This document shows, piece by piece, positions 1 to 64,000 of a stretch of DNA of 64,000 nt. Where the stretch lies: the NCBI GenBank assembly GCA_965238215.1, contig OZ250180.1, positions 2,661,524-2,725,523 of the forward strand. Direction: 5' to 3'. Position 1 is the first letter of the stretch. Each line of letters begins with the position of its first letter. The notes below the pieces were generated by a model that saw only the letters and a program-made list of their open reading frames with translations, searched no databases and had not been told where the DNA came from. The DNA is from Dehalococcoidia bacterium. GTDB lineage: Bacteria > Chloroflexota > Dehalococcoidia > Lucifugimonadales > GCA-2712585. Made by a program: the position numbers and the translations under genes.

Positions 1-802
1 TGTATTCGTAGGCCACAGCCTCGAATTCTTCCTCTTCGAGGCGCTCGACGATGGCGCCCAGGTCCTGCCACTTGGCAGGGTCGCCAAGAGCAGGGTCGGG
101 TCGGACGGGTGTGCGGAGCCAGTAGACCTCCAGATGCTCCTCCTCGGTAGGCACGTTGGCTCCAATGGCCTCCCTCATGAGGGAGAAGTAAAGCCGTTCC
201 TCCATAATGCGACGGAAGTCGGCATCGGAGATGCGGTTGCGGTTCAGAAAGGATGCGTGCTGCTCTTTATATTCCCGCTCCCGCTGGTCCTCCGTGACAA
301 TCTCCCCCGACGCAGGAGCAGGAGTGAAAATGAAGCGTATGATCTCCTCGATCTCTTCCTCCGTGACCTCCACTCCATATTCCGACGAGCCCTGCTTCAG
401 GAGCTCCATCTGTACCCAGCCGAGGGTGAAGGGACCGGAAGTGATTTCAATGTCCGGATTGTATAAAACGCGGAGGATAGAGGTTAAATCCACGAAGGCG
501 CCGGTATACCCCTGGGCCGCCTGTATCATCCGAACGCGCTTCACCAGGTCCCCCTGGTTAAACCGGGTGTCGTTTACAACGGCGGCCTCCACGTTCGGAG
601 GCTTGTAAAGCTGGGTATACCAGTAGGCGACCGCTACGCCGGCGATGGCCAGAAGGCCGATCCCGAGAAAGACGAAAGCTACACGCTTCTTCGCCAGGCT
701 GCTCTGTTCCCGGACACGCCTTATCCGCCTATCGTCGGACTCCGGGGGCCCGCCGCGCCTGCCGGTCCGAGGGGGGCGACCCCCCCGCTGGGATGATGCC
801 AT
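1..802 (-). CDS. Partial CDS (5' part; the 3' end lies beyond the window start): membrane-anchored SurA-N/PpiD-like chaperone or peptidyl-prolyl isomerase family protein
   Basis: It is absent from the ORF track because it runs off the window. Reverse-complement from ATG at 802..800 reads stop-free to position 1: MASSQRGGRPPRTGRRGGPPESDDRRIRRVREQSSLAKKRVAFVFLGIGLLAIAGVAVAYWYTQLYKPPNVEAAVVNDTRFNQGDLVKRVRMIQAAQ... The architecture is a basic N-terminus, one TM helix, then a soluble domain. The product name is only an architectural guess. Confidence 0.5.
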   Translation of the reverse strand, partial: MASSQRGGRPPRTGRRGGPPESDDRRIRRVREQSSLAKKRVAFVFLGIGLLAIAGVAVAYWYTQLYKPPNVEAAVVNDTRFNQGDLVKRVRMIQAAQGYTGAFVDLTSILRVLYNPDIEITSGPFTLGWVQMELLKQGSSEYGVEVTEEEIEEIIRFIFTPAPASGEIVTEDQREREYKEQHASFLNRNRISDADFRRIMEERLYFSLMREAIGANVPTEEEHLEVYWLRTPVRPDPALGDPAKWQDLGAIVERLEEEEFEAVAYEY

Positions 803-884
803 CTACGCAACCCCTTGAGGCCGCCCGCAAAGAGCCGGCGGCCGGGTGATGCTTGAAATACGCTGCTGCGGCAAGAAAGGTTTT

Positions 885-1172
885 CTAGGCCATCAGGCGG
901 CCATGGTCGGGGCTGAGGGGCAGGAGCGCAACGATGCGCGCCCGCTTAATGGCCCGAGAAAGGGCCCGCTGATGCCGGGCGCAGTTGCCCGTCTTGCGGC
1001 GGGGATCAATCTTGAACCTGTCGGAGAGGTATCTCCTCAACCGGCCCACGTCCTTGTAGTCGACATCCTGAACCTTGTCCACGCAGAAGGCGCAGACCTT
1101 TCGCCTGGGAATGTAACGGCGTCTTGGCCTGCCGCCTGGTCTTCCACCTGCTCTAAATGGGGGTCTAGTCAT
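885..1172 (-). CDS. rpsR: 30S ribosomal protein S18
   Basis: The 95-aa ORF contains the conserved S18 core [63 protein letters not shown]. It sits last in the canonical rpsF-ssb-rpsR order. Confidence 0.93.
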
Positions 1173-1209
1173 CTGTCAATCGTCTCCTCGATATAAGCCG
1201 CCTTGTATG

Positions 1210-1629
1210 TTAGAAGGGCAAATCGTCCGGGTCCACGCCTCCGCCAGAATCGTTCCGCGCCCGATCGCCCGTGTAACCACCGCCACCGTCTGCATCTCGC
1301 CCAGACAGGAACACCACCTCGGTCGCGTTGATTTCGCTCGTTGTCCGCTCGTCGCCGTCTCGCCCCGTCCATCGGCTCGTGCTGAAGCGGCCCTCCACGA
1401 ATACCGGGCTTCCCTTAGTGAGATATTGGTTCGCAACCTCCGCCAGGCGACCCCAGGCTGAAACTCGGAACCATTCCGTCTCGTCTCTGTCCTCTCCGCC
1501 CCGAGTGCGATACCTGCGACTTGCCGCCACGCTAAAACTAGTCACCGGGTCTCCATTGCTGGTATACCGCATCTCCGGGTCACCGCCCAGATTTCCGATG
1601 ATCGTTATCTTACTAAGGCCGCGTACCAT
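1210..1629 (-). CDS. ssb: Single-stranded DNA-binding protein
   Basis: The 139-aa ORF has an OB-fold N-terminus (KITIIGNLGGDPEMRYTSNGDPVTSFSVA...WFRVSAWGRLAE), a Gly-rich linker and the acidic C-terminal tip DPDDLPF. Confidence 0.93.
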   Translation of the reverse strand: MVRGLSKITIIGNLGGDPEMRYTSNGDPVTSFSVAASRRYRTRGGEDRDETEWFRVSAWGRLAEVANQYLTKGSPVFVEGRFSTSRWTGRDGDERTTSEINATEVVFLSGRDADGGGGYTGDRARNDSGGGVDPDDLPF

Positions 1630-1664
1630 ACTCGCCTGCGCCTCCTCTTCATAGTTCCCAAAAA

Positions 1665-2072
1665 CTAACGCTGCAGAGGACTTTCCTGCGTGGGACTCGG
1701 CCCACCCTCAGACTTCGGGGCTTCCTTACTCTCTTCAACCTCTTCGACCTTCGTGGAAGGTTCGGTCCGAACTACCATGTGCCTCAGCACCTGTTCTGAG
1801 AGCAACAGGGGGCGTTGTATAATGGTAACCTGGTCCGGCTCAAGGTCGAACCTGTACAGGTAGTAGACCCCCTCCATGTAGTCCTGGCCCGCCTTCTTGA
1901 TGGTGTAGGCCAGACGACGGGTTCCCCAAGCGTCCTCCTTGGCGATGGTCCCACCGTTGGAGGTTATCGACTCCCGTACCCGCTCCCGGGCGGTGGCGTC
2001 CTCCTCACGGCTGAGGGCGGGATTCAACACCAGCATTAGCTCATAGTCCTGTTTCAATGCATCCTCCTCCAA
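1665..2072 (-). CDS. rpsF: 30S ribosomal protein S6
   Basis: The 135-aa ORF shows S6-like segments YELMLVLNP...GTRRLAYTIKK...YYLYRF and a Glu/Lys-rich tail. It lies directly upstream of ssb-rpsR. Confidence 0.9.
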   Translation of the reverse strand: MEEDALKQDYELMLVLNPALSREEDATARERVRESITSNGGTIAKEDAWGTRRLAYTIKKAGQDYMEGVYYLYRFDLEPDQVTIIQRPLLLSEQVLRHMVVRTEPSTKVEEVEESKEAPKSEGGPSPTQESPLQR

Positions 2073-2117
2073 GTCGGCGCCAATTGTAGCATTTTCGGCC
2101 CCATCCCCTCAACATGG

Positions 2118-3362
2118 CTAGTCGTCGATGCCCGGCACCGGAAAACCCGAAGCCAACGTCTCTGCTTCCTCCCGAATGGCGGCGATAGCGTCATCGTCCT
2201 CCTTGGCGGCAAGAGCGCGTACTATCATACGGGCCGTCTGCTTCATCTCCTCCGGGCCGAAGCCCCGGCTGGTAACGGCGGCGGAGCCGACTCTCAGACC
2301 GCTGGTTACCCGGGGCGGCTCAGGGTCGAAGGGAATCGCGTTCTTGTTGGTGATGATGGACGCCCGCTCCAGCGTAGCCTCCGCCTCGTTTCCTTTCACC
2401 CCCAGTGGCCGCAGGTCCACCAGGGACAGATGATTGTCCGTGCCGCCGGAGACGATTCGCAGCCCCTCTTCAGCCAGCGTGTCCGCCAGCGTGCGGGAAT
2501 TCTTCACCACCGCATGGGCGTATTGTTGAAATTCGGGCTTCATGGCTTCGCCAAAGCACACGGCCTTCGCGGCGATTACCTGCATAAAGGGGCCTCCCTG
2601 TGTGTGAGGAAACACCGCCCGATCCACCCTGCGGGCGAGCTTTGACTCGCACAGGATGATGCCGCCCCGGGGGCCGCGCAGGGTCTTCTGGGTGGTGGAA
2701 GTCACGACGTGGGCATGGGGGAAGGGGGAAGGATAGGCCCCACCGGCGATTAGCCCCGAAACATGGGCCATGTCCACCATTAGCCTTGCGTCCACCAGAT
2801 CCGCTATCTGCCGGAAACGCTGAAAGTCGATGGTCCGCGGGTAGGCGGTGTAGCCCGCCACTATGAGCTTGGGCCGATGTTCCTTCGCCAGCCGCTCCAC
2901 CGCATCGTAGTCGATGGTCTCCGTCTCACGCTCCAGCTCGTATCCCACGAAGTTGTAGAGCTTGCCGGAAAAGTTAACCGGGCTGCCGTGGGTAAGATGT
3001 CCGCCCTGGTCGAGACGCAGCCCCATCACGGTGTCGCCGGGCTTGAGCAGGGCAAAGTAGACCGCCATGTTGGCCTGGGCGCCGCTGTGGGGCTGCACAT
3101 TGGCGTGCTCAGCGCCAAATAGCGCCTTTGCCCGCTCCCTGGCCAGCTCCTCCACCTCGTCGACGAAACGGCAGCCGGCATAGTAGCGACGACCAGGATA
3201 GCCCTCGGCGTACTTGTTGTTCATCAGGCTCGCCTGGGCTTCCAGGACCGCGCGGCTGGCGTAGTTCTCCGACGCTATGAGGACGATGTTGGTCCGCTGG
3301 CGCCGATTCTCTCTCTCGATGATATCGGCCACCGCCGCGTCCACTCTTCGAACTTCCGTCAT
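2118..3362 (-). CDS. glyA: Serine hydroxymethyltransferase
   Basis: The 414-aa ORF has [16 protein letters not shown] and the PLP-lysine motif [16 protein letters not shown]. Confidence 0.96.
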
Positions 3363-3398
3363 TGTCCCTCATCTCCGGCGCCCGCAAGCATGCCCGTT

Positions 3399-3427
3399 AG
3401 TCTAAGTGGGGCCGCATTGACTGTCAA
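3399..3427 (-). promoter_or_regulatory. Candidate sigma70-type promoter for glyA
   Basis: On the minus strand the sequence reads TTGACA (3427..3422), a 17-nt spacer, then TAGACT (3404..3399). It lies ~36 nt upstream of the glyA ATG. Confidence 0.35.
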
Positions 3428-3684
3428 CGAACCGCCCTCCGGTGGGAGCCTTTAAGTGTAATACGACAAGATTCTCCGTAGAGATTTGCGGTCACAAAAG
3501 CACGCCCTGAATGAATATGAAAGAATCGTATTGACACAATCCCCCGTCCACATCATCATTAACTTATAGGGGCGCCGACGGTCGAACCTGCTTGTCCCAA
3601 AGGCAGCCCCTGCTCCCGCCGCTATCGCGTCGAGCGCAAATCACACCTCACGCCAAGGGTCTACCAGATTTGGGAGGGTGCAGA

Positions 3685-5058
3685 ATGTTCAATACCCGCC
3701 CTCGGAGCCTGGCAAGAGTGCTTCTGCTCCTGGTTTTCGTCGCCTCTTTCCTCTTGGGGCTGGCCGGCCAGGTCCTCGCCCAGGGACGCACGGCCCTCGT
3801 TGCAGACGTGGACGGCATCATCAACCCGATATCCCAACGTTACATCACGCGTACCGTGGAGAAAGGCGAAGATGAACAGGCCGAGGTTGTAATCATACTG
3901 CTGAACACCCCCGGCGGCCTTCTCTCCTCCACCCGCGAGATCTACGAATCGCTGCTCAACGCCACCGTCCCGACAGTAGTCTTCGTATCGCCCCGCGGTG
4001 CGCAGGCGGCCTCGGCGGGGACCTTCATCACCGCTGCGGCCCACGTGGCCGTGATGGCGCCGAGCACCAGCATCGGCGCAGCCACCCCGGTGGGCGGCGG
4101 CGGCGAAGACCTGCCTGAAACCCTGGCCGGCAAGGCAACCAACGCCGCCGCCGCCGACATGCGGGCCATCGCTAAAGAGCGGGGGCGCAACGTGGAAGAG
4201 CTTGAGAGCACCGTAATTTCCGCCAAGTCCTTCTCATCCGAAGAAGCCGTCAACCTCAACGTGGTGGATTTCATTGCCGAAGACTTGGACGACCTCCTAC
4301 TCAAGCTGGACGGCCGGGCCGTAACCATCGGCGAGGAGACGCACATCCTCTCCACCAGGGACGTCCAGATCGAACGGCTCGACATGGGCCTGATCAACCG
4401 CGTACTCTTCATTCTGGCGGACCCCAACATATCCTTTCTCCTCCTAACCCTTGGCGGGCTGGGCCTCGTCGTAGAGCTCTGGAGCCCCGGGATCGTCATC
4501 CCCGGGCTGACGGGCGTGGTGTTCCTTGTACTGGCCTTCATCAGCCTGGGGAATCTCCCCGTCAACTGGGGAGGCGCGGCTCTGATCCTCGTCGGCCTGG
4601 CCCTCATTGCCCTGGAGATATTCGTGTCCGGCTTTGGCGTGTTGGGCATAGGCGGCACCATCAGCTTCATCCTAGGAAGTCTGCTATTGTTCGCCCACTT
4701 CGGCACGCCATCGCCAACGGCGCCCTCCCTCGGTGTCAGCCCCTGGGTCTTATGGCCCACCGTAGCCGTCATCGCCATCACCGCCGCCTGGGTGCTAACG
4801 ACCATAGTGCGCCAGCACAAGATGGAGAAAGTACTGGACCTCTCGCCTCTCATAGACTCCAAGGCGGTGGTCACGACAGCGTTGGACCCCAGGGGAACGG
4901 TCCGGATAAATACGGAAATATGGACAGCCTATTGCATCTATGGCACAATGATTCCCGAGGGTCGACGGGTGCGGGTGGTCGCCATGGAAGGCGCCGTCTT
5001 ACAAGTGGCCCCTATCGAAGATATGGACAACCCTTCATTATCTGTGCAGGAAGAATAG
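3685..5058 (+). CDS. NfeD-family membrane-bound ClpP-class serine protease
   Basis: It has a signal/TM segment, then a ClpP-like domain (IILLNTPGGLLSSTREI...SPRGAQAASAGTFI), several TM helices and a C-terminal NfeD OB-like domain. SD GGGAGGG lies 6 nt before ATG 3685 (the track ORF starts at 3592). An SPFH gene follows immediately. Confidence 0.8.
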   Translation: MFNTRPRSLARVLLLLVFVASFLLGLAGQVLAQGRTALVADVDGIINPISQRYITRTVEKGEDEQAEVVIILLNTPGGLLSSTREIYESLLNATVPTVVFVSPRGAQAASAGTFITAAAHVAVMAPSTSIGAATPVGGGGEDLPETLAGKATNAAAADMRAIAKERGRNVEELESTVISAKSFSSEEAVNLNVVDFIAEDLDDLLLKLDGRAVTIGEETHILSTRDVQIERLDMGLINRVLFILADPNISFLLLTLGGLGLVVELWSPGIVIPGLTGVVFLVLAFISLGNLPVNWGGAALILVGLALIALEIFVSGFGVLGIGGTISFILGSLLLFAHFGTPSPTAPSLGVSPWVLWPTVAVIAITAAWVLTTIVRQHKMEKVLDLSPLIDSKAVVTTALDPRGTVRINTEIWTAYCIYGTMIPEGRRVRVVAMEGAVLQVAPIEDMDNPSLSVQEE

Positions 5059-5068
5059 AGAGGACGAC

Positions 5069-5941
5069 ATGCCCTTTGGACTAGAGATTGTAAAGCAGTT
5101 CGAGAAGATGGTGGTGCTCCGGTGGGGACGCCTGGAGCGGGTTTCCCATCCCGGTCTCCGCTTCGTTGTGCCCTTCATGGAGGACGGGCGGAAGGTGGAC
5201 CTTCGCGAGCGGGTGCAGCGGGTGCCCACCCAGAAGTACATCACCAGCGACAACGTGGTGGTGGACATGGACTTTGTAATCTACTACCGGGTGATGGAGG
5301 AGAGCGCGGAACAAGCGGTGCTCAACGTGCAGAATTTCGAGGCCGCCGTGGTGAACCTGGCCCTCTCCACCCTCAGGGCCGTCATCGGCTCAACCAGCCT
5401 GGCATCCGCGCTGGCGGAGCGGGAAAAGGTGCGCGACGCCCTTCAGATTCGCCTGGATGAGGTGACGGGGCGTTGGGGCGTCAAGGTGAGCCAGGTGGAG
5501 ATAAACGAGATAGACCCGCCCCCGGGCGTCAAGGCCGCCATGGAGCGGGAGAAGTCCGCCGCTGCCATCAAGACGGCGGACATTACCGAGTCCGAAGGCA
5601 AGAGGCAGGCCGCCATCAACCGGGCCGAAGGCGAGAAGCGGTCTGCAATCCTGGAGGCCGAGGGTGGACGCCAGTCGGAGATTCTGGAGGCCGAAGGCGA
5701 CCGCCAAGCCGCCATCCTGCGCGCCGAGGGGTTCAGCACCGCCCTCGACCGCATCTACGAGGTGGCCTCCAAGGTGGACAACAAGACAATGAGTTTGCAG
5801 TATTTCGAGGTGCTCAAGGAGATGGGTTCCAGCCCCTCCACCAAGTTCATATTCCCAATGGAGTTCACATCCATGCTGCAGCCCTTCCTGAACCTGGGAG
5901 GCGGAGGCGGGCCGGATAACGGCAAGGACAAGACCTCCTAG
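5069..5941 (+). CDS. SPFH/band-7 (stomatin-like) membrane protein
   Basis: The SPFH core (VVLRWGRLERVSHPGLRFVVPFMEDGRKVDLRE...) is followed by repetitive coiled coil AEGEKRSAILEAEGGRQSEILEAEGDRQAAILRAEG. NfeD-stomatin is a classical pairing. Confidence 0.85.
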   Translation: MPFGLEIVKQFEKMVVLRWGRLERVSHPGLRFVVPFMEDGRKVDLRERVQRVPTQKYITSDNVVVDMDFVIYYRVMEESAEQAVLNVQNFEAAVVNLALSTLRAVIGSTSLASALAEREKVRDALQIRLDEVTGRWGVKVSQVEINEIDPPPGVKAAMEREKSAAAIKTADITESEGKRQAAINRAEGEKRSAILEAEGGRQSEILEAEGDRQAAILRAEGFSTALDRIYEVASKVDNKTMSLQYFEVLKEMGSSPSTKFIFPMEFTSMLQPFLNLGGGGGPDNGKDKTS

Positions 5942-5979
5942 CCTTCTCGCAGGGATAAAGTATAGACTTACAAACGTCT

Positions 5980-6012
5980 GGGGGCGGCTTTATTGCCGCC
6001 CCCGTTTCTTGT
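5980..6012 (+). terminator. Rho-independent terminator after the SPFH gene
   Basis: GGGGGCGGC (5980..5988), loop TTTATT, GCCGCCCCC (5995..6003), then GTTTCTTGT. It lies between convergent genes. Confidence 0.5.
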
Positions 6013-6054
6013 CGGCAACCCCCCAAGACCCACCCCTTTTCCTGGCTCTAGCCG

Positions 6055-7017
6055 CTAACGTCCCACCTCATCTCCCGGAAGAAGAAACTCATCCAGCAGT
6101 TCCAAGGCCGCCGTGTATGGCTCCAACTCCCCCTCTTCCACCCTCTCAACCATCGACTGTAGTGCAGGGCTTTGGGCAATCTGCCCCTCAACCCGTTTTG
6201 CCAGCCTATCCCGCAGCGTCTCTGTTAGCTCCGTAGACCGCCGCTTGCGTCGCCGCTCTTCCAGCAGGTTTGATGCTGTCAAGTAGTTCCGGTGCTCCTC
6301 AATTGCGTCGACAAGCCCCTCTATGCCCGCGCCCTCAACCGCCTGCGTTTCCACCACCGGCGGCCTCCAGCCGCTCCCGGCGGGCGACATGGCCAGCAGC
6401 GAGCGGACGTTGGCGGTCATCCGCTGGGCGCCTGGCCGGTCCGCCTTGTTGACGACAAACACGTCGGCAATCTCCATCAGTCCCGCTTTCAGGGTTTGAA
6501 TGGCGTCGCCCGCCTCCGGAACCAGCGCCACTACAACCGTGTCGGCCACCCCCATCACGTCCAGCTCCGTTTGACCCACTCCCACCGTCTCCACCAAAGA
6601 AACGTCCTTGCCCGCAGCGTCCAGCAGCCGTACCACTCCCTTGACAATTCTGGGCACGCCTCCGTGGGCCCCACGGGTTGACATGCTGCGTATGAACACC
6701 CCAGGGTCCAGATAGTGGCCCTCCATGCGGATGCGGTCCCCCAACAGCGCACCACCGGAATAGGGGCTGGAAGGGTCCACGGCTAAGATTCCCACGGAAC
6801 GGCCCTGACTCCGGTACTCCTGGGTAAGCCGGGTGATGAGGGTGCTCTTTCCCGCCCCCGGCGGGCCCGTTATGCCCACGGCATAGCCTTTGCCCGTGTG
6901 AGCATGAACGTCCCTCATAATCTGTGCGGCGAGAGGATCGTCTCGCTCCAACATGGAAATGGCCCTGGAAAGGGCGCGCTTGTTTCCCTTGAGTAGCTGT
7001 TCAGAGAGTGGATGCAT
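6055..7017 (-). CDS. meaB: MeaB/ArgK-type G3E-family GTPase (methylmalonyl-CoA mutase-associated chaperone family)
   Basis: It carries Walker A GITGPPGAGKSTL, DRIRM, VETVGVGQ and NKADR (NKxD). The likely start is ATG 7017 (MHPLSEQLLKGNKRALSRAISMLE); the track ORF extends to 7092. Confidence 0.85.
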   Translation of the reverse strand: MHPLSEQLLKGNKRALSRAISMLERDDPLAAQIMRDVHAHTGKGYAVGITGPPGAGKSTLITRLTQEYRSQGRSVGILAVDPSSPYSGGALLGDRIRMEGHYLDPGVFIRSMSTRGAHGGVPRIVKGVVRLLDAAGKDVSLVETVGVGQTELDVMGVADTVVVALVPEAGDAIQTLKAGLMEIADVFVVNKADRPGAQRMTANVRSLLAMSPAGSGWRPPVVETQAVEGAGIEGLVDAIEEHRNYLTASNLLEERRRKRRSTELTETLRDRLAKRVEGQIAQSPALQSMVERVEEGELEPYTAALELLDEFLLPGDEVGR

Positions 7018-7194
7018 TAAGAATCCGGCGTCTTGTAGAGTGTCTGGCCTTGAAACAAGACAAAATCTAGCACCACCCCAAAACAGCGTCAAGGAAAATG
7101 ATCCAGGATTGAAGGAGACTCTTAACGGAATGTTCCCCGGTTGTAGTTGCTCGCTCCGCGGACAAGACCCACAAAATTTCTGCGAAATGGGGTA

Positions 7195-7223
7195 TTGACA
7201 AGGGCTAAAGGTTAGTGTATATA
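7195..7223 (+). promoter_or_regulatory. Candidate sigma70-type promoter of the iron ABC transporter operon
   Basis: TTGACA (7195..7200), a 17-nt spacer, TATATA (7218..7223). It sits in an AT-rich tract ~105 nt upstream of the start at 7330. Confidence 0.4.
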
Positions 7224-7329
7224 AGCATTGAAATTAGGGTGAACTTAATTATTAAAGAGGATGTATTTACTTTTGGAAAACACTGGGTTTTAAGCCCTTC
7301 GGCAACCTTAATCTTCCACAAAGGAGAAT

Positions 7330-8430
7330 GTGTCCATGACTTGGAGCAATCGTTACGCTAGCGTTACCCTCACCGGCCCAGCCCCTCATAGCCCAAAGCC
7401 AAGGCGCCGCCGCACGACGGTTTGGGGAATCATGTTCGCCGCTCTGCTATTGCCTCTTCTTGTGGGAATCGTCGCGGCCTGCGGCGGCAGCGGCGACGAT
7501 GAAGCAGAATCCCTGACCGTCTACTCAGGTCGCAGCGAATCCCTCGTAGGGCCAATCATCGAGCAGTTCGCCAACGCTACCGGCATAGACGTGAGCGTAA
7601 AGTACGCCAGCACCTCTCAGATGGCCGCAACCCTGGCCGAGGAGGGCGACAACACCCGCGCCGACGTCTTCTTCGCTCAGGACCCCGGCGGCCTGGGATC
7701 AGTCGAGCACATGCTTCAGACCATACCCCAAGAGATTCTGGACAAGACGCCTTCCTGGGCCCGCTCTCCCGAAGGCCGTTGGGTCGGCATATCCGGCCGC
7801 GCCAGGGTCATCGTCTACAACACGGAGAACATCTCGCCCGAGGATATCCCCACCGATTTGTGGGGCTTCACCGACCCCAAGTGGAAGGGCCGCATTGGCT
7901 GGCCCCCCACCAACGCCTCATTCCAGACCATGGTCACCGCCATGCGCCATCTCTGGGGTGAAGAGCGTACCCGCCAGTGGCTGGAGGCTATTCAAGCCAA
8001 CGATCCCAAGGTATACGAGAAGAACACCCCCACCGTCGCTGCGGCGGGGACTGGCGAGATTGACGTGGGTTTCGTCAACCACTACTACCTCTACCGCTTC
8101 TTGGCCGAGGAAGGGGAAAGCTTCGCCGCCAGAAACCACCACCTGGCGGCGGGAGGGCCGGGATCTCTGATAATGGTGGCCGGCGCAGGCATTCTCTCTT
8201 CCTCCGAGAACACCGACGCCGCCGCCAAATTACTGGAGTTCCTGCTTTCGCCCGTGGCCCAGCAATACTTCTCCGGTCAGACCTATGAGTATCCTCTCGT
8301 GGAAGGGGTGAATGTGAACCGTCTCCTGACTCCCCTGGATGAGATAAACAACCCCTCCATATCGATGGAGAATCTGACCAACCTGAGGGGGACGCAGGAG
8401 ATGCTGCGAAGCGTCGGCATCCTGCCCTGA
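7330..8430 (+). CDS. ABC transporter periplasmic substrate-binding lipoprotein, Fe(III)/AfuA-FbpA-like
   Basis: It has a signal peptide with lipobox IVAACGG. The family-1 SBP sequence is SLTVYSGRSESLVGPIIEQFANATGIDVSVKYASTSQMAATLAEEGDNTRADVFFAQDPGG. A two-domain permease and an ATPase follow. Confidence 0.75.
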   Translation: MSMTWSNRYASVTLTGPAPHSPKPRRRRTTVWGIMFAALLLPLLVGIVAACGGSGDDEAESLTVYSGRSESLVGPIIEQFANATGIDVSVKYASTSQMAATLAEEGDNTRADVFFAQDPGGLGSVEHMLQTIPQEILDKTPSWARSPEGRWVGISGRARVIVYNTENISPEDIPTDLWGFTDPKWKGRIGWPPTNASFQTMVTAMRHLWGEERTRQWLEAIQANDPKVYEKNTPTVAAAGTGEIDVGFVNHYYLYRFLAEEGESFAARNHHLAAGGPGSLIMVAGAGILSSSENTDAAAKLLEFLLSPVAQQYFSGQTYEYPLVEGVNVNRLLTPLDEINNPSISMENLTNLRGTQEMLRSVGILP

Positions 8431-8609
8431 GAAGCGAAGACAATCCCGAAAAGACCCTGTTGGGGGGTTGCCCGTCACCACCCCCCGCAGGGGCATCGCT
8501 TCCAGCCATCGACCTCATCATCAAGCCGCGAAACTCCGCCCAACTAAAACTGCGTGATATAATCCGCCCAATCTTCGCCAACTTGAGGCCGCAACGTTGA
8601 CCCATCGCA

Positions 8610-10247
8610 ATGGCGTCCGTTAACGAACCCGGGACAGGCCAAGGTGCTGCCTTGGCCCGTTCAAAGATAACCCGTCGAGCGGGGCCCCACCCCGTCCTAG
8701 TGGGCGCCGCCGCGGTTGTGGCCGTCGCCATTGCCCTGCCCCTTCTCTATCTCTTCATCCGGGGAATCGGCTCCGGCGCGGAGTTCTGGGAGTTGCTCTT
8801 CCGACTTCGCACCCTGCAGATTGTCCTTCGCTCTGCCCTTCTGGTAGCCGCAGTTACGGCGGCCTGCATCCTCATAGCCGTCCCCCTTGCCTGGCTCATT
8901 ACTCGCACGGACCTCCCCTTTCGCAAAGTTTGGGCCGTGCTAACCGCCCTCCCGCTTGTAATACCCAGCTACATCGGGGCATTCCTGGTCATAGTGGCCC
9001 TTGGCCCCAGAGGCATGCTTCAGCGAGCGTTGGAAGGACCCTTCGGCATAGAACGGCTGCCAGAGATCTACGGCTTTCCGGGGGCGATGATAACTCTGAC
9101 ACTTCTCAGTTTCCCCTACGTGCTTCTTCCCGCTCAGGCCGCCCTCTCCCGAATGGACCCCTCCCTGGAGGAGGCCTCTCGCAGCCTTGGGCACTCTGCA
9201 TGGAGCACCTTCCGCCGAATCACCCTGCCCCTCCTCCGGCCCGCAATTGCTTCCGGCGCACTCCTCACCGCCCTCTACACCCTCAGCGACTTCGGGGCAG
9301 TATCCCTCATGCGCTACGAGACCTTCACCTGGGCCATATATCTCCAGTACAACTCTTCGTTGGACAGAGTTTTGGCGGCGGGCCTCTGCCTGGTCCTTGC
9401 CCTTTTTGCCGCCGGCGTCCTTCTGGCGGAGTCCGGAACGCGGACCCGGGCCGCCTACCATCGAAGCTCCTCCGGCGCGCCCCGTCCGGCCCAACCGCTC
9501 CATCTGGGCGCCTGGCGATGGCCCGCCTTGGGTTTCTGTGCCGCCTTAGTGCTGTTCGCCCTGGTTCTGCCCATGTCCGTCCTTGGCTGGTGGGTTGCCC
9601 GGGGCGTCTCCGCCGGAGAGGCCGTTCCGCACCTGTGGAGCGCCGCCGCAAACTCCGTGGTCGTCTCCGCCGTCGCAGTGGCGGTGGTCTTGGCGGCTGC
9701 CCTCCCCGTGGCGCTCCTCTCCGTCCGCTTCCCCAGCCGGGCCAGCGCCCTGTTGGAGCGCGCTTCCCACGTTGGATTCGCCCTCCCTGGCATCGCGGTG
9801 GCCCTCTCCCTGGTCTATTTTGGCTCCCAGTACGCCCCTGTCCTCTACCAGACAACGGCCCTGCTGGTCTTCGCCTACCTGGTCCTCTTCCTGCCCGCCG
9901 GCGTTGGCGCTCTGCGGACCTCCCTGCTCCAGATAAGCCCCCGGTGGGAAGAAGCGGGGCGCAGTCTGGGCAGAGGCCCCCTATCGGTAATTCGCACCAT
10001 AGACCTGCCTCTCATGCGGCCTGGACTGATCGCCGGAGGCAGCCTCACCTTCCTCCTAATCATGAAGGAGCTGCCGGCGACCCTCATCCTTGGACCTGCC
10101 GGATTCAAGACCCTGGCCACGTCCATCTGGTCAGCCTCGTCGGAAGCCTTCTTCACTCAAGCCGCATCCCACGCCCTGGCGCTGATCCTGGTATCATCGG
10201 TGCCCATGGGCCTGATTATCATCAGACAGCATTGGCAGGGACGATGA
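8610..10247 (+). CDS. ABC transporter permease, duplicated (FbpB-like) iron(III) transport permease
   Basis: The 545-aa ORF has about 12 TM helices in two repeated halves, each with an EAA-like loop (LEEASRSLGHSAWSTFRRITLPLLRP; WEEAGRSLGRGPLSVIRTIDLPLMRP). Confidence 0.85.
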   Translation: MASVNEPGTGQGAALARSKITRRAGPHPVLVGAAAVVAVAIALPLLYLFIRGIGSGAEFWELLFRLRTLQIVLRSALLVAAVTAACILIAVPLAWLITRTDLPFRKVWAVLTALPLVIPSYIGAFLVIVALGPRGMLQRALEGPFGIERLPEIYGFPGAMITLTLLSFPYVLLPAQAALSRMDPSLEEASRSLGHSAWSTFRRITLPLLRPAIASGALLTALYTLSDFGAVSLMRYETFTWAIYLQYNSSLDRVLAAGLCLVLALFAAGVLLAESGTRTRAAYHRSSSGAPRPAQPLHLGAWRWPALGFCAALVLFALVLPMSVLGWWVARGVSAGEAVPHLWSAAANSVVVSAVAVAVVLAAALPVALLSVRFPSRASALLERASHVGFALPGIAVALSLVYFGSQYAPVLYQTTALLVFAYLVLFLPAGVGALRTSLLQISPRWEEAGRSLGRGPLSVIRTIDLPLMRPGLIAGGSLTFLLIMKELPATLILGPAGFKTLATSIWSASSEAFFTQAASHALALILVSSVPMGLIIIRQHWQGR

Positions 10248-11335
10248 ACGATACCCTCCTACGCTGCTCAAGTCTTTCCAAGTCCTATGGAGGCATTGCC
10301 GCCGTTAAAGACCTGAGCTTGGAGGTTTCAAAGGGCGAGCTGCTCGTGGTCCTCGGCCCCAGCGGCTGCGGCAAGACCACCACCCTCCGCCTGCTGGCCG
10401 GGTTCGAAACTCCCGACTCCGGGGCCATCGAACTCAGTGGAAGCACCGTAGCCGGCCCGCGGACTTTCATCCCACCGGAGCGGCGCAAGATTGGCATGGT
10501 GTTCCAGGAATACGCCCTCTTTCCCCACCTGACCCTGGAGAAGAACATTGGCTACGGACTTCCTTCCATGCGTCGAGTGGGGTTCTCCAAGGACCCCAAC
10601 CGCCAGATGGAGCAGCTGCGACTGTCCGTCCGGGTGTCGGAAGTCCTGGGATTAGTTGGGATCACCCACCTGTCAAAGCGCATGCCCCACGAACTCTCCG
10701 GCGGCGAGCAGCAGCGTGCGGCCCTTGCCCGGGCCTTGGCCCCTCGCCCCCTTGTACTGCTGATGGACGAACCCTTCTCCAACCTGGACGCCAAGCTCCG
10801 CGAGCAGGTGCGGGAGGACGTGAAGCGCATCCTCTCTCTGACTAAGGTGACGACCCTCCTCGTGACCCACAATCAGGAGGAGGCCCTTACCATGGCCGAC
10901 AGGGTGGCGGTGATGAACCAGGGGCGTCTGGAGCAGGTGGACACGCCCCAGACAGTCTATCAGCGCCCCGCCACGACCTTCGTGGCCAGATTCGTGGGGA
11001 CGGCCGGCTTCCTAGCCGCCACCTTCTCCGAAGGACGTCTTCATACGGCTGCAGGCCCCGTCGAGCGTAAGTCGCCGCCCCGTTACTCGAATGACTTGGA
11101 AGTGATGGCGCGTCCTGAAGACCTGACCTTCGAGCCCAGCGAAGACGGCCAGGGCAGGCTGATATCCTCGGCCTATTACGGAGCGTATACGCTCTACACC
11201 ATCATCATGGACAGCGGCGAGATTGTGTACTGCATGAAGCCGACCCTGGAGTTCTACCCGGAGGGGACAAGCGTACAGGTGCGGTTGACCACGGTGCGGG
11301 AGCTTCCCTGCTACCACCGGGGCCGGCTGGTCTAG
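10244..11335 (+). CDS. ABC transporter ATP-binding protein (FbpC/PotA-like)
   Basis: ATG 10244 overlaps the permease stop (ATGA). Motifs are Walker A GPSGCGKTT, signature LSGGEQQRAALARAL and Walker B LLLMDEP. The track fuses it to an out-of-context 438-codon upstream extension starting at 8930. Confidence 0.9.
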   Translation: MNDTLLRCSSLSKSYGGIAAVKDLSLEVSKGELLVVLGPSGCGKTTTLRLLAGFETPDSGAIELSGSTVAGPRTFIPPERRKIGMVFQEYALFPHLTLEKNIGYGLPSMRRVGFSKDPNRQMEQLRLSVRVSEVLGLVGITHLSKRMPHELSGGEQQRAALARALAPRPLVLLMDEPFSNLDAKLREQVREDVKRILSLTKVTTLLVTHNQEEALTMADRVAVMNQGRLEQVDTPQTVYQRPATTFVARFVGTAGFLAATFSEGRLHTAAGPVERKSPPRYSNDLEVMARPEDLTFEPSEDGQGRLISSAYYGAYTLYTIIMDSGEIVYCMKPTLEFYPEGTSVQVRLTTVRELPCYHRGRLV

Positions 11336-11357
11336 CCCGCCGGATTCCCCACCCTAA

Positions 11358-14300
11358 CTACCGGAATTTCGACTCCAGCCGCTCCATGTCTTCCCTGCTC
11401 AGGTTGAAGTACTTGGCCTGGGGATGATGCATCACGAGGGCGCTCACGGAACCCTCCGGGTCCATCATAGACCCCTCCGTGAGCGAAACCCCAACGGTCT
11501 TCTCCGGCTCCAAAAGCCTCCAAAGCTGCTCCTGGTCCTCAAGCCTGGGGCAAGCGGGATAGCCGAAGGAAAAGCGGCGGCCCCGGTAGTTGGCCTTGAA
11601 CAGGTCCATGTTAGTCAACCCTTCGACGTCCGAGAAGCCCCATGCGGCCCTCAGCCGCTTGTGCAGCAGTTCGGCAAAAGCCTCCGCGCCTTCCAGGGCT
11701 AAGACCTGCATTACGTGGGACGAAAGATAGTCCCCCTTCTCTTGCCATTCGGCGGCCAACTCCCGCACGCCTGGACCGACGGTAGTGACGAAGGCGGCCA
11801 CATAGTCGGGGACGCCGGAAGTCCTGGGCAGTACGTAGTCCGAGAGGCACAGACCGTCGCCGCCTGACTGTCGCCCGAAGCGGAACCGCTCCAACACCCT
11901 GCGACCGTCGCCGGAGAGAATTAGAAGGTCGTCCGCCTCTGAGGCGGCCCGGTAGAACTGGTACACGGCGTTGGCTGTGATGTCCCCCCGCTCAATCATC
12001 ACGTCTTCCACCTGCTGCACCCGCTCTTGAAGCTCCAACGCCTTCACGTCGCCCGCCTCGAGGGCTTCCACGAAACGACCGCGATAACCCAGGTGCCGAA
12101 CGTAGAGCATCACGGGATTCACGTATCGAAAAATCTCCGAAAGGTCGAAGTCCTTCAGCATGTGCCGCCTCAGGTCCGGGGGCGGGGGCGCGGGCGCCGC
12201 TTGCACCGGCACGACGGTTGACCCGGTCGATCGGGGCTTGGTCGCGCGGGGCGTCCGTATTCGTGACGCCTCCTCCTTCTCGATGCTTCGTGTCTCCATG
12301 ACTAGCTCCGACGCCAACCTCTGCCGCTCGTCCGCGTCGGCCAGCCGATGGGCCAAATTGAGGCCGGACATGGCGTCTCGAGCGTATACCACCGCCCCCC
12401 GGTGGCCTGGGGCTATCCGCAAGCGGGTAAACCGGTTCGTCAGGGCTGCGCCACCCACGAGCACCGGACAATCTATGCCTGCCTCGCTGAAGTCCCGCAC
12501 CGTCTCCACCATCATCTGGGCCGACTTGACCAGCAGCCCGGAGAGTCCAATCATGTCTGGCCGGTGCTCCCGGTAGGCCTGTATCAAGTCCTGAGGCGGT
12601 ACCTTGATGCCAAGATTGATGATCCGATAGCCGTTGTTGGAGAGAATAATGTCTACCAAATTCTTGCCGATGTCGTGCACGTCTCCCTTAACCGTGGCCA
12701 GGACAATGGTGCCCCGTGTTGCCGCCTCCCCGCTCTCCATTAGCGGCTCCAGGTACGAGACTGCCGCCTTCATTACCTCTGCCGAGCCTAGCACCTCGGC
12801 GACGATAAGCTGGTTCAGACCGAATAGCCGCCCCACCTCGTTCATCCCGTCCATCAGCGGCCCGTTGATTATCTCCAGGGGAGAACGGCCCGACAGCGCC
12901 TCTTTCAGGTCTCCCTCCAGCCCCTCCTTGATGCCCTCTACTATGGCGGATGAGAGACGTTGATCCAGGGGCATCTTCTTTCGCTCAGATTCGGGCCTCT
13001 GAACCCGCCGCTCCCGGAATCGATCGGCGAAAGCGGCGATGGGGTCCTCGCCGCGCCACCAGATAAGGTCCTCCGCCAGCCGTCGCTCGTCCTCCGGAAT
13101 GGAAGCGTAGCGCACAAGTCCTTCCGTGTTGACGATGGCCATGTCCAGGCCAGCCTGAACGCAGTGGTACAACATCACCGAGTTCAGCACCTCCCGGCCT
13201 GCAGGAGGCAGGCCGAAGGACACGTTGGAGATGCCCAACACCGTCCGTGCCCGAGGCAGATGTTCCTTGATGAGACGAACACCCTCCACCGTCTCCACAC
13301 CGGCGCCCACATAGTTCTTGTCGCCCGTACCGATGGGAAAGACCAGGGGGTCGAAGATGATGTCCTCCGGCGGGATGCCGTACTTCTCCGTCAGGAGCCG
13401 GTAGGAACGCTGGGCGATTTCCAGCTTCCGCACCCGTGTTATAGCCTGGGCCTGCTCCTTGTCGTCATCGATGCACCCCACCACCAGACCCGCCCCAAAG
13501 CTCCGGGCCAGGGGGGTCACCGACTCGAACCGCTCTTCCCCGTCTTCCAGGTTTATAGAGTTGATTATGCTTTTGCCGGGGGTGTGCTTCAGCGCCTCTC
13601 CGAGAACGGCGGTGTCGGTGGAGTCCAGCATAATGGGCGCCTTCACCTTCCGAACCAGGCCCTTGAGGAAGGTCACCACGTCCGTCATCTCATCCCGATC
13701 CGGGTCCTGGAGACAAACGTCAACCACCTGAGCGCCACGGCGCACCTGACGCCGTCCAATCTCCGATGCCTCGTCGAATTTACCCTGGCGGATGAGCCGC
13801 TTAAACCGGCGGCTGCCCAATACGTTAGTACGTTCGCCCACCAACACCGGACGGATGTCCTCGTCGACGGTCAACGCCTCCAAGCCGGAGAAGACCACGG
13901 CTCGATGGCCCGAAGCCCTTCTAGGGGCGGTGTTCGCCACGGCCTCCACCAGCGGCCTCAGGTGTTCCGGCGTCGTTCCGCAGCAACCCCCAAGGACGTT
14001 GACCCAATCTTCCCGCACAAAGGAAAGCAACGTCTGCGAAAATTTCTCCGGCGTCTCGTTGTAGTTGCCGTCCTCGTCCGGCAGGCCGGCGTTGGGAATC
14101 ACCGACACCGGAAACCGAGAGAAGGAAGCCAGAGTGCGAAGGTGGTCCCGCATGAATTCCGGCCCCGTGGAGCAATTCATCCCCACCCACAATAGATTGC
14201 GGTGGCTCACGGAGGAGTAGAAGGCTTCTACGTCCTGCCCTCCCAGGGTGGTCCCCATAGTTTCAATAGTGCACTGGACGGCTACGGGGACTTCCACTCC

Positions 14301-14864
14301 CAGCTTATCAGACAGGTCGTCAATGGCGGCCAGGGCAGCTTTAACGTTCAGCGTGTCTTGGGAAGTCTCCACAAGAAGCAGGTCTGCGCCCCCATCCCAA
14401 AGCCCCGATGCCTGTACGAAGTAGTGCTCCCGAAGCTCGTCCCAAGTGATGCCGCCTGTGACCGAGATCGACCGGGTTGTAGGCCCCATGGATCCGGCGA
14501 CCAGGCGAGGGCGCTCTGGCGTGGAAAATTCATCCACGGCTTGCCGAGCGTTCCGGGCCGCCGCTTCGCTTATTTCCCGCGCCCGGTGGCCCAGGCCGTA
14601 CTCGTCCAGCACCAGGGGCGTGCTGCCGAAGGAATTGGTGATAACGATGTCCACACCCGCTTTCAGGTAGGAGCGGTGGATGTCCTGCACTATCTGCGGA
14701 CGGAGAACGTTCAGGTACTCGTTGCAGCCCTCGTACTCAGGCCCGCCGAAGTCTTCCGCAGAGAGATCCAACGCTTGTATTCTAGTGCCGTTGGCGTCGC
14801 CCGCTATCAGAATTCGCCGCCTCAACAGGTCCATGAGACGCTTCTTATGTTCGGAGGATTTCAC
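11358..14864 (-). CDS. metH: Cobalamin-dependent methionine synthase
   Basis: The 1168-aa ORF has four modules: an Hcy S-methyltransferase domain (GGCCGTTPEH), a pterin-binding domain, a B12-binding domain with DxHxxG (GDVHDIGKN) and a C-terminal AdoMet-activation domain. Confidence 0.95.
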   Translation of the reverse strand: MKSSEHKKRLMDLLRRRILIAGDANGTRIQALDLSAEDFGGPEYEGCNEYLNVLRPQIVQDIHRSYLKAGVDIVITNSFGSTPLVLDEYGLGHRAREISEAAARNARQAVDEFSTPERPRLVAGSMGPTTRSISVTGGITWDELREHYFVQASGLWDGGADLLLVETSQDTLNVKAALAAIDDLSDKLGVEVPVAVQCTIETMGTTLGGQDVEAFYSSVSHRNLLWVGMNCSTGPEFMRDHLRTLASFSRFPVSVIPNAGLPDEDGNYNETPEKFSQTLLSFVREDWVNVLGGCCGTTPEHLRPLVEAVANTAPRRASGHRAVVFSGLEALTVDEDIRPVLVGERTNVLGSRRFKRLIRQGKFDEASEIGRRQVRRGAQVVDVCLQDPDRDEMTDVVTFLKGLVRKVKAPIMLDSTDTAVLGEALKHTPGKSIINSINLEDGEERFESVTPLARSFGAGLVVGCIDDDKEQAQAITRVRKLEIAQRSYRLLTEKYGIPPEDIIFDPLVFPIGTGDKNYVGAGVETVEGVRLIKEHLPRARTVLGISNVSFGLPPAGREVLNSVMLYHCVQAGLDMAIVNTEGLVRYASIPEDERRLAEDLIWWRGEDPIAAFADRFRERRVQRPESERKKMPLDQRLSSAIVEGIKEGLEGDLKEALSGRSPLEIINGPLMDGMNEVGRLFGLNQLIVAEVLGSAEVMKAAVSYLEPLMESGEAATRGTIVLATVKGDVHDIGKNLVDIILSNNGYRIINLGIKVPPQDLIQAYREHRPDMIGLSGLLVKSAQMMVETVRDFSEAGIDCPVLVGGAALTNRFTRLRIAPGHRGAVVYARDAMSGLNLAHRLADADERQRLASELVMETRSIEKEEASRIRTPRATKPRSTGSTVVPVQAAPAPPPPDLRRHMLKDFDLSEIFRYVNPVMLYVRHLGYRGRFVEALEAGDVKALELQERVQQVEDVMIERGDITANAVYQFYRAASEADDLLILSGDGRRVLERFRFGRQSGGDGLCLSDYVLPRTSGVPDYVAAFVTTVGPGVRELAAEWQEKGDYLSSHVMQVLALEGAEAFAELLHKRLRAAWGFSDVEGLTNMDLFKANYRGRRFSFGYPACPRLEDQEQLWRLLEPEKTVGVSLTEGSMMDPEGSVSALVMHHPQAKYFNLSREDMERLESKFR

Positions 14865-15044
14865 CCTTTGTTCCTGTTCTTGAACCCGGCCCTTGTTCCC
14901 GGGGCGGGGGGAATTTGATATTCAGCATCAATAGTAAGGGGAGAATCCAGCAAGGCACAAGGGCAGGCCCCACCTTTAACAAAGACGCGACGATGTGCAA
15001 TAATGGAAACGTAAACAAAAGCTACTATGGGGTTTTGATTCGCT

Positions 15045-15599
15045 ATGCCTAAAAGCTTCTGGATGGTGGTAAAGAGTCCGGGAAACTACGAAATTGCCAA
15101 GAAACGACATTTCGACATGGTGGGGCTCATAGCCCAACACCGGCGCAAGGTTCAACGCATGGCTCCGGGCGACCGGGTGCTGCTATACATCTCCCAGGAT
15201 AGATATTTTGCGGCCTCGGCGTCGGTGACCAAGACCCTGGTCATAGACCATTCGCCCCTGTGGAATGTGGAGGGCGGGAGTGATTTCCCCTACCGCGTGG
15301 GCATACAGCCCGACGTGGTGTTGCACCCGTCCCAGTATATCGACGCCTACCAGATAGCCCCTCGCATGGATTTTACCCGCCGGTGGACCCCTGAATTATG
15401 GTTCCTAGCCTTCCAGGGCAGCCTGCATCTCATCTCCAAGTTCGATTTCAACATGGTGGAAGAGGAGATGAAGAAGCAGAAGCGAACCCGCAGATACCGG
15501 CACGCCGACAAACCGAGGCAAAGACCCGCCCTTGAGGCCACCTGCAAGCTGGAAGACCAGGGACACATGAGCCGCCCACTCAGCCGTGTCGGTTGGTAG
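15045..15599 (+). CDS. EVE/PUA-like (UPF0310-type) domain protein with a basic C-terminal tail
   Basis: The segments FWMVVKSPGNYEIAKKRHFDMVGL...RMAPGDRVLLYISQDRYFAASASVT...FPYRVGIQP resemble archaeal-type stand-alone EVE proteins as I recall them. The last ~45 aa are Lys/Arg-rich. Confidence 0.55.
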   Translation: MPKSFWMVVKSPGNYEIAKKRHFDMVGLIAQHRRKVQRMAPGDRVLLYISQDRYFAASASVTKTLVIDHSPLWNVEGGSDFPYRVGIQPDVVLHPSQYIDAYQIAPRMDFTRRWTPELWFLAFQGSLHLISKFDFNMVEEEMKKQKRTRRYRHADKPRQRPALEATCKLEDQGHMSRPLSRVGW

Positions 15600-15621
15600 A
15601 GGGAGATAGCGGAGGATTTTT

Positions 15622-15774
15622 CTTAGAGGGCGTCTAAAAAGTTGCCGGTGGGGCGAAGCATAAACGTCTGTCAGGCAGAAAGATCCGCCCCTCTAACCCC
15701 AGACCCTTCGGCTCCGCTCAGGGTGACATGGATCCCTTGGGCTGACTAAGGGACTAATTAGACACCCTCTTAGG
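15622..15774. repeat. About 150-bp segment bounded by ~14-16-bp inverted repeats (MITE-like or REP-containing)
   Basis: CTTAGAGGGCGTCTAA (15622..15637) pairs with the reverse complement of TTAGACACCCTCTTAGG (15758..15774). The interior carries the motif GACCCTTCGGCTCCGCTCAGGGTGACATG, which recurs at 16683..16710. Confidence 0.5.
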
Positions 15775-15805
15775 GAATTTTGGGGAAACTCGGAAAACTC
15801 CTACC

Positions 15806-16177
15806 TTACCGTTTCTTGCCTGACAGGTCCCACTTACTACGGAAGAACTCCGCAATGGCCTGCTGGCTTTTTTCCTCTGGACTGAGTTTGTCCCATTCTT
15901 CAAGGAGTCGCAGAGTTTCCTTTCTATGCCTTTCCTCTACTTCTCTTTTGTAAAGGTCATATAACATCGCTACACCTTCGACTATTATCACACTCGTCGC
16001 AATTATGATTATAACAAATGGAGAAAATCCTTTGCCGATAGCAAGAGCCGTTTCTAGGGCGCTATCGGTGGTATTGCCTGCAATCTCTTGATAGATGACC
16101 AAACCCAAACAGCCTAGGAACTGCAGCACGAACAGCAGAATAAACCATTGTGCCCTCGACTTGGGAACAGAAAGCAT
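15806..16177 (-). CDS. Hypothetical small membrane protein (3 predicted TM helices plus a charged helical tail)
   Basis: The 123-aa ORF lies in a lower-G+C stretch. It has hydrophobic helices (WFILLFVLQFLGCLGLVIY; FVIIIIATSVIIVEGVAMLY) followed by KREVEERHRKETLRLLEEWDKLSPEEK. I recognise no family. Confidence 0.4.
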   Translation of the reverse strand: MLSVPKSRAQWFILLFVLQFLGCLGLVIYQEIAGNTTDSALETALAIGKGFSPFVIIIIATSVIIVEGVAMLYDLYKREVEERHRKETLRLLEEWDKLSPEEKSQQAIAEFFRSKWDLSGKKR

Positions 16178-16253
16178 TTGTGCGAAAGTTTAGCACAAAT
16201 GACTTTCGCTAGCTACTAACCGCTCGCAGAAAGCCAGTTTAATCAGACGGAGC

Positions 16254-16511
16254 CTACAGCTCCGCCGACACCGAAACCAAGTCTCCCTCCGTAGCGGCCA
16301 GAATCAGGTTGGCTACTGCCACCGCCGTTTCTCGCGGCATTTTCAATCCCACCTGACGTGGCCGGTCCGTCGCGTGAAAGCTCACCTCCAGCTCCTCGTC
16401 TGTCAGCTTCAAGACCACCCGGTCGAAAAGGGAAGGATGGTCAAAGTTCCGGGAAGATAGGGACCCCTTCTCCTCATACTCTCTTCGCTGAATGCCAACA
16501 ATACTTAGCAT
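16254..16511 (-). CDS. Hypothetical protein
   Basis: The 85-aa ORF has plausible composition but no recognisable motif. Confidence 0.3.
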   Translation of the reverse strand: MLSIVGIQRREYEEKGSLSSRNFDHPSLFDRVVLKLTDEELEVSFHATDRPRQVGLKMPRETAVAVANLILAATEGDLVSVSAEL

Positions 16512-16800
16512 AATCCGTCTCCCTCGCCCAGGTGGTCAGCCCTTTTCGGAAGGTCCTGAGTTTCAACCAAGGTATTAGAGCATGCTGTTTGTGTCAACCG
16601 CACGTTGTCGTTAAGCAGGCCTCTCTGAGCGCAGTGAAGCGGGGTTCAGAGTCAAGGGGTGAGGGAGTGCGTCCAAGGACGAGATCCTTTGCTTCGCTTA
16701 GAATGACATGTCGGGCCGGCGGAATGACGAGGGCGGGAGGTACTGTTTATGGGCTGGTAGTGCTAAAATGGGGACTGAATCACGTCTGGAAAAGGTGCAG

Positions 16801-19701
16801 ATGCCGCAGGAAAACATCGTCATTCGCGGGGCAACCCAGCACAACCTGAAGAACGTCAGCGTGACCATACCCCGGGACAAGCTGGTCGTCATCACGGGCG
16901 TTTCGGGCTCCGGCAAGAGCTCCCTGGCCTTCGACACCATCTACGCCGAAGGCCAGCGACGCTATGTGGAGTCTCTCTCCGCTTACGCGCGCCAGTTTCT
17001 GGGCCGCATGGACAAGCCGGAGGTGGAGTATATCGAAGGGCTTTCGCCCGCAATCTCCATAGACCAGAAGGGCGTGTCCCACAACCCACGCTCCACGGTA
17101 GGCACCGTCACGGAAATCTACGACTATCTGCGCCTCCTCTTCGCTCGCGCGGGTCGGCCCCACTGCCCTGGATGCGGCCAGCCCGTGGCCCGCCAGACGG
17201 TGCAGCAGATTGTGGACTCCATTCTCAGCCTCCCCAACGGCACTCGCATAATGGTGCTGGCCCCCAAGGTTAGACGCCGCAAGGGCGAGCACAAGGACGT
17301 GTTCAGCGAGGCTCGCAAGGAGGGCTTTGCCCGGGTGCGTGTCAACGGAGAGGTCATGCGCGTCGAGGACGCGGAGGGCCTAAACCTGGACAAGCGCCGC
17401 TGGCACTACGTGGAGCTAGCCGTCGACCGCCTCGTGATCGACGAAAACCTGGAGTTGGTTCGGGTCACCGACTCTGTCGAGACGGCCCTCCGCGAGGGCG
17501 GGGGAGTGGTGCAGATTTCGGTGGAGGGCGGCGAGGAGCGGGAGTTCTCCGAGCAGTTTGCCTGCGTAAGCTGCGGCACCGGCCTGCCGGAGATAGAGCC
17601 CCGCACTTTCAGCTTCAACAGCCCCCACGGGGCCTGCTCCGCCTGCACCGGCTTGGGCTACAAGCTGGAGGTGGACCCCGAACTGGTGCTCGCCAACAAG
17701 GACCTGTCACTGCGGGAAGGCGGCGTACTGCCCTGGTCGAGGGCCGGTTCCTCCAGCCCCTGGTACGGCAGTATGCTGGAATCCATCGCCCGCAGCTATG
17801 GCTTCTCTACGAGGGAACCCATACGGAAGCTGTCGGAGCATGCTGTCAACCTCATTCTGTACGGCAACGAGGGCGAGTCCGTCACCATCAAGCACACCAC
17901 ACAGCGGGGCCGCGTCTACAGCTGGAAGACCAACTTCGAAGGTGTAATTCCGAATCTGGAACGCCGCTTCCGGGACACGGACTCCGACTACATTCGGCGC
18001 GAAATCGAGCGTTACATGGCGGCCCGGCCCTGTCAGGCCTGCAGAGGCCTACGCCTGCGCCCGGAGGCCCTTTCGGTGAAGGTAGACGGCCGGGGAATCA
18101 TGGACGTGTGCGGCCTCCCTGTAACCCAAGCCCTCCAATGGGCCAACGGGCTGGCGACGGAGAGTTCCACCAACGGCACTATCCTCCCCCTTTCCGCCCG
18201 TGAGAAGGCCATCGCTCAGCCCATCCTCAAAGAGATCTTTACCCGGCTTCAGTTCCTGGAAAACATCGGATTGGGCTATCTGACCGTGGACCGGTCGGCC
18301 CGCACCCTTTCCGGCGGCGAGGCCCAGCGCATCCGTCTGGCCACCCAGATAGGCTCCGGCCTTACTGGAGTCCTATACGTCTGCGACGAACCCACCATTG
18401 GCCTGCATCCCTTTGACGATAATCGCCTCATCGGCACCCTCAACCACCTACGAGACCTGGGCAACACCGTAATAGTCGTAGAACACGACGAGGCGATCAT
18501 GCGCGCCGCCAACTTCATCGTAGACCTGGGGCCCGGCGCCGGCGAGCACGGCGGAAACGTGGTTGTCACCGGCACTATCGAAGACGTCATGTCTTCCGAC
18601 AAGTCTCTAACCGGCCTCTACCTCAGTGGACGCAAGACCATTCCGATGCCGGAGGCTCGACGGGACGGCAACGGCGCGGCCCTTAAGGTCAAGGGCGCTC
18701 GCGAAAACAACCTCAAGAACGTCAGCGTCAAGTTCCCCCTGGGCCGCCTGGTCTGCGTCACCGGCGTTTCCGGCTCCGGCAAGAGCACCCTGGTCTACGA
18801 AATCCTGTATAAGCGGCTGGCCCAGACCATCAGCCGCGCCAAGGACCGTCCCGGCAAGCACGACGCAATCGAGGGCATGGACTACCTGGACAAGGTTATA
18901 AACATCGACCAGTCCCCCATTGGGCGCACGCCCCGCAGCAATCCGGCCACCTATACGGGCGCCTTCACCCCCATCCGTGACCTTTTCGCCAGCCTGCCCG
19001 AATCCAAGGCCCGGGGCTACAAGCCCGGCCGCTTCTCCTTCAACGTCAAGGGAGGGCGCTGCGAGGCCTGCAAGGGGGAGGGCTACACCCACGTTGAGAT
19101 GCAGTTCCTTCCCGACGTTACCGTGCCCTGCGAGGTCTGCAAGGGCCGGCGATACAACCGGGAGGCCCTGGAGATCCACTACAAGGAGAAGAGCATCGCC
19201 GACGTTCTGGGCATGACGGTCTACACCGCCCTGGAGTTCTTCCAGAACATCCCGAAAATTCGCAACAAAATGGAGACCATGCGGGACGTGGGCCTGGGTT
19301 ACATCCGGTTGGGCCAGCCCGCCACAACCCTATCCGGCGGGGAAGCCCAGAGGGTGAAGCTCTCCACGGAGCTTTCCAAGCGAGCTACCGGCAAGACTCT
19401 CTATCTGCTGGACGAGCCGACCACTGGTCTCTCCTTCTCCGACTGCGCCGCCCTACTGAACGTGCTGCACCGGCTGGTGGACGCGGGCAACTCGATAATT
19501 CTAATCGAGCACCACCTGGACATGATCAAGAACGCTGACTGGATAATCGACATGGGCCCCGGCCCCGCCGACAAGGGCGGGCGGGTGGTGGCAGAGGGAA
19601 CGCCGGAACACATCGTATCGGTGGAAGCTTCCCACACCGGCCACTACCTGAAGAAGGTGTTGACCGCGTCGCGTACACGGGTGGCGGCGGCTGTGGATTA
19701 G
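16801..19701 (+). CDS. uvrA: Excinuclease ABC subunit A
   Basis: The start MPQENIVIRGATQHNLKNVSVTIPRDKLVVITGVSGSGKSSLAFDTIYAEGQRRY is at ATG 16801. There is a second ABC module (GVSGSGKSTLVYE), two LSGGEAQR signatures and Zn-finger CxxC pairs. The track ORF begins upstream at 16708 inside REP-like sequence. Confidence 0.96.
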   Translation: MPQENIVIRGATQHNLKNVSVTIPRDKLVVITGVSGSGKSSLAFDTIYAEGQRRYVESLSAYARQFLGRMDKPEVEYIEGLSPAISIDQKGVSHNPRSTVGTVTEIYDYLRLLFARAGRPHCPGCGQPVARQTVQQIVDSILSLPNGTRIMVLAPKVRRRKGEHKDVFSEARKEGFARVRVNGEVMRVEDAEGLNLDKRRWHYVELAVDRLVIDENLELVRVTDSVETALREGGGVVQISVEGGEEREFSEQFACVSCGTGLPEIEPRTFSFNSPHGACSACTGLGYKLEVDPELVLANKDLSLREGGVLPWSRAGSSSPWYGSMLESIARSYGFSTREPIRKLSEHAVNLILYGNEGESVTIKHTTQRGRVYSWKTNFEGVIPNLERRFRDTDSDYIRREIERYMAARPCQACRGLRLRPEALSVKVDGRGIMDVCGLPVTQALQWANGLATESSTNGTILPLSAREKAIAQPILKEIFTRLQFLENIGLGYLTVDRSARTLSGGEAQRIRLATQIGSGLTGVLYVCDEPTIGLHPFDDNRLIGTLNHLRDLGNTVIVVEHDEAIMRAANFIVDLGPGAGEHGGNVVVTGTIEDVMSSDKSLTGLYLSGRKTIPMPEARRDGNGAALKVKGARENNLKNVSVKFPLGRLVCVTGVSGSGKSTLVYEILYKRLAQTISRAKDRPGKHDAIEGMDYLDKVINIDQSPIGRTPRSNPATYTGAFTPIRDLFASLPESKARGYKPGRFSFNVKGGRCEACKGEGYTHVEMQFLPDVTVPCEVCKGRRYNREALEIHYKEKSIADVLGMTVYTALEFFQNIPKIRNKMETMRDVGLGYIRLGQPATTLSGGEAQRVKLSTELSKRATGKTLYLLDEPTTGLSFSDCAALLNVLHRLVDAGNSIILIEHHLDMIKNADWIIDMGPGPADKGGRVVAEGTPEHIVSVEASHTGHYLKKVLTASRTRVAAAVD

Positions 19702-19786
19702 GGGGGTGGGGCCACACCGTACGAAAGATTGAGCGCCAGGCCTCCGGTTTTTCAGGGGGAATGTACAGAAAGGTTGCGTTGGACGA

Positions 19787-19806
19787 GGGCAAAGTGACTT
19801 TTGCCC
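19787..19806. terminator. Hairpin between convergent uvrA and the islet operon (possible bidirectional terminator)
   Basis: GGGCAAA-GTGACT-TTTGCCC. The U-tract is weak on both strands. Confidence 0.3.
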
Positions 19807-19851
19807 AGTGTCAGTTTGGGGCATATGGACGCTTTTGATTCTTGCAATTTT

Positions 19852-20148
19852 TTATGGCGGAGTGATCTTAAGGGTTTCCAGATCACCCTGTAAGTGATCA
19901 ATGACTTTGTTGATATCGGCAAGGTCAAGCCGGCTGCGATTGTATTTGGTCGCAACATTGGCAGCAAATGGCCTTGAGCCACTGTGTCCAATTCTAACTG
20001 CCAGCCTCTCAATCTCATTCTGTAGAGCCGCATTGTCTTCATGTATCTTGGAAATGCGCTCGTCGATTTGCTGGGAAACCTTTTGTACTACAAGAATACA
20101 TTCCATCAGCCTTTTCACTAGCAAGATATTTGTTTCTCTCTGGTTCAT
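19852..20148 (-). CDS. Hypothetical coiled-coil protein downstream of the MTase-HNH gene
   Basis: The 98-aa ORF lies in low-G+C DNA. SD GAGAGGAG lies ~7 nt before the ATG. It has a heptad-like segment QQIDERISKIHEDNAALQNEIERLAVRI. Confidence 0.4.
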   Translation of the reverse strand: MNQRETNILLVKRLMECILVVQKVSQQIDERISKIHEDNAALQNEIERLAVRIGHSGSRPFAANVATKYNRSRLDLADINKVIDHLQGDLETLKITPP

Positions 20149-20242
20149 TAACTTGCTCCTCTCTTAAACATCAGAACCTTGACGATGTAGCTCGTAACCC
20201 TGCCTAGATAGTCTTGGGAATTATCTTCCTGTGTACTACGGT

Positions 20243-21646
20243 CTAGCGGATGCTAGCTAACTGCGCTAAAAGATACGCCTGTTCCCTGTCTCCCTTGACT
20301 CGGTTGCAGTGGGAACAGAGTAGTTGCAGGTTTTCCAGGTGGTCCGTCCCGCCTTTGGAACGGGGTATCACGTGGTCCACCTCGAATATCTTGAAGGGGA
20401 AGTCCATGTCGCATCCCTTACATCGGCCTTCCTGCTGGCCATAGAGAACGTGCTTGTTCTTGCGATAGTTCTTTGGTGCATCGATATCTGTTCGGCGGAG
20501 AATATCCGTCCGGGCCACTACCTTGCTAGCCCATAACGCAATTCCCGGTTCCTGTTGTTTGAGGCGATACTGAACAAGCTCTGCTGCCTTGGCGGATAAG
20601 TCTATCCCTACCCATTTCCTACCCAGCCGCTCTGCCGCTACGCAAGCAGTGGCGCAACCACTGAAAGGGTCAAGGACTAGGTCGCACTCGTGACTGCTGG
20701 CTTTGATGATTCGTTCTAGAAGGGCAAGGGGTTTTTGAGTGGGATAGCCGGTGCGTTCTGTGCTATGAGCTCCGATCTGCGTGATATCGTCCCACAGATT
20801 TTGGATAGGCATTCCTTTCAGCTCGTCGACAAAACTCTTTCTTCTAAGTCTTCCCGTTTTCTTCTTGGGGTAATGGATACGGCCTTCCCTGTCCCATTGA
20901 GTCATTTTCTCTTTGGTTATCATCCATCCATTCTTGGGTGGCGCATATCCTTTATATTCATAAATCAGATTGGGTCGATATGCAGGATTAGTCAGACTGG
21001 TTGCTTGATACCAACGACCACTTTTGTCAACGTGGGTAAAGTATTTCCGAATGTAGGTCTGATATTCTGGCGAGTCTTTGTTATATTGCGGATAGAATCC
21101 GGCAGACTTTGATTTTGCGTAGAACAAAATGATATCTGTAGAGACGCCAAATCTTACCGAGTCGTGAACGGCACTAGAGTATCCATGTCGCCGCTTCCAA
21201 GAAATCTCATTTCTGAAGTTTGCTGTCCCAAATACGGCGTCCATTAGTTGCTTAAGATAATGGGATGCAAAGGGGTCACAATGTAGGTAGATGCTTCCTG
21301 TGGCCTTGAGTACCCGACGCATCTCTAATAGTCGGACCGCCATCATCGTTAGGTAGGACTGCATCCCCTTGCCGTGGGTTAACCCAGCCGTTCTCAAGAC
21401 GTGGGCAGTTGCTGGTTGCTCATCGGCAATCAAGCCCATCCAGGCAACGTCTAAGTCGGATAGCGTCCAGGTATCCTTAAAGGCAGCCCCTGCGGCCTTG
21501 CTACCTACTGGGGCCGAATAATTGCGATTACTGTTGAAGGGCGGGTCTAAGTAGATAAGGTCAACACACTCGGAGTTCATGCCCCGCAGTATGTCCAGGT
21601 TATCCGCCGTCCATAGTGTGCGGTTAGCGAAATTGGGGGTAGCCAT
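20243..21646 (-). CDS. Beta-class N6-adenine/N4-cytosine DNA methyltransferase fused to a C-terminal HNH endonuclease domain
   Basis: Motif IV IYLDPPFNS is near the N-terminus and motif I LVLDPFSGCATACVAAERLGRKWVGIDL comes later, which is the beta-class order. The last ~60 aa read CKGCDMDF...EVDHVIPRSKGGTDHLENLQLLCSHCNRVKGD, an HNH motif with CxxC pairs. Confidence 0.85.
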   Translation of the reverse strand: MATPNFANRTLWTADNLDILRGMNSECVDLIYLDPPFNSNRNYSAPVGSKAAGAAFKDTWTLSDLDVAWMGLIADEQPATAHVLRTAGLTHGKGMQSYLTMMAVRLLEMRRVLKATGSIYLHCDPFASHYLKQLMDAVFGTANFRNEISWKRRHGYSSAVHDSVRFGVSTDIILFYAKSKSAGFYPQYNKDSPEYQTYIRKYFTHVDKSGRWYQATSLTNPAYRPNLIYEYKGYAPPKNGWMITKEKMTQWDREGRIHYPKKKTGRLRRKSFVDELKGMPIQNLWDDITQIGAHSTERTGYPTQKPLALLERIIKASSHECDLVLDPFSGCATACVAAERLGRKWVGIDLSAKAAELVQYRLKQQEPGIALWASKVVARTDILRRTDIDAPKNYRKNKHVLYGQQEGRCKGCDMDFPFKIFEVDHVIPRSKGGTDHLENLQLLCSHCNRVKGDREQAYLLAQLASIR

Positions 21647-21652
21647 TTGTGC

Positions 21653-21766
21653 CTACTTCGAGCGTTTGCTTGTGGTCAGCCTGTCTTGCAGCGTGGGGTC
21701 TACGCTACGGAATATGGCTTGGGCTAAGTCATCCGGTGTCTTGCGTTGCGGCCTCTCCTCGATCAT
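21653..21766 (-). CDS. Candidate unannotated 37-aa ORF immediately upstream of the MTase-HNH gene
   Basis: It is below the track size cutoff. AGGAGGG lies 5 nt upstream of ATG 21766. It encodes MIEERPQRKTPDDLAQAIFRSVDPTLQDRLTTSKRSK and its stop is 7 nt before the MTase ATG. Confidence 0.3.
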   Translation of the reverse strand: MIEERPQRKTPDDLAQAIFRSVDPTLQDRLTTSKRSK

Positions 21767-21884
21767 TGTACCCTCCTGTTAAGACATTGGGAGTGTACTC
21801 TAGCCTAGAATATACTTTCAAGCATGAAACCTAATTAGGTATAGTATGCAAATCCAGAAGAACACACGAAGGGGCGCATAAACG

Positions 21885-22835
21885 ATGACCGCTGAAAAGA
21901 GAATAGGGCTTGCCATTTCCGCAGCCTCCGCTGGCGAGGCTGTGGCCATGATCGAGCGGGCCGAGGAACTGGGAGTGTCTGCCGCCTGGCTTACCACCGG
22001 AGGCGCCCGTCCGGACGGTATGACGATATTTGCCGCCGCCGCCGTCAAGACAAGCCGCATCCTACTCGGAACGTCCATCGTTCCCACCTGGCCTCGACAT
22101 CCCATCGCGGTGGCCCAGCAAGTGCAGGTCCTCCACCAGCTAAGCGGCGGCCGTTTTCGCTTGGGGATGGGCCCCAGCCACCGGGACGGCATGATTCACG
22201 CTTTCGGTGTAAACTTCCGCACCCCCCTGGGCCATCTACGCGAGTATCTGCGCATCCTCAAGTCTCTGCTGCAACAGGGGCAGGTCGACTTTCAGGGTCG
22301 CTTCTACACCGCTCGTGCGGAAATCGACGCTCCCGTTGACGTGCCCGTCATGGCTTCTGCCCTTCGCCGCCGCTCGTATCAGCTTTGCGGCGAGGAAGCC
22401 GACGGCGCAATCAGCTGGGTGTGCCCCGCCACCTACCTTCGCGATTCGGCCCTGCCCGTCATGACCGACGCGGCCCAGCGCGCGGGACGGCCCACCCCTC
22501 CCCTGATCGCCCACGCCATCGTCGCCGTCGACGAGGATGCCGACGCGGTGCGAAGGGCCGTTCGGGAGCAGATGGCAATGTACGTGCGGCTGCCCTTCTA
22601 TGCCCAGATGTTCGTCGACGCCGGTTTTCCGGAGGCCCAGTCAGGCGAGTGGAGCGACGGGATGATTGACTCCGTGGCCATCCACGGCAGTCCAGAGCAG
22701 GTGTCTGAGGGTGTTGAGAAGCTGCTTTCCTACGGGATAACGGAAATCATCGCGTCGCCGGTCCTAACCGGCCCCGACCCCAAGGCCTCGTGGGAGCGAA
22801 CAGCCTCAGTGCTGGCAGGAATCCGCCCAAGCTAG
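21885..22835 (+). CDS. Luciferase-like monooxygenase (LLM) family oxidoreductase, possibly F420-dependent
   Basis: The 316-aa ORF has a TIM-barrel LLM-like sequence (RIGLAISA...LGVSAAWLTT...GRFRLGMGPSHRDG...). Confidence 0.7.
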   Translation: MTAEKRIGLAISAASAGEAVAMIERAEELGVSAAWLTTGGARPDGMTIFAAAAVKTSRILLGTSIVPTWPRHPIAVAQQVQVLHQLSGGRFRLGMGPSHRDGMIHAFGVNFRTPLGHLREYLRILKSLLQQGQVDFQGRFYTARAEIDAPVDVPVMASALRRRSYQLCGEEADGAISWVCPATYLRDSALPVMTDAAQRAGRPTPPLIAHAIVAVDEDADAVRRAVREQMAMYVRLPFYAQMFVDAGFPEAQSGEWSDGMIDSVAIHGSPEQVSEGVEKLLSYGITEIIASPVLTGPDPKASWERTASVLAGIRPS

Positions 22836-22870
22836 CGTTCCGCGGGGGATGCCTCGCCGTCCGGCTAGCC

Positions 22871-23848
22871 CTATCGCCGCAGCCAGCGGGCGGCGTCCTT
22901 GGCGTGGTAGGTGATGATTATGTCGGCGCCCGCCCTTCGAATGCCCGTCAGCAGTTCCAGCGTCACCTGCTCCTCGTCGATCCACTCGTTGGCGGCGGCG
23001 GCCTTCACCAGCGAATACTCCCCGCTCACGTTGTAGGCGGCGATGGGATGGTCGAACCTGTCGCGGGCGCGGGCGATTACGTCCAGGTAGGGCAGGGCGG
23101 GCTTGATCATCACGATGTCCGCCCCCTCGTCGATGTCCGCCTGAATCTCCCGTAGGGCCATTCGTCCGTTGGCGGGGTCCATCTGGTAGCTGCGCCTGTC
23201 GCCGTACTGTGGGGCAGAATCCGCCGCCACCCGGAAGGGGCCGTAGAAGGCGGAAGCATGCTTGGCGGCGTAGGCCATGATGGGCAGATGTCCGAATCCG
23301 CCGCCGTCCAGCCCTGCGCGTATAGCCGCCACCTGCCCGTCCATCATGCCGGAAGGAGCCACCACGTCGGCGCCTGCCTCGGCGTGGGAAAGCGCCGTTC
23401 TCGTATAAAGCTCCAGCGTAGAGTCGTTATCTATCCGTCCACCGTCGACGACCCCGCAATGGCCGTGGCTGGTGTACTGGCACAAGCACACGTCCGTTAT
23501 CACCAGCAGGTGCGGGATCGTCTTCTTGATGACGCGGATGGCCTCCTGTATGATGCCGTTCCTGTCGTAGGCCTCGGAACCCAGCATGTCTTTTCGGGCC
23601 GGCAGCCCGAAGAGGATTACGCCGGGAATGCCAAGTTCAGCGACTTCGTCAATCTCGTCCAAGAGCTTGTCCAGGGAGAGATGATAGGAGCCGGGCATGG
23701 TGTCCACCGGCTCCCGGCGGTCCCGGCCATGGGTGACGAAGATGGGATAGATGAGGTCGGAGACGGCCAAACTCGTCTCCCGCACCATCGAACGGATAGC
23801 GTCCGTTTCTCTCAGCCTACGCAGTCGCGCCATTGGTGAAGGGGACAT
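22871..23848 (-). CDS. hemB: Porphobilinogen synthase (delta-aminolevulinate dehydratase), Zn-type
   Basis: The ORF reads RLRRLRETDAIRSMVRETSL...LIYPIFV and has the cysteine-rich metal site DVCLCQYTSHGHCG. It is full length at 325 aa. Confidence 0.95.
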   Translation of the reverse strand: MSPSPMARLRRLRETDAIRSMVRETSLAVSDLIYPIFVTHGRDRREPVDTMPGSYHLSLDKLLDEIDEVAELGIPGVILFGLPARKDMLGSEAYDRNGIIQEAIRVIKKTIPHLLVITDVCLCQYTSHGHCGVVDGGRIDNDSTLELYTRTALSHAEAGADVVAPSGMMDGQVAAIRAGLDGGGFGHLPIMAYAAKHASAFYGPFRVAADSAPQYGDRRSYQMDPANGRMALREIQADIDEGADIVMIKPALPYLDVIARARDRFDHPIAAYNVSGEYSLVKAAAANEWIDEEQVTLELLTGIRRAGADIIITYHAKDAARWLRR

Positions 23849-23854
23849 TCTCGG

Positions 23855-25387
23855 CTATGCCTCCAAGGAAGATTGCATGTGGTCTTTCAGGGCCTGCACC
23901 AACCCAGCCACGGTGTGCCGGCGAGCCACCACGTCCACCCTCAAGCCCAACTCCCGGGCCTTTCGCGCCGTCACCGGACCTATGCAGGCAATAAACACAT
24001 TCTGTAGAGCCGCGGGGTCTCCGTCCAGAAGCTCCAACAAGTTCTGAACGGTGGAGGAACTGGTGAAGGTTGCTATGTCAATTTTACCACGGGCCAGCAG
24101 TCTCTTGGCCTTCTCCGCCGAACCTGCAGGCTTCAGCGTCCGGTAGGCGACAGGCTGGAGCACCTGCGCCCCCAGGTTCTCCAAAGCGCGTGCTGCGTCT
24201 TCCGGCACGATGTTGGTGCGTGGCATCAGCACACGGACGCCCGCTACCCCTCGCTCTGCCAGCCCCTGCACTAATCGCTCCGTGGTGTACCTGGGGGGCG
24301 TGAAGTCGGGTCGTATACCGCGCTGCTCCAGGGCGGCGGCGGTGATCGGCCCGATGGCGCAGACCCGGCTGCTTCCCAGCGCGCGGGCATCCATGCCCAA
24401 CTCGTTCAGCCGACGGAAGAACGCCGCCACGCCGTTGAAACTGGTGAAGATCACCCACCCGAAGCTTCCAAGGTCCCGCAGGGCCTCGTCCAGCGGCCCG
24501 AAATCCGCGGGCGGCGCAATTTCGATGGTCGGCAACTCTATAGCTTCCGCGCCTTCCTCCGTGAGCATCCGGCTTAACACGGAAGCCTGGGTTCTGGAGC
24601 GCGTCACCAGCACCCGCTTGCCAAAGAGAAGTTTATCCTCGTACCACCGGATTTCCTCCCGAAGCTCCACCACCCGCCCGATTACTACCACCACCGGCGG
24701 GCCGAAGTCCGCGGCCCGCGCCCTTTCGACGATATTCCGAAGCACACCTACGACAGTCTTCTGGTACGGTTCCGTGCCCCACTGCACCACCGCCGCGGGC
24801 ATCGTGGGCGACATCCCTTCGCCCAGCAGCTTCTCCACTACCCGCGGCAATGCCCCCCAGCCCATCATTACCACCAACGTTCCCCGCGTTCGGGCCAGCA
24901 CACCCCAGGGGATGGCGGATTCCCTCTTCTCTGCGTCCTCGACGGCGCTGACCACGGTGAAGGACGTTGCCGCATCGCGGTGGGTGAGGGGGATACCGGC
25001 GTATGCGGGCGCGGCCACGGCGGAGGAAACGCCCGGCACAACCTCAAAGGGAATGCCTGCCATTGCCAGCACCTGCGCTTCCTCGCCGCCCCGGCCAAAC
25101 ACGAAAGGGTCTCCACCCTTCAGCCGCACCACCCGCTTGCCCTCGTGCGCCCGGTCGATGAGGATGGGGTAGATGCTCCTCTGCCTCGCGCCGCCCTGAC
25201 CCGCCTGCTTCCCCACGTCGATGAGCTCTGCGCCCTCCCGCGCCTCCTCCAGCAGACGACGGTCCACCAGCCTATCGTAGGCCACCACGTCGGCCTCGCG
25301 GAGACGCTGCAGGCCTTTCACGGTTATCAGCCCCGGGTCTCCAGGGCCGGCCCCCACCAGCGACACGACGCCCAGAAACTCTACCAT
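23855..25387 (-). CDS. cobA: Bifunctional uroporphyrinogen-III C-methyltransferase / uroporphyrinogen-III synthase (CobA-HemD fusion)
   Basis: The N-terminal SUMT domain reads VSLVGAGPGDPGLITVKG...RLKGGDPFVFGRGGEE. The C-terminal ~250 aa are HemD-like (VLVTRSR...WVIFTSFNGV...). A GTG at 25450 is an alternative start. Confidence 0.88.
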   Translation of the reverse strand: MVEFLGVVSLVGAGPGDPGLITVKGLQRLREADVVAYDRLVDRRLLEEAREGAELIDVGKQAGQGGARQRSIYPILIDRAHEGKRVVRLKGGDPFVFGRGGEEAQVLAMAGIPFEVVPGVSSAVAAPAYAGIPLTHRDAATSFTVVSAVEDAEKRESAIPWGVLARTRGTLVVMMGWGALPRVVEKLLGEGMSPTMPAAVVQWGTEPYQKTVVGVLRNIVERARAADFGPPVVVVIGRVVELREEIRWYEDKLLFGKRVLVTRSRTQASVLSRMLTEEGAEAIELPTIEIAPPADFGPLDEALRDLGSFGWVIFTSFNGVAAFFRRLNELGMDARALGSSRVCAIGPITAAALEQRGIRPDFTPPRYTTERLVQGLAERGVAGVRVLMPRTNIVPEDAARALENLGAQVLQPVAYRTLKPAGSAEKAKRLLARGKIDIATFTSSSTVQNLLELLDGDPAALQNVFIACIGPVTARKARELGLRVDVVARRHTVAGLVQALKDHMQSSLEA

Positions 25388-25439
25388 GCGCGAAGGACCC
25401 GTCGGGCGGCTGGAGCAAGGATGTCTCTTGGCCGCATCT

Positions 25440-26357
25440 TCACCGCCCACTCCCCGGGACGAGCGCCCCGGCTCCCCTCTCGATAAGCTGCTGGAGAGCC
25501 TCCATCGCCAATTCGTGGGGATTGGATGCCCGACCCCGCGCCTTCGTGTAGTAGGATTGCTCGCCGTCGGCGGAGGCCAAGAATACCTGCATCACCATGG
25601 TTTCTCCGGCGACTCGGGCGTAGGCCGCCGATGGTTCCTGGCAGCCGCCGCCCAGCCGCTCCAGAAAAGCCATCTCCGCCATAACCACGCGGCGTGTCGG
25701 CGTATGGTCGATGCTTCGCAGCATCCACGACGTTGCATCGTCATTGGACCGTATCTCCACCGCCAGCGCTCCCTGGCCCGGCGCGGGTACGAACTTGTCC
25801 GCGGGGAGGTACTGTGAAATCCTCTCCTGGAGGCCCAGGCGGATCATCCCCGCCGCTGCCAGCACCACCCCGTCGTAGTCGTCGCTAGTGGCCTTTTCAA
25901 TTCGGGTGCCCACGCTGCCCCGTACAGGCAGAACGTTAACATGGGGCGCCCATCTCCTGAGCTGAGCGAAGCGGCGGGGGCTGCTGGTGCCTATTCTGGC
26001 GCCGGCGGGCAGGTCTTCCAGGCTAGCGTTCCAACGGTTGACCAGCGCGTCTCGAGGGTCCTGCCGCTCCGTCACTGCGCCCACGGTCAATCCCGGCGCA
26101 AGCAGGGGCGGCAGGTCCTTGTGGCTATGAACCGCCATATCCACCTCGCCCCTCAGCAGCGCCTCCTCTATCTCCTTGACGAAAATCCCCACCCCCAGGC
26201 TGCGTAGGGGAGCTTCCGCCGCCCGATCGCCAGCCGTGCGAAGCACCTTCACCTCGAACTCGACGTCCGGGCGCTTCTCCCTCAGCTTGTCCACAACTTC
26301 CTGGGTTTGAATCAGCGCCAACGGCGTGCCTCGAGTGCCGACAACCACCCGCTTCAC
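25440..26357 (-). CDS. hemC: Hydroxymethylbilane synthase (porphobilinogen deaminase)
   Basis: The ORF reads VVGTRGTPLALIQT...GDR...GVGIFVKEIE...AVHSHKDLP...RGSVGTRI... and has the C-terminal cofactor-cysteine region GGGCQEP. Confidence 0.95.
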   Translation of the reverse strand: MKRVVVGTRGTPLALIQTQEVVDKLREKRPDVEFEVKVLRTAGDRAAEAPLRSLGVGIFVKEIEEALLRGEVDMAVHSHKDLPPLLAPGLTVGAVTERQDPRDALVNRWNASLEDLPAGARIGTSSPRRFAQLRRWAPHVNVLPVRGSVGTRIEKATSDDYDGVVLAAAGMIRLGLQERISQYLPADKFVPAPGQGALAVEIRSNDDATSWMLRSIDHTPTRRVVMAEMAFLERLGGGCQEPSAAYARVAGETMVMQVFLASADGEQSYYTKARGRASNPHELAMEALQQLIERGAGALVPGSGR

Positions 26358-27010
26358 TACGGTTCCTCAAAAGCGGCCAGTTTTTGCAGAACGTCCTCCA
26401 ATGCTTCCTCTTCTCTACCCTCCCGCACCGCTTCGACGAGCTTCCTGTCGATGACTTCCTGCCACCGGTCCGGCGGGATCTTCAACCCGCGCCGCTTGAC
26501 TTCCGCCCGCGCCTTCGACAGTAGGCCGGCAATCTCGGCGAAGTCCAGCAATTCGCTCTTTTCCATGGCCTCCCTGAGCTTGCGGGCCAGGGCAGGACTG
26601 GCCCCGGAGGTGGATATGGCCACCGTGACCGGCCCCCTCTCGACAATGGATGGCGCGATGAACATGCACAAGGGCGTGTAGTCCACCACGTTCAACAAGA
26701 CCCGCTCCCGTTCCGCTTCCGCCGCCATCAGCCGATCTACCTCGGGGACGCCCGTTGCGCCGATGGCTAGAAACGCCCCTTTCAGGTCACCCTCGCGATA
26801 GGCCCGCCTCTGCCAATCGATGCGGTCTTCCCCGGCCCACCACTCCAGCAAGTCGGTCGCCTGGGGGCTGATGAGGACAACCTCGCACGGGTGCTTCATC
26901 AGATTCCTAACCTTGCCCTCGGCGATAGGCCCACCCCCCACAACCACGCACCGTCTTCCCTTCAGACTGAGGAACACAGGATAATAAGTGGGAAAAATAG
27001 ACTCAGACAA
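26357..27010 (-). CDS. sirC: Precorrin-2 dehydrogenase / sirohydrochlorin ferrochelatase (SirC/CysG-N-like)
   Basis: The sequence is YYPVFLSLKGRRCVVVGGGPIAEGKVRNLM (Rossmann fold). The likely TTG start at 27010 overlaps the upstream stop (TTGTCTGA). The track ORF extends to 27130 inside the upstream gene. Confidence 0.78.
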   Translation of the reverse strand: MSESIFPTYYPVFLSLKGRRCVVVGGGPIAEGKVRNLMKHPCEVVLISPQATDLLEWWAGEDRIDWQRRAYREGDLKGAFLAIGATGVPEVDRLMAAEAERERVLLNVVDYTPLCMFIAPSIVERGPVTVAISTSGASPALARKLREAMEKSELLDFAEIAGLLSKARAEVKRRGLKIPPDRWQEVIDRKLVEAVREGREEEALEDVLQKLAAFEEP

Positions 27011-28067
27011 AGTACCGGACACGGGTCTTCTTGTACTCCCGGCTGCTATATAGAACGAGATACTCGTCCAAACCCGTGGCTTCCGCGATCTCCGCCACCG
27101 ACTCCTCACAGCCCCCCGGTGTGGTGGCATGAATCATGGTGAAGTGGGTGTAGGGCCAGTCGGGGAAGGTGGGGCGCTGGTAGCAGTGGGTGACGCTGGA
27201 GTGGGAGGCCATTATCTGCCCCACCTCCTCGGCCCGCTCCTCGTCGACAATCCAGACGGCCATCGCGTTGGCCCTGAAGCCCGCCCGCCGATGATGAAGC
27301 ACGGCGCTGTAGCGGCGCATGAATCCCCGCTTCTGAAATTCGGCGGTCGTATGATACAGCTCGTCGTTGGAAAGGCTCAACCGCTCTGCCATAGCGTCGA
27401 AGGGGCGCGATATCATCGGCAGGTCTTCCTGCAGCTCACGAATCACGTGAATGTCGAAATCGCTGAGGGAGACCGCCCGGTTCCAGTCCTTCGACACCTG
27501 CTTGTTGTAACCGTCGGGGCTGTAGTTGAAGGCGGCGCTCCGTCGATTCACCATGTCGAAGTTGACGCCAATCTTGAAGAACCGGATAGTCGGCATCAAT
27601 CGATGTTGGAGCGAGCCCGTACGGGCTGCCATCCCATTTACCGTCTCCTCCAGATTGTCGTCGGGCGCCACCGCCAGAGTGAACCAGAGGTTGTAGTAGG
27701 AACCCTCGCGGGCGTAGTTGTGACTCACGCCTGGGTGCTCGTTGATGATGAGAGCGGCGTCGTGCAGGGCATTCGGGGGAAACGCCATCGCAACCAGCGT
27801 AGTCTTGTATCCAAGGCGACGCGTGTCGAAGATGGCGCTTATCTGTCTCACCACGTTTGTCCTTCGCAGGCGGGCAAGCCGCTCCAGGACAGATGCTTCG
27901 TCAATGCCCAACTGCTCGCCTATCTGGGCGTAGGGCTCGTCAACCAACGGAAACCCTGATTGGATGATGTTGAGCAGCTTCCGGTCGAGGATGTCCATGT
28001 CCGACGGGGGTTTGCTGGGAGCGGCGGCTGTGCCCGCCTTGGCGCTGGATGGATTCAAGTTTGCCAT
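27003..28067 (-). CDS. Fused AsnC/Lrp-like siroheme decarboxylase (AhbA/AhbB- or NirD/L-type)
   Basis: The 354-aa ORF has two tandem modules, each an HTH-like N-part plus a VSHNY / VTHCY segment. It ends YKKTRVRYFV. It sits at the head of the tetrapyrrole gene string. Confidence 0.75.
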   Translation of the reverse strand: MANLNPSSAKAGTAAAPSKPPSDMDILDRKLLNIIQSGFPLVDEPYAQIGEQLGIDEASVLERLARLRRTNVVRQISAIFDTRRLGYKTTLVAMAFPPNALHDAALIINEHPGVSHNYAREGSYYNLWFTLAVAPDDNLEETVNGMAARTGSLQHRLMPTIRFFKIGVNFDMVNRRSAAFNYSPDGYNKQVSKDWNRAVSLSDFDIHVIRELQEDLPMISRPFDAMAERLSLSNDELYHTTAEFQKRGFMRRYSAVLHHRRAGFRANAMAVWIVDEERAEEVGQIMASHSSVTHCYQRPTFPDWPYTHFTMIHATTPGGCEESVAEIAEATGLDEYLVLYSSREYKKTRVRYFV

Positions 28068-28347
28068 AGACCTCCGTGTTGAATTCGATGATTTAATTGT
28101 ACCAAAAATCTATTCCTTGATTTCCCATCGTTGGCGCTCCTCGCGGGTACCTGCCCCGCCCCCACTAACAAGCCATCGACCATTCCGAGAAATCCCATCC
28201 GTTATTGCAAATGTTTCGGCTGGTAGTGATCCTTTAGGTCACCAATGGATCCGTGGGCTTCAGATATCAAGGCTGTGCTTTCGGTCGATGAAACCGTGGT
28301 TTGACTCCGCCTCAATGCAATCTAAATCGGAAGGTTCCAACTGTCAT

Positions 28348-30585
28348 TCATGGGCTTTCACCCTCGCATCGGTTCAATGTGGTAGCGTCCACCCACACGT
28401 CCGAAAACTGCTCCGGGAGACATCCCCAAAAATGTTGCCACTTGATGTACAGATGGCGCAGGTCCTTCAGGTTGGCCAATTCCAATGGGAGTTCCCAATC
28501 TCCATAAGCGGAAAATGCCGGTGAAGTTATGCCCTCTATTACGTTAACGGCTAGCGAATGGGTTTGCAGTCTTCTAAGGTTGGCGAGATCCTTAGGTAGG
28601 CCTGTTACCGGTACTACCTTGTAATCGCCTTGGATGATTAGCCACCTGGAAATCGGATGTATCCATCCGACACCCACACCCCAAAGCAGTTCCAGGCCGA
28701 TCACTCTGGGCGGCTCACCGCCAATGGTGATTCCCTCCCATTCATCAATAGGAACGTCGGGACTCCAGTTGAGAGGGACTTCTCTGGCCAGGATGTCCCT
28801 TGTCGACAAGAGAGTGACGCAATCGCCCACCAGCCCAGGATTGCTTTCAGGCCTCTGGACCACAATCCCGTTGCCGCAGGCGGCTTCGCCAGACTCGTAC
28901 TCTCCGAAGGCGGGCGCCTGTGGACCCTTGGCGAGACCACTTCGCACCAATAACTGTACGTTCGTGCCATCCGGGTCCATAGTGTAGACGACCGGATATC
29001 CCCCCGGTTCCGCGCTGGGAAAGTCGAGAGCCCGCACCGCTATCCTTGATCCATCCGGGGGCCAAGCTATCCTAGGGCCATCCCCCACATAGAGTCGGGC
29101 TGGCAGTATTTCCTGCGTTGGTGATTCGCTAACCACACCACTCTCCAAGTTGACAATGCAGATCCCCACGTCGCATTGAAACATGATGTGCGCCCCGTCA
29201 GGTGACCAGGACAGATTGTCTATCCAAGAACCGTAGCGATTTGCGAATCTATCTCCACCGAGAGTAATCTTGGCGACCTCAATCGATTCAGAACCGTCAC
29301 TGGCTACCGTGACAAGGAATACACCTTCTCTACGAAGCTCAGCAAATGCCAAGCGGCTCCCATCGGGAGACCAGGAGGCCGTACTGACTATCTCCGACAC
29401 CCTGTCGATTTCAGTGCCGTCAACTTCAATCGCATATACGGCCCTCCCATGATCCTCCCCTCGATCATACTTCTCCTCACTGTATTCGACGACTACAAGC
29501 GCCACGTGTTCGCCATCGGGAGACCACACAGGGACAAGGGAAGAGAAATCCACACCATCCACATCGTCCGGAACTCCCTCAGCTTGTTCCAGGTGCCACC
29601 AACCAACTTCCCGAATATGCGAGCCATCCCTTGACATTACTTGAAGCACTAGTAGAGGTGAGGGATCACTACTGCTGCTGAAATAGGCTATTCTTCTACC
29701 ATCGGGAGACCAGGTGGGATAGTGGTCTATGTTTTCATTCTCCGTAAGACGTCTCACTTGTGTGCCGTCGATGGCCACAGTCCCGATCTCATAGTGGTAG
29801 TAGTCTCGCTCAATTACACCTTCTCTTGTTCGGTACTCCGAAATCTCTGATGTGTATTGACACGAGGTGTACACAATACTAGAACCATCTGGCGAAACAT
29901 CGGCATAGAAGCCGTCCCTAAAGTTTAATCCTGGATTCGCATCGACCACCACTCGGAGCCCGGAACCGTCAGCGCCCACAATCATCACTGCCGAATCGTC
30001 GTCAAACATAATACTGGAACCATCGGGGGTCCAATGTATGAAGTGTTCGATAATGCCTATAGGATTATCAATATACCATCCGCTTATACAAGGATAGTTA
30101 GGTGGGTGGCCAGACGTGTACTCTTTGACCGTGGTAAGAGTTGGCGCGGGTGTTGGTTCAGGCGTAGAGGTTGGAGTTGGCGCCGGTGTCGGTTCAGGCG
30201 CAGGGGTAGGTGTTGGTGTAGTCATTGGAGTTTGTGTAGAGGTAGGCATGGGAGCTGGAGTTGGTGCCGGCGTCGGTTCAGGTCTAGAGGTGGGGATTAG
30301 CGTCGGCGTCGGTTCAGGCGTAGGGGTAGGTGTTGGCGCCGGTGTCGGTCCGGGCGTAGGGGTTGGTGTAACGTCGCTCAGTTCCATTTCGGGAGTTGCA
30401 GTTGGGGTCGGAGTTGGTGGTTGTGTTGCCGTTGCTTCCGGCGACCCAACCTTCGTCTCAATGGTGGGCGCAGACGTTGGACTGCTTGATTCGCTCTCGC
30501 AGCCGATTACGGCAAGGCAGAACAATGCGGCTATTTCCGCCTTAGCAATGCTTCCAGCGATCTTCATGTTTTGTAGCCTGACCAT
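28348..30585 (-). CDS. Large secreted lipoprotein: Pro/Thr linker, TolB-like beta-propeller repeats and a C-terminal LRR-like domain
   Basis: The signal peptide with lipobox AVIGC follows M at 30585 (or 30567). A ~100-aa PT-rich linker comes next. Repeated motifs of the form SPDGxxIxF/Y...DG ([70 protein letters not shown]) are typical of TolB/WD40-like blades. The C-terminus reads [19 protein letters not shown]...LNWS and has L-rich repeats. G+C is lower than in the flanks by eye. Confidence 0.7.
30130..30423 (-). repeat. Low-complexity imperfect tandem repeats encoding the (P-T/A/E)n linker
   Basis: On the plus strand, units such as GGCGCCGGTGTCGGTTCAGGCG.AGGGGTAGGTGTTGG recur. The translation is [22 protein letters not shown]... 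Confidence 0.8.
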
Positions 30586-30927
30586 GACAGTTGAAGTGCC
30601 AGTTATGATACACCAACAAGGACTGGGGCTCGCCCTAGTCTCTATACCTGCTTCAAGGTGAACCCAGAAAGTTGGACAGGGACATGTCCGTTGTTGAGAG
30701 AGAATACCTCTGATCTTTGCCAACGTCCTGGTCCTACACTGCAGCCTAAGCCAGTTTTCGGACCGAAACTAAGAATCGCGTCATCTTCCGATTGCCGCCC
30801 GAACATCGACGCAATTCTCCGCCATGCCTTGTGCTGCGTTCAGAATCATGGACGCCACTCAGCGGCATGTAACCAAAGCCATGTATACTGGAGGTACAGG
30901 AATGCACCTACCATCAAGTCAAGAACT

Positions 30928-31581
30928 ATGACCCGCCGATTATCAGACGCCAAGGACGCCCTCTTTCTCAGCATGAGCGGTCACGTTAGAGACAGCCGCG
31001 TCTTGGACGCAATGGCCCGTGTTCCCAGGGAACTCTTCGTCCCGCCGGAACTCCGCGACCGGGCTTACAGCAACGAGCCATTGCCCATCGGTTACGGCCA
31101 GACCATCTCTCAGCCTCTGATGACGGCCTACATGACCAGCGTTCTCCAGCCGATGCCCACGGACAGGGTGCTGGAAGTAGGAACAGGCAGCGGCTACCAG
31201 GCGGCCATTCTTGGATTGCTGACCCATCGAGGCTCCGTCGTGACGGTGGAACGAGTCCCCGCCCTGGCGCGCCACGCCGACGAATTACTCCGCTTCATCG
31301 GCCTGACCAACGTCCAGGTCGTGCCCGCCGACACCACCCTCGGCTGCCCGGAAAAAGCGCCCTTTGACGCCATTCTCGTCACCGCCGCCGCACCCCAACT
31401 GCCCCAATCCCTCCTGAAGCAGCTGGCCGTGGGCGGAAGGCTGGTAATTCCCGTAGGCAGCCGGGACTCCCAGGAACTGGTGCTAGCCATGAAAACCGGC
31501 GAGGGCGTATCCATCAAGTACAAAGGCTCCTGCCGGTTCGTGCCCCTGGTCGGAAAGGAAGCCTGGCCTGCTTCAACGTAA
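30928..31581 (+). CDS. pcm: Protein-L-isoaspartate O-methyltransferase
   Basis: From ATG 30928 the ORF reads ...VLDAMARVPRELFVP...PLPIGYGQTISQPLMTAYM...VLEVGTGSGYQAAIL. The track ORF starts 270 nt upstream. Confidence 0.9.
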   Translation: MTRRLSDAKDALFLSMSGHVRDSRVLDAMARVPRELFVPPELRDRAYSNEPLPIGYGQTISQPLMTAYMTSVLQPMPTDRVLEVGTGSGYQAAILGLLTHRGSVVTVERVPALARHADELLRFIGLTNVQVVPADTTLGCPEKAPFDAILVTAAAPQLPQSLLKQLAVGGRLVIPVGSRDSQELVLAMKTGEGVSIKYKGSCRFVPLVGKEAWPAST

Positions 31582-31582
31582 G

Positions 31583-31678
31583 CCCTTCCCTCGTGAGCGC
31601 CCTACCTATCCGTTTTTCCCGCGAAGGCGGGAATCCATCCCCGTTCCCCTAGGGACGTTTCTCGTGAGCGCCCGCTCG
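31583..31678. repeat. Cluster of REP-like GC-rich palindromic elements
   Basis: CTCGTGAGCGCCC occurs at 31590..31602 and again at 31661..31673. TTTTTCCCGCGAAGGCGGGAATCCA (hairpin CCCGC-GAAG-GCGGG) is at ~31613..31637. Related copies are at 34180..34204, 63712..63740 and 63795..63843. Confidence 0.7.
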
Positions 31679-31795
31679 CCCAAAGCGCCAACCTGCCCTT
31701 CGATTTCGCAATCACCCATCCATTGAAGCATCTCCCTGCGGATTGATATACTTGCATAGGCGTTTCCACATCCCAATCCCACTCGACGAGGCAGC

Positions 31796-33295
31796 GTGAC
31801 CACTTCGGCCCCCGTAAAATACGAGACCGTCATCGGACTGGAAGTCCACGTCCAGCTGAAGACCCGGAGCAAGATGTTCTGCTCCTGCCGGGCGGACTAC
31901 CAGGGCGCAAAGCCCAACTCTCTGGTCTGCCCCATTTGTCTGGGAATGCCCGGCGTCCTTCCCGTCATCAACAAGAAGGCCGTCGAATTCGCCATCGCAA
32001 CCGGTCTCGCCCTCAACTGCTCCATCGCCACCCGCACCAAGTTCGACCGGAAGAACTACGCCTACCCAGATCTGATGAAGGGCTACCAGATCTCCCAGTA
32101 CGACATGCCCATCGCCGTTGGCGGGCATCTCGACGTGGAGGCCGACGGCAAGAAGCGCACCATCGGCATTACTCGTGTACACATGGAAGAGGACGTGGCC
32201 AAGCTCCAGCACGTCCGCACCTCCACCGGCGAGACCTTCAGCCTTGTGGACGTCAACCGCTCAGGCGTGCCTCTCATGGAAATAGTCAGCGAACCGGACA
32301 TCCGCTCCCCCGAGGAGGCCCGCCAGTATCTCACCACCCTCCGGACCATACTCCGCTACGTGGGCGTTACCACCGGCAGCATGGAGGAGGGGAACTTCCG
32401 GTGCGACGCAAACGTGAGCATCCGCCCTATGGGCAACACCGAGCTTGCGACCCGCGCCGAAGTCAAGAACATGAACAGCTTCCGCTCCGTGTTCAGCGCC
32501 TTGGAGTACGAGGTGGAACGCCAGCGGCGCGTCGTGGAAGACGGTGGTCGGGTAGTCCAGGAGACCCGCGGTTGGCTGGAAGACCGGGGCGTCACAGTGA
32601 GCCAGCGTTCAAAGGAACACGCCCATGACTATCGCTACTTCCCGGAGCCGGACCTGCCGGAACTTCTGCCCGATCCAGCATGGGTGGAGGAGATTCGGGA
32701 GTCGCTGCCGGAACTGCCGGCCCAGCGGCGGGACAGGTTCGTTAGCCAGTACGACCTGCCGCTTTACGACGCCGGACTTCTCACTGCCAGCCGGCCCGCT
32801 GCGGAATTTTTCGAGCAGGCCGTGAACGGCAAGACCAAGGCGATTCAACGGAGGGCGAAGCGGGTCAGCAACTGGATGCTGGGGGAGGTTTCCCGCCTGC
32901 TGGACGACGGCCTGGCCAGCATAGGCGATTCCCCCTTGAAGCCCGAACATCTCGGACAACTCTCAGACCTGGTGGAAACCGGCGAACTCAGCAATTCCTT
33001 GGCCAAAACCGTCCTGCAGAAGGCCTTCGAGAGCGGCAATACCCCGAAGCGCATCGTGAAAGAGGAAGGCTACGTCCAGATAAGCGATTCCTCGGTGGTT
33101 GAGCAGGCGGTGCGGCAGGCCATCGACCAGAACCCCAAGGCCGTCCAGGACTACCTCAACGGCCGAGAGACCGCCTCCAAGTTCCTCGTAGGCCAGGTGA
33201 TGCGAATTACCCGCGGCAAGGCCAACCCCACCGTGGTCAACACCCTGATGCAGCAGGAACTCAACAACCTTCAAAACACCGACGGGAGCAGTTAG
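31796..33295 (+). CDS. gatB: Asp-tRNA(Asn)/Glu-tRNA(Gln) amidotransferase subunit B
   Basis: The 499-aa ORF reads YETVIGLEVHVQLKT.SKMFC...NRSGVPLMEIVSEPD and has a C-terminal YqeY-like tail. Confidence 0.95.
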   Translation: MTTSAPVKYETVIGLEVHVQLKTRSKMFCSCRADYQGAKPNSLVCPICLGMPGVLPVINKKAVEFAIATGLALNCSIATRTKFDRKNYAYPDLMKGYQISQYDMPIAVGGHLDVEADGKKRTIGITRVHMEEDVAKLQHVRTSTGETFSLVDVNRSGVPLMEIVSEPDIRSPEEARQYLTTLRTILRYVGVTTGSMEEGNFRCDANVSIRPMGNTELATRAEVKNMNSFRSVFSALEYEVERQRRVVEDGGRVVQETRGWLEDRGVTVSQRSKEHAHDYRYFPEPDLPELLPDPAWVEEIRESLPELPAQRRDRFVSQYDLPLYDAGLLTASRPAAEFFEQAVNGKTKAIQRRAKRVSNWMLGEVSRLLDDGLASIGDSPLKPEHLGQLSDLVETGELSNSLAKTVLQKAFESGNTPKRIVKEEGYVQISDSSVVEQAVRQAIDQNPKAVQDYLNGRETASKFLVGQVMRITRGKANPTVVNTLMQQELNNLQNTDGSS

Positions 33296-33511
33296 TTGGA
33301 AACCATTCTCAACTTCATTCAGATTCTCATCTCCGTGACGCTGGTGCTGGTCATTCTCTTCCAGGTGCGCGACCTCGGCAGCGGCCTGTTCGGCAGCGCC
33401 AACGCCACCTTCCGGGTCCGGCGAGGCGTTGAACTGGTTCTATTTCGGTCGACCATCGCCATCGTACTTCTCTTCATCGTCATCTCCATCATCAGGGTGA
33501 GGTTGATCTAA
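33296..33511 (+). CDS. secG: Preprotein translocase subunit SecG
   Basis: The 71-aa ORF has two TM helices flanking a Gly-rich loop (ILFQVRDLGSGLFGSANATFRVRRGVELVLFRSTIAIVLLF). A TTG start abuts the gatB stop. Confidence 0.7.
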   Translation: METILNFIQILISVTLVLVILFQVRDLGSGLFGSANATFRVRRGVELVLFRSTIAIVLLFIVISIIRVRLI

Positions 33512-33521
33512 GGACAGAGCC

Positions 33522-34400
33522 TTGCCTTCTCCCAAGTCCGTCATCACCCTGACCACGGACTTCGGCATTCAGGATCCCTACGTGGGCCTGATGAAGGGCG
33601 TCATCCTCAGCATCAATCCCGACGCCGAGATTGTAGACGTAACCCACGGAGTTGCGCCCCAGAACGTCTTTCAAGGTTCCTTTCTGCTTCATCACAGCCG
33701 CCGATACTTCCCCAAGGACGCCATTCACGTCGCAGTCGTGGACCCGGGCGTTGGGACGAATCGGCGCGCCGTCTTGCTGGAAACTCCCCAAGGCCGCTTC
33801 CTGGCCCCCGACAACGGCCTGCTCACCCACATCCTCTTCCACGACCTCCACCGGCCTTCGACTAAAGGAGGGCCGGTGGAGCTTCCCCAGGGCTGGAGGG
33901 CCTACCACCTAACCAACCCCGCCTACTGGCTCCAACCCCTGAGCCGCACCTTCCACGGGCGGGACCTCTTCGCCCCCGTGGCGGCCCATCTCTCCAACGG
34001 CGTGCCGCCCTCTGAGTTGGGCGACGAGGTCGGAAGTCTGCACTGCCTGCCTATGTCGACGCCTCACTGGAGGGGCGACGTACTCCGCGGAAGGGTCGTT
34101 CACGTGGACAGGTTCGGCAACCTGGTCACGGATATCCCCGCCGACCTACTGACAGTCGATGCCTCCCCCTCCGGCCCTCGTAGGGGCGTCCCTCGTGGGC
34201 GCCCTTCTCCCCTCAATGTTCAAATAGAAGTAGGCAGCGCAGTTATAGAAGGGCTGAGCGACAGCTACGCAGAGGCCGACGGTCTACTGGCCATCATCGG
34301 CAGCTTCGACACCCTGGAGATTGCGCTCAAGAACGGCAGCGCCGCCTTCAAGCTGTCCCTGGCCCCAGCCGCCCCCGTCACCGTCCGCCGCAACCCCTAA
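33522..34400 (+). CDS. SAM hydrolase / SAM-dependent halogenase family protein (DUF62, SAM hydroxide adenosyltransferase-like)
   Basis: The sequence includes ITLTTDFGIQDPYVGLMKGVILSINPDAEIVDVTH...VVDPGVGT.RR...HVDRFGNLVTDI...GSFDTLEIALKNGSAA. It contains a REP-like element in frame at 34180..34204. Confidence 0.85.
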   Translation: MPSPKSVITLTTDFGIQDPYVGLMKGVILSINPDAEIVDVTHGVAPQNVFQGSFLLHHSRRYFPKDAIHVAVVDPGVGTNRRAVLLETPQGRFLAPDNGLLTHILFHDLHRPSTKGGPVELPQGWRAYHLTNPAYWLQPLSRTFHGRDLFAPVAAHLSNGVPPSELGDEVGSLHCLPMSTPHWRGDVLRGRVVHVDRFGNLVTDIPADLLTVDASPSGPRRGVPRGRPSPLNVQIEVGSAVIEGLSDSYAEADGLLAIIGSFDTLEIALKNGSAAFKLSLAPAAPVTVRRNP

Positions 34401-34411
34401 GAACGGTGACC

Positions 34412-34996
34412 TCAGCCGTCACCCAGCGACTCGCCGCTTTCGGTAGTGCCTACGACGTTGACCTGGCTGGCGCCGGCGGCCCAAGCCAGCTCCGTGAGCA
34501 TCCGCACAGGGTCCAATACCTGCCAGAGAATTCCATTGTTGACGAAGTAACCATTGGCAAATACCAGGGCGCCCAGCGTCAACGAAACAACCGCGCCCAC
34601 GCGCCCCGCAACGCATCCGCTGCGCCACAGAATCACCGCCGCCACACTGGAGGAACCGATGAACAACGGATTAACGGTGCGCCACACGTTACCCCCATGG
34701 TCGCCAAATAGGCCGCTGTAACCGTTGACGAGCACCACCAGGGCCAACGTTCCCAACGCTAGGCTCCGGACCCAGGGAACGCGTCGGGTGCTCAGCCAGA
34801 CCCACCAAACCCCGCCGAACCCCATCAGCAGAGGGGCGATTTGCCACATCTTCCAAGGCCAGTAGGAAACGGACAGCCCTTCCGGATCAACGACGATGGT
34901 CCTCTCAGTCCAGGCAAAAATGGCCAGGGCCACGAAGGCAACCGTCGCGAGGGCGGGGATTGGTGCAAGGTCCCGCGGGGCGATCAGTTTGAACAT
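34412..34996 (-). CDS. Hypothetical integral membrane protein (about 6 TM helices)
   Basis: The 194-aa ORF is strongly hydrophobic and Trp-rich. I recognise no family. Confidence 0.5.
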   Translation of the reverse strand: MFKLIAPRDLAPIPALATVAFVALAIFAWTERTIVVDPEGLSVSYWPWKMWQIAPLLMGFGGVWWVWLSTRRVPWVRSLALGTLALVVLVNGYSGLFGDHGGNVWRTVNPLFIGSSSVAAVILWRSGCVAGRVGAVVSLTLGALVFANGYFVNNGILWQVLDPVRMLTELAWAAGASQVNVVGTTESGESLGDG

Positions 34997-35074
34997 CAGT
35001 CACCCTTCCTGCTGCGGGTTCTCATTAAGCCAGTTTCAGCTTTTGGACCTGTCAGAAGGTGTATCACCGCTCCC

Positions 35075-36451
35075 CTACAACGCCAGCTTGCCAGGGTTCA
35101 TGATGTTCTGCGGGTCCAGGGCCATCTTCATCACACGGACCACATCCAAGCCAGCGCCCATCTCCCTGGGCAGCAGGTGCGCCAGCTTCACTCCCACGCC
35201 GTGGCAATACTCCATTATTCCGCCCATGTCCTGGGCCAACATCAACGCCTCGTCCACAGCCTTTGGCATGCCCTCAGGCTGCGTAGCCGTCCCCGGCACC
35301 AGCACCATTGAAAACAGCTCCGGCTCCGTCCAGATGGCGAACTCCGTCGCCCGAATGTCGTATCCCTTGAAGATGGCCTCGCATAACAGCCGGTACTCCA
35401 ACACTCTCGACACCGGCAAGGCCACGTGTAGATAGTCGAAGGAACGACCCTGGGGTCTCGACGCATCGCCTCCAGTGGATTCGGCCAGGCTGTCTCGATA
35501 GGCTTCCGCGACCTGATAGCGGGTGTCCCAATAGATGACGGCCTCCGTAGGGCCCATGTCTCGCCCTTTCCTGCTGAGGCAGATTTCGGCGGACCGGCGC
35601 CTCTGAGCCTCCACCAACTCTCTGTACCCTTCAAAGACCATGTAAAGATGAATCCCCTCGAAGTCGTCGGCCAGGTCCACCACGGCGGGACGCAGCCCCA
35701 AGGCGAACATCTCCGACACCGCGCCGAACCCATCCTCAAAGGTCTGAAACCGGAATGTTGAAAATACCCGCTCCTCTGGCTGCCGGTAGACCTTCAGCGT
35801 AGCCTTGGTGATGATGCCGAATACCCCTTCCGACCCGATGAACAGGTGGTTGAGATTGGGACCACTGGAAGTCTTCGGGACGCTTCTGGTCGTTATCACG
35901 CCGCCGGAAGGCATCACAACCTCGAGGCCGAGCACCTGCGCGCCCATTGGGCCCACGGCGGCGGCCCGGTAGCCCACGCCGTTGGTGGATATGGCCCCGC
36001 CGACAGTGGCGATGGGTACGCTCCAGGGGTCGTGGCCCAACATCAGTCCCTGATCCGCCAGCGCCGACGCCAGATCCTCAAGGATTACCCCCGCCTCCAT
36101 CGTGGCCGTCATATTAGACGGGCTGACTTCCAGAATTCCGTTCATCAGGCCCAAGTCTACGATGATGCCTCCCCGCAGGGGGGTCAGCCCACCCATGACG
36201 CCGGTGCCGCCGCCATAGGGGATTACGGGAGCGCCGAAGTCCCTGGCCACCCTCACAATCCACGCCACTTCCTCCGTAGACCTCGGTCTCACCAACACGT
36301 CGGCTCTGCGTTCGAGAAGAGGAGCGGCGTCGAAGGCCCGGCTCGGACTCAAAGCGTCCTGCGAGTAGCGGCGTACCTCCTCCTCGTCCGTCACAACCCT
36401 GGAGGGTTCGAGCAGCCCCTTTAGCCTATCTATCAAGTCCCAATAAAGCAC
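35075..36451 (-). CDS. FAD-linked oxidase (GlcD / D-lactate dehydrogenase family)
   Basis: The 458-aa ORF has an FAD_binding_4-like N-domain (VLVRPRSTEEVAWIVRVARDFGAPVIPYGGGTGVMGG) and a C-terminal FAD-oxidase_C-like part ending DPQNIMNPGKL. Confidence 0.85.
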   Translation of the reverse strand: MLYWDLIDRLKGLLEPSRVVTDEEEVRRYSQDALSPSRAFDAAPLLERRADVLVRPRSTEEVAWIVRVARDFGAPVIPYGGGTGVMGGLTPLRGGIIVDLGLMNGILEVSPSNMTATMEAGVILEDLASALADQGLMLGHDPWSVPIATVGGAISTNGVGYRAAAVGPMGAQVLGLEVVMPSGGVITTRSVPKTSSGPNLNHLFIGSEGVFGIITKATLKVYRQPEERVFSTFRFQTFEDGFGAVSEMFALGLRPAVVDLADDFEGIHLYMVFEGYRELVEAQRRRSAEICLSRKGRDMGPTEAVIYWDTRYQVAEAYRDSLAESTGGDASRPQGRSFDYLHVALPVSRVLEYRLLCEAIFKGYDIRATEFAIWTEPELFSMVLVPGTATQPEGMPKAVDEALMLAQDMGGIMEYCHGVGVKLAHLLPREMGAGLDVVRVMKMALDPQNIMNPGKLAL

Positions 36452-36589
36452 TTCAAGCCCAATGCGCCAGCCGTCGCTGAAAAGTCTTGTGTGAGAACGA
36501 CGCCGAACTCCGCAACCTTCCTATTTGGGAGGTGACAAAGGCCGATGAGACCCGCGACACGCACCCCAGACCCTGGCTCAAGCTCAGGA

Positions 36590-38068
36590 CTACGAAGACT
36601 GCCGCAGCCGCCAAACCGTGCCGTCGGCGGTGTCCTCTAGGGTGACGCCCATTTCGCCCAGGCCGGCGCGGATTGCGTCCGCCATCTGGTATTCCCGGGC
36701 CTGCCGTAGCTCCCTGCGAATGGCTAGTAGAGTCTCTACGATAGTTGCCCCGTCCTCATCCTGCACGTGGGCCTCCACCCAACCCGCCAGCTTGTGCTGC
36801 CCAGATGCGTTAAGCTGCGAGCCCGTCTCTCGAAGGAGGGCAATAACTGGCGCAAGCGGCAGGTCCTGCCCCTGCCCGTCATCCAAGAAAGCCAGACCCA
36901 GCACGCCTCCCAGCCGTCGAAGTCGGGACTGGGCGGCGTCTACCGCCTCCCTCCGCTCCCTGGCCCGGTTTATCTCCCTGGCCAAATCGAACAGCGCCCC
37001 CATGGCCTGGGGCGTATTCAGGTCCGAGTCCATGGCGTCGGTGAACCGGTCTTCAAAGGGGGATGCGTCCAACCTCCCGTTGTCGGAACTGTCGGCGCCG
37101 GGTCGTAGAGCGTTCCGAAGGCGGGCAGCGGCGCGCTCCATGGCGTCCAGACCGTCGTCGCTGTAATTCAGCGGACTGCGATAGTGGGAGCTCAGGAAAT
37201 ACAGCCGGAGGGCGTCCACGCTGTGGCCCTCCAACGCCTGCGACACGCCGACCAGGTTGCCCAGGGACTTGCTCATCTTGCTCTCGCCCATATTCAGCAA
37301 TCCGTTATGGACCCAAAATCGGGAGAAGGGCGACACGCCGGTATAGCATTCGCTCTGAGCAATCTCGTTCTCATGGTGAGGGAATACCAGGTCCTGGCCT
37401 CCGCCGTGAATATCCAGGGTTTCCCCAAGGTGCTCCAGGGCGATGGCGCTGCATTCGATGTGCCAGCCCGGCCGGCCCGGCCCCCACGGACTCTCCCAAG
37501 CGGGCTCGCCAGGTTTAGCCGCCTTCCAAAGGGTGAAGTCCATGGGGTGCTCCTTCCCCCGCAATGCCACTACCCGCGCCCCGGCAATCATGCTCTCGAT
37601 GGAACGGTGGCTGAGCTTGCCGTATCCTTCGCAGCCGCTGACCCGGAAATACACGTCCCCGCCCGACTCGTAAGCGTGGCCCTTCTCCACCAGCCTGCGG
37701 ATTATCTCCTGAATTCTGGGAATGGCCTCCGTGGCCAGGGGGTAGACGTGGGCGGGCATAACCCGCAGGCGCTCCATTTCCCCGGCGTACTCCTCGATAT
37801 ACCTGTCCGAAAGCTCCCGGTAGCTGACCCCTTCTTCAGTGGAACGGGTGATAATCTTGTCGTCAATGTCGGTGAAGTTCTGCACGTGGTGGACCTTGTG
37901 CCCCTTAAACTCCAGGTATCTGCGGAGAACGTCGAAGACCACGGAGCTGAAGGCGTGACCCACGTGACTGGAGGAATAGGGCGTGATGCCGCAAACGTAC
38001 ATCTTCACCGACTGGCCGGAGGGCGCGAACTCCTCCTCCACGCCGGAAAGGGTGCTGTACAGTCTCAT
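36590..38068 (-). CDS. cysS: Cysteine--tRNA ligase
   Basis: From ATG 38068 the ORF reads MRLYSTLSG...MYVCGITPYSSSHVGHAFS (HIGH-type). It has the KMSKS motif (SKMSKSLGN). The ATG overlaps the ispF stop (ATGA). The track ORF extends 70 codons upstream. Confidence 0.95.
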   Translation of the reverse strand: MRLYSTLSGVEEEFAPSGQSVKMYVCGITPYSSSHVGHAFSSVVFDVLRRYLEFKGHKVHHVQNFTDIDDKIITRSTEEGVSYRELSDRYIEEYAGEMERLRVMPAHVYPLATEAIPRIQEIIRRLVEKGHAYESGGDVYFRVSGCEGYGKLSHRSIESMIAGARVVALRGKEHPMDFTLWKAAKPGEPAWESPWGPGRPGWHIECSAIALEHLGETLDIHGGGQDLVFPHHENEIAQSECYTGVSPFSRFWVHNGLLNMGESKMSKSLGNLVGVSQALEGHSVDALRLYFLSSHYRSPLNYSDDGLDAMERAAARLRNALRPGADSSDNGRLDASPFEDRFTDAMDSDLNTPQAMGALFDLAREINRARERREAVDAAQSRLRRLGGVLGLAFLDDGQGQDLPLAPVIALLRETGSQLNASGQHKLAGWVEAHVQDEDGATIVETLLAIRRELRQAREYQMADAIRAGLGEMGVTLEDTADGTVWRLRQSS

Positions 38069-38547
38069 GCCTTGGCCTCTAACAGCGCGACGGCATAGGC
38101 CGCCAGACCTTCGCCTCGGCCGGCGAACCCCATGTGGTCGGTGGTGGTAGCCTTGATGCTCACGTCCGCCTGATCCGCTCCCAGGGCTTGTGCCAAATTC
38201 TCTCGCATTCCGTCTATAAAAGGCCCCAGTCGGGGCCGCTGCGCCAGTATTGTAGCATCCACGTTGACCACCCGCCACCGACGGGCCGAGACCAGGGAAG
38301 CCGTCCGCTTCAACAGCAGAAGGCTGGAGATGCCTTTAAGCGAGGGGTCGCTGGACGGAAAGTGCACGCCCTTGTCACCCAGGGCCGCGGCCCCCAAGAG
38401 AGCATCCATCAGTGCGTGAACCACCACGTCGCCATCGCTGTGACCGGAAAGCCCCTTGTCGAAGGGAACCTCAACCCCGCCCAGAATTAGGGGCCGCCCG
38501 TTTACCAGGGGATGAGCGTCGAAGCCCAAGCCCACTCGCATACTCAC
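38065..38547 (-). CDS. ispF: 2-C-methyl-D-erythritol 2,4-cyclodiphosphate synthase
   Basis: The 160-aa ORF reads RVGLGFDAHPL...LILGGVEVPFDKGLSGHSDGDVVVHALMDALLGA. Confidence 0.95.
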   Translation of the reverse strand: MSMRVGLGFDAHPLVNGRPLILGGVEVPFDKGLSGHSDGDVVVHALMDALLGAAALGDKGVHFPSSDPSLKGISSLLLLKRTASLVSARRWRVVNVDATILAQRPRLGPFIDGMRENLAQALGADQADVSIKATTTDHMGFAGRGEGLAAYAVALLEAKA

Positions 38548-39257
38548 CGGGCTACGCCTCCTTTAGGCGCCCTCATCAGCGCCTGCACAACCAATAGATC
38601 CTCCGGCGTGGTCACCTTGACGTTGCGATAAGATCCCATGAACACCTTCACCGTAGCGCCGAGGCTCTCAACCATGGACGCGTCGTCCGTAAAGTCGCCG
38701 CGACATTCTTCGTGGGCCTGCAGAAGCAGCTCAGAGCGGAAGATTTGGGGCGTCTGCACCTGCCATAGCCTCTCCCGTGGAGGCGTCTCTTGCACCGCGC
38801 CGCCCTCCGAAACAACCTTGATTGTGTCCTTCGCAGGCACGGCACAGACGGCTGCTCCTGTTTCTGCGGCGGCGGCCAAGCCTCGCAGTACCATCGCCCT
38901 GTCCACGAGCGGACGGGCGCCGTCGTGCACAGCCACCCAGTCACAACCACCAAGCGCATCCAGTCCCGCCCGCACCGAGTCTTGACGCCGCTCCCCGCCC
39001 ACACACAGCCCCGAAACCTTTCCCATCCCGAACGCCGTCGCCAGCCGTCGCCCATCCTTCAAACGCTCGTCCGACAAGACCAACGCGATACGGCTAACGG
39101 CTGGCAGCGTGGCGAACGTTCTAAGGGAGTAAGAAATGAGCGGAACCCCGCCGACACGCGTGAAAATCTTGTCCAGGCCGTCCATGCGCAGGCCCTTGCC
39201 CGCGCCCAGAATCACCACTCCCACCGTGCCGGCGGAGGGGGCTTCGTCTGACGTCAT
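38544..39257 (-). CDS. ispD: 2-C-methyl-D-erythritol 4-phosphate cytidylyltransferase
   Basis: The 237-aa ORF reads VVILGAGKGLRM...DKIF...VAVHDGARPLV. It overlaps ispF by 4 nt. Confidence 0.9.
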   Translation of the reverse strand: MTSDEAPSAGTVGVVILGAGKGLRMDGLDKIFTRVGGVPLISYSLRTFATLPAVSRIALVLSDERLKDGRRLATAFGMGKVSGLCVGGERRQDSVRAGLDALGGCDWVAVHDGARPLVDRAMVLRGLAAAAETGAAVCAVPAKDTIKVVSEGGAVQETPPRERLWQVQTPQIFRSELLLQAHEECRGDFTDDASMVESLGATVKVFMGSYRNVKVTTPEDLLVVQALMRAPKGGVAR

Positions 39258-40291
39258 CTATAGATGCCTCTGGTCTGGGCAAAGATGATGCGCCCCGCCG
39301 CCGTCTGGAGCACCCGAGTTACAGTGACCTCCTGGATGGAGTTGATGAAGCGGCGTCCGCCCTCCACCACAACCATGGTGCCGTCGTCCAAAAACGCCAC
39401 CCCCTGGCCTATCTCCTTGCCCTCCTGAATGATGTTCACGGCCAGGTTTTCCCCCGGCAGCACCACGGGCTTGAGGGCGTTGGCCAGCTGGTTCACGTTG
39501 AGCACGTTCACACCGCTGAGCTCCGCCACCCGATTGAGATTGTAGTCCGTAGTAAGAATGTAGGCCTTCATGTCTTTGGCCATACGCACCAACTCCGTGT
39601 CCACCTCGCCGCCCATGGGTACCTGCGCGTCGGTAAACTGGATGGGCAGGTCACTGTTCCCGCGTAGATGAGAGAGGACCTCCAGACCCCGCCGGCCGCG
39701 CGTTCGGCGTATTGAGTCGCTTGAGTCGGCGATGTGGCGTAGTTCGTCCAGCACGAACTGGGGAACGATGAGGGTGCCCTGGACGAAGCCCGTTTCGCTG
39801 AGGTCCCCGATGCGACCGTCAATGATAGCGCTGGTATCCACAAGTATGCGAACCTTGGCGCCGCTCGCCGCCCTTGAACCGCCGCCCGCCCCCGGAAGTA
39901 TCAGATGCAGGTCCTGCTCACGGTGCAGTCCGATGGACAGGCCCACGAAGGCGAAGGTGCCCATGATGATGAGGGGTATTATCCAGTTCAACCCTTCCGT
40001 CAACTGGAAGAAGGGAATGGAGACGAGGGCCGCCACTATCAAGCCCACGATTAGCCCCAGCGTACCGGAAACGATGGTGCTAAGGGATACCCGATTGGCT
40101 TCGTCAACCAGCCGCTTGAGGGTGTCGACAAGGCCGGGCCCCAGCAGGCCGCCGACCAAGCCGCCGACGGCGGTGAATGCGAGGCCCCAGGGTAGGTAGT
40201 CCGCAACTTCGTTGGAGGCCAGAGACAAGGCGACGCTGACCCGCCAGCCTATGACGGCAAAGACAACCAGGGATGTCAACCTTACAGCCAA
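39254..40291 (-). CDS. PIN/TRAM-domain membrane-anchored protein (YacL-like)
   Basis: N-terminal TM helices are followed by a PIN domain (ILVDTSAIIDGRI...) and a C-terminal TRAM-like beta domain. The position between clpC and ispDF matches the Bacillus yacL locus order. Confidence 0.78.
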   Translation of the reverse strand: MAVRLTSLVVFAVIGWRVSVALSLASNEVADYLPWGLAFTAVGGLVGGLLGPGLVDTLKRLVDEANRVSLSTIVSGTLGLIVGLIVAALVSIPFFQLTEGLNWIIPLIIMGTFAFVGLSIGLHREQDLHLILPGAGGGSRAASGAKVRILVDTSAIIDGRIGDLSETGFVQGTLIVPQFVLDELRHIADSSDSIRRTRGRRGLEVLSHLRGNSDLPIQFTDAQVPMGGEVDTELVRMAKDMKAYILTTDYNLNRVAELSGVNVLNVNQLANALKPVVLPGENLAVNIIQEGKEIGQGVAFLDDGTMVVVEGGRRFINSIQEVTVTRVLQTAAGRIIFAQTRGIYR

Positions 40292-40437
40292 CTAACTAGC
40301 TGCCTAACTGCTCCTCCCGTCCACCCCTCGGCGTCTGAGGGAAATCCTGAGAAAAGTGAATATTGCATAGGCAAAGCCGATTTTCTCTCGTGCCTGAGCG
40401 TGGTGAGAGTCAAAAATAGTGCTACTACTAGAATATC

Positions 40438-40470
40438 ACAGGCGGGCTAATTTATGAATAGCCCGCCTGT
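40438..40470 (-). terminator. Hairpin terminator directly after the clpC stop
   Basis: On the minus strand: ACAGGCGGGCTA-TTCATAAAT-TAGCCCGCCTGT, followed by GAUAUUCU. Confidence 0.5.
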
Positions 40471-40472
40471 TT

Positions 40473-42947
40473 CTAAGCACCCACTCCGGCATCGACGACC
40501 GCCGCCATCGAGGCGGCCTCCGCCTTGCGGAAACTAAGGGACCCGTCCTCCAGGTCCACCACCACCGCATCACCCTCCTCCAACTCCCCCGACAAAAGCA
40601 TCTTGGCCAGAGGGTTCTCCACGAACCGCTGCAACGCCCGGCGAAGCGGCCTCGCCCCGTACACCGGGTCGTAACCTTCCTTCACCAGCCAGCCGAGGGC
40701 GTCCTCCGTCAACTCCAGGCTTATCCGCTGCTCCGACAGCCGGTCCTGAATCTCCTTGGCCATCAGCTTCACTATCTCCCGGATCTGCTCCTGGGTTAGG
40801 CCGTTGAAGACGATGATTTCGTCGATGCGATTCAGAAACTCCGGCCGGAATTCACGCTTCAACGCGTCCTGCACCGTGGACTTGAGACGCTCTTCGTCCA
40901 GAACGCCATTGCTGTCGGAACGGAAGCCCACGGCGACCCTGTTAGCAATGCCGGTGCCCAGGTTGCTGGTCATGATGATAACGGTGTTACGGAAGTCCAC
41001 CGTCCGGCCATGACCGTCCGTCAGCCGCCCGTCCTCCAGAATCTGGAGAAGGATGTTGAACACCTCCGGGTGCGCCTTTTCGATCTCGTCGAACAGCACC
41101 ACGCGGAAGGGTCGGGCCCGCACCGCTTCAGCAAGCTGCCCGCCTTCTTCGTATCCCACGTACCCCGGCGGGGCGCCCACGAGACGCGACGCCGTATGCC
41201 GCTCCATGTACTCCGACATGTCTATCCGCACCATGGCCTCCTCGTTGTCGAAGAGATACTGGGCCAAGGCCCGGGCCAGCTCCGTCTTGCCCACCCCCGT
41301 GGGCCCAAGGAATATGAAGCTGCCGATGGGACGCTTGGGATCCTTGAGCTTCGAGCGGGATCGGCGTATGGCCTCCGAGATCGCCTGCACCGCCTCGTCC
41401 TGGCCAATAATCCTTTCGTGTAGGCGGTCTTCCATGTTCAAGAGCCGCTCCGCCTCGCCCTCCAGCAGCCGTGAAACGGGTATGCCGGTCCAGTTAGTGA
41501 TCAACTGGGCGATGTCATCCGCGCTCACCACGGGCTGATCGCTGTTCTCAGCCTCCCAGACTCCGCGCGCGCCCTCGTACTCAGTCTCGCACTGCAGTCT
41601 TTCCATCTTTAGCTGGGCCGCCATCTCGTAGTCCCCCTCCTGGGCCGCCGCATCCTCCCGTTCGCCCAGTCTCTTTACCTTTTCCTCCCGCGCCTTAAGA
41701 TGAGCGGGAGGGCTGTCCGCGTCCAGCCGCAGCTTGCTCGACGCCTCGTCAAGCAGGTCTATGGCCTTGTCCGGCAGATGACGTTCCGTGAGGTAGCGGT
41801 GGCTCAAGCTCGCCGCCGACTCCAACGCTTCGTCCTCTATGGTCACCTTATGGTGCTCCTCATACCTGGGCCGCTGGCTCTTGAGGATCTCCACCGTTTC
41901 CTCAACGGATGGCTCCTCCAGGTAGATGGGCTGGAAACGCCGCTCCAGGGCCGCGTCCTTCTCGATGTACTTCCGGTACTCGCTCATGGTAGTTGCGCCG
42001 ATGGTCTGAAACTCCCCGCGGGCCAAAGCCGGCTTCAAAAGGTTGCTGGCGTCTATGGCTCCCTCGGCGCCGCCCGCGCCCACCATGGAGTGAATCTCGT
42101 CGATGAACAGGTATATCTTCCCCTTTGCGTCCTTTACCTCGTCGATAACCGCCTTGAGGCGTTCCTCAAACTCGCCGCGGAACTTGCTGCCCGCCACCAG
42201 CCTGCCCATATCCAGGGACTTGACGATGCGGTCCTTTAAGCTGTCCGGCACGTCCCCGTCGGCGATGCGCTGGGCAAGCCCTTCGGCGATTGCCGTCTTG
42301 CCCACACCAGCCTCGCCAATGATCACCGGATTGTTCTTCTTTCGGCGCATGAGGGTCTGCATCACCCGCCGGATCTCATCCTCCCGACCCACCACCGGGT
42401 CCAGCCTGCCAGCCGCCGCCAGGTCCGTCAGGTCCACGCTGTACTTTTCCAGAGAGCGGTACTTGCTCTCCGCCCGTGCGTCGGTGACGCGATGGGAGCC
42501 CCGGATCTGCTGGAGGGCTGCGTATACGCTGTTCTTTGTCACTCCGGCCGCAGCAAGAATTCTGGTCCCGGCGACCTGTTCCTCCTCCACCGTAGTGACC
42601 GCTATCAGGAGATGCTCCACGCTTATTAACTCGTCCTTCAATCGGCTGGACTCGTTTGCGGCGTACTCCAACAGCCGCGTGTAGCCGGGCGTAGGATACA
42701 CCTGGTTCGTGGGATGCACGGTTTTCGGAGTGGCATCCAACGCCGATTCCACCCGTGCTTTCAGTTCATCCACGGACGCTCCAAGATGCTGGAGGATCTG
42801 CTCCGTTACTCCCCCTTTCTGAAGCAACAAGCTTAGCAACATATGCATTACGTCCAATTGGCTGTGCCGGTACTGCCCCAGAAGAATTTCGGAATCTTCA
42901 AGGGCCTCGCGGGCCTTTTCTGTAAATCGATTACGCCTCAGTACCAT
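40473..42947 (-). CDS. clpC: Class III stress AAA+ chaperone, ClpC-like (two NBDs)
   Basis: The 824-aa ORF has Clp_N repeats and two Walker A sites ([13 protein letters not shown]; [14 protein letters not shown]). It has a short middle domain with a UVR-like [16 protein letters not shown] ClpP-docking-type loop AVGFRS follows SNLGTG, and this loop is absent from ClpB. Confidence 0.8.
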
Positions 42948-42948
42948 C

Positions 42949-43305
42949 TTAAGAAACCCTCCTCTGGGATGCTCTTTTCTCGGAAACAGCCCTGGATTTC
43001 AACCGCCTGATCTCTCTCTTCAGGCCTTCGTTCTCCGCCTGAAGCTCCTTGATCTGCGCCATGAGCCTCAGCGCCACCTCAGCCCCGGCCAGGTTTACGC
43101 CCATATCCTCCGTTAGAGCCTTGATGCGGAGAATCCTCTGCACGTCCAACGGCGAATACAGACGTTGTCGGCCCATGGAGCGGGAGGGAGAGAGCAGTCC
43201 CGCTCGTTCATAGTATCTCAGAGTCTGGGCGTGCAATCCTACCATTCTGGCTGCAATGCTGATGACATAGCACGGTTCCGTGCTGTGGCCTTGTTCGAAT
43301 ACCAT
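42949..43305 (-). CDS. hspR: MerR-family heat-shock regulator (HspR/CbpM-like)
   Basis: The 118-aa ORF reads YVISIAARMVGLHAQTLRYYERAGLLSPSRSMGRQRLYSPLDVQRILRIKAL and ends in a coiled-coil tail. It lies between the J-protein gene and the Clp gene. Confidence 0.8.
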   Translation of the reverse strand: MVFEQGHSTEPCYVISIAARMVGLHAQTLRYYERAGLLSPSRSMGRQRLYSPLDVQRILRIKALTEDMGVNLAGAEVALRLMAQIKELQAENEGLKREIRRLKSRAVSEKRASQRRVS

Positions 43306-43308
43306 TGC

Positions 43309-44187
43309 CTAACTCCTTCCCGATCTCAGGTCCCGAAGTTGCCGGAACAGCCGCAGTTCCTCTTGGCTTAGGCCCCGGGGCACGACGACACTAACCTTCA
43401 CGAATAAGTCCCCAAACCTCGTTGGTTCGTTCAAATTGGGCATCCCCCGGCCACTGAGCCGGAAGGTCTGGCCGTTCTGGGTTTCCGGCGGAATCGTCAG
43501 CTCAACGCGTCCCTTGAGGGTGTCTATGGAAATGTTGCCGCCCAGGACGGCGTCCAACAGGGACACTTCCACTTCCGTCCGCAGGCTGGCGCCTTCTCTC
43601 TGGAAACGCGCGTGAGGGAGGACCGTCACCCTCAATCTGAAGCCCCCGCTCCGTCCGTTCCGATATCCAACATTGACCCGTGAGCCGGTGTCCACGCCGA
43701 GAGGAATTGTCACCTCCAGCCTCCGGGGGAGTTCCGAGGGAGACGAGGCCGGAACATTCAACAGCCGGGTCGTGCCGGCGTGCGCCTCCTCCAGCGTGAC
43801 GGACACCGGCTGCTCTACCACGGCCCGGGAGAAGCCTCGCACACCCCCGCCGAACAGACCGTCGAAGAGGTCACCGCCCATCCCATCAAAGAAGGGACGC
43901 TCGCCTCCCCTCGTGGAGCGCCATACGAAGTTCCCTTGGGAGGCCTCCCCCTGCTGGAAGTGGTCGGCGTACTTCCACTTCTCGCCGTAAACGTCGTACT
44001 TCTTGCGGATCTCTGGGTCGGAGAGCACCTGGTACGCCTCGTTGACCTCCTTGAACTTCGCTTCCGCGGCGTCGCTGTTGGGGTTCACGTCCGGATGGTA
44101 CTGGCGGGCAAGGCGACGGTAGGCCTTTCGTATATCGGCCTCCGATGCTGCCTTTGGAACGCCTAGAATGTCATAGTAGCTGGCCAT
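43309..44187 (-). CDS. J-domain co-chaperone without Zn finger (CbpA-like DnaJ)
   Basis: From ATG 44187 the ORF reads [36 protein letters not shown] (HPD motif). It has a G/F-like linker, two beta-sandwich C-terminal domains and no CxxCxGxG repeats. Confidence 0.85.
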
Positions 44188-44326
44188 GACGACCCTCTCA
44201 GGACACCGGCTTCTGCCAGTTTTTAATGCCGGACCCTTACTCTGTATTCTAGTGCTAATATACTGTCTCGTCAACTAAGCTGATTTCTCTTTCCTATGTT
44301 ATTTGTCATTATAATTATAACTATAG

Positions 44327-44355
44327 TTGACAATTAACTATCAAGTATATATAAT
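44327..44355 (+). promoter_or_regulatory. Perfect-consensus sigma70 promoter for hsp20
   Basis: TTGACA (44327..44332), a 17-nt spacer, TATAAT (44350..44355). It lies ~73 nt upstream of the hsp20 ATG. It is embedded in the imperfect palindrome TTGACAATTAACTATCAA. Confidence 0.55.
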
Positions 44356-44428
44356 CACTATTGTCAGTTTAGGGAGACTCCAACAGGACTCCCGAAACGA
44401 ACAAGAACAATTCTAGGAGGCAAACTCA

Positions 44429-44866
44429 ATGGCAATTCAACGCTGGAACCCCTTCAATAACCTTCGCGGCATGGAGCATGGCAGGTTCAGGATGTTTCCC
44501 CACAACTTGGGCCTCATGTCCCCCTTGAACCCCCACCTCTCCCACAACGGCGCCCTCCCCATGGACGCCTTCTACACGGACGAGTCCCTGGTTCTGCGGG
44601 CCGCCGCTCCCGGCTTCAAGGCCGACGACGTGGACCTGAACATCAGCGGCAACTGGCTCGTCCTCAAGGGCCGCAAGGAGGCGGAGGAGAAGCAGTACGT
44701 GATGAAGGAGCGCGGCTTCGACGCCTTCCACCGGACCATGCGCCTGCCCAGGGGCCTGCAGCCGGAGAAGGCCGAAGCGGCCTTCGAGGACGGCATCCTC
44801 ACCATCACCATACCCAAGAGCGAGGAGACCAAGGCCGAGGTGCATAAGATCGCCATCAAGTCCTAA
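44429..44866 (+). CDS. Small heat-shock protein (Hsp20/alpha-crystallin family)
   Basis: The 145-aa ORF has an alpha-crystallin domain (PMDAFYTDESLVLRAAAPGFKADDVDLNISGNWLVLKG...FHRTMRLP...AAFEDGILTITIPK). SD AGGAGG lies 8 nt upstream. Confidence 0.92.
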   Translation: MAIQRWNPFNNLRGMEHGRFRMFPHNLGLMSPLNPHLSHNGALPMDAFYTDESLVLRAAAPGFKADDVDLNISGNWLVLKGRKEAEEKQYVMKERGFDAFHRTMRLPRGLQPEKAEAAFEDGILTITIPKSEETKAEVHKIAIKS

Positions 44867-44910
44867 GGACGGCGAAGCCGAAGCGGAGGACTTCTCCGCC
44901 GACGCTCCAT

Positions 44911-44949
44911 GGGGGGCGGGTTCTTGTAGAACCCGCCCCCCTCTTTTCG
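44911..44949 (+). terminator. Rho-independent terminator after hsp20
   Basis: GGGGGGCGGGTTC-TTGT-AGAACCCGCCCCCC, followed by TCTTTTCG. Confidence 0.65.
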
Positions 44950-45106
44950 TCTCCCTTCATGTCATCATAATTCGCTATCTGTGGTATCCCCATCCCCGTC
45001 ATACCCACCGCGTCGTCGTTGACAGAATGCGGGACGCCTGATACCATCCCCAACCGTTGGCCGCCTCTAAAAGAGGCGTAGCCCCGCCCTTCGAAAAGAG
45101 CAACAA

Positions 45107-46348
45107 GTGTCTTTTGTCACCGCCCTTAGATGTCGAGAGTGCGCCCGGGAGTACCCTGTGGAGCCTCTAAACGTCTGCGACTTCTGCTTCGGCCCCCTTG
45201 AGGTCGCCTACGACTACCGCGCCGTCGCCAAGGCCACCAGCCGACGCCGCATCGAAGAAGGCCCCCTCACCATCTGGCGCTACAAGGACCTGCTGCCCGT
45301 CGACGCCGATAACGCCGTGGACATTCACGCCGGATACACCCCTCTTATCAAGGCCAACAACCTGGGTAGGTTCCTCGGCTTGGATAACCTCTACCTCAAG
45401 AACGACAGCGTAAACCCCTCCTACTCCTTCAAAGACCGGGTGGTTTCCGTGGCCGCCACAAAGGCATTGGAGTTTGGCTTCGACACCCTCAGCTGCGCCT
45501 CCACCGGCAACCTGGCCTGCTCCGTGGCCGCCCATGCCGCTCGCGCGGGGATGCGCTCCGTGGTCTTCATACCCTCCGACCTGGAAGCCGGCAAAGTCAT
45601 CGGCGCCGCCATCTACGGCCCCACCCTAGTGGCCGTCGACGGAAGCTACGACGAGGTAAACCGTCTCTGCAGCGAAATCGCCGACAGCTATCATTGGGCC
45701 TTCGTCAACATCAACATGCGCCCCTTCTACGCCGAGGGCAGCAAGACCCTTGGCCTGGAAGTCGCCGAGCAGCTGGGCTGGCGCTTCCCCGCCCATTGCG
45801 TCGTTCCCGTAGCCTCCGGCGCCTTGCTTTCAAAGATTTGGAGGGGCTTCGACGAGATGGTAGAGGTCGGCCTCATGGAAGGCCCCGTGCCCACTCGAAT
45901 GTACGCAGCCCAGGCCCAAGGCTGCTCCCCCGTCGTCGATGCCTTCAACGCCGGCGAAGAGATGGTCATGCCCGTCCGCCCCAAGTCCATCGCCAAGTCC
46001 TTGGCCATCGGCAACCCCGCCGACGGCATCTACGCCATTCGCACCATGTTGCGCTCCGGCGGAGCCGCCCACGCCGTCCAGGAGGAAGAGGTGGCCGAAG
46101 GCATGAAGCTCTTGGCGGAAACCGAAGGCATCTTTACCGAAACCGCTGGCGGCGTGGTAATATCAGCCCTGAAGAGTCTGGTTAAACGGGGCCTCATCGC
46201 ACGGGACGAGTTGACCGTGGCCTTCATCACCGGCAACGGCCTCAAGACCCAGGAGGTCGTTAGCGACGTTGCCCAACCCCTGACCATCAAACCCACAATG
46301 AGAGACTTTGAAGCGGCCCTAAACGGCCACACCCCGATGGCGAGGTGA
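45107..46348 (+). CDS. Threonine synthase-family PLP enzyme with an N-terminal Zn-ribbon
   Basis: The 413-aa ORF starts LRCRECAREYPVEPLNVCDFCFGPLEV. The PLP-lysine region is NPSYSFKDRV, followed by ASTGNLACSVAAHAARAG. Whether it is a true ThrC or a thiocarboxylate-dependent paralogue cannot be decided by eye. Confidence 0.85.
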   Translation: MSFVTALRCRECAREYPVEPLNVCDFCFGPLEVAYDYRAVAKATSRRRIEEGPLTIWRYKDLLPVDADNAVDIHAGYTPLIKANNLGRFLGLDNLYLKNDSVNPSYSFKDRVVSVAATKALEFGFDTLSCASTGNLACSVAAHAARAGMRSVVFIPSDLEAGKVIGAAIYGPTLVAVDGSYDEVNRLCSEIADSYHWAFVNINMRPFYAEGSKTLGLEVAEQLGWRFPAHCVVPVASGALLSKIWRGFDEMVEVGLMEGPVPTRMYAAQAQGCSPVVDAFNAGEEMVMPVRPKSIAKSLAIGNPADGIYAIRTMLRSGGAAHAVQEEEVAEGMKLLAETEGIFTETAGGVVISALKSLVKRGLIARDELTVAFITGNGLKTQEVVSDVAQPLTIKPTMRDFEAALNGHTPMAR

Positions 46349-46596
46349 ACGACTTGGAAAAGCAGCGCACAAAATTTACCTTCCCTACTGCCCTCGTTAC
46401 CCAGCCCATCATCTACAACCTGGGGCAGAAATTCGACGTGATTACCAACATCCGACGCGCCGACGTTCGAGACGAGATGGGTTGGGTGATTCTGGAGCTT
46501 GAAGGCCCCCAGGACGAAATCCAACGGGGCGTGGCCTGGGTCAGTTCCCTGGGCGTTCGAGTTGACCCCATCGCGGGCGACGTGGTGGAGGGCTGA
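46345..46596 (+). CDS. NIL-domain (ferredoxin-fold, MetN C-terminal-like) small protein
   Basis: The 83-aa ORF starts at a GTG overlapping the upstream stop (GTGA). The pattern F.....V..P.I..L...F.V..NI..A.V.....G...LEL.G....I..G..W...LGV.V resembles NIL domains as I recall them. Confidence 0.6.
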   Translation: MNDLEKQRTKFTFPTALVTQPIIYNLGQKFDVITNIRRADVRDEMGWVILELEGPQDEIQRGVAWVSSLGVRVDPIAGDVVEG

Positions 46597-46676
46597 AGCC
46601 CATCCTCGCACGCCATCAACACTGTAAAACACTATGAAATAAGTCATCCTTTTGGTTCTAAGGAGGTTACCGGCTA

Positions 46677-46952
46677 ATGGGAGTTATGGTGAGGGTTCCC
46701 ACACCCCTTCGGAGGCTTACAAACAATCAAGATAAGGTGGAGGTGGAAGCTTCCACCATCGCCGAGTTCATCGACGGCATGGAGAAGGCCTACCCCGGCA
46801 TCAAGGAACGACTCATGGACGAATCAGGCCAGTTGCGCTATTTCGTCAACATCTACCTCAACGGCGAGGACGTCCGCTTCCTGCAGGGAGTGGACACCGC
46901 CACCCAGTCCGGCGACGAGATAAGCATCGTCCCCGCAGTAGCCGGCGGCTAA
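46677..46952 (+). CDS. MoaD/ThiS/CysO-type ubiquitin-like sulfur-carrier protein
   Basis: The 91-aa ORF has SD AAGGAGG upstream. The sequence ...RYFVNIYLNGEDVRFLQGVDTATQSGDEISIVPAVAGG ends in a free Gly-Gly. Confidence 0.8.
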   Translation: MGVMVRVPTPLRRLTNNQDKVEVEASTIAEFIDGMEKAYPGIKERLMDESGQLRYFVNIYLNGEDVRFLQGVDTATQSGDEISIVPAVAGG

Positions 46953-47008
46953 CCCTCCTCTCCTTCGACGGCGGAAACCGCCAAACCCAAAACCCCCTTG
47001 CTTGATGA

Positions 47009-47034
47009 GGGAAGGCTTAGCCTTCCCTTGCTAA
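47009..47034 (+). terminator. Possible terminator after the sulfur-carrier gene
   Basis: GGGAAGGC-TTA-GCCTTCCC, followed by TTGCTAAGG. The U-tract is weak. Confidence 0.35.
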
Positions 47035-47256
47035 GGCGAGGGATGGGGATGAAACTCGAACCAAACAACAGCCCCTCAGTAGGGTGCGATCGGCGTCTTC
47101 TACGCGCCTATTAACTCAAATGCTCTTCTCCTATAACCTCTAAATGCAACGTTAGAGCGAAGGAGACGAGCCATCGAAAACCAGGATCCGCCCAAGGAAA
47201 CTGTCTGGACCGCCCTATCGGAAGCCAGACACTGGTACTTCGGGATTTTCACCCTC

Positions 47257-47607
47257 TTGTTCACCGTTTGGGAAATCCTAATCATAGCTAGAGAAATTGG
47301 AACGGGTCAGGGTATAATTGAAACGTGCCTCGCGTTGCTCGGCCCTTCCTCCGACGCGATGACGTTCAGCTTGGGCGGAGCCTACGCCCTAACCGAGGCA
47401 GGGAGGATAACAGTGGTAATCGCAAAAGCATTGGACGATTGGCGCAAGAGGCGTATAGAAGCCGCTCGCGAAGTTGCTCATAAGGAAGGCGAGGCCAAGG
47501 GCCGCGCCGAAGAACGGCAGGCGTGGGAGAGTTGGTACGCCCGGTGGAAAGAGGCCAGGGCGCAAGGGGAGGACTTCTCCGAACCTCCGCCCAACGGCAA
47601 GATCTAG
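47257..47607 (+). CDS. Hypothetical protein (hydrophobic N-part, charged helical C-part)
   Basis: The 116-aa ORF has a C-terminus WRKRRIEAAREVAHKEGEAKGRAEERQAWESWYARWKEARAQGEDFSEPPP. The start is uncertain (TTG in the track; an internal ATG gives MTFSLGG...). Confidence 0.3.
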   Translation: MFTVWEILIIAREIGTGQGIIETCLALLGPSSDAMTFSLGGAYALTEAGRITVVIAKALDDWRKRRIEAAREVAHKEGEAKGRAEERQAWESWYARWKEARAQGEDFSEPPPNGKI

Positions 47608-47649
47608 GCACGGTTCACCCACTCTCGCGGGTCGTCAGGGGGAAAGCGT

Positions 47650-48006
47650 TCAGGCAGCGTCATACACTACAATTCCATCCTTCAGCGCGGGCTTGATTAC
47701 TAAGGCATGGCTGTCCTTGTACCTCCCTACGTCTTCGGGACTGGCCACCACCAGATCAACGGCGGCTTTGACGCCATACAGCGCGCGACGGATCCTCGCA
47801 CTGAGTTCCCGCTTATTGGACGCCGACTTGATAATGAGAAAGTCCATGTCGCTGTGCGGCCCCGCCTCGCCGCGGGCCGTGGAACCGAAGAGAATGACCT
47901 TTTCCGGTTCCGCCGCCTCTACGATTCGCCTAACGATTTCAGCGAGGTCGCTTCGCGCATTGTCCGACAGCGCCAGTCCATCTTCTTTCATGAACTTTTT
48001 CCTCAT
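47650..48006 (-). CDS. Minimal nucleotidyltransferase (MNT-type, Pol-beta superfamily)
   Basis: The motif is ILFGSTARGEAGPHSDMDFLII (GS-x9-10-D-x-D). The likely start is ATG 48006 or 47991. The track ORF start at 48096 would overlap the end of tgt. Confidence 0.7.
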   Translation of the reverse strand: MRKKFMKEDGLALSDNARSDLAEIVRRIVEAAEPEKVILFGSTARGEAGPHSDMDFLIIKSASNKRELSARIRRALYGVKAAVDLVVASPEDVGRYKDSHALVIKPALKDGIVVYDAA

Positions 48007-48068
48007 TCCTTCCCCCACTACCACTTTCCTCAAATATATGATAGCCAATCCTTCCTCAATCCGTAACC

Positions 48069-49241
48069 CTAGCCCCCGGCCCGCTCCCGCATCCACCGCC
48101 GCTTCTGCGCCATCCTCGCCGCCTCGTCCGTGGGCCGGTATCGCCCAAGAAAATCCTGGGCGAACGCCTCGTAATCACCTTTCACAATGCGCCGTCGCAT
48201 CTCTTCCATCAACCTCTGCACAAACCGCAGATTGTGGATGGACGCCAAACGCAGGCCCAACAATTCCTTCGTCCGAAACAGGTGGTTCAGGTACGCCCTG
48301 GAGAACCCGACGCACGCCAGGCAGTCGCATCCCTCCTCCACCGGCCCCTGGTCCTTTCGAAAGCGTGCCGTGGTTATGTTTATCCGTCCCTCCGGAGTGA
48401 ACAGCGCCCCGTTGCGCGCCACCCGCGTGGGCAAGGCGCAATCAAACATATCCATACCCCGCGCCACGCCCTCCACCAGGTCTTCCGGCGACCCGACGCC
48501 CATCAGATAGCGTGGCCTGTCCGGCGGAAGTAACTCTTCCGTAAACGACACCATCTCATACATCTGATCCTTCGTCTCCCCCACTGCTAGCCCGCCCACG
48601 GCGTAGCCCGGAAAGTCAAAGCCGGTGATAAACTCCGCCGACTCCCGCCGCATCTCCTTCGAAATCCCACCCTGAACAATGCCGAAAAGGGCCTGTCGAC
48701 TGCTCTTCCACGCTCTACGGCAGCGAGCCGCCCACCGGTGCGTCCGTTTCATTGCTTCCCGAACTGCTTCCTCCGAACCGTCGGCTGCCACGCACTGGTC
48801 CAGGCACATCATCACGTCCACCCCCAAACGCTCCTGGTAGGCTACCGTCGCCGCCGGCGTGAACCGGTGCAGACTGCCGTCCAGATGAGAGCGGAAGACC
48901 ACCGCCTCGTCCGTCAGCTTTGCCATCGACCTCAGACTGAACGCCTGAAAACCGCCGCTGTCCGTCAGGATCGGCCCCTTCCAACCCATGAACTCGTGAA
49001 GCCCTGCCGCCGCCTCGATGACCTCTATACCCGGCCGGAGATAGAGGTGATAGGTGTTTCCAAGAATGATGTCCGCTCCCAACTCTCGAAGCTCCTGGGG
49101 CGTCACCCCCTTCACACTGCCCTGGGTGGCAACGGGCATGAAGGCCGGCGTATCAACGACTCCGTGGGGAGTATCGATCACGCCGGCGCGGGCCTTCCCA
49201 CAAACCGCCTTCAGGGTGAAACCGAATTCTGACGCCGTCAT
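48069..49241 (-). CDS. tgt: Queuine tRNA-ribosyltransferase
   Basis: The 390-aa ORF reads ARAGVIDTPHGVVDTPAFMPV...ILGNTYHLYLRPG...TDSGGFQ and has the Zn site CDCLAC...H. Confidence 0.95.
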   Translation of the reverse strand: MTASEFGFTLKAVCGKARAGVIDTPHGVVDTPAFMPVATQGSVKGVTPQELRELGADIILGNTYHLYLRPGIEVIEAAAGLHEFMGWKGPILTDSGGFQAFSLRSMAKLTDEAVVFRSHLDGSLHRFTPAATVAYQERLGVDVMMCLDQCVAADGSEEAVREAMKRTHRWAARCRRAWKSSRQALFGIVQGGISKEMRRESAEFITGFDFPGYAVGGLAVGETKDQMYEMVSFTEELLPPDRPRYLMGVGSPEDLVEGVARGMDMFDCALPTRVARNGALFTPEGRINITTARFRKDQGPVEEGCDCLACVGFSRAYLNHLFRTKELLGLRLASIHNLRFVQRLMEEMRRRIVKGDYEAFAQDFLGRYRPTDEAARMAQKRRWMRERAGG

Positions 49242-50155
49242 ACTATCTCCAGGCCCTTCAGAATCAGCTGAATGCCGATTACCAACAGCGCCAGCGAAAG
49301 CAGCTTCAGAATCCAGCCGCCTTGAAAGAACCTGGACACGTAGACCCCCATCTGCGCCCCCGATACCACTCCCGCGCCTATGAGCAGGGCCGGCACAATG
49401 TCAACGTTGCCGTATATAACATGCCCCACCGTCCCGATGCTGGTGTAGATGGCCTGGGTGAATACGGACGTGGCCGTGGCGATTATGACTGGAAAGCGGA
49501 ACAGATAAACAAGCATCGGCGTCCGAACAGGGCCACCACCCATGCCGAAGAAGCTGGAGAGAAACCCAAAAAGTCCGTTGGTGGCTACCGCCCCGGGTTC
49601 GTTGTACATATACCGGAACGTGCCCTGATCGGATGTCTTTATTCGCCGGATTTTGGAGCCGAAGGCGCGAGCCCGGGCCGGCATGCGGATGCCCCGGACC
49701 GTCCCAGGAGGTGGCGGTTTCGCCTTGTATTCCGGACGTAGCATTACGTAAAGTCCCAGCAGGCTGAGAAAAGAGCCGAATATCACCTCGAAGGGGCCCT
49801 CCGTCACCGCCTTCAAGCCCAGAATCCCCAGCAGCGAGCCGGGTATTGCGGCCATGCTGAATAGAAGCGCTGACCGCAAGTCCACCCGCTTCAAGTACAG
49901 ATAGGAAACCGACCCGGATATGGAAGCCAGCGCTACGGTAAATAGGCTGGTGCCCACGGCCAAGTTGTGGTCCATGCCGAACAGGATGATGAGGAGCGGC
50001 GCAACAATGAAGCCCCCGCCGGAGCCTATGAGCACCCCGTAGCCGCTGGCAAAAAACCCCAGAACCACCAGCCCCAGGGCGGCAAGAATCGTTAGCTCAT
50101 CCACTGTCCGCCGGTCTCCGTTTTCCTTTTGGGAGGATAGGCGGATACTATACAT
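49238..50155 (-). CDS. TauE/SafE-family anion (sulfite-type) exporter
   Basis: It is a multi-TM protein with two GxGGG-like segments (LIGSGGGFIVAPLL; FFGMGGGPVRTPML). The likely start is ATG 50155. The track extension to 50263 translates a REP-like element. Confidence 0.78.
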   Translation of the reverse strand: MYSIRLSSQKENGDRRTVDELTILAALGLVVLGFFASGYGVLIGSGGGFIVAPLLIILFGMDHNLAVGTSLFTVALASISGSVSYLYLKRVDLRSALLFSMAAIPGSLLGILGLKAVTEGPFEVIFGSFLSLLGLYVMLRPEYKAKPPPPGTVRGIRMPARARAFGSKIRRIKTSDQGTFRYMYNEPGAVATNGLFGFLSSFFGMGGGPVRTPMLVYLFRFPVIIATATSVFTQAIYTSIGTVGHVIYGNVDIVPALLIGAGVVSGAQMGVYVSRFFQGGWILKLLSLALLVIGIQLILKGLEIV

Positions 50156-50280
50156 GACCGCCGTCAACCTAGCTACGCACCCTCGCTGCCTGTCATTCCG
50201 AGTCCCACGAGGAATCTCGCCGCCCACCATGATCCCGCCCATCAATTCCAGAAACGGCCCCAAAATGGTATAATTTCTCC

Positions 50281-50979
50281 ATGAAGCTGAAAGAGTTGCA
50301 CTCTTGGAACGTTCCGCCTCAGGAAGCCAGGGGCATACAACAGCAGCTGGCCCAGCAGGTCTTGCGGGAGAACCACGTGCCCGTGGGCGCCCGGCTCATA
50401 GCCGGCGTCGACATCTCCGGCGTTAACAGGCAGGGCCTCGCCACCGGCGCCGTGGTTGTCCTAGACGTCCCCACCTTCACCATTCGTGAAGTACGCACCG
50501 TTCAAGCCGAGCCTCCCATGAAATACGTCCCCGGCCTCTTATCATTTCGGGAGGTTCCCGTTCTGGTTCAAGCCCTGGAGACCCTGACCACCATCCCAGA
50601 CCTAATCATGGTGGACGGACAGGGCATTGCCCACCCCCGTCGATTCGGCATCGCCAGCCATCTGGGGCTGATCATGGACCTCCCCGCCATAGGCTGCGGC
50701 AAGTCCATCCTTACCGGCAAGCACGAGTCCCTGGACGAACATCGGGGCGCGCAAGTCCCCCTCATGGACCGGCAAGACCACTTGGGCATGGCCCTGCGCA
50801 CCCGTACCAACGTCGCCCCCGTATACGTATCAGTGGGCCACAAGATAGACCTGGATACCGCCGTCAAGTGGGTCCTTTCCTGCTGTCGCGGCTTTCGCTT
50901 GCCGGAACCTACCCGTCTGGCCCATCAGGCCGCCGCCGGTCGCCTGACTTATGCGACGCCCAACGGTGCGTCAGCCTAG
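50281..50979 (+). CDS. nfi: Endonuclease V
   Basis: The 232-aa ORF reads IAGVDISG...YVPGLLSFREVP...DLIMVDGQGIAHPRRFGIASHLG...IGCGKS. Confidence 0.9.
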   Translation: MKLKELHSWNVPPQEARGIQQQLAQQVLRENHVPVGARLIAGVDISGVNRQGLATGAVVVLDVPTFTIREVRTVQAEPPMKYVPGLLSFREVPVLVQALETLTTIPDLIMVDGQGIAHPRRFGIASHLGLIMDLPAIGCGKSILTGKHESLDEHRGAQVPLMDRQDHLGMALRTRTNVAPVYVSVGHKIDLDTAVKWVLSCCRGFRLPEPTRLAHQAAAGRLTYATPNGASA

Positions 50980-51038
50980 CTGCTGATACCTTCGTCAATC
51001 CCTTCAATACCGCAACGGCAAACACTGGAGAAGCGCAA

Positions 51039-52152
51039 GTGCAAGAGTTGAGACACAAGCTGCAGGAGACGACCCGGAGGGTGGACCAGATCCTGGAGCA
51101 TCTTTGACGTTCCCGATAAAGAGACCCAAATTGCGCGTATAGAGAAGGAGTCCTATAACCCGGACTTCTGGCAGGACCCACCCAAGGCCCAGTCGCAAAT
51201 GCAGCGGCTTACCCACTTGAAGGACACTGTGCAGGCTTGGCATGGCCTTCGCGACCAGGGTGCCTATCTACTGGAACTGGTGGAAATGTCTCTGGAAGAA
51301 GGGGACGACTCCCTTGAGCCACAGATAACCAAGGAATCGGAGTCCTTCCTGGACGACCTGCGGGAAAAGGAGATGGAACTCACCCTCTCCGGCCCCTACG
51401 ACCGACGGCCCGCCATCCTGTCCATCCAATCAGGCGCCGGCGGCGTAGACTCCCAGGACTGGAGTCAGATGCTCCTCCGCATGTACCTTCGATGGGCGGA
51501 ACGCCGTGGCTGTAAGGTGCAAATGCTTAACCTGTCCGATGCCGACGGCGGGGGAATCAAGAGCGCGGCGTTGGAGATTTCCGGACCCCTGGCCTTCGGC
51601 TACCTCAAGGCGGAAAAGGGCGTTCACCGGCTGGTGCGTCTTTCCCCCTTCAACAGCGACCACCTTCGCCACACCTCCTTCGCCCAAGTCGTCGTGCTCC
51701 CAGCCGCCGACGAGGAAGACGCAGAGGTGGAGATTCGGCCCGAAGACTTGAAGATTGACTTCTTCCGCTCCAGCGGACCGGGAGGACAAAACGTCCAGAA
51801 GGTCGCCTCAGCCGTCCGGCTGACCCACCTGCCCACCGGATTAGTCGTAAGCTGCCAGACAGAGCGCTCCCAGCACCAGAACAGGGAATACGCCACCACC
51901 CTCCTTAAAGCCCACCTGCTCCAGCTGCGTTTGGAAGAGCGCGCCAAGAAAATGGCGGAGCTTCGCGGCAAAAGGGTCTCCGCCGAATGGGGGAGCCAGA
52001 TTAGGAGCTACGTGCTCCACCCCTACCGTATGGTGAAAGACCACCGCAGCCAACACCAGGTATCCGATGCCGCCGCCGTACTCGATGGCGACATCGACGA
52101 TTTTCTAAAGGCATACCTTCTGGCCTCCGTTGGGGGAAACGTCCACCCGTAA
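51039..52152 (+). CDS. prfB: Peptide chain release factor 2, requiring a programmed +1 frameshift at 51105
   Basis: Frame 0 runs from GTG 51039 (GGAG lies 8 nt upstream) and reads VQELRHKLQETTRRVDQILEHL, then CTT TGA C. The +1 frame continues DVPDKETQIARIEKESYNPDFWQDPPKAQ... into ORF 51199..52152 (51199-51106=93). It has the RF2 SPF motif (RLSPFNS) and GGQ (SGPGGQNVQK). Confidence 0.92.
51095..51108 (+). promoter_or_regulatory. RF2 autoregulatory frameshift site
   Basis: GGAG-CAT-CTT-TGA-C has the same layout as the E. coli site (SD-like element, 3-nt spacer, CUU UGA C). Confidence 0.88.
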
Positions 52153-52162
52153 AGACGGCACA

Positions 52163-53482
52163 TCATCTCCTGCCCATAGCCATATGCCGCGATTCCGGCA
52201 GTCCCCGGAGTCTCATCATCGCGGCTATCCCCACCACCGGCCCGATAGCGAGGAAGGCGAACGCCCACCCCCAACCGGCAGCGTCGGCTATCAGGGGTAC
52301 CAGCCGGATCGTCAATATCGTCAGAAGAAACCCCACCCCCGTCTGGAAGGTCAACGCCGTGCCCCGGTAGGCCTCATCGGAAAGCTCCGTCATGCCCGTG
52401 GAGAACTGCGCCGAGTCGGCTATCACGAACACCCCCCAAGCCAACGCAGCCACGGCAATCAACCACCTCAAGTCCGCATCGATGAATCCGATGAACAGCG
52501 CAATGCCCCCGCTCAATACCATGGCCGCGCTGGTGACCAGGCATCGACCCCATCTTTCGGCAAACCAGCCTGCGGCGAAGCTCCCAACACCGCCGGCCAG
52601 GAAGACCAGGAAGGCAAGCAGTCCCGCCAGTCCCAACGAGCCGCCCGCCAAACTCCGCCCACCGAACACCGCCAGCAGGTAGGTCGGAATCCAGGCCCAC
52701 ATGGCGTACAACTCCCACATGTGCCCCAGATAGCCTATGAGGACCAGTCGGGAGGCCCGATTCTTCATCACGTGAACCACGAACCGTGGGTTGAATTTGG
52801 GCGCCGGAACGTCAAATGGCCCGTCGGCAACCAGGAGGTAGACCACCCCTCCGGATACGACCGCTAGGGCCGAGCTCACAAAGAGCGTAGTTTCCCACTG
52901 GGCGGTAAAAATGGCGCTTAGAAGGTGGGGCGAGCCGGATCCCAGCGTCAAAGCGCCCACCATCGCACCTATGGCGATACCCCGGCCGGACTTGAACCAA
53001 CCCGCAATTATCTTCATGCCGGGCGGGTAGACTCCGCCAAGAAAAGCACCCGCGAGAATCCGCAGAACTAGTGCATAAGCAAAGTCCTGCGGCACAAATA
53101 CCAGCGCAACGTTGACGACGCCCGCCATGATGGAGCAGACGGCAAACAGGGTGCGCGTATTGACCAGATCCGCCAGGTTGGTGAAGGCGATGATAAGAGT
53201 CCCCGCCACGAAGCCCAACTGCACCGCCATAGTGAGCCACGCCAGATGGTCTTGGGAGTAGCCCCTCTCCGCCTCCAGCGCGGGCGCGATGGCATTGGCG
53301 CTGAACCATACGCTGAGGCTCAGCAACGTCGCCAGTGACATCAGGGCTAGGGTGCGCCATCTATTGGGCGATTCCTCGCTTGTCAACGCATTGCCTGGAG
53401 TGTTTGCCGCCAGGACGCTCGTGCCTCCGGTACTATTTGTCCTCCTGCAGCCGCTCATGCCGACAAGATAGGACAGCGCCAA
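52163..53482 (-). CDS. MFS transporter
   Basis: The 439-aa ORF has about 12 TM helices and MFS-like loops (ILAGAFLGGVYPPGMKIIAGWFKSGRGIAIG). Confidence 0.8.
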   Translation of the reverse strand: MALSYLVGMSGCRRTNSTGGTSVLAANTPGNALTSEESPNRWRTLALMSLATLLSLSVWFSANAIAPALEAERGYSQDHLAWLTMAVQLGFVAGTLIIAFTNLADLVNTRTLFAVCSIMAGVVNVALVFVPQDFAYALVLRILAGAFLGGVYPPGMKIIAGWFKSGRGIAIGAMVGALTLGSGSPHLLSAIFTAQWETTLFVSSALAVVSGGVVYLLVADGPFDVPAPKFNPRFVVHVMKNRASRLVLIGYLGHMWELYAMWAWIPTYLLAVFGGRSLAGGSLGLAGLLAFLVFLAGGVGSFAAGWFAERWGRCLVTSAAMVLSGGIALFIGFIDADLRWLIAVAALAWGVFVIADSAQFSTGMTELSDEAYRGTALTFQTGVGFLLTILTIRLVPLIADAAGWGWAFAFLAIGPVVGIAAMMRLRGLPESRHMAMGRR

Positions 53483-53578
53483 GTGTACCGGAGAAGCAGG
53501 GGACTAGACTACCTGTGGTGGCGGCAAATCCCTATGCGTGACTGTCGTTGAGGGGTGGCTCGTGGTCGCAACCCGGGT

Positions 53579-54595
53579 TCAGCCATCCAAAAGGGAGTCA
53601 AACAGTTCTTGCCACTTGTCGGATCCGCTGTAGCTGGAACGGGAAACTATTATCCCGTTAGCGTCTAGGACCACGGCTGATGCCTGCACGGTTATCCGGT
53701 AATCGTTGTTCGCGTCACTATCGTAGACCGTCATTGACCAGGTGAAGCCGTTCGAATTACTCCATGACTCGATCTGTGAAGCGCTTTCCCCTGGGTCTTG
53801 GCCAATACCGATAACGTGAACGCGTCCCTCATATTCGGGGTATATCCCTGTGAGGCTCCGCAACGCGGAGCGACATTTGGGTCACCAGGTGGCGAAGTAG
53901 TAGAGGATGACCGGGCTGCCCCGCAAACTGGATAGCGAAATCTCCTCCCCGTCCACCGAGGTCAACGTGAAGCCCGGCCCTTGCTGTCCCACCCTGCTTC
54001 CCACCTCCACGGCCACGGGTTCCGGCGTAGGGGCCGGCGTGGGGGCCGGGGTTGGTGTAGGAGTAGGTGGCTCTGGCGTCGGGGTGGGAGGCGGCGGCGT
54101 GGCTACAGCCGTCGCCGCGGCTGTTGGCGCGGGCGCGGCGGGAGTCGCCTGCGGCGGCGCAGATGTGGATGCCGTTGGAGTGGCAGCAGGCGGTGCCGGC
54201 ACAACGGTCGAGCTTTCGGCTGGAGCAGGCGTTGGTCGGGATGCCGACACAACAGCCGTTGCCGCCGGCGCAGGTGTAGAAGTTGGCGCTGCTGCTGTAG
54301 GCGCAGCCTGCGTAGGTGCAGATGGGGAAGCGGTGGACGCGCTGGCTATCGGGGCCGAAGTCGGCGTTGCCGGGGGCGTTGTATCAGCAGCCGTAGTCGC
54401 CGGCGGGGTTGAAGTCGGAGGGGCGGGAGTGGGCGGAGGGGCAGTCTGAGTTGGCGGCGCGGTCGCGGCAGTTGGCTCAGAGGTAGCGTCAGTGTCTATG
54501 ACAGTAACGTCACCGCCGCAAGACGCGACGAAAACAGCCATCAGGAGGACGGCTGTCAGCAGAATCACGCTCAGGCTGCGGACATTCACATGCAT
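53579..54595 (-). CDS. TlpA/redoxin-like thioredoxin-fold lipoprotein with an in-frame UGA (probable selenocysteine, U-P-K-C active site)
   Basis: Track ORFs 53882..54595 and 53579..53863 are in the same frame, 7 codons apart. Read-through gives ...ILYYFATW-U-PKCRSALRSLTGIYPEYEGRVHVIGIG... It has lipobox FVASC and a ~155-aa P/T/A linker. A hairpin follows the UGA. Confidence 0.6.
53855..53884 (-). promoter_or_regulatory. UGA codon plus candidate bacterial SECIS hairpin
   Basis: The minus strand reads UGA CCCAAAUGUC GCUCCGC-GUU-GCGGAGC. This is a perfect 7-bp stem, and the apical loop starting G,U begins 17 nt after the UGA. The stem is extendable by UGU/ACA across a small internal loop. Confidence 0.5.
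54017..54484 (-). repeat. Low-complexity Pro/Thr/Ala-coding region
   Basis: It encodes TSEPTAATAPPTQTAPPPTPAPPTSTPPATT...[27 protein letters not shown]. It shares the [11 protein letters not shown] flavour with the 30130..30423 linker. Confidence 0.8.
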
Positions 54596-54698
54596 TACTA
54601 ACCTATCTACGCCTTATCAAACCAGTCAGATTCATAGAATTCTAGGATCTGTCCTTCCCGCCCGATAAGCTGCTCGACGAAGAAAAACCTCCCAAGAT

Positions 54699-55898
54699 TT
54701 ATTCCAGCATCCCCTCCTCTTCCAGGAAGGCCGCCAGGTTCGCAACGCCCTGACGAATGGTATCGTGGGTCAGGTGGCCATAGCACAGCCGCAGGTAGTT
54801 GTAGGCGTCCTGTCCGGGAGAAAAGTTGGTGCCGGGGCCGTATCCAATCTGCCGCTCCCTCGCCTTGGCCAGAACGGCGGCGGTGTTGGCGCCCTCCGGC
54901 AGCTTCAGCCAGAGATACAGACCGCCGTCCGGGTCGCTGCATTCCGCCCTGGAACCGAAGTATTCGCCCACGGCGGCTACGGCCGTGTCCTTCCTTGAAC
55001 GGAAGATTTCTCGCAACTCCTGAACGTGTTCATCCAGATGGTCCTGTAGATAGTACAGGGTGGCGAGGGCCGAAAATTGGCTGGGCGTAGCCCCCAGGTG
55101 TATGGCCTTCACCGCGTCGATGATCGACGGCGGCGCGGCCATGAATCCTAACCTCATGCCAGGCGCGACTATCTTCGAGAAGGAGCCACAGTAGAGCACC
55201 GAGCCTTCCTGGTCCAACGACTGGATCGCCGGAGAGTTTTCCCCGTCGAAGCGCAGGTCCGCGTAGCAGTCGTCCTCGAAGATCGGGAGGCGGTGTCGTT
55301 GGGCAACGTCCAGCACGTCCTGTCGTCGTCCAAGGCTCATGTCGGTGCCCGTGGGGTTCTGGAAGGTGGGGATAGTGTACAGAAACTTCGCCCTCTGACC
55401 CCGGTCTCGCAGGCTGGCGAGGATGTCGTCCAATGCGCTGGGGATTATCCCCTCTTCGTCCACGTCGACACCCACGAGCCGAGCGCCGTGGCGTCGCATG
55501 ATTCCCATGGTGCCGGAGTAGCTGAACTTCTCCGTGAGAATGATGTCGCCGGGATCAGTAAGAAGCTCCACGTATCGCGCCACGGCCTGGCCGGAGCCGG
55601 TGGTGAGCAAAATCTGGTCGGGCGATACGTTCATCCCCCGCTCCTGCTCCAGCTTCTGCGCGATGAACTCCCGCATGGCGGGGTGCCCTTGGGGATGGGG
55701 GTAATAGACCAGGTCCTTGCCTTCATCCTTCAGGGCGCGGCCCAGAGCCTCCAAGAGGCCGTCGGCGGGGAAAGAGTCCGGGTCCGGAAACGCCGTGGTG
55801 AAGTCGAAAGCGACGCGCCCCCCGCCGGGAGCGGCCTTGGGCGCAGGCGGAATCCCCCGGGCGATTCGGTCCGAAAAGTCGAAGGTATTTGCAGTCAT
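54699..55898 (-). CDS. PLP-dependent aminotransferase, class I/II fold
   Basis: The 399-aa ORF has the PLP-lysine motif CGSFSKIVAPGMRLGF and also IPTFQNPTG. Confidence 0.85.
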   Translation of the reverse strand: MTANTFDFSDRIARGIPPAPKAAPGGGRVAFDFTTAFPDPDSFPADGLLEALGRALKDEGKDLVYYPHPQGHPAMREFIAQKLEQERGMNVSPDQILLTTGSGQAVARYVELLTDPGDIILTEKFSYSGTMGIMRRHGARLVGVDVDEEGIIPSALDDILASLRDRGQRAKFLYTIPTFQNPTGTDMSLGRRQDVLDVAQRHRLPIFEDDCYADLRFDGENSPAIQSLDQEGSVLYCGSFSKIVAPGMRLGFMAAPPSIIDAVKAIHLGATPSQFSALATLYYLQDHLDEHVQELREIFRSRKDTAVAAVGEYFGSRAECSDPDGGLYLWLKLPEGANTAAVLAKARERQIGYGPGTNFSPGQDAYNYLRLCYGHLTHDTIRQGVANLAAFLEEEGMLE

Positions 55899-55992
55899 GG
55901 ACCCTCCAGAAAAGTGCTAAAACAACGCCGCAAGTATATCACCCCACCCACCCAAGGGCTAGCCGAATGTTGGAGTGGAAGAAGGATAAAGC

Positions 55993-56020
55993 TTGACACG
56001 ACTTAACCATATTATATAAT
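55993..56020 (+). promoter_or_regulatory. Near-consensus sigma70 promoter at the left edge of the low-G+C islet
   Basis: TTGACA (55993..55998), a 16-nt spacer, TATAAT (56015..56020). Confidence 0.5.
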
Positions 56021-56044
56021 GGCCAGTAGCCATACATTATAGCA

Positions 56045-56329
56045 ATGTACGCAGTATTACAACGATATAGACTGGATTTACATATGCAGAATACGATAGA
56101 GACAAGGCCACAGAAATTTACAAGGCTTGCTGAACAGCGGGTAAACAGTATTTTGGATAAAATACGTCTATTGGGACAGTTATCCAACCGCAGCAACTAT
56201 GAATATACCGATGCTCAAGTAGAAATGATCTTCAAGGCCATACAAAAGGACCTGAGCGCCGTTAAGTTGAAGTTTAGAGAGGGTTCCAATGGCCGGAAAC
56301 GCTTCTCTCTGAATGAAATGACGGATTAG
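56045..56329 (+). CDS. Hypothetical small protein, first gene of the islet
   Basis: The ORF is 94 aa, or 81 aa from ATG 56084 (MQNTIETRPQKFTRLAEQRVNSILDKIRLLGQLSNRSNYEYTDAQVEMIFKAIQKDLSAVKLKF...). It looks helical and I recognise no motif. Confidence 0.4.
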   Translation: MYAVLQRYRLDLHMQNTIETRPQKFTRLAEQRVNSILDKIRLLGQLSNRSNYEYTDAQVEMIFKAIQKDLSAVKLKFREGSNGRKRFSLNEMTD

Positions 56330-56384
56330 ACCGCTCTGGCTTGAACCCATATCTGCGATGTTGAACCTGATTTAGGAGTGCGCT

Positions 56385-58764
56385 ATGCCTGACGCGGGAC
56401 TCTCTCCACAAAAGCTCTGCATGGATCTTTTGCATGCCGATACAGAGGAAACAGTTATTGACCTCCTCAAACAAGCAGGTTACTGGGACAACCCAAAAGC
56501 TTGGCGGCCCTTCGGTGACAAAGAGGACAACTTCTCTACCATAGGCAATCAGGCTAGGACACCAGAGGGTGCTCTGGTCGAAAAGCTGGTTAACTCCGTC
56601 GACGCCGTCTTGATGGGAGAATGTTGGTCAAGAGGAATTCGCCCCAACTCTAACCAAGCGCCAGGAAGCATCTAAGGATGCGGTAGCACAATTCTTTGGT
56701 GACGGTTCAAGACCAGAAACCCAGGGAGACCTTAGCTCGTGGCCTGACAAAAAACTGCGTAAGGTTTCCAATTTGATTACAGTAGCAACTACCGGTACGA
56801 GGGGAAATCCCAGCATTACAGTTGTAGATGCGGGAGAAGGACAAAGACCAAGGGATTTACCTGATACTATCCTCTCCTTGGACAAGCAGAACAAGATAGA
56901 TATTCATTTTGTGCAGGGTACTTTCAATATGGGAGGCACGGCTGCACTGCGATTTTGTGGAGAGCGAAATTTGCAACTCGTAATTAGCAAGCGGAACCCA
57001 AACATCGAATCTGATCGGGACAAGGACTCTTCCGCAGATCAATGGGGATTTACGATAATTCGCAGGAAAGACCCATCAAGCAACAGAAAGATGTCTACGT
57101 ACAAATATCTTGCTCCAGAGAAAAATGCCGTCTTACGGTTCCATGCCGCGTCTCTGCCGCTATTCCCTGTATTCAATAGGGCCTATGCTCGCCCTACAGA
57201 GTGGGGAACGGCAATCAAGCTTTATGAGTACAAGCTGGACGGCAGGAGCCATGTCCTTCTCAGAGGTGGTCTCTTGAGACGTCTGGACATTCTCTTACCA
57301 AGTATAGCTTTGCCCGTAAGGCTCCACGAATGTAGGAGCTTCAAGGGACGATCCGCCAGTTTCGATAATAGCTTAACTGGGCTAAGGGTGAGACTAAGTA
57401 ATGAACGCAATTTGGAATCCGGATTCCCCAAAAGCGGCAGCATGGTAATTAATGAGCAAAGGATGTTCATAGAAATTTACGCCTTCAAAAAGGGAGGAGC
57501 AGCTACCTATATGAAACCAACTGAAGGCATCATATTTGCTGTCAACGGACAAACTCAAGGGAAGCGACATAGAAAGTTTTTCAGTAGACGATCAGTGGGT
57601 ATGAATCGACTTGAGGATTCAATACTGGTGGTCGTCGATTGCAGCCTCATAAACGGTCGGCATAGAGAAGACTTGTTCATCAACGACAGAGACGGTATGG
57701 CGGAAGGGCCATTTCTGAAGGCGATAGAGCGAGAGTTAGAACTAATCTTGAAAGGCCATCAAGGATTGAGGGACCTACGAGAGAAACGCCGTAGCGACGA
57801 CATAGCATCAAAACTAGAGGATTCGAAACCATTCAAAGATCTGCTAGGGGACGTGATCCGTAAGTTTCCAGTATTGACATCGCTATTTGGAGATGGCGGA
57901 CCTTTATCCAATCCGGTTAGACCAGAAGAGGTAAAGCCCAAGATAGAGTTCATGGGGAGATCCCATCCCACCATCTTTTACTTCCGCAACAAGAACTATG
58001 GTGAGAAGCTGTATAGAACTACCCCCTTAAACATGCGTAGCAGGATCATTTTTGAGACTGACGTGGCAGATGACTATTTTACTCGTGGAAGATATCGCGG
58101 AGAGTCCACACTTCACCGACTGAATGATCCTCCCAAGAATGGAGCACTTCCTAAGCATGGACTCAATCTGGATAACGGCGTTGCTACACTGAATCTCGCA
58201 TTGCCTCAACACCCGAAAGTTGGTGACACATATGAATACGAATTCAGAGTAAGCGATGATACATTACTGGAGCCCTTTGTTAACTATTTCTCAGTGTCGG
58301 TGGGGCCTTTGCAAAAGAAGCGCCCTCATCCCCCGGTGCCACCCCCGAGCTTAGCTGTTCCTAATGCGATACCAGTGTACAAATCAAATTGGAAGGATTA
58401 TGGCTTTGACGAGTACTCAGCCTTGAAGGCTATCTATGACCCATCCGATGATGGGTCAACTGGTTCGCACACCTATTACATAAACATGGACAACTTCTTC
58501 CTAAGGACTGAACTAAAGTCGGCTAAATCGAATGTTGAAATCTTGAAGGCCAAATGGTTATACGCAATGGCACTCATAGCTATGGCTTTGCTACGTGACG
58601 ATAAAGCCAATAGTTCTTCTAACGGAAATAGACGGAAAGAACAGGGCCATGATGGAGATCTATCACCTGAAGAGAAAGCGTTTGGAGCAACGAAAGCCAT
58701 CGCACCTGTACTCTTGCCAATGATCCAGCACCTAGGTGGGTTATCGGATGAAAATATCAGTTGA
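56385..58764 (+). pseudogene. GHKL (Bergerat-fold, MORC/paraMORC-like) ATPase of about 790 aa, interrupted by a 1-nt frameshift near 56670-56675
   Basis: ORF 56385..56675 carries the N-box (EKLVNSVDA). ORF 56773..58764 carries G1 (ITVVDAGEGQ) and G2 (GTFNMGGTAAL). The second frame is open back to 56614 and reads ...KDAVAQFFGDGSRPETQGDLSSWPDKKLRKVSNLITVATTG. SD AGGAG lies 7 nt before ATG 56385. It could instead be a sequencing error in an intact gene. Confidence 0.65.
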
Positions 58765-58782
58765 GGAAGCTAAGAAAGCAAA

Positions 58783-59958
58783 TCAAACGATGGGCCGATG
58801 AACTAGTAAAATTTCCTTGCTGGCGGAATTTTCGGGGATTGGGTGGGTATACCACCGCCTATTCGGTACAGAGCGTACTAGACGAGATTGAATTGGACCG
58901 TCAGAGGTTTCTTCGAATCCGGCATCCGTCATCGTCTCCAAATACTTTGGCAACTGCACGGCGGGGTCACGGAAAGACACAAGCTGTACAACCTTAGCAT
59001 CGGCAGCGACTATGCTCCTTATGTTCTTGAAGGCAGAAGATAAGTTGCTGAAATAGTTGCTCATTCCTAATGCGGAGCGCCCCCCCATGGTATAAAACGA
59101 TTCTCCGTGGCCGTCGCGTAGCTCGCCGAGCCAGTAAGGAGCTGGTGTCTCCCGTCTTCCAAGAACCTGCCACCTATGATAGAGAACGTGCACCCCGGGA
59201 TATGGCGGAGATGTAAGGACCAACTTGGGTCTAATCTGGTGTCTTCGCAGATGGAAGGTTAGGAGTCCATTAGACGCGGAGAGGCGGAGGATTTGCCGTC
59301 CACTTGTTATTTTGTTCTTGCGAATTCCCCTCGACCTTGCCGCACCAACAAAAGCATTCAATCCCGCTATCATCTTCTCTACGGTAATTCGAAGTTGGTC
59401 ACTGAGTTCCTTCGAGTCGGGTACGGATTTGCGCGCATCTAGAGCCCACTGTCCGACCCCAATTAAGGCGCATCGCGCAAATTGGCGACGCCGCGGAAAT
59501 CGCAGGTTTCTAGCCAATCTTATCGCCGAATCAAAGAACGGGAATAATTGGATTGGCATGTTCCGGACAGGAGATCCGGAACGCGGGTAGAATTCTGGCA
59601 ACTCGTAGTCAAAACTGCAAACTTGGCGAACCCAGCCTCGAACCTCGTCCACATCCTGGGGGCTTAATGGGGTGGTCTTGACTCTTGTAACAAACTGAGC
59701 CAGTTCGTTTATGTCTGAGCCAATAACACGCCGTCCAGAAGCTGCAGCTTCTACAATTGTGGTCCCTCCACCCATAAAAGGGTCGAAGACGAAGTCCCCT
59801 GGCTTTGTAAAGTAATCCAGAACGAAACGAACAAAGCGTGGACTAAACCGTGCTGGGTATTTGTAGAAATTGTGAGTGAAGCCTTCCACTCTCTTAGTGG
59901 AGTGGAAGGCTTCACCAAATTGCATATCTTTAAGCCCCAAGTCTCCAAGTGTCAACAA
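58783..59958 (-). CDS. DNA methyltransferase (N4-cytosine or N6-adenine) with SPPY catalytic motif
   Basis: The 391-aa ORF has an AdoMet motif FVFDPFMGGGTTIVEAAASGRRVIGSDIN near the N-terminus. The catalytic motif LVLTSPPYPG lies ~190 aa later, an alpha-like order with an intervening target-recognition region. It is convergent with the ATPase gene, with an 18-nt gap. Confidence 0.85.
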   Translation of the reverse strand: MLTLGDLGLKDMQFGEAFHSTKRVEGFTHNFYKYPARFSPRFVRFVLDYFTKPGDFVFDPFMGGGTTIVEAAASGRRVIGSDINELAQFVTRVKTTPLSPQDVDEVRGWVRQVCSFDYELPEFYPRSGSPVRNMPIQLFPFFDSAIRLARNLRFPRRRQFARCALIGVGQWALDARKSVPDSKELSDQLRITVEKMIAGLNAFVGAARSRGIRKNKITSGRQILRLSASNGLLTFHLRRHQIRPKLVLTSPPYPGVHVLYHRWQVLGRRETPAPYWLGELRDGHGESFYTMGGRSALGMSNYFSNLSSAFKNIRSIVAADAKVVQLVSFRDPAVQLPKYLETMTDAGFEETSDGPIQSRLVRSVPNRRWYTHPIPENSASKEILLVHRPIV

Positions 59959-60016
59959 GATGCGTAATTGTTAGAGCTAGGGCAGTCAGTTGTCAAGCAT
60001 TTTTGCCCCTCGCCCT

Positions 60017-60045
60017 TTGCCCGCCCTTGGGGGTTGTGCTATACT
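60017..60045 (+). promoter_or_regulatory. Candidate rpsB promoter with extended -10
   Basis: TTGCCC (60017..60022), a 17-nt spacer ending in TGC, then TATACT (60040..60045). Confidence 0.4.
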
Positions 60046-60114
60046 CCAATGCGGAGTTTTCCGCTCCTTTCACATCCCCAATTACACTCTATAGAAGGAA
60101 CAAGGATAGCGTTC

Positions 60115-60981
60115 ATGGTTCAACAAGTGCAGAATCAGACGATGCAGCAGCGCCCGCCCGTCACTATGAAGTCTCTCTTGGAGGCAGGGGTCCACTTCGG
60201 GCATCAGACCCGACGCTGGAACCCCCGTATGAAGCCCTTCATTTTCACCCAGCGCAACGGCATCCACATCATCGACCTCCAGAAGAGCCTGCGATACATG
60301 GAAAGGGCCATGAACGCCGTGCGCGACATCGTGGCCGATGGCGGCGAGATTCTGTTCGTCGGCACCAAGAAGCAGGCGCAGGAGTCCATCGCCGAACAGG
60401 CCACACGCTGCGAGATGCCCTATGTCAACCAGCGCTGGCTGGGCGGCACCATGACCAACTTCACCACCATCCGCAAGCGCATCGACTTCATGCTAGAACT
60501 GGAAGCCAAGAAAGAACAGGGCTATTTCGATAACATGATCAAGAAGGAGGCGCTCAAGCTGGAAGAGAAGCTCAAGCGCCTGCAGAAGTATTTCGGCGGG
60601 GTCCGAAACTTGACCAAGCTCCCCGACGCCCTCTTCGTGGTGGACATGCCCAAAGAGAACATCTGCATAGCGGAGGCGCGGAAGCTTGGCATAACCCTGG
60701 TGTCGATAATCGACTCGGACTGCGACCCGGAACTCATCGACTTTCGTATCCCGGGTAACGACGACGCCATCAGATCCATCCGGCTCATTACCACTCGAAT
60801 GGCCGACGGCGTAGTCGAGGGCCTCGCCATGAGACGCGCCATTGAGGAAGAGCGGCTGCGAGAGGAACAGGAATTGGCCGACGGCGAGGAGACCGACGAC
60901 GTCGAGATTGACGTTGACGTTGCGGAGCTAGAAGCGGCGATGAAGGCGGCCCCCACCGCCGCCGCGCCGGTAACTAACTAG
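60115..60981 (+). CDS. rpsB: 30S ribosomal protein S2
   Basis: From ATG 60115 (AAGGA lies 8 nt upstream) the ORF reads ...[40 protein letters not shown]. It has an acidic C-terminal tail. Confidence 0.95.
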
Positions 60982-61004
60982 ACAGAATTTCAGAGTTTTA
61001 GGAG

Positions 61005-62837
<1,833 letters not shown>

Positions 62838-62898
62838 ATAGTCTCACGAACGGCGGGAGCAATCGTCCAGTGCTGGAAAGCCGGATCTAACATTTTCC

Positions 62899-63621
62899 AT
62901 GATTGACAATGGCGTAGGCACAGGCGAATTTCCCAGACACGTAGCCATCATCATGGACGGCAACGGTCGATGGGCGGAAGACCGCGGCCTCCCCCGAATA
63001 GAAGGCCATCGCGCCGGTGTGGAGAAGATCCGCTCAGTTCTAGATATTCTCGCCCGTTACGGCGTCAAGTTCGTCACTCTCTACGCCTTCTCCACGGAGA
63101 ACTGGAGCCGCCCCGACGACGAAGTCGCCGGCATCATGGCCATTCTCCGCCAGGTCATTCAAGATGAAACCCCGGGACTGCACGAGCAGGGAGTTCGTCT
63201 GGTGCATCTTGGCCGCCGCGATCGCCTGCACCCGGACCTTCAGGAAGCGGTTTCTCATGTCCAGGAGTTGACGCAGCATAACGTCGGAGTCACGCTCAGC
63301 GTGGCCTTCGACTATGGCGGACGCAGCGAAATCGTCCAAGCGGTGCGGGAGATCATCCGCAGAGGCGTCAAGGCTGAAGAGGTCGACGAAGAGATGCTCA
63401 GCCGGTATCTCTACACCAGGGATATCCCGGACCCGGACCTGATAATCAGGACCGGCGGCGAGTACCGCCTGAGCAACTTCCTCCTCTGGCAGTCGGCCTA
63501 CAGCGAGTTCTACACCACCCCGGTGCCCTGGCCTGAGTTGGGCCCCGAGCACATGGAGGAAGCCATACAAGCCTATAGCCGGCGAAAGAGAAAATTCGGC
63601 GCACTAAAGTCCGACGGCTAA
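62899..63621 (+). CDS. uppS: Isoprenyl transferase (undecaprenyl diphosphate synthase family)
   Basis: The ORF reads PRHVAIIMDGNGRWA...GH..G...VTLYAFSTENWSRP...IRTGGEYRLSNFLLWQSAYSEFY. Confidence 0.95.
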   Translation: MIDNGVGTGEFPRHVAIIMDGNGRWAEDRGLPRIEGHRAGVEKIRSVLDILARYGVKFVTLYAFSTENWSRPDDEVAGIMAILRQVIQDETPGLHEQGVRLVHLGRRDRLHPDLQEAVSHVQELTQHNVGVTLSVAFDYGGRSEIVQAVREIIRRGVKAEEVDEEMLSRYLYTRDIPDPDLIIRTGGEYRLSNFLLWQSAYSEFYTTPVPWPELGPEHMEEAIQAYSRRKRKFGALKSDG

Positions 63622-63711
63622 TATGTTGCGCCGCAGGCTTCCGCTCTCCCCCCCGTTATCACCATGAAAATACACCGACCCCATGCTGTTGAAGCCAACA
63701 TTGTTGACAAC

Positions 63712-63843
63712 CCGTAGGGGCGGTTCGGGAACCGCCCACCCGTCGCCCACCCGCAATCTTGCTCAACACCACCCATCATTCCCGCACTCCCTCGTTTTTC
63801 CCGCGAAGAGCCTGCCCTCGTGAAGACGGGGGCGGGAATCCAC
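63712..63843. repeat. REP-like palindromic elements in the uppS-cdsA spacer
   Basis: CGTAGGGGCGGTTCGGGAACCGCCCACC lies at 63712..63740 (hairpin GGGCGGTTC-GGG-AACCGCCC). TTTTTCCCGCGAAG-[21 nt]-GCGGGAATCCA lies at 63795..63843 and is a longer variant of the element at 31613..31637. Confidence 0.7.
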
Positions 63844-63953
63844 CTCACTCACCCTGCAATCCCTCTGATGCTTTCATCGAACTACCTTACACTTACAATT
63901 CCGAACGTCGCAGAGCGCGATGCAGCATCTGAAGGAGCGCAACGGCTAATACC

Positions 63954-64000
63954 ATGAAGGCCCGCATCCTCGTTGGCGTCGTCGGCGTTCCCGCCCTTCT
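63954..64000 (+). CDS. Start of a CDS running off the window (possibly phosphatidate cytidylyltransferase, by position after uppS)
   Basis: ATG 63954 opens MKARILVGVVGVPAL..., a hydrophobic start. The product is guessed only from the common uppS-cdsA order. Confidence 0.3.
   Translation, partial: MKARILVGVVGVPAL

Follow-up and report, generated by a model that had tools for sequence, protein, structure and literature searches.

Proteins with a UxxC motif that match PF00578 or PF13905 are established families of predicted selenoproteins (PMC13188914, PMC9312934). The Prx-like thiol:disulfide oxidoreductases combine PF00578 with a UxxC or UxxU motif and have WP_010940744.1 as their representative (PMC13188914, PMC9312934, PMC1794560). 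The thiol-disulfide isomerase-like selenoproteins, known from ocean metagenomes, carry a TlpA-like domain (cd02966/PF13905) and UxxC (PMC13188914, PMC9312934). The consensus of the bacterial SECIS element (bSECIS) comprises an apical loop of 3–9 nt with a G in its first two positions, an upper stem of 4–16 bp, a minimum free energy of ≤ −7.5 kcal/mol and a distance of 16–37 nt between UGA and loop (PMC13188914).

The window analyzed here is a 64-kb stretch of DNA from an uncultured Dehalococcoidia bacterium. On its minus strand, the interval 54595..53579 is very probably a single gene for a 338-residue selenoprotein, in which an internal UGA is read as selenocysteine (Sec) and the adjacent hairpin serves as SECIS. 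The first-pass annotation had proposed one Sec-containing, extracytoplasmic redoxin lipoprotein of 338 aa in place of two same-frame ORFs separated by a UGA and lying 7 codons apart. Every element of this arrangement was found where it had been placed, correct to the base, and the single-protein reading is supported by the conserved UGA, by selection on the sequence downstream of it and by a covarying hairpin.

The complete gene (53579..54595, minus) has 338 sense codons, running from an ATG at 54595 to a terminal TGA at 53581..53579, with the Sec-UGA as codon 238; its frame is continuous across this codon, and the homologues share the same architecture. The upstream part forms an ORF of 237 aa (54595..53882, minus) ending in GSPVILYYFATW and a TGA (53884..53882). 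Past this codon the frame goes on with CCC AAA TGT (P-K-C) and reads P-K-C-R-S-A up to a TTG at 53863, which opens the listed 94-aa ORF (53863..53579, minus). At the N-terminus, MHVNVRSLSVILLTAVLLMAVFVAS followed directly by Cys reads as a lipoprotein signal peptide (54518..54595, minus) with the lipobox V-A-S-C and a putative lipidated Cys26 at 54520..54518 (minus). The motif V-A-A-C-G-G is kept in ten complete N-terminal homologue fragments (P0013–P0022), and an eleventh, P0023, begins upstream in another frame. Judging by these motifs, the redoxin is probably a lipoprotein equipped with both an export signal and a membrane tether. The signal peptide is followed by a low-complexity Pro/Thr/Ala-rich linker of ~167 aa (residues 27–193; 54017..54517, minus), and the length of the upstream ORF varies among paralogues and orthologues from about 94–125 to 229–271 codons. 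The redoxin usually occurs in two tandem copies, and its clade, as far as seen, is found only in uncultured Dehalococcoidia.

The remainder of the protein is a thioredoxin-fold catalytic domain (AhpC-TSA/Redoxin, ResA/TlpA-like; residues 194–338; 53582..54016, minus) that spans the UGA and is supported by Pfam and PDB alignments. Its best Pfam match is PF00578 (61.4 bits, cut-off 26); PF08534 also matches, and PF13905 scores 34.1 bits with a cut-off of 27. Matches to ResA/TlpA-like structures in the PDB cover query residues 6–132, with the UGA aligned to the first Cys of WCPPC/WCKPC in 3kcm and 4nmu and to the first Cys of WCxxC in 3c71 and in the homologue P0012. Homologues and structure alignments alike place the Sec codon (53882..53884, minus) at the first position of W-U-P-K-C, so that the W-C-x-x-C center of the fold is present with U standing for the first C. 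The resolving Cys241 of UxxC (TGT, 53873..53875, minus) is invariant in 20/20 copies, its codon being TGT or TGC. The structure alignments and this invariant position bear out the earlier proposal that the UGA occupies the first-Cys position of TlpA/ResA/DsbE proteins and that the resolving Cys is retained.

By its PF00578 score above the gathering threshold and its Sec in UxxC, the domain fits the Prx-like selenoprotein family. The conserved cis-proline loop of ResA/TlpA/DsbE (..P-T/E.. before the F-L-I-D strand) is absent: in 20/20 copies the canonical cis-Pro position holds Ala (16 copies) or Ser (4 copies), preceded by an invariant Gln. NCBIfam scores are likewise below cut-off for ResA (49.6 vs. 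170), StoA (30.6 vs. 210), DsbE (29.9 vs. 359) and TlpA (22.9 vs. 230). Peroxiredoxins are marked by the peroxidatic motif PxxxTxxC and by a conserved Arg where the cis-Pro would otherwise lie. Assignment to the peroxiredoxins was rejected, as the redoxin reads F-A-T-W-U-P-K-C in the motif and has Ala/Ser instead of Arg at the aligned position.

The candidate SECIS core hairpin, GCUCCGC-GUU-GCGGAGC (53855..53871, minus), lies within the codons for R-S-A-L-R-S and is supported by folding, covariation and the bSECIS constraints. The first-pass annotation had described a perfect hairpin 10 nt past the UGA with a loop beginning G,U at 17 nt, and this was confirmed at 53871..53855 (GCTCCGC-GTT-GCGGAGC in DNA, minus), both distances being counted from the TGA. 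All bSECIS constraints of PMC13188914 are satisfied by the GUU loop of 3 nt, with G at its first position and then U, the 7-bp stem, the 17-nt distance and the energy of −11.6 kcal/mol. For the 17-mer, this energy corresponds to z = −3.95 (1/200 shuffles as good), and a stretch of 39 nt beginning with the UGA reaches −17.6 kcal/mol (z = −3.35; 0/200 shuffles as good). Folding energy alone is not decisive, because z is only −1.2 in the wider 71-nt context around the hairpin. The suggested extension of the stem by UGU/ACA held in part: U19-A43 is invariant, but G20-C42 is paired in only 13/19 sequences. An outer CCC/GGG helix beyond this extension is 58% paired. No Rfam family matched the hairpin, and nothing relevant was returned at gathering thresholds for the whole window or at permissive thresholds for 53780..53950.

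It is the comparative data, rather than folding, that lift the hairpin and the UGA above chance. Across 19 distinct sequences, pairing in the stem is 96.2%, compared with 35–56% in slid controls, and three of the seven pairs have changed on both sides (G-C to A-U, G-C to U-A and C-G to A-U); the covariation score was reached by 0/500 shuffles. Synonymous diversity is zero in the stem codons R49, S50, A51 and L52 (CGC, TCC, GCG, TTG), with a median of 0.52 in 61 other 4–6-fold degenerate columns (Mann–Whitney p = 1.5e-4). As the hairpin sits in the conserved peptide RSALRS, its conservation partly reflects the protein; the analyses of synonymous sites and compensatory changes, which address this protein constraint, rest on about 20 related sequences. 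The hairpin is maintained by selection on RNA structure. Replacements of Ala-Leu by Glu-Phe within the peptide were also seen to co-vary, keeping the RNA paired.

Since a single base change turns TGT or TGC into TGA, the locus might be a pseudogene, i.e., a Cys-containing TlpA-like redoxin struck by a TGY-to-TGA nonsense mutation, with the downstream ORF as a decaying remnant. The splitting of the gene by public gene callers would agree with this, as would one relative in which copy 1 of locus L002 is broken by a frameshift 35 codons past the UGA. The alignment of homologues, which the earlier annotation had called for, speaks otherwise, with the hairpin conserved and TGA at the Sec codon in 24/24 intact copies recovered, both tandem paralogues included, from 8 species-level Dehalococcoidia genomes and metagenome contigs. 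The codon was checked in the DNA of loci L001–L013 and L016–L018, and complete or near-complete genomes with the gene include OZ253467.1, OX638324.1, OY762063.1, CBDCSX010000002.1 with its sister contigs and GCA_034420855.1. All 24 intact copies read W-TGA-CC[CGT]-NNN-TG[TC], and the 100 or so codons past the TGA (98–101) are always open. That the sequence past the UGA is conserved as protein, as the earlier proposal requires, is seen from a median dN/dS of 0.22 downstream, next to 0.18 upstream, at dS values that mostly exceed 1 relative to the window copy. In a search of 5.8 billion proteins, matches with 62–83% identity were all fragments ending or starting at the UGA, with 11 clusters from the N-terminal side, which end in YYFATW, and another 11 from the C-terminal side, and no close relative with Cys (TGC/TGT) at the Sec codon was found. 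The sole Cys form found, P0012, has 39% identity, TGC at this codon and no hairpin at that position. These comparative data refute the pseudogene, to which we assign practically no probability. It is also highly improbable that the UGA is a true stop, yielding a truncated lipoprotein and possibly a separate 94-aa protein from the TTG at 53863. This start lies 7 codons past the UGA, an ORF can be called from it, and the release factor RF2 is encoded in the window. However, the break would split one thioredoxin fold precisely where the catalytic Cys is expected, and therefore neither half would fold or work alone. The six codons between UGA and TTG (P-x-C-R-S-A) are conserved as protein, the invariant resolving Cys among them; several homologues lack a start codon at the TTG position, and the fragments called for them begin further downstream and comprise 88–89 aa; and the C-terminal piece would be without a signal peptide. 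With a true stop, the role of the hairpin would be pausing, mRNA stability or translational coupling.

The frame would equally be preserved if Cys or Trp were inserted at the UGA, either by a near-cognate or suppressor tRNA (for Cys, Trp or another amino acid) with stimulation by the hairpin, or through reassignment of UGA. Consistent with such read-through, no selA, selB, selD or tRNA-Sec was found in the window or in any homologous locus retrieved; ARAGORN, run on the window and on 13 loci, detected no tRNA, and the Pfam annotation of about 45 window ORFs contains no Sec-pathway gene. Reassignment is ruled out because UGA ends 11 of the 34 Pfam-supported genes, occurs inside none of them and is needed as a stop by the classic autoregulatory frameshift site CUU-UGA-C of the prfB gene in the window. 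Against insertion of another residue, the loop sequence and spacing of the hairpin fit the SelB-dependent bSECIS consensus, and the codon sits where exchange between Sec and Cys is typical (UxxC). Moreover, Dehalococcoidia are documented as heavy users of Sec: MAGs of this class rank in the top ten of BSepDB by number of selenoprotein genes (49 and 46 genes; PMC13326102). The Sec machinery of the host genome is assumed here from this class-level literature only. For Chloroflexi, an 8/4 acceptor/T-stem form of tRNA-Sec has been reported (PMC5389517). Read-through by these other routes appears improbable, and we infer that Sec is the residue inserted.

The window yielded no further selenoprotein gene. 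A scan of the window for a SECIS pattern (TGA in a frame open to either side, with a hairpin that obeys the bSECIS rules) returned the redoxin and six other sites. Four of these were rejected as lying out of frame or antisense within known genes (7330–8430, UvrA, TGT); site 19895 was checked and falls in AT-rich, non-coding-looking DNA, and site 38312 was rejected on its Ala/Pro/Cys-rich peptide only. A codon-usage log-likelihood scan for in-frame TGAs left the known redoxin UGA outside its top 25, because GC3 of the gene is about 0.6, below the genomic 0.75–0.8.

Taking the gene as encoding a selenoprotein, we hypothesize that UGA codon 238 is decoded as selenocysteine with the hairpin 10 nt downstream as bacterial SECIS, whose GUU apical loop would bring SelB-GTP-Sec-tRNASec to the ribosome as a competitor of RF2. 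The prolipoprotein would be cleaved at the lipobox (VAS/C26), the lipidated Cys anchoring it to the outer face of the cytoplasmic membrane, and the linker of ~167 Pro/Thr/Ala-rich residues may keep the C-terminal thioredoxin-fold domain off the membrane. By homology with oxidoreductases of the ResA/TlpA/CcmG type, W-U-P-K-C would be the redox center, with the Sec238 selenolate as the attacking nucleophile. Cys241 would then resolve the intermediate, giving a selenenylsulfide that could be re-reduced by a putative membrane electron shuttle. In this scheme we infer which way the electrons flow and what the substrate is, and the disulfide-reductase role is its least secure step, because the cis-proline is missing and no CcdA/DsbD, cytochrome-c maturation or Msr partner is encoded nearby. 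The Pfam annotation of about 45 window ORFs contains no CcdA, DsbD, Ccm, Msr or Sco partner, and neither cytochrome-c maturation genes nor CcdA/DsbD occur among the window genes or the conserved neighbors of the redoxin (aminotransferase, MFS, prfB, EndoV, TauE, TGT).

It is conceivable, though rather unlikely, that the Dehalococcoidia clade represents a distinct catalytic type of extracytoplasmic selenoenzyme and not a disulfide reductase of the ResA/TlpA type. One such type could be a surface-tethered peroxidase or an enzyme handling sulfenates or selenenates. The clade has an invariant W-U-P-x-C center and Ala/Ser for the otherwise universal cis-proline with the invariant Gln before it, a Gln-Ala/Ser position that presumably corresponds to Trp-Asn in the active site of glutathione peroxidase. 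Were the clade such a distinct type, the short and long P/T linkers of the two tandem paralogues would let the same chemistry take place nearer to and farther from the membrane.

In the public records examined (ENA, JGI and NCBI MAG annotations), the gene is always split into two small proteins, unnamed or hypothetical apart from one labeled as an SCO1/SenC Cu-insertion factor. With the gene recognized, at least 8 species-level Dehalococcoidia lineages regain a putative surface redox enzyme of 338 residues, and a class for which many selenoproteins had already been reported gains one that is probably exported and lipid-anchored. The location of the SECIS inside a conserved peptide, with replacements that co-vary so as to keep the pairing, makes it well suited for testing SECIS predictors. 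The current understanding of Sec decoding and of thioredoxin-fold selenoproteins is unchanged by the redoxin.

Among known systems, the redoxin resembles the Prx-like family, which has a Geobacter protein as representative and is likened here by domain and motif, in being a predicted redox protein with PF00578 as best match, UxxC with Sec first and a SECIS directly downstream in the coding region. Unlike that family, it is predicted to be lipid-anchored through a long P/T/A linker, is mostly present as two tandem copies, has Gln-Ala/Ser where the cis-Pro would be expected and comes from a clade seen only in uncultured Dehalococcoidia. With the thiol-disulfide isomerase-like family (MGB1650493.1, MAK15852.1), likened by description and domain, it shares the PF13905 match, the TlpA-like domain, UxxC and an uncultured origin (metagenomes, MAGs). 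ResA of Bacillus subtilis, TlpA of Bradyrhizobium and CcmG/DsbE have the same fold, with their W-C-x-x-C aligned to W-U-P-K-C, and are membrane-tethered and extracytoplasmic, as the redoxin appears to be by its sequence motifs. In contrast to them, it has Sec for the nucleophilic Cys, Ala/Ser for the cis-Pro and NCBIfam scores far under the cut-offs, and its window offers no cytochrome-c maturation or CcdA context. NCBIfam NF041054 (ResA-like WAxxUGC) and NF053656 (TUGYCR) also describe thioredoxin-fold proteins with Sec in the active-site turn. Membership was rejected for both: the matches were weak (23.9 vs. a cut-off of 300 and 16.2 vs. 100, respectively), and their UGC and TUGYCR motifs differ from W-U-P-K-C. 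Surface thioredoxin-fold lipoproteins of Streptococcus pneumoniae (PDB 2yp6, 4hqz, 4hqs) match with E-values of 1e-11 to 1e-12; we take these to be Etrx1/Etrx2, electron donors to an extracellular methionine sulfoxide reductase, and no msr gene lies next to the redoxin in the window. As is predicted for the redoxin, they are TlpA-like domains anchored as lipoproteins at the outer face of a single membrane; unlike it, they have CxxC, lack a long P/T linker and are not selenoproteins. Taken with these comparisons, the redoxin adds to the known class of Prx-like/TlpA-like UxxC selenoproteins.

On the minus strand, an ORF opens with ATG at 54595 and runs for 237 codons to ...LRGSPVILYYFATW-TGA, the stop occupying 53884..53882. 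Past this internal TGA (codon 238) the frame continues as CCC AAA TGT CGC TCC GCG TTG (P-K-C-R-S-A-L) and stays open for 100 codons up to a terminal TGA (53581..53579, minus strand). The mechanically called second ORF (53863..53579, minus strand; 94 aa) begins at the TTG seven codons past the internal TGA. A perfect hairpin, GCTCCGC-GTT-GCGGAGC (53871..53855, minus strand), begins 10 nt after the TGA, with its loop 17 nt after it. The first-pass annotation had reported these ORF ends, the in-frame TGA and the sequence, positions and spacings of the hairpin, all of them correctly, as read from the window sequence. The GC3 of the complete gene (53579..54595, minus strand) is about 0.58–0.63, compared with 0.75–0.79 in its neighbours, and because of this lower value the gene was missed by a codon-usage scan.

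When Cys is put in place of the stop, the 145 C-terminal residues match the Pfam family AhpC-TSA (PF00578) with 61.4 bits, above the gathering score; Redoxin (PF08534) and Thioredoxin_8 (PF13905) are also matched above theirs. Solved ResA/TlpA-like proteins of the thioredoxin fold align over almost the entire redoxin domain, and in the alignments to 3kcm, 4nmu and 3c71 the stop codon falls precisely on the first Cys of W-C-x-x-C. At the N-terminus, MHVNVRSLSVILLTAVLLMAVFVAS|CGG constitutes a lipoprotein signal that includes a lipobox, a motif suggesting that the redoxin is lipidated; a Pro/Thr/Ala-rich linker of ~167 residues follows.

The read-through domain, searched against 5.8 billion proteins, yielded 11 clusters of C-terminal fragments (88–94 residues, 62–83% identical) and 11 clusters of N-terminal fragments, all ending in ...YYFATW. 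The sole full-length relative found is 39% identical and possesses WCGPC. Homologous DNA was obtained from eight species-level genomes, all labelled Dehalococcoidia bacterium MAGs (the records of three, OZ253467.1, OX638324.1 and OY762063.1, are labelled chromosomes), and from several ENA metagenome contigs. The gene order of the window (rpsB ... aminotransferase, redoxin, MFS, prfB, endonuclease V, TauE, TGT) is common to all fetched loci. TGA directly follows Trp in 24/24 intact gene copies and is itself followed by CC[CGT] NNN TG[TC] and 98–101 open codons. Most related genomes encode two tandem paralogues, one short-linker and one long-linker, both with the UGA and the hairpin (L001 9713..11418; L003 1..1820; L004 8537..10267; also L006, L007, L010, L011, L013, L016 and L017), while the window contains the long-linker copy only. 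Outside the intact set, copy 1 of locus L002 is frameshifted 35 codons past the UGA, through either pseudogenization or an error in the long-read assembly.

The first-pass annotation had named as the alternative a pseudogene, in which a Cys-to-stop mutation left a decaying downstream ORF. For 20 distinct copies, pairwise Nei-Gojobori estimates have a median dN/dS of 0.18 over the 44 codons preceding the UGA and 0.22 over the codons past the hairpin, with dS relative to the window copy mostly >1. Purifying selection has therefore held the frame past the UGA over a long divergence, which rules out the pseudogene. Reassignment of the UGA codon in the lineage would turn the internal stop into sense. 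However, UGA ends 11 of the 34 Pfam-supported window genes (TAG 19, TAA 4) and lies inside none of them, and prfB (RF2; 51039..52152, plus strand) carries the classic autoregulatory +1 frameshift site, CTT TGA C (51102..51108), at the end of a short ORF0 that opens with GTG at 51039; beyond this site the +1 frame encodes the PCRF and RF-1 domains. UGA is thus a normal stop here, and reassignment is excluded.

Folding energy taken alone gives mixed support to the hairpin: the 17-mer has a folding energy of −11.6 kcal/mol (z = −3.95) and the 39 nt counted from the UGA one of −17.6 kcal/mol (z = −3.35), but a 71-nt context around it reaches only z = −1.2. Comparative data settle the matter. In 19 distinct sequences, pairing at the seven positions of the stem reaches 96.2%, versus 35–56% in a control with the 3′ partners slid by 1–3 columns, and at three of the pairs both sides have changed. 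G-C is replaced by A-U at the stem base; in L007, G-C becomes U-A, an Ala-to-Ser change accompanied by a compensating synonymous CGG-to-AGG change; in one paralogue clade, C-G becomes A-U, with Ala-Leu changed to Glu-Phe (GCG UUG to GAG UUU). All bases of the GUU loop are invariant. Synonymous diversity is zero in the stem codons CGC, TCC, GCG and TTG, whereas 61 other 4–6-fold degenerate codon columns in this alignment have a median of 0.52, just one being at zero (Mann-Whitney p = 1.5e-4). The hairpin is an RNA-level feature; of the lower-stem extension proposed for it earlier, only part is conserved. It satisfies all four published bacterial SECIS constraints: an apical loop of 3–9 nt with G in its first two positions, an upper stem of 4–16 bp, a UGA spacing of 16–37 nt and an MFE <= −7.5 kcal/mol (PMC13188914). 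In the nearest Cys homologue (TGC), the equivalent position lacks such a hairpin.

Within the 64-kb window, whose genes are ordinary housekeeping ones, no selA, selB or selD was found, and two scans gave no credible second selenoprotein gene; neither the window nor the fetched loci contain a tRNA. Support for Sec decoding is indirect, coming from the UGA/hairpin anatomy and three points in the literature. BSepDB, which requires at least two Sec-pathway genes per species, has among its ten richest bacteria two MAGs of Dehalococcoidia, whose selenoprotein genes number 49 and 46 (PMC13326102); a tRNA-Sec of unusual 8/4 structure was reported in Chloroflexi (PMC5389517); and bins of sponge symbionts from various phyla show enrichment of SelA and SelB (PMC5649159). 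The shared TGA, purifying selection on both of its sides, the covarying hairpin and the location of the UGA at the catalytic Cys support the initial selenoprotein reading, and we consider the gene very probably a genuine selenoprotein gene.

A 4.1-kb island of low GC3 (55899..59967; 0.47–0.51 vs ~0.75–0.8 elsewhere) between the aminotransferase gene and rpsB encodes a 663-aa protein without Pfam or PADLOC match (56773..58764, plus strand) and a Type II DNA methyltransferase-like protein (58783..59958, minus strand). The contents of this slot differ among relatives: L004 has a GmrSD_N/SLFN_AlbA_2 protein, L002 an 894-aa protein and a cadherin-like ORF, and L016 and L017 still other ORFs. The slot resembles a hotspot at which variable, defence-type genes collect. 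An N6_N4_Mtase DNA methyltransferase fused to a C-terminal HNH endonuclease domain (20243..21646, minus strand; AT-rich flanks 19700..20240) was probably acquired horizontally, as its GC3 of 0.55 is below the genomic norm. A 791-aa protein with PD40/WD40-like beta-propeller repeats (28348..30723, minus strand), encoded between the siroheme/heme cluster and the PCMT gene, is also compositionally atypical (GC3 0.52). Between MFS and prfB, some relatives possess a HigB-like toxin gene and an adjoining small ORF of 89–92 aa (L003 3249..3808; L004 11736..12286; L005 4205..4755), the latter with a weak HTH_31 match in L003 only; the window lacks this pair, its MFS and prfB genes being 10 nt apart.

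Standard bacterial Sec recoding explains the gene best: SelB with Sec-tRNASec would bind the hairpin as the ribosome arrives at the UGA, and Sec238 would be inserted. The mature product would be a lipid-anchored, linker-extended thioredoxin-fold enzyme on the membrane's outer face, with Sec238 as the putative nucleophile and Cys241 as the resolving residue, by analogy with ResA, TlpA and CcmG. The conserved neighbourhood contains no CcdA/DsbD, cytochrome-c maturation, Msr or Sco genes. The protein may function in the manner of a TlpA/ResA-type redoxin, yet it should not be assigned to those named families, since it scores far under the cut-offs of the NCBIfam models ResA, StoA, DsbE and TlpA; the same holds for two thioredoxin-fold selenoprotein models. 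Whereas the cis-proline (L-P-T of ResA) is canonical in ResA, TlpA and thioredoxin, the whole Sec-redoxin clade has Ala (16/20 copies) or Ser (4/20) after an invariant Gln (alignment columns 112–113); other invariant residues include H67, D74, E77, N89, W93, Y107, D119 and W136 (alignment columns).

The result soundly corrects the annotation and provides a clean example of a SECIS, introducing no new principle. Predicted selenoprotein families of thioredoxin-fold UxxC proteins have long been established and include a Prx-like thiol:disulfide oxidoreductase (PF00578) and a thiol:disulfide interchange protein (PMC1794560, PMC9312934, PMC13188914). The gene has the domain and the motif that define the former and the thiol-disulfide isomerase-like UxxC family (PF13905); it is therefore of an already known selenoprotein kind, and may already be in BSepDB. 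It is set apart by its lipoprotein architecture with a P/T linker, by the tandem paralogues, by the lack of the cis-Pro and by a SECIS within a conserved peptide whose amino-acid changes covary to hold the stem paired.

Follow-up and report, generated by a model that had tools for sequence, protein, structure and literature searches.

A low-G+C cassette beside rpsB joins a predicted GHKL-clamp ATPase to a DNA methyltransferase: a candidate methylation-gated defence module in Dehalococcoidia

We found that a ~4.05 kb islet of low G+C content (55940..59996, no assigned strand), within the 64,000-nucleotide stretch of Dehalococcoidia DNA analysed here (the window), carries genes for a small basic protein, a large ATPase with a predicted GHKL clamp fold and an alpha-class amino-methyltransferase. 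It is flanked by an aminotransferase gene (start 55898, − strand) and rpsB (start ~60115, + strand). We modestly favour the reading that the islet is a compositionally foreign, horizontally acquired and self-contained three-gene cassette of the restriction-modification type and that, judged by comparative genomics, it encodes an unnamed, methylation-gated GHKL-clamp defence module on the paraMORC and restriction-modification theme.

The first-pass annotation had estimated by eye a sharp drop in G+C, from >60% to roughly the mid-40s%, over ~4 kb. The computed values bear this out: G+C is 0.477 at positions 55940-59960 compared to 0.603 in the rest of the window (47.7% and 60.3%), and the islet is the lowest-G+C 4-kb window in the 64 kb (minimum 0.4755; mean 0.594, sd 0.033). 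Also in line with that annotation, no integrase-like ORF was found among the window's ORFs, no tRNA lies within 50000-64000, and the flanks hold no convincing direct repeats, only imperfect 12-19-nt matches. The same cassette occupies the same site in three other loci (L001, L075 and L076).

The small-ORF/ATPase operon is preceded by a TTGACA-16-TATAAT promoter (55993..56020, + strand), described at first as near-consensus and in fact a 12/12 match. A match of at least 10/12 stands at the equivalent position 5′ of the small ORF in most Dehalococcoidia-type cassettes, and this conserved strong promoter travels with the cassette. The first gene encodes a basic protein of 81 aa (56084..56329, + strand; gene call P0269), which its sequence suggests is helical. 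Its ORF, earlier given as 81-94 aa, can be extended to an ATG at 56045 (94 aa); homologues and the gene call favour the 81-aa form from ATG 56084. Homologues (family consensus F.RLAE.RVN.IL..IRLLG.LSNRSNYEYT...V.KIF.AI......K.KF.) lie directly 5′ of the ATPase gene in 42 of 71 loci, and a HARE-HTH protein stands in their place in one cassette. Profile and sequence searches returned no Pfam, NCBIfam, PADLOC, PHROG or PDB match, and no profile detected an Xre-type HTH.

The ATPase gene (56385..58764, + strand) had been annotated as encoding ~790 aa; the family protein is indeed 792 aa long after repair, but the window holds no intact ORF. An alignment with L076 and L001 locates an extra T at 56673, in the context GCATC[T]AAGGAT, which creates an in-frame TAA (56673..56675, + strand); the frame resumes at 56674 (+1). 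Two pieces result: 56385..56675, which encodes 96 aa and closes with the TAA, and a part in the +1 frame that runs on to 58764. Removing the T yields a protein colinear with all homologues (~800 aa, coverage 99-100%), whose junction of QAPGSI with KDAVAQFF fits the family consensus. In L076, a 94.8% identical relative, the 792-aa ORF is intact, as are all three genes.

According to its AF2 model, the large protein is a GHKL fold joined to an S5 transducer, in agreement with the Bergerat-fold N-terminus that had been proposed; Foldseek matches the model to Hsp90 (E = 4e-9), the GyrB 43K fragment (E = 1.5e-8) and MORC3 (E = 4e-6). An N-terminal strap and Bergerat ATP-binding domain (residues 1-~290; 56385..57253, + strand; assigned by Foldseek fold match and conservation) contains the previously listed motifs EKLVNSVDA, VVDAGEGQ and GTFNMGGTAAL at residues 66, 146 and 178, respectively. 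The Bergerat motif residues (I, E66/N70/D73; II, D148/G150/G152; III, Q177-G178...G183; IV, G274) are kept in at least 56 of 57 intact family members, which span 25-100% identity. The predicted S5-fold transducer follows (residues ~296-430; 57271..57675, + strand; AF2 secondary structure, Foldseek and conservation), with Foldseek alignments to the GyrB 43K fragment, ParE and MORC3 running through it and with N387-G388-Q389 and R435 conserved in this region. The earlier term 'MORC-like' holds for the GHKL-S5 architecture but not for the MORC-specific S5 motif, which is absent from all 63 members tested and from the repaired window protein.

The C-terminal half is modelled as a long helical, coiled-coil-like segment (residues ~442-500; 57709..57885, + strand; AF2 helices 442-456, 459-479 and 481-493), an Ig-like beta-sandwich domain (residues ~531-640; 57976..58305, + strand; pLDDT 86 in the C-terminal model), and a small alpha/beta subdomain with two long hydrophobic helices (58366..58764, + strand; AF2 model and conservation). 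The Ig-like domain bears a family-wide conserved NMRSR..F.TD loop (T558, D559, Y564, R567), and the alpha/beta subdomain a conserved YYINMDN motif (N700, D702). By analogy with Hsp90 and MutL architecture, the two terminal helices form a putative constitutive dimerisation hairpin. As the first reading of the sequence had suggested, this half contains no nuclease, helicase or other effector fold detectable by structure search; its Foldseek matches are to Ig-like domains alone (best E ~1e-4). The family of this ATPase is large, with ~2,900 clusters at 50% identity. Sequence searches of the ATPase against Pfam, PADLOC, NCBIfam, PHROG and PDB gave nothing significant. Neither it nor the small ORF significantly matches PADLOC 2.0, Pfam, NCBIfam or PHROGs, consistent with the earlier view that this is not a named system.

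Tail-to-tail with the ATPase gene, across an 18-nt gap (58765-58782), lies the methylase gene (58783..59925, − strand; 380 aa from ATG 59925), which matches Pfam N6_N4_Mtase (53.3 bits, cut-off 26.7) and PADLOC MTase_II (E = 6.6e-22) and has the alpha-class domain order of motif I, TRD and motif IV. The convergent arrangement and the ~190-aa spacing of motifs I and IV were annotated correctly (numbered on the 391-aa form, DPFMGGGTT is at residue 59 and TSPPYPG lies 191 residues later, at 250), but the 391-aa length, reached by extending the ORF to TTG 59958, is most likely 380 aa, as called in L076. SPPY is found in 31/31 cassette methylases, and the product is probably m4C. A promoter-like site for this gene, TTGACA-18-AACAAT (59967..59996, − strand; 10/12 match), is kept in L076. 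Codons 4-17 of the gene also hold a perfect 16-nt inverted repeat with an 8-nt loop (59876..59915, no assigned strand), identical in L076, imperfect in L001 and missing from more distant cassettes; it could act as an operator or fold into a hairpin in the mRNA.

We surveyed 71 loci from Chloroflexota, CPR, Bacteroidota, Pseudomonadota, Planctomycetota, Actinomycetota and one archaeon. The same methylase family accompanies the ATPase in 43 of them, mostly convergent and directly downstream; almost every member above ~44% identity has it adjoining and convergent. The three-gene arrangement recurs as a conserved unit across phyla and at unrelated chromosomal sites, with pairwise identities of ATPase and methylase correlated (r = 0.87, 31 cassettes) and with G+C below that of the flanks in 58/65 loci. 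None of the viral contigs scanned carries the ATPase family. At the window's own site, the flanks of L075 are 94-99% identical while its ATPase core is only 63-68% identical, which indicates allele turnover at one site. IS elements break the ATPase gene in L016 and L050 and leave the methylase intact, which hints that carrying the ATPase may be costly. ATPase-only disruptions outnumber methylase-only disruptions by 5 to 1, an excess without significance once the twofold ATPase gene length is allowed for (binomial p ~0.35). The single methylase-only disruption with an intact ATPase, in L001 on a contig of 2x coverage, would count against lethal autoimmunity if real.

This methylase family is missing from 28 of the 71 loci, and a CPR-type subfamily of ~40% identity consists of small ORF and ATPase only, with no methylase among the neighbours scanned. 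The ATPase/small-protein pair can thus evidently do without a methylase, which is not obligatory for the ATPase family. Relatives at 25-30% identity adjoin C5 methylases, including the most distant ones (L057 and L065); L057 also adjoins a gene hit by the PADLOC models REase_II and HEPN and, weakly, by MzaB. Relatives at ~30% identity, on plasmids and in Bacteroidota MAGs, stand beside sspB/C/D-like genes of the Ssp phosphorothioation system (PADLOC SspD E = 1.5e-92); on Devosia, Ensifer and Hymenobacter plasmids the adjoining genes encode DUF4007, PAPS-reductase and cysteine-desulfurase proteins. We read these different modification modules, like the HARE-HTH protein in place of the small ORF, as in-situ displacement. 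Methylase-less relatives adjoin known defence genes, their neighbours including PD-Lambda-5, OLD/Gabija-like ATPases, AbiEii, zeta toxin, an NYN-domain protein, SIR2, a DUF262/NsnA-like protein and VapBC. Dehalococcoidia cassettes usually sit amid housekeeping genes rather than in defence islands, which counts against a defence role.

Prokaryotic MORC and paraMORC proteins share with the cassette a GHKL-S5 module, linkage to DNA methylases and a sporadic, laterally mobile distribution. These ATPases of restriction-modification operons were described as methylase-linked and laterally mobile, with a predicted action on DNA that depends on an epigenetic mark (Iyer, Abhiman & Aravind 2008, PMC2292703), as we also predict for the cassette ATPase. 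Compared by description rather than by reference sequences with paraMORC1-5, the cassette ATPase differs in lacking the MORC S5 signature (63/63), in reaching Pfam HATPase_c_3, which covers the described families, only below threshold (best E = 0.039), in having no SF-II helicase and no RE-fold, HNH, TIR or HKD nuclease as partner or fusion, and in having an 81-aa partner and a C-terminal half of its own, made up of the coiled coil, the Ig-like domain and the hairpin. VcSduA (Shedu type I-D, paraMORC3), an experimentally validated GHKL-controlled anti-phage protein, is a GHKL ATPase fused to a DUF4263 PD-(D/E)xK nuclease (PMC12137116). It resembles the cassette ATPase in its N-terminal GHKL domain and clamp-like middle domain; however, one gene encodes it, its nuclease is C-terminal and no methylase accompanies it, while the cassette has a small partner and a methylase but neither DUF4263 nor another nuclease fold.

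Mza (Gao_Mza) and related Dcm-Vsr-GHKL-Z1-AIPR loci likewise place a MutL-like GHKL ATPase in a methylase-linked defence locus, but the three-gene window cassette lacks Z1, AIPR and Vsr, and neither Mza nor any other PADLOC model matches the ATPase members tested across the family range. The layout is that of type II restriction-modification systems with a controller (C) protein, which are also compact mobile units without an integrase: a small ORF 5′ of 'R' and co-transcribed with it, and a convergent methylase with its own promoter. In the cassette, by contrast, the 'R' slot is taken by an ATPase clamp that lacks a nuclease fold, no profile identifies the small ORF as an Xre-type HTH, and methylase-less relatives keep this ORF. 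BREX and MANTIS/Gao_RL, methylation-based systems whose effector is unclear or non-canonical, share amino-methyltransferase self-marking alongside ATPases; the cassette has far fewer genes, a GHKL rather than P-loop ATPase, and no PglZ, BrxC, AAA+ or helicase-nuclease. In SspABCD modules, the ~30%-identity relatives occupy the slot expected for the restriction partner (SspE or SspFGH). SspF has a Walker A motif and SspH is FtsK-like (PMC8092258); these are not GHKL proteins, and the likeness concerns the relatives, not the window cassette.

Two alternatives assign the family another role. We regard it as rather unlikely that small protein and ATPase form an autonomous, mark-independent defence or abortive-infection module that would sense such cues as DNA ends, replication intermediates or a phage protein, with the methylase as an accessory or an independently selected passenger (orphan or regulatory, or a guard against other restriction systems). 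The two-gene core does occur at many loci without an adjoining methylase, often beside defence or toxin genes, and the family-wide ATPase residues are conserved alike in methylase-linked and methylase-less members. Moreover, window and L076 DNA is 99-100% identical in the ATPase while only 67-90% identical in the methylase from residue ~176 onward, so tight co-variation is not required. Yet the adjoining, convergent placement of the methylase in nearly all members above ~44% identity and its co-divergence with the ATPase argue against this reading, and some relatives without this methylase carry a C5 methylase or Ssp genes, the pattern predicted by dependence on modification. Still less probable is a non-immune cassette. 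It would then be a selfish module of the addiction or epigenetic kind, or else a MutL-like factor in DNA transactions that uses the methyl mark in repair, recombination or chromosome compaction, by analogy with Dam-MutL-MutH. The architecture nearest Hsp90, MutL and GyrB, the missing nuclease, and Dehalococcoidia copies amid housekeeping genes, kept at one site under purifying selection (dS ~0.65-1.0), fit such a role, but the sporadic multi-phylum spread, low G+C, allele turnover, IS disruption and recurrent defence neighbours are atypical of housekeeping repair, and we know of no repair need for SPPY-type m4C methylation.

A different question is whether the window copy still functions. That it is a decaying remnant, a pseudogenised ATPase beside an orphan methylase that has survived, no longer serving defence, is a substantial possibility, though one we place somewhat below even; the premature TAA and the degradation of both genes in the sister lineage (L075, L077) point that way. 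Against it, the repaired ATPase differs from the intact L076 protein at 11 residues and has no further lesion, and the single-base indel may equally be an assembly error. The ATPase gene was under purifying selection until very recently (dN/dS vs L001 = 0.14; methylase, 0.136), and therefore any inactivation must be very recent.

The methylation-gated module that we favour retains the self/non-self theme first proposed for this locus; the conserved unit and its links to modification and defence agree with it, while the roles of the three proteins stay conjectural and the ATPase is frameshifted here. In Hsp90, MutL, GyrB and MORC, ATP binding closes an N-terminal gate. The methylase would mark the host's own sites, and the ATPase, held dimeric by its C-terminal hairpin, would close its gate in the same manner and load with its small, presumed DNA-binding partner onto DNA that lacks the mark. 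Once loaded, it could block or damage that DNA through topological entrapment or compaction, through a cryptic catalytic centre built from the conserved D559, Y564, R567, N700 and D702, or with the help of a recruited host nuclease. Unless the T at 56673 is an assembly error, the effector would now be inactive in the window genome and its methylase effectively orphaned.

We found, as the first-pass annotation had judged by eye, that base composition falls sharply between window positions 55940 and 59960, where G+C is 47.7% compared to 60.3% in the remainder of the window. This is the poorest 4-kb stretch in the 64 kb (minimum 0.4755; mean 0.594, sd 0.033). On one side the islet is bordered by an aminotransferase gene (54699..55898, - strand), on the other by the rpsB-tsf-pyrH-frr-uppS genes. 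The reported lack of insertion signs also held: inspection of the window's ORFs found no integrase, no tRNA is present between 50 and 64 kb of the window, and no convincing direct repeat flanks the islet. Rfam families did not match positions 55000-61000. Carriage by phage or prophage was considered and rejected, as none of the viral contigs scanned encodes a relative of the islet's ATPase.

Three genes occupy the islet. A perfect sigma-70 promoter (TTGACA-16-TATAAT, 55993-56020), which had been called near-consensus, precedes a small ORF whose best start is ATG 56084, yielding 81 aa. The ATPase gene follows, and its 3′ end is separated by 18 nt from that of the methylase (best start ATG 59925, 380 aa), in the tail-to-tail arrangement originally described. 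The three ATPase motifs and two methylase motifs that had been read by eye were all located. While the description of the islet was largely correct, it missed a frameshift. The ATPase ORF of ~790 aa is not intact in the window: its frame 2 stops at TAA 56673-56675 after 96 codons, and the remainder is in the +1 frame. DNA alignment with two relatives identifies a single extra T at 56673, whose removal restores a protein of 792 aa, alignable over its whole length with homologues of about 800 aa. L076, a relative with the cassette at the same site and 94.8% overall identity, retains the three genes intact, and its ATPase differs from the repaired protein at only 11 of 792 residues. With an intact copy so close, the frameshift is either very recent or an assembly error.

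A split gene upstream of the islet was considered as a sign of error-prone assembly. The ORFs 53882..54595 (Pro/Thr/Ala-rich and lipoprotein-like) and 53579..53863 together make one AhpC/TSA thioredoxin-fold gene on the - strand (53579-54595), interrupted by an in-frame TGA at about 53864-53866 in place of the first Cys of CxxC (…YYFATW-[TGA]-PKC…). The Pfam AhpC-TSA model matches across the TGA site when C is substituted (E = 9e-17), and a 7-bp hairpin (GCTCCGC-GTT-GCGGAGC) begins 11 nt past the TGA. Since the interruption is an in-frame TGA at the CxxC cysteine, we dropped the split ORFs as evidence of poor assembly; we take the gene as a candidate for a selenocysteine-containing (UxxC) protein, with the hairpin as a SECIS-like element, rather than as a pseudogene.

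The ATPase belongs to a large family that is not significantly matched by any of the profile libraries queried (Pfam, PADLOC 2.0, NCBIfam and PHROGs). A word-indexed search recovered 2,025 proteins at E ≤ 1e-3, and an exhaustive search recovered 2,908 clusters at 50% identity (1,011 at E ≤ 1e-30), nearly all about 800 aa; none of the members listed carries a precomputed Pfam domain. The profile searches that had been proposed, including HATPase and nuclease families, returned nothing significant for the ATPase or the small ORF, nor did a sequence search of the PDB. The ATPase does not reach the gathering score of Pfam HATPase_c or HATPase_c_3; the latter is detected below threshold in 8 of 17 members (best E 0.039), with the window protein scoring 11.7 bits against a cut-off of 25. 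None of the PADLOC-2.0 system HMMs (Mza, Hma, MADS, BREX, DISARM, Tiamat and others) matched the ATPase fragments or the small ORF of the window (E ≤ 1), a set of eight diverse members (E ≤ 0.1) or three relatives carried on plasmids (E ≤ 0.01).

Motifs and fold nevertheless place the protein in the GHKL (Bergerat-fold) superfamily, in agreement with the annotated N-terminus. GHKL motifs I (ExxxNxxD), II (DxGxG), III (a G-rich lid) and IV (G-T) are present. Residues E66/N70/D73, D148/G150/G152, Q177-G178..G183 and G274 are kept in at least 56 of 57 intact members that span 25-100% identity, and the N-G-Q loop of the S5 domain is conserved in 55-57 of the 57. We built an AlphaFold2 model of P0001, a homologue 83% identical to the window ATPase (pLDDT 77.8, pTM 0.72), and a Foldseek search with it matched Hsp90 (7zr0_B, 4.1e-9), the 43K fragment of GyrB (4wub, 1.5e-8), MORC3 (5ix2, 4.4e-6) and ParE. 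In the model, the match to GHKL and the S5 transducer covers the N-terminal ~430 residues. The label 'MORC-like' is thus partly apt: the GHKL-S5 fold does match MORC3, but a regular-expression search for the MORC S5 motif GhXhhpXXRhl detected it in none of the 63 family members, nor in the repaired protein of the window.

In the C-terminal half, the models predict a helical segment of ~60 residues followed by a beta-sandwich of the Ig-like type, a small unit of mixed alpha/beta structure and, last, a pair of long hydrophobic helices. When residues 510-792 were modeled separately (pLDDT 86) and searched against the PDB with Foldseek, the only matches were Ig-like domains, consistent with the reported lack of a recognizable motif. 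The search of this half turned up neither a nuclease nor a helicase nor any other effector fold, and we rejected a recognizable nuclease there on these grounds. A set of polar residues (T558, D559, Y564, R567, N700 and D702) is conserved family-wide and may therefore form an unrecognized catalytic or DNA-binding site.

The annotated SPPY DNA methyltransferase is supported by PF01555 (53.3 bits, cut-off 26.7), by the PADLOC MTase_II model (6.6e-22) and by the presence of motif I and SPPY, the latter invariant in all 31 cassette methylases. As a rule of thumb, motif IV reads SPP(Y/F) in N4-cytosine enzymes and (D/N)PP(Y/F) in m6A enzymes; by this rule, the cassette enzyme probably makes m4C. Just past its likely start codon, two perfectly complementary 16-nt arms separated by an 8-nt loop form an inverted repeat (59876-59915) within methylase codons 4-17. 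It is identical in L076, imperfect in L001 (a relative with the cassette at the same site) and absent from more distant cassettes, and it may act as a hairpin in translation or as an operator, or have arisen by accident in this lineage.

The small ORF is positioned like the controller (C) protein of type II restriction-modification (R-M) systems, a small HTH protein of the Xre type encoded upstream of R and associated with C-box operators, but it has no match to an HTH profile. At locus L023 (26-460), a HARE-HTH protein takes its place upstream of the ATPase (PF05066, 32.8 bits, cut-off 25.9), a hint of an accessory, DNA-binding role for the small partner. By eye, the same replacement is seen at L027 (211-450).

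The three genes travel together as a mobile unit. The ATPase homologues P0001, P0015 and P0099 reside in three unlike neighborhoods, and each is accompanied by a 77-85-aa ORF upstream on the same strand and a convergent N6_N4 methylase downstream. Scanning one genome per species yielded 68 loci from Dehalococcoidia, other Chloroflexota, CPR, Bacteroidota, Pseudomonadota, Planctomycetota, Actinomycetota and one Micrarchaeota archaeon, or 71 loci when these three are included. The co-occurrence that the first-pass annotation had suggested computing came out as follows: the cassette methylase family is found in 43 of the 71 loci, mostly convergent and immediately downstream, and the small ORF in 42, always directly upstream of the ATPase. 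Pairwise identities of ATPase and methylase are correlated (r = 0.87, 31 cassettes), showing co-divergence. In 58 of 65 loci, the cassette has a lower G+C than the flanking DNA (mean difference 7.3 points), and a sigma-70 match of 10/12 or better occupies the same upstream position in most cassettes of the Dehalococcoidia type.

At the rpsB site, L001 is colinear with the window for 7.7 kb at 81% identity, islet included, indicating that the insertion is old. Measured against L001, the ATPase has a dN/dS of 0.14 (both halves), the methylase one of 0.136 and the flanking genes 0.045-0.094; these low values indicate that selection has kept both cassette genes. An empty site was not found, as the close relatives recovered with this site (L001, L075 and L076) all carry the cassette there and L077 consists of cassette sequence only. 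Between the window and L076, the ATPase DNA is 99-100% identical, while the tract at the convergent 3′ ends (58600-59450) is far more diverged, with 67-90% identity in the methylase from about residue 176 up to the C-terminus, which points to recombination. In L075 and L077, the flanks are 94-99% identical to the window, the ATPase core has 63-68% nucleotide identity, and both genes are degraded; this diverged allele lies at L075 2556-6804 and was compared with window 55500-59950. These alignments show alleles being replaced at a fixed site. Such turnover is common at defence loci.

More distant members of the ATPase family adjoin other modification systems. Relatives with 25-30% identity are found beside C5 cytosine methylases at L057 (8259-11518), L065, L068 and L069, the most distant loci surveyed (25-28%). 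At L057, a further neighbor encodes a protein with PADLOC REase_II matches at its N-terminus and matches to HEPN-type models at its C-terminus. At L063, an SspD match (1.5e-92) lies beside an ATPase relative, and the relatives on plasmids of Devosia, Ensifer and Hymenobacter have genes for DUF4007/SspB-like proteins, PAPS reductase and cysteine desulfurase as neighbors. The relatives beside Ssp genes have ~30% identity (L063 1384-8406; L064 5837-12862; plasmid loci L072, L073 and L074); two of the plasmids also carry a ~780-aa gene annotated as 'sensor histidine kinase' and a 635-680-aa unknown gene. Because genes for amino-methylation, C5-methylation and phosphorothioation adjoin its members, the family is paired with three self-marking chemistries. 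Possibly, the Ssp-linked relatives represent a restriction partner for SspBCD that is not yet described and differs from both SspE and SspFGH.

Relatives without the cassette methylase have AbiEii, zeta toxin, an NYN-domain protein, PD-Lambda-5, OLD/Gabija-like ATPases, SIR2, a DUF262/NsnA-like protein and VapBC as neighbors. Known defence genes are immediate neighbors of relatives without this amino-methylase, namely PD-Lambda-5_A (E = 3e-44, L026 8547-10118) and OLD/Gabija-like ATPases (L037 3806-5803; L065 2726-4612). At L016 and L050, IS elements break the ATPase gene and leave the methylase intact; by eye, the L016 transposase (7900-8835) resembles IS3/rve-type integrases and those of L050 (6558-7973; 9217-10104) are IS66-like and DDE-type. 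Frameshifts included, the ATPase alone is disrupted five times and the methylase alone once. As the ATPase gene is twice as long, this difference is not significant, and we rejected preferential decay as evidence of toxicity, retaining it only as a hint.

The first-pass reading of a self/non-self module is supported in part, and comparative genomics lends it considerably more weight. The data establish the cassette's anatomy, fold, linkage, co-divergence, mobility and selection regime, while the roles of the three proteins and their mode of action are what we infer here. On balance, we lean slightly towards a methylation-gated defence module. The SPPY methylase would mark host sites. The ATPase would be a constitutive dimer through its C-terminal hairpin, with an N-terminal gate closed by ATP, as in Hsp90, MutL, GyrB and MORC. 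Acting with the small basic protein, it would engage unmarked DNA and then block or damage it; the final step could be topological entrapment or compaction, a cryptic active site formed by the conserved C-terminal residues, or a recruited host nuclease.

Several other readings were weighed against this defence module. In relatives that lack the methylase (mostly CPR, at ~40% identity), the small ORF is retained and frequently overlaps the start of the ATPase gene, and the ATPase and small protein could be an autonomous pair to which the methylase is accessory; with ATPase and methylase co-diverging across cassettes, we regard this as unlikely. A non-immune epigenetic, repair or addiction module is more improbable still in our estimate; defence genes recur as neighbors of family members, and the first-pass annotation had expected a lack of association with methyltransferases or defence islands to count against defence. 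In this genome only, the split ATPase could be a freshly pseudogenised remnant left with an orphan methylase. We consider this a serious prospect that falls somewhat short of even, given the intact copy in L076, and it is compatible with defence at the level of the family.

A bolder version is a minimal, nuclease-free R-M analogue, in which an ATP-gated GHKL clamp, guided by its 81-aa DNA-binding partner, would entrap topologically, or compact, DNA without the m4C/m6A mark of the cassette, silencing or arresting it. It would be the bacterial counterpart of methylation-linked MORC silencing in eukaryotes, with one clamp family serving amino-methylation, C5-methylation and phosphorothioation. 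We offer it tentatively and consider it unlikely.

Conceptually nearest are the paraMORC/MORC GHKL ATPases of R-M operons, whose role as R-M partners was predicted from comparative genomics in 2008 (PMC2292703). Among validated cases VcSduA comes closest, an anti-phage protein in which a GHKL ATPase is joined to the Shedu nuclease (PMC12137116), and beyond it we found no other experimentally validated GHKL partner of R-M in the literature searched. The cassette family shares the GHKL-S5 engine and R-M linkage of these proteins; it differs in failing the MORC motif test, in lacking a partner nuclease or helicase, and in possessing a C-terminal architecture and a small partner that are its own. 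Compared to paraMORC3 (Shedu type I-D), Pfam and the Foldseek search with the C-terminal model show no DUF4263 PD-(D/E)xK domain in the ATPase. The marks of paraMORC1, 2, 4 and 5 are ExxxH in S5, TIR or HxH, and Pfam found no TIR in the window proteins. As in type II R-M, a methyltransferase with catalytic motifs is present, but none of the three genes shows a PD-(D/E)xK, HNH, GIY-YIG or PLD nuclease by profile or structure. Identity with SspFGH was rejected, since that published module is unrelated: a Walker A motif is described for SspF, and SspH resembles FtsK (PMC8092258). Identity with MANTIS/Gao_RL, Ambrosia and the HEF_HK two-component-like paraMORC relatives was likewise rejected on account of their different components. 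The cassette is not described in the incomplete set of sources covered, on GHKL with methyltransferases or defence, on paraMORC and on SspFGH, together with preprints on component-modularity networks and MANTIS, and the term 'undescribed' is accordingly provisional.

The value of these observations lies less in the window's possibly inactivated copy than in the family, a compact, widespread, unannotated and methylase-linked GHKL clamp that lacks a nuclease. The defence repertoires of Chloroflexota and CPR bacteria are poorly charted. If the cassette is a defence system, it would add an unannotated and very compact type of methylation-based immunity, particularly for these two groups, and it would provide a tractable model of how a GHKL clamp reads an epigenetic mark, a question that also applies to eukaryotic MORCs. 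Many sspBCD loci are also without a known restriction partner, and the family may account for some of them.
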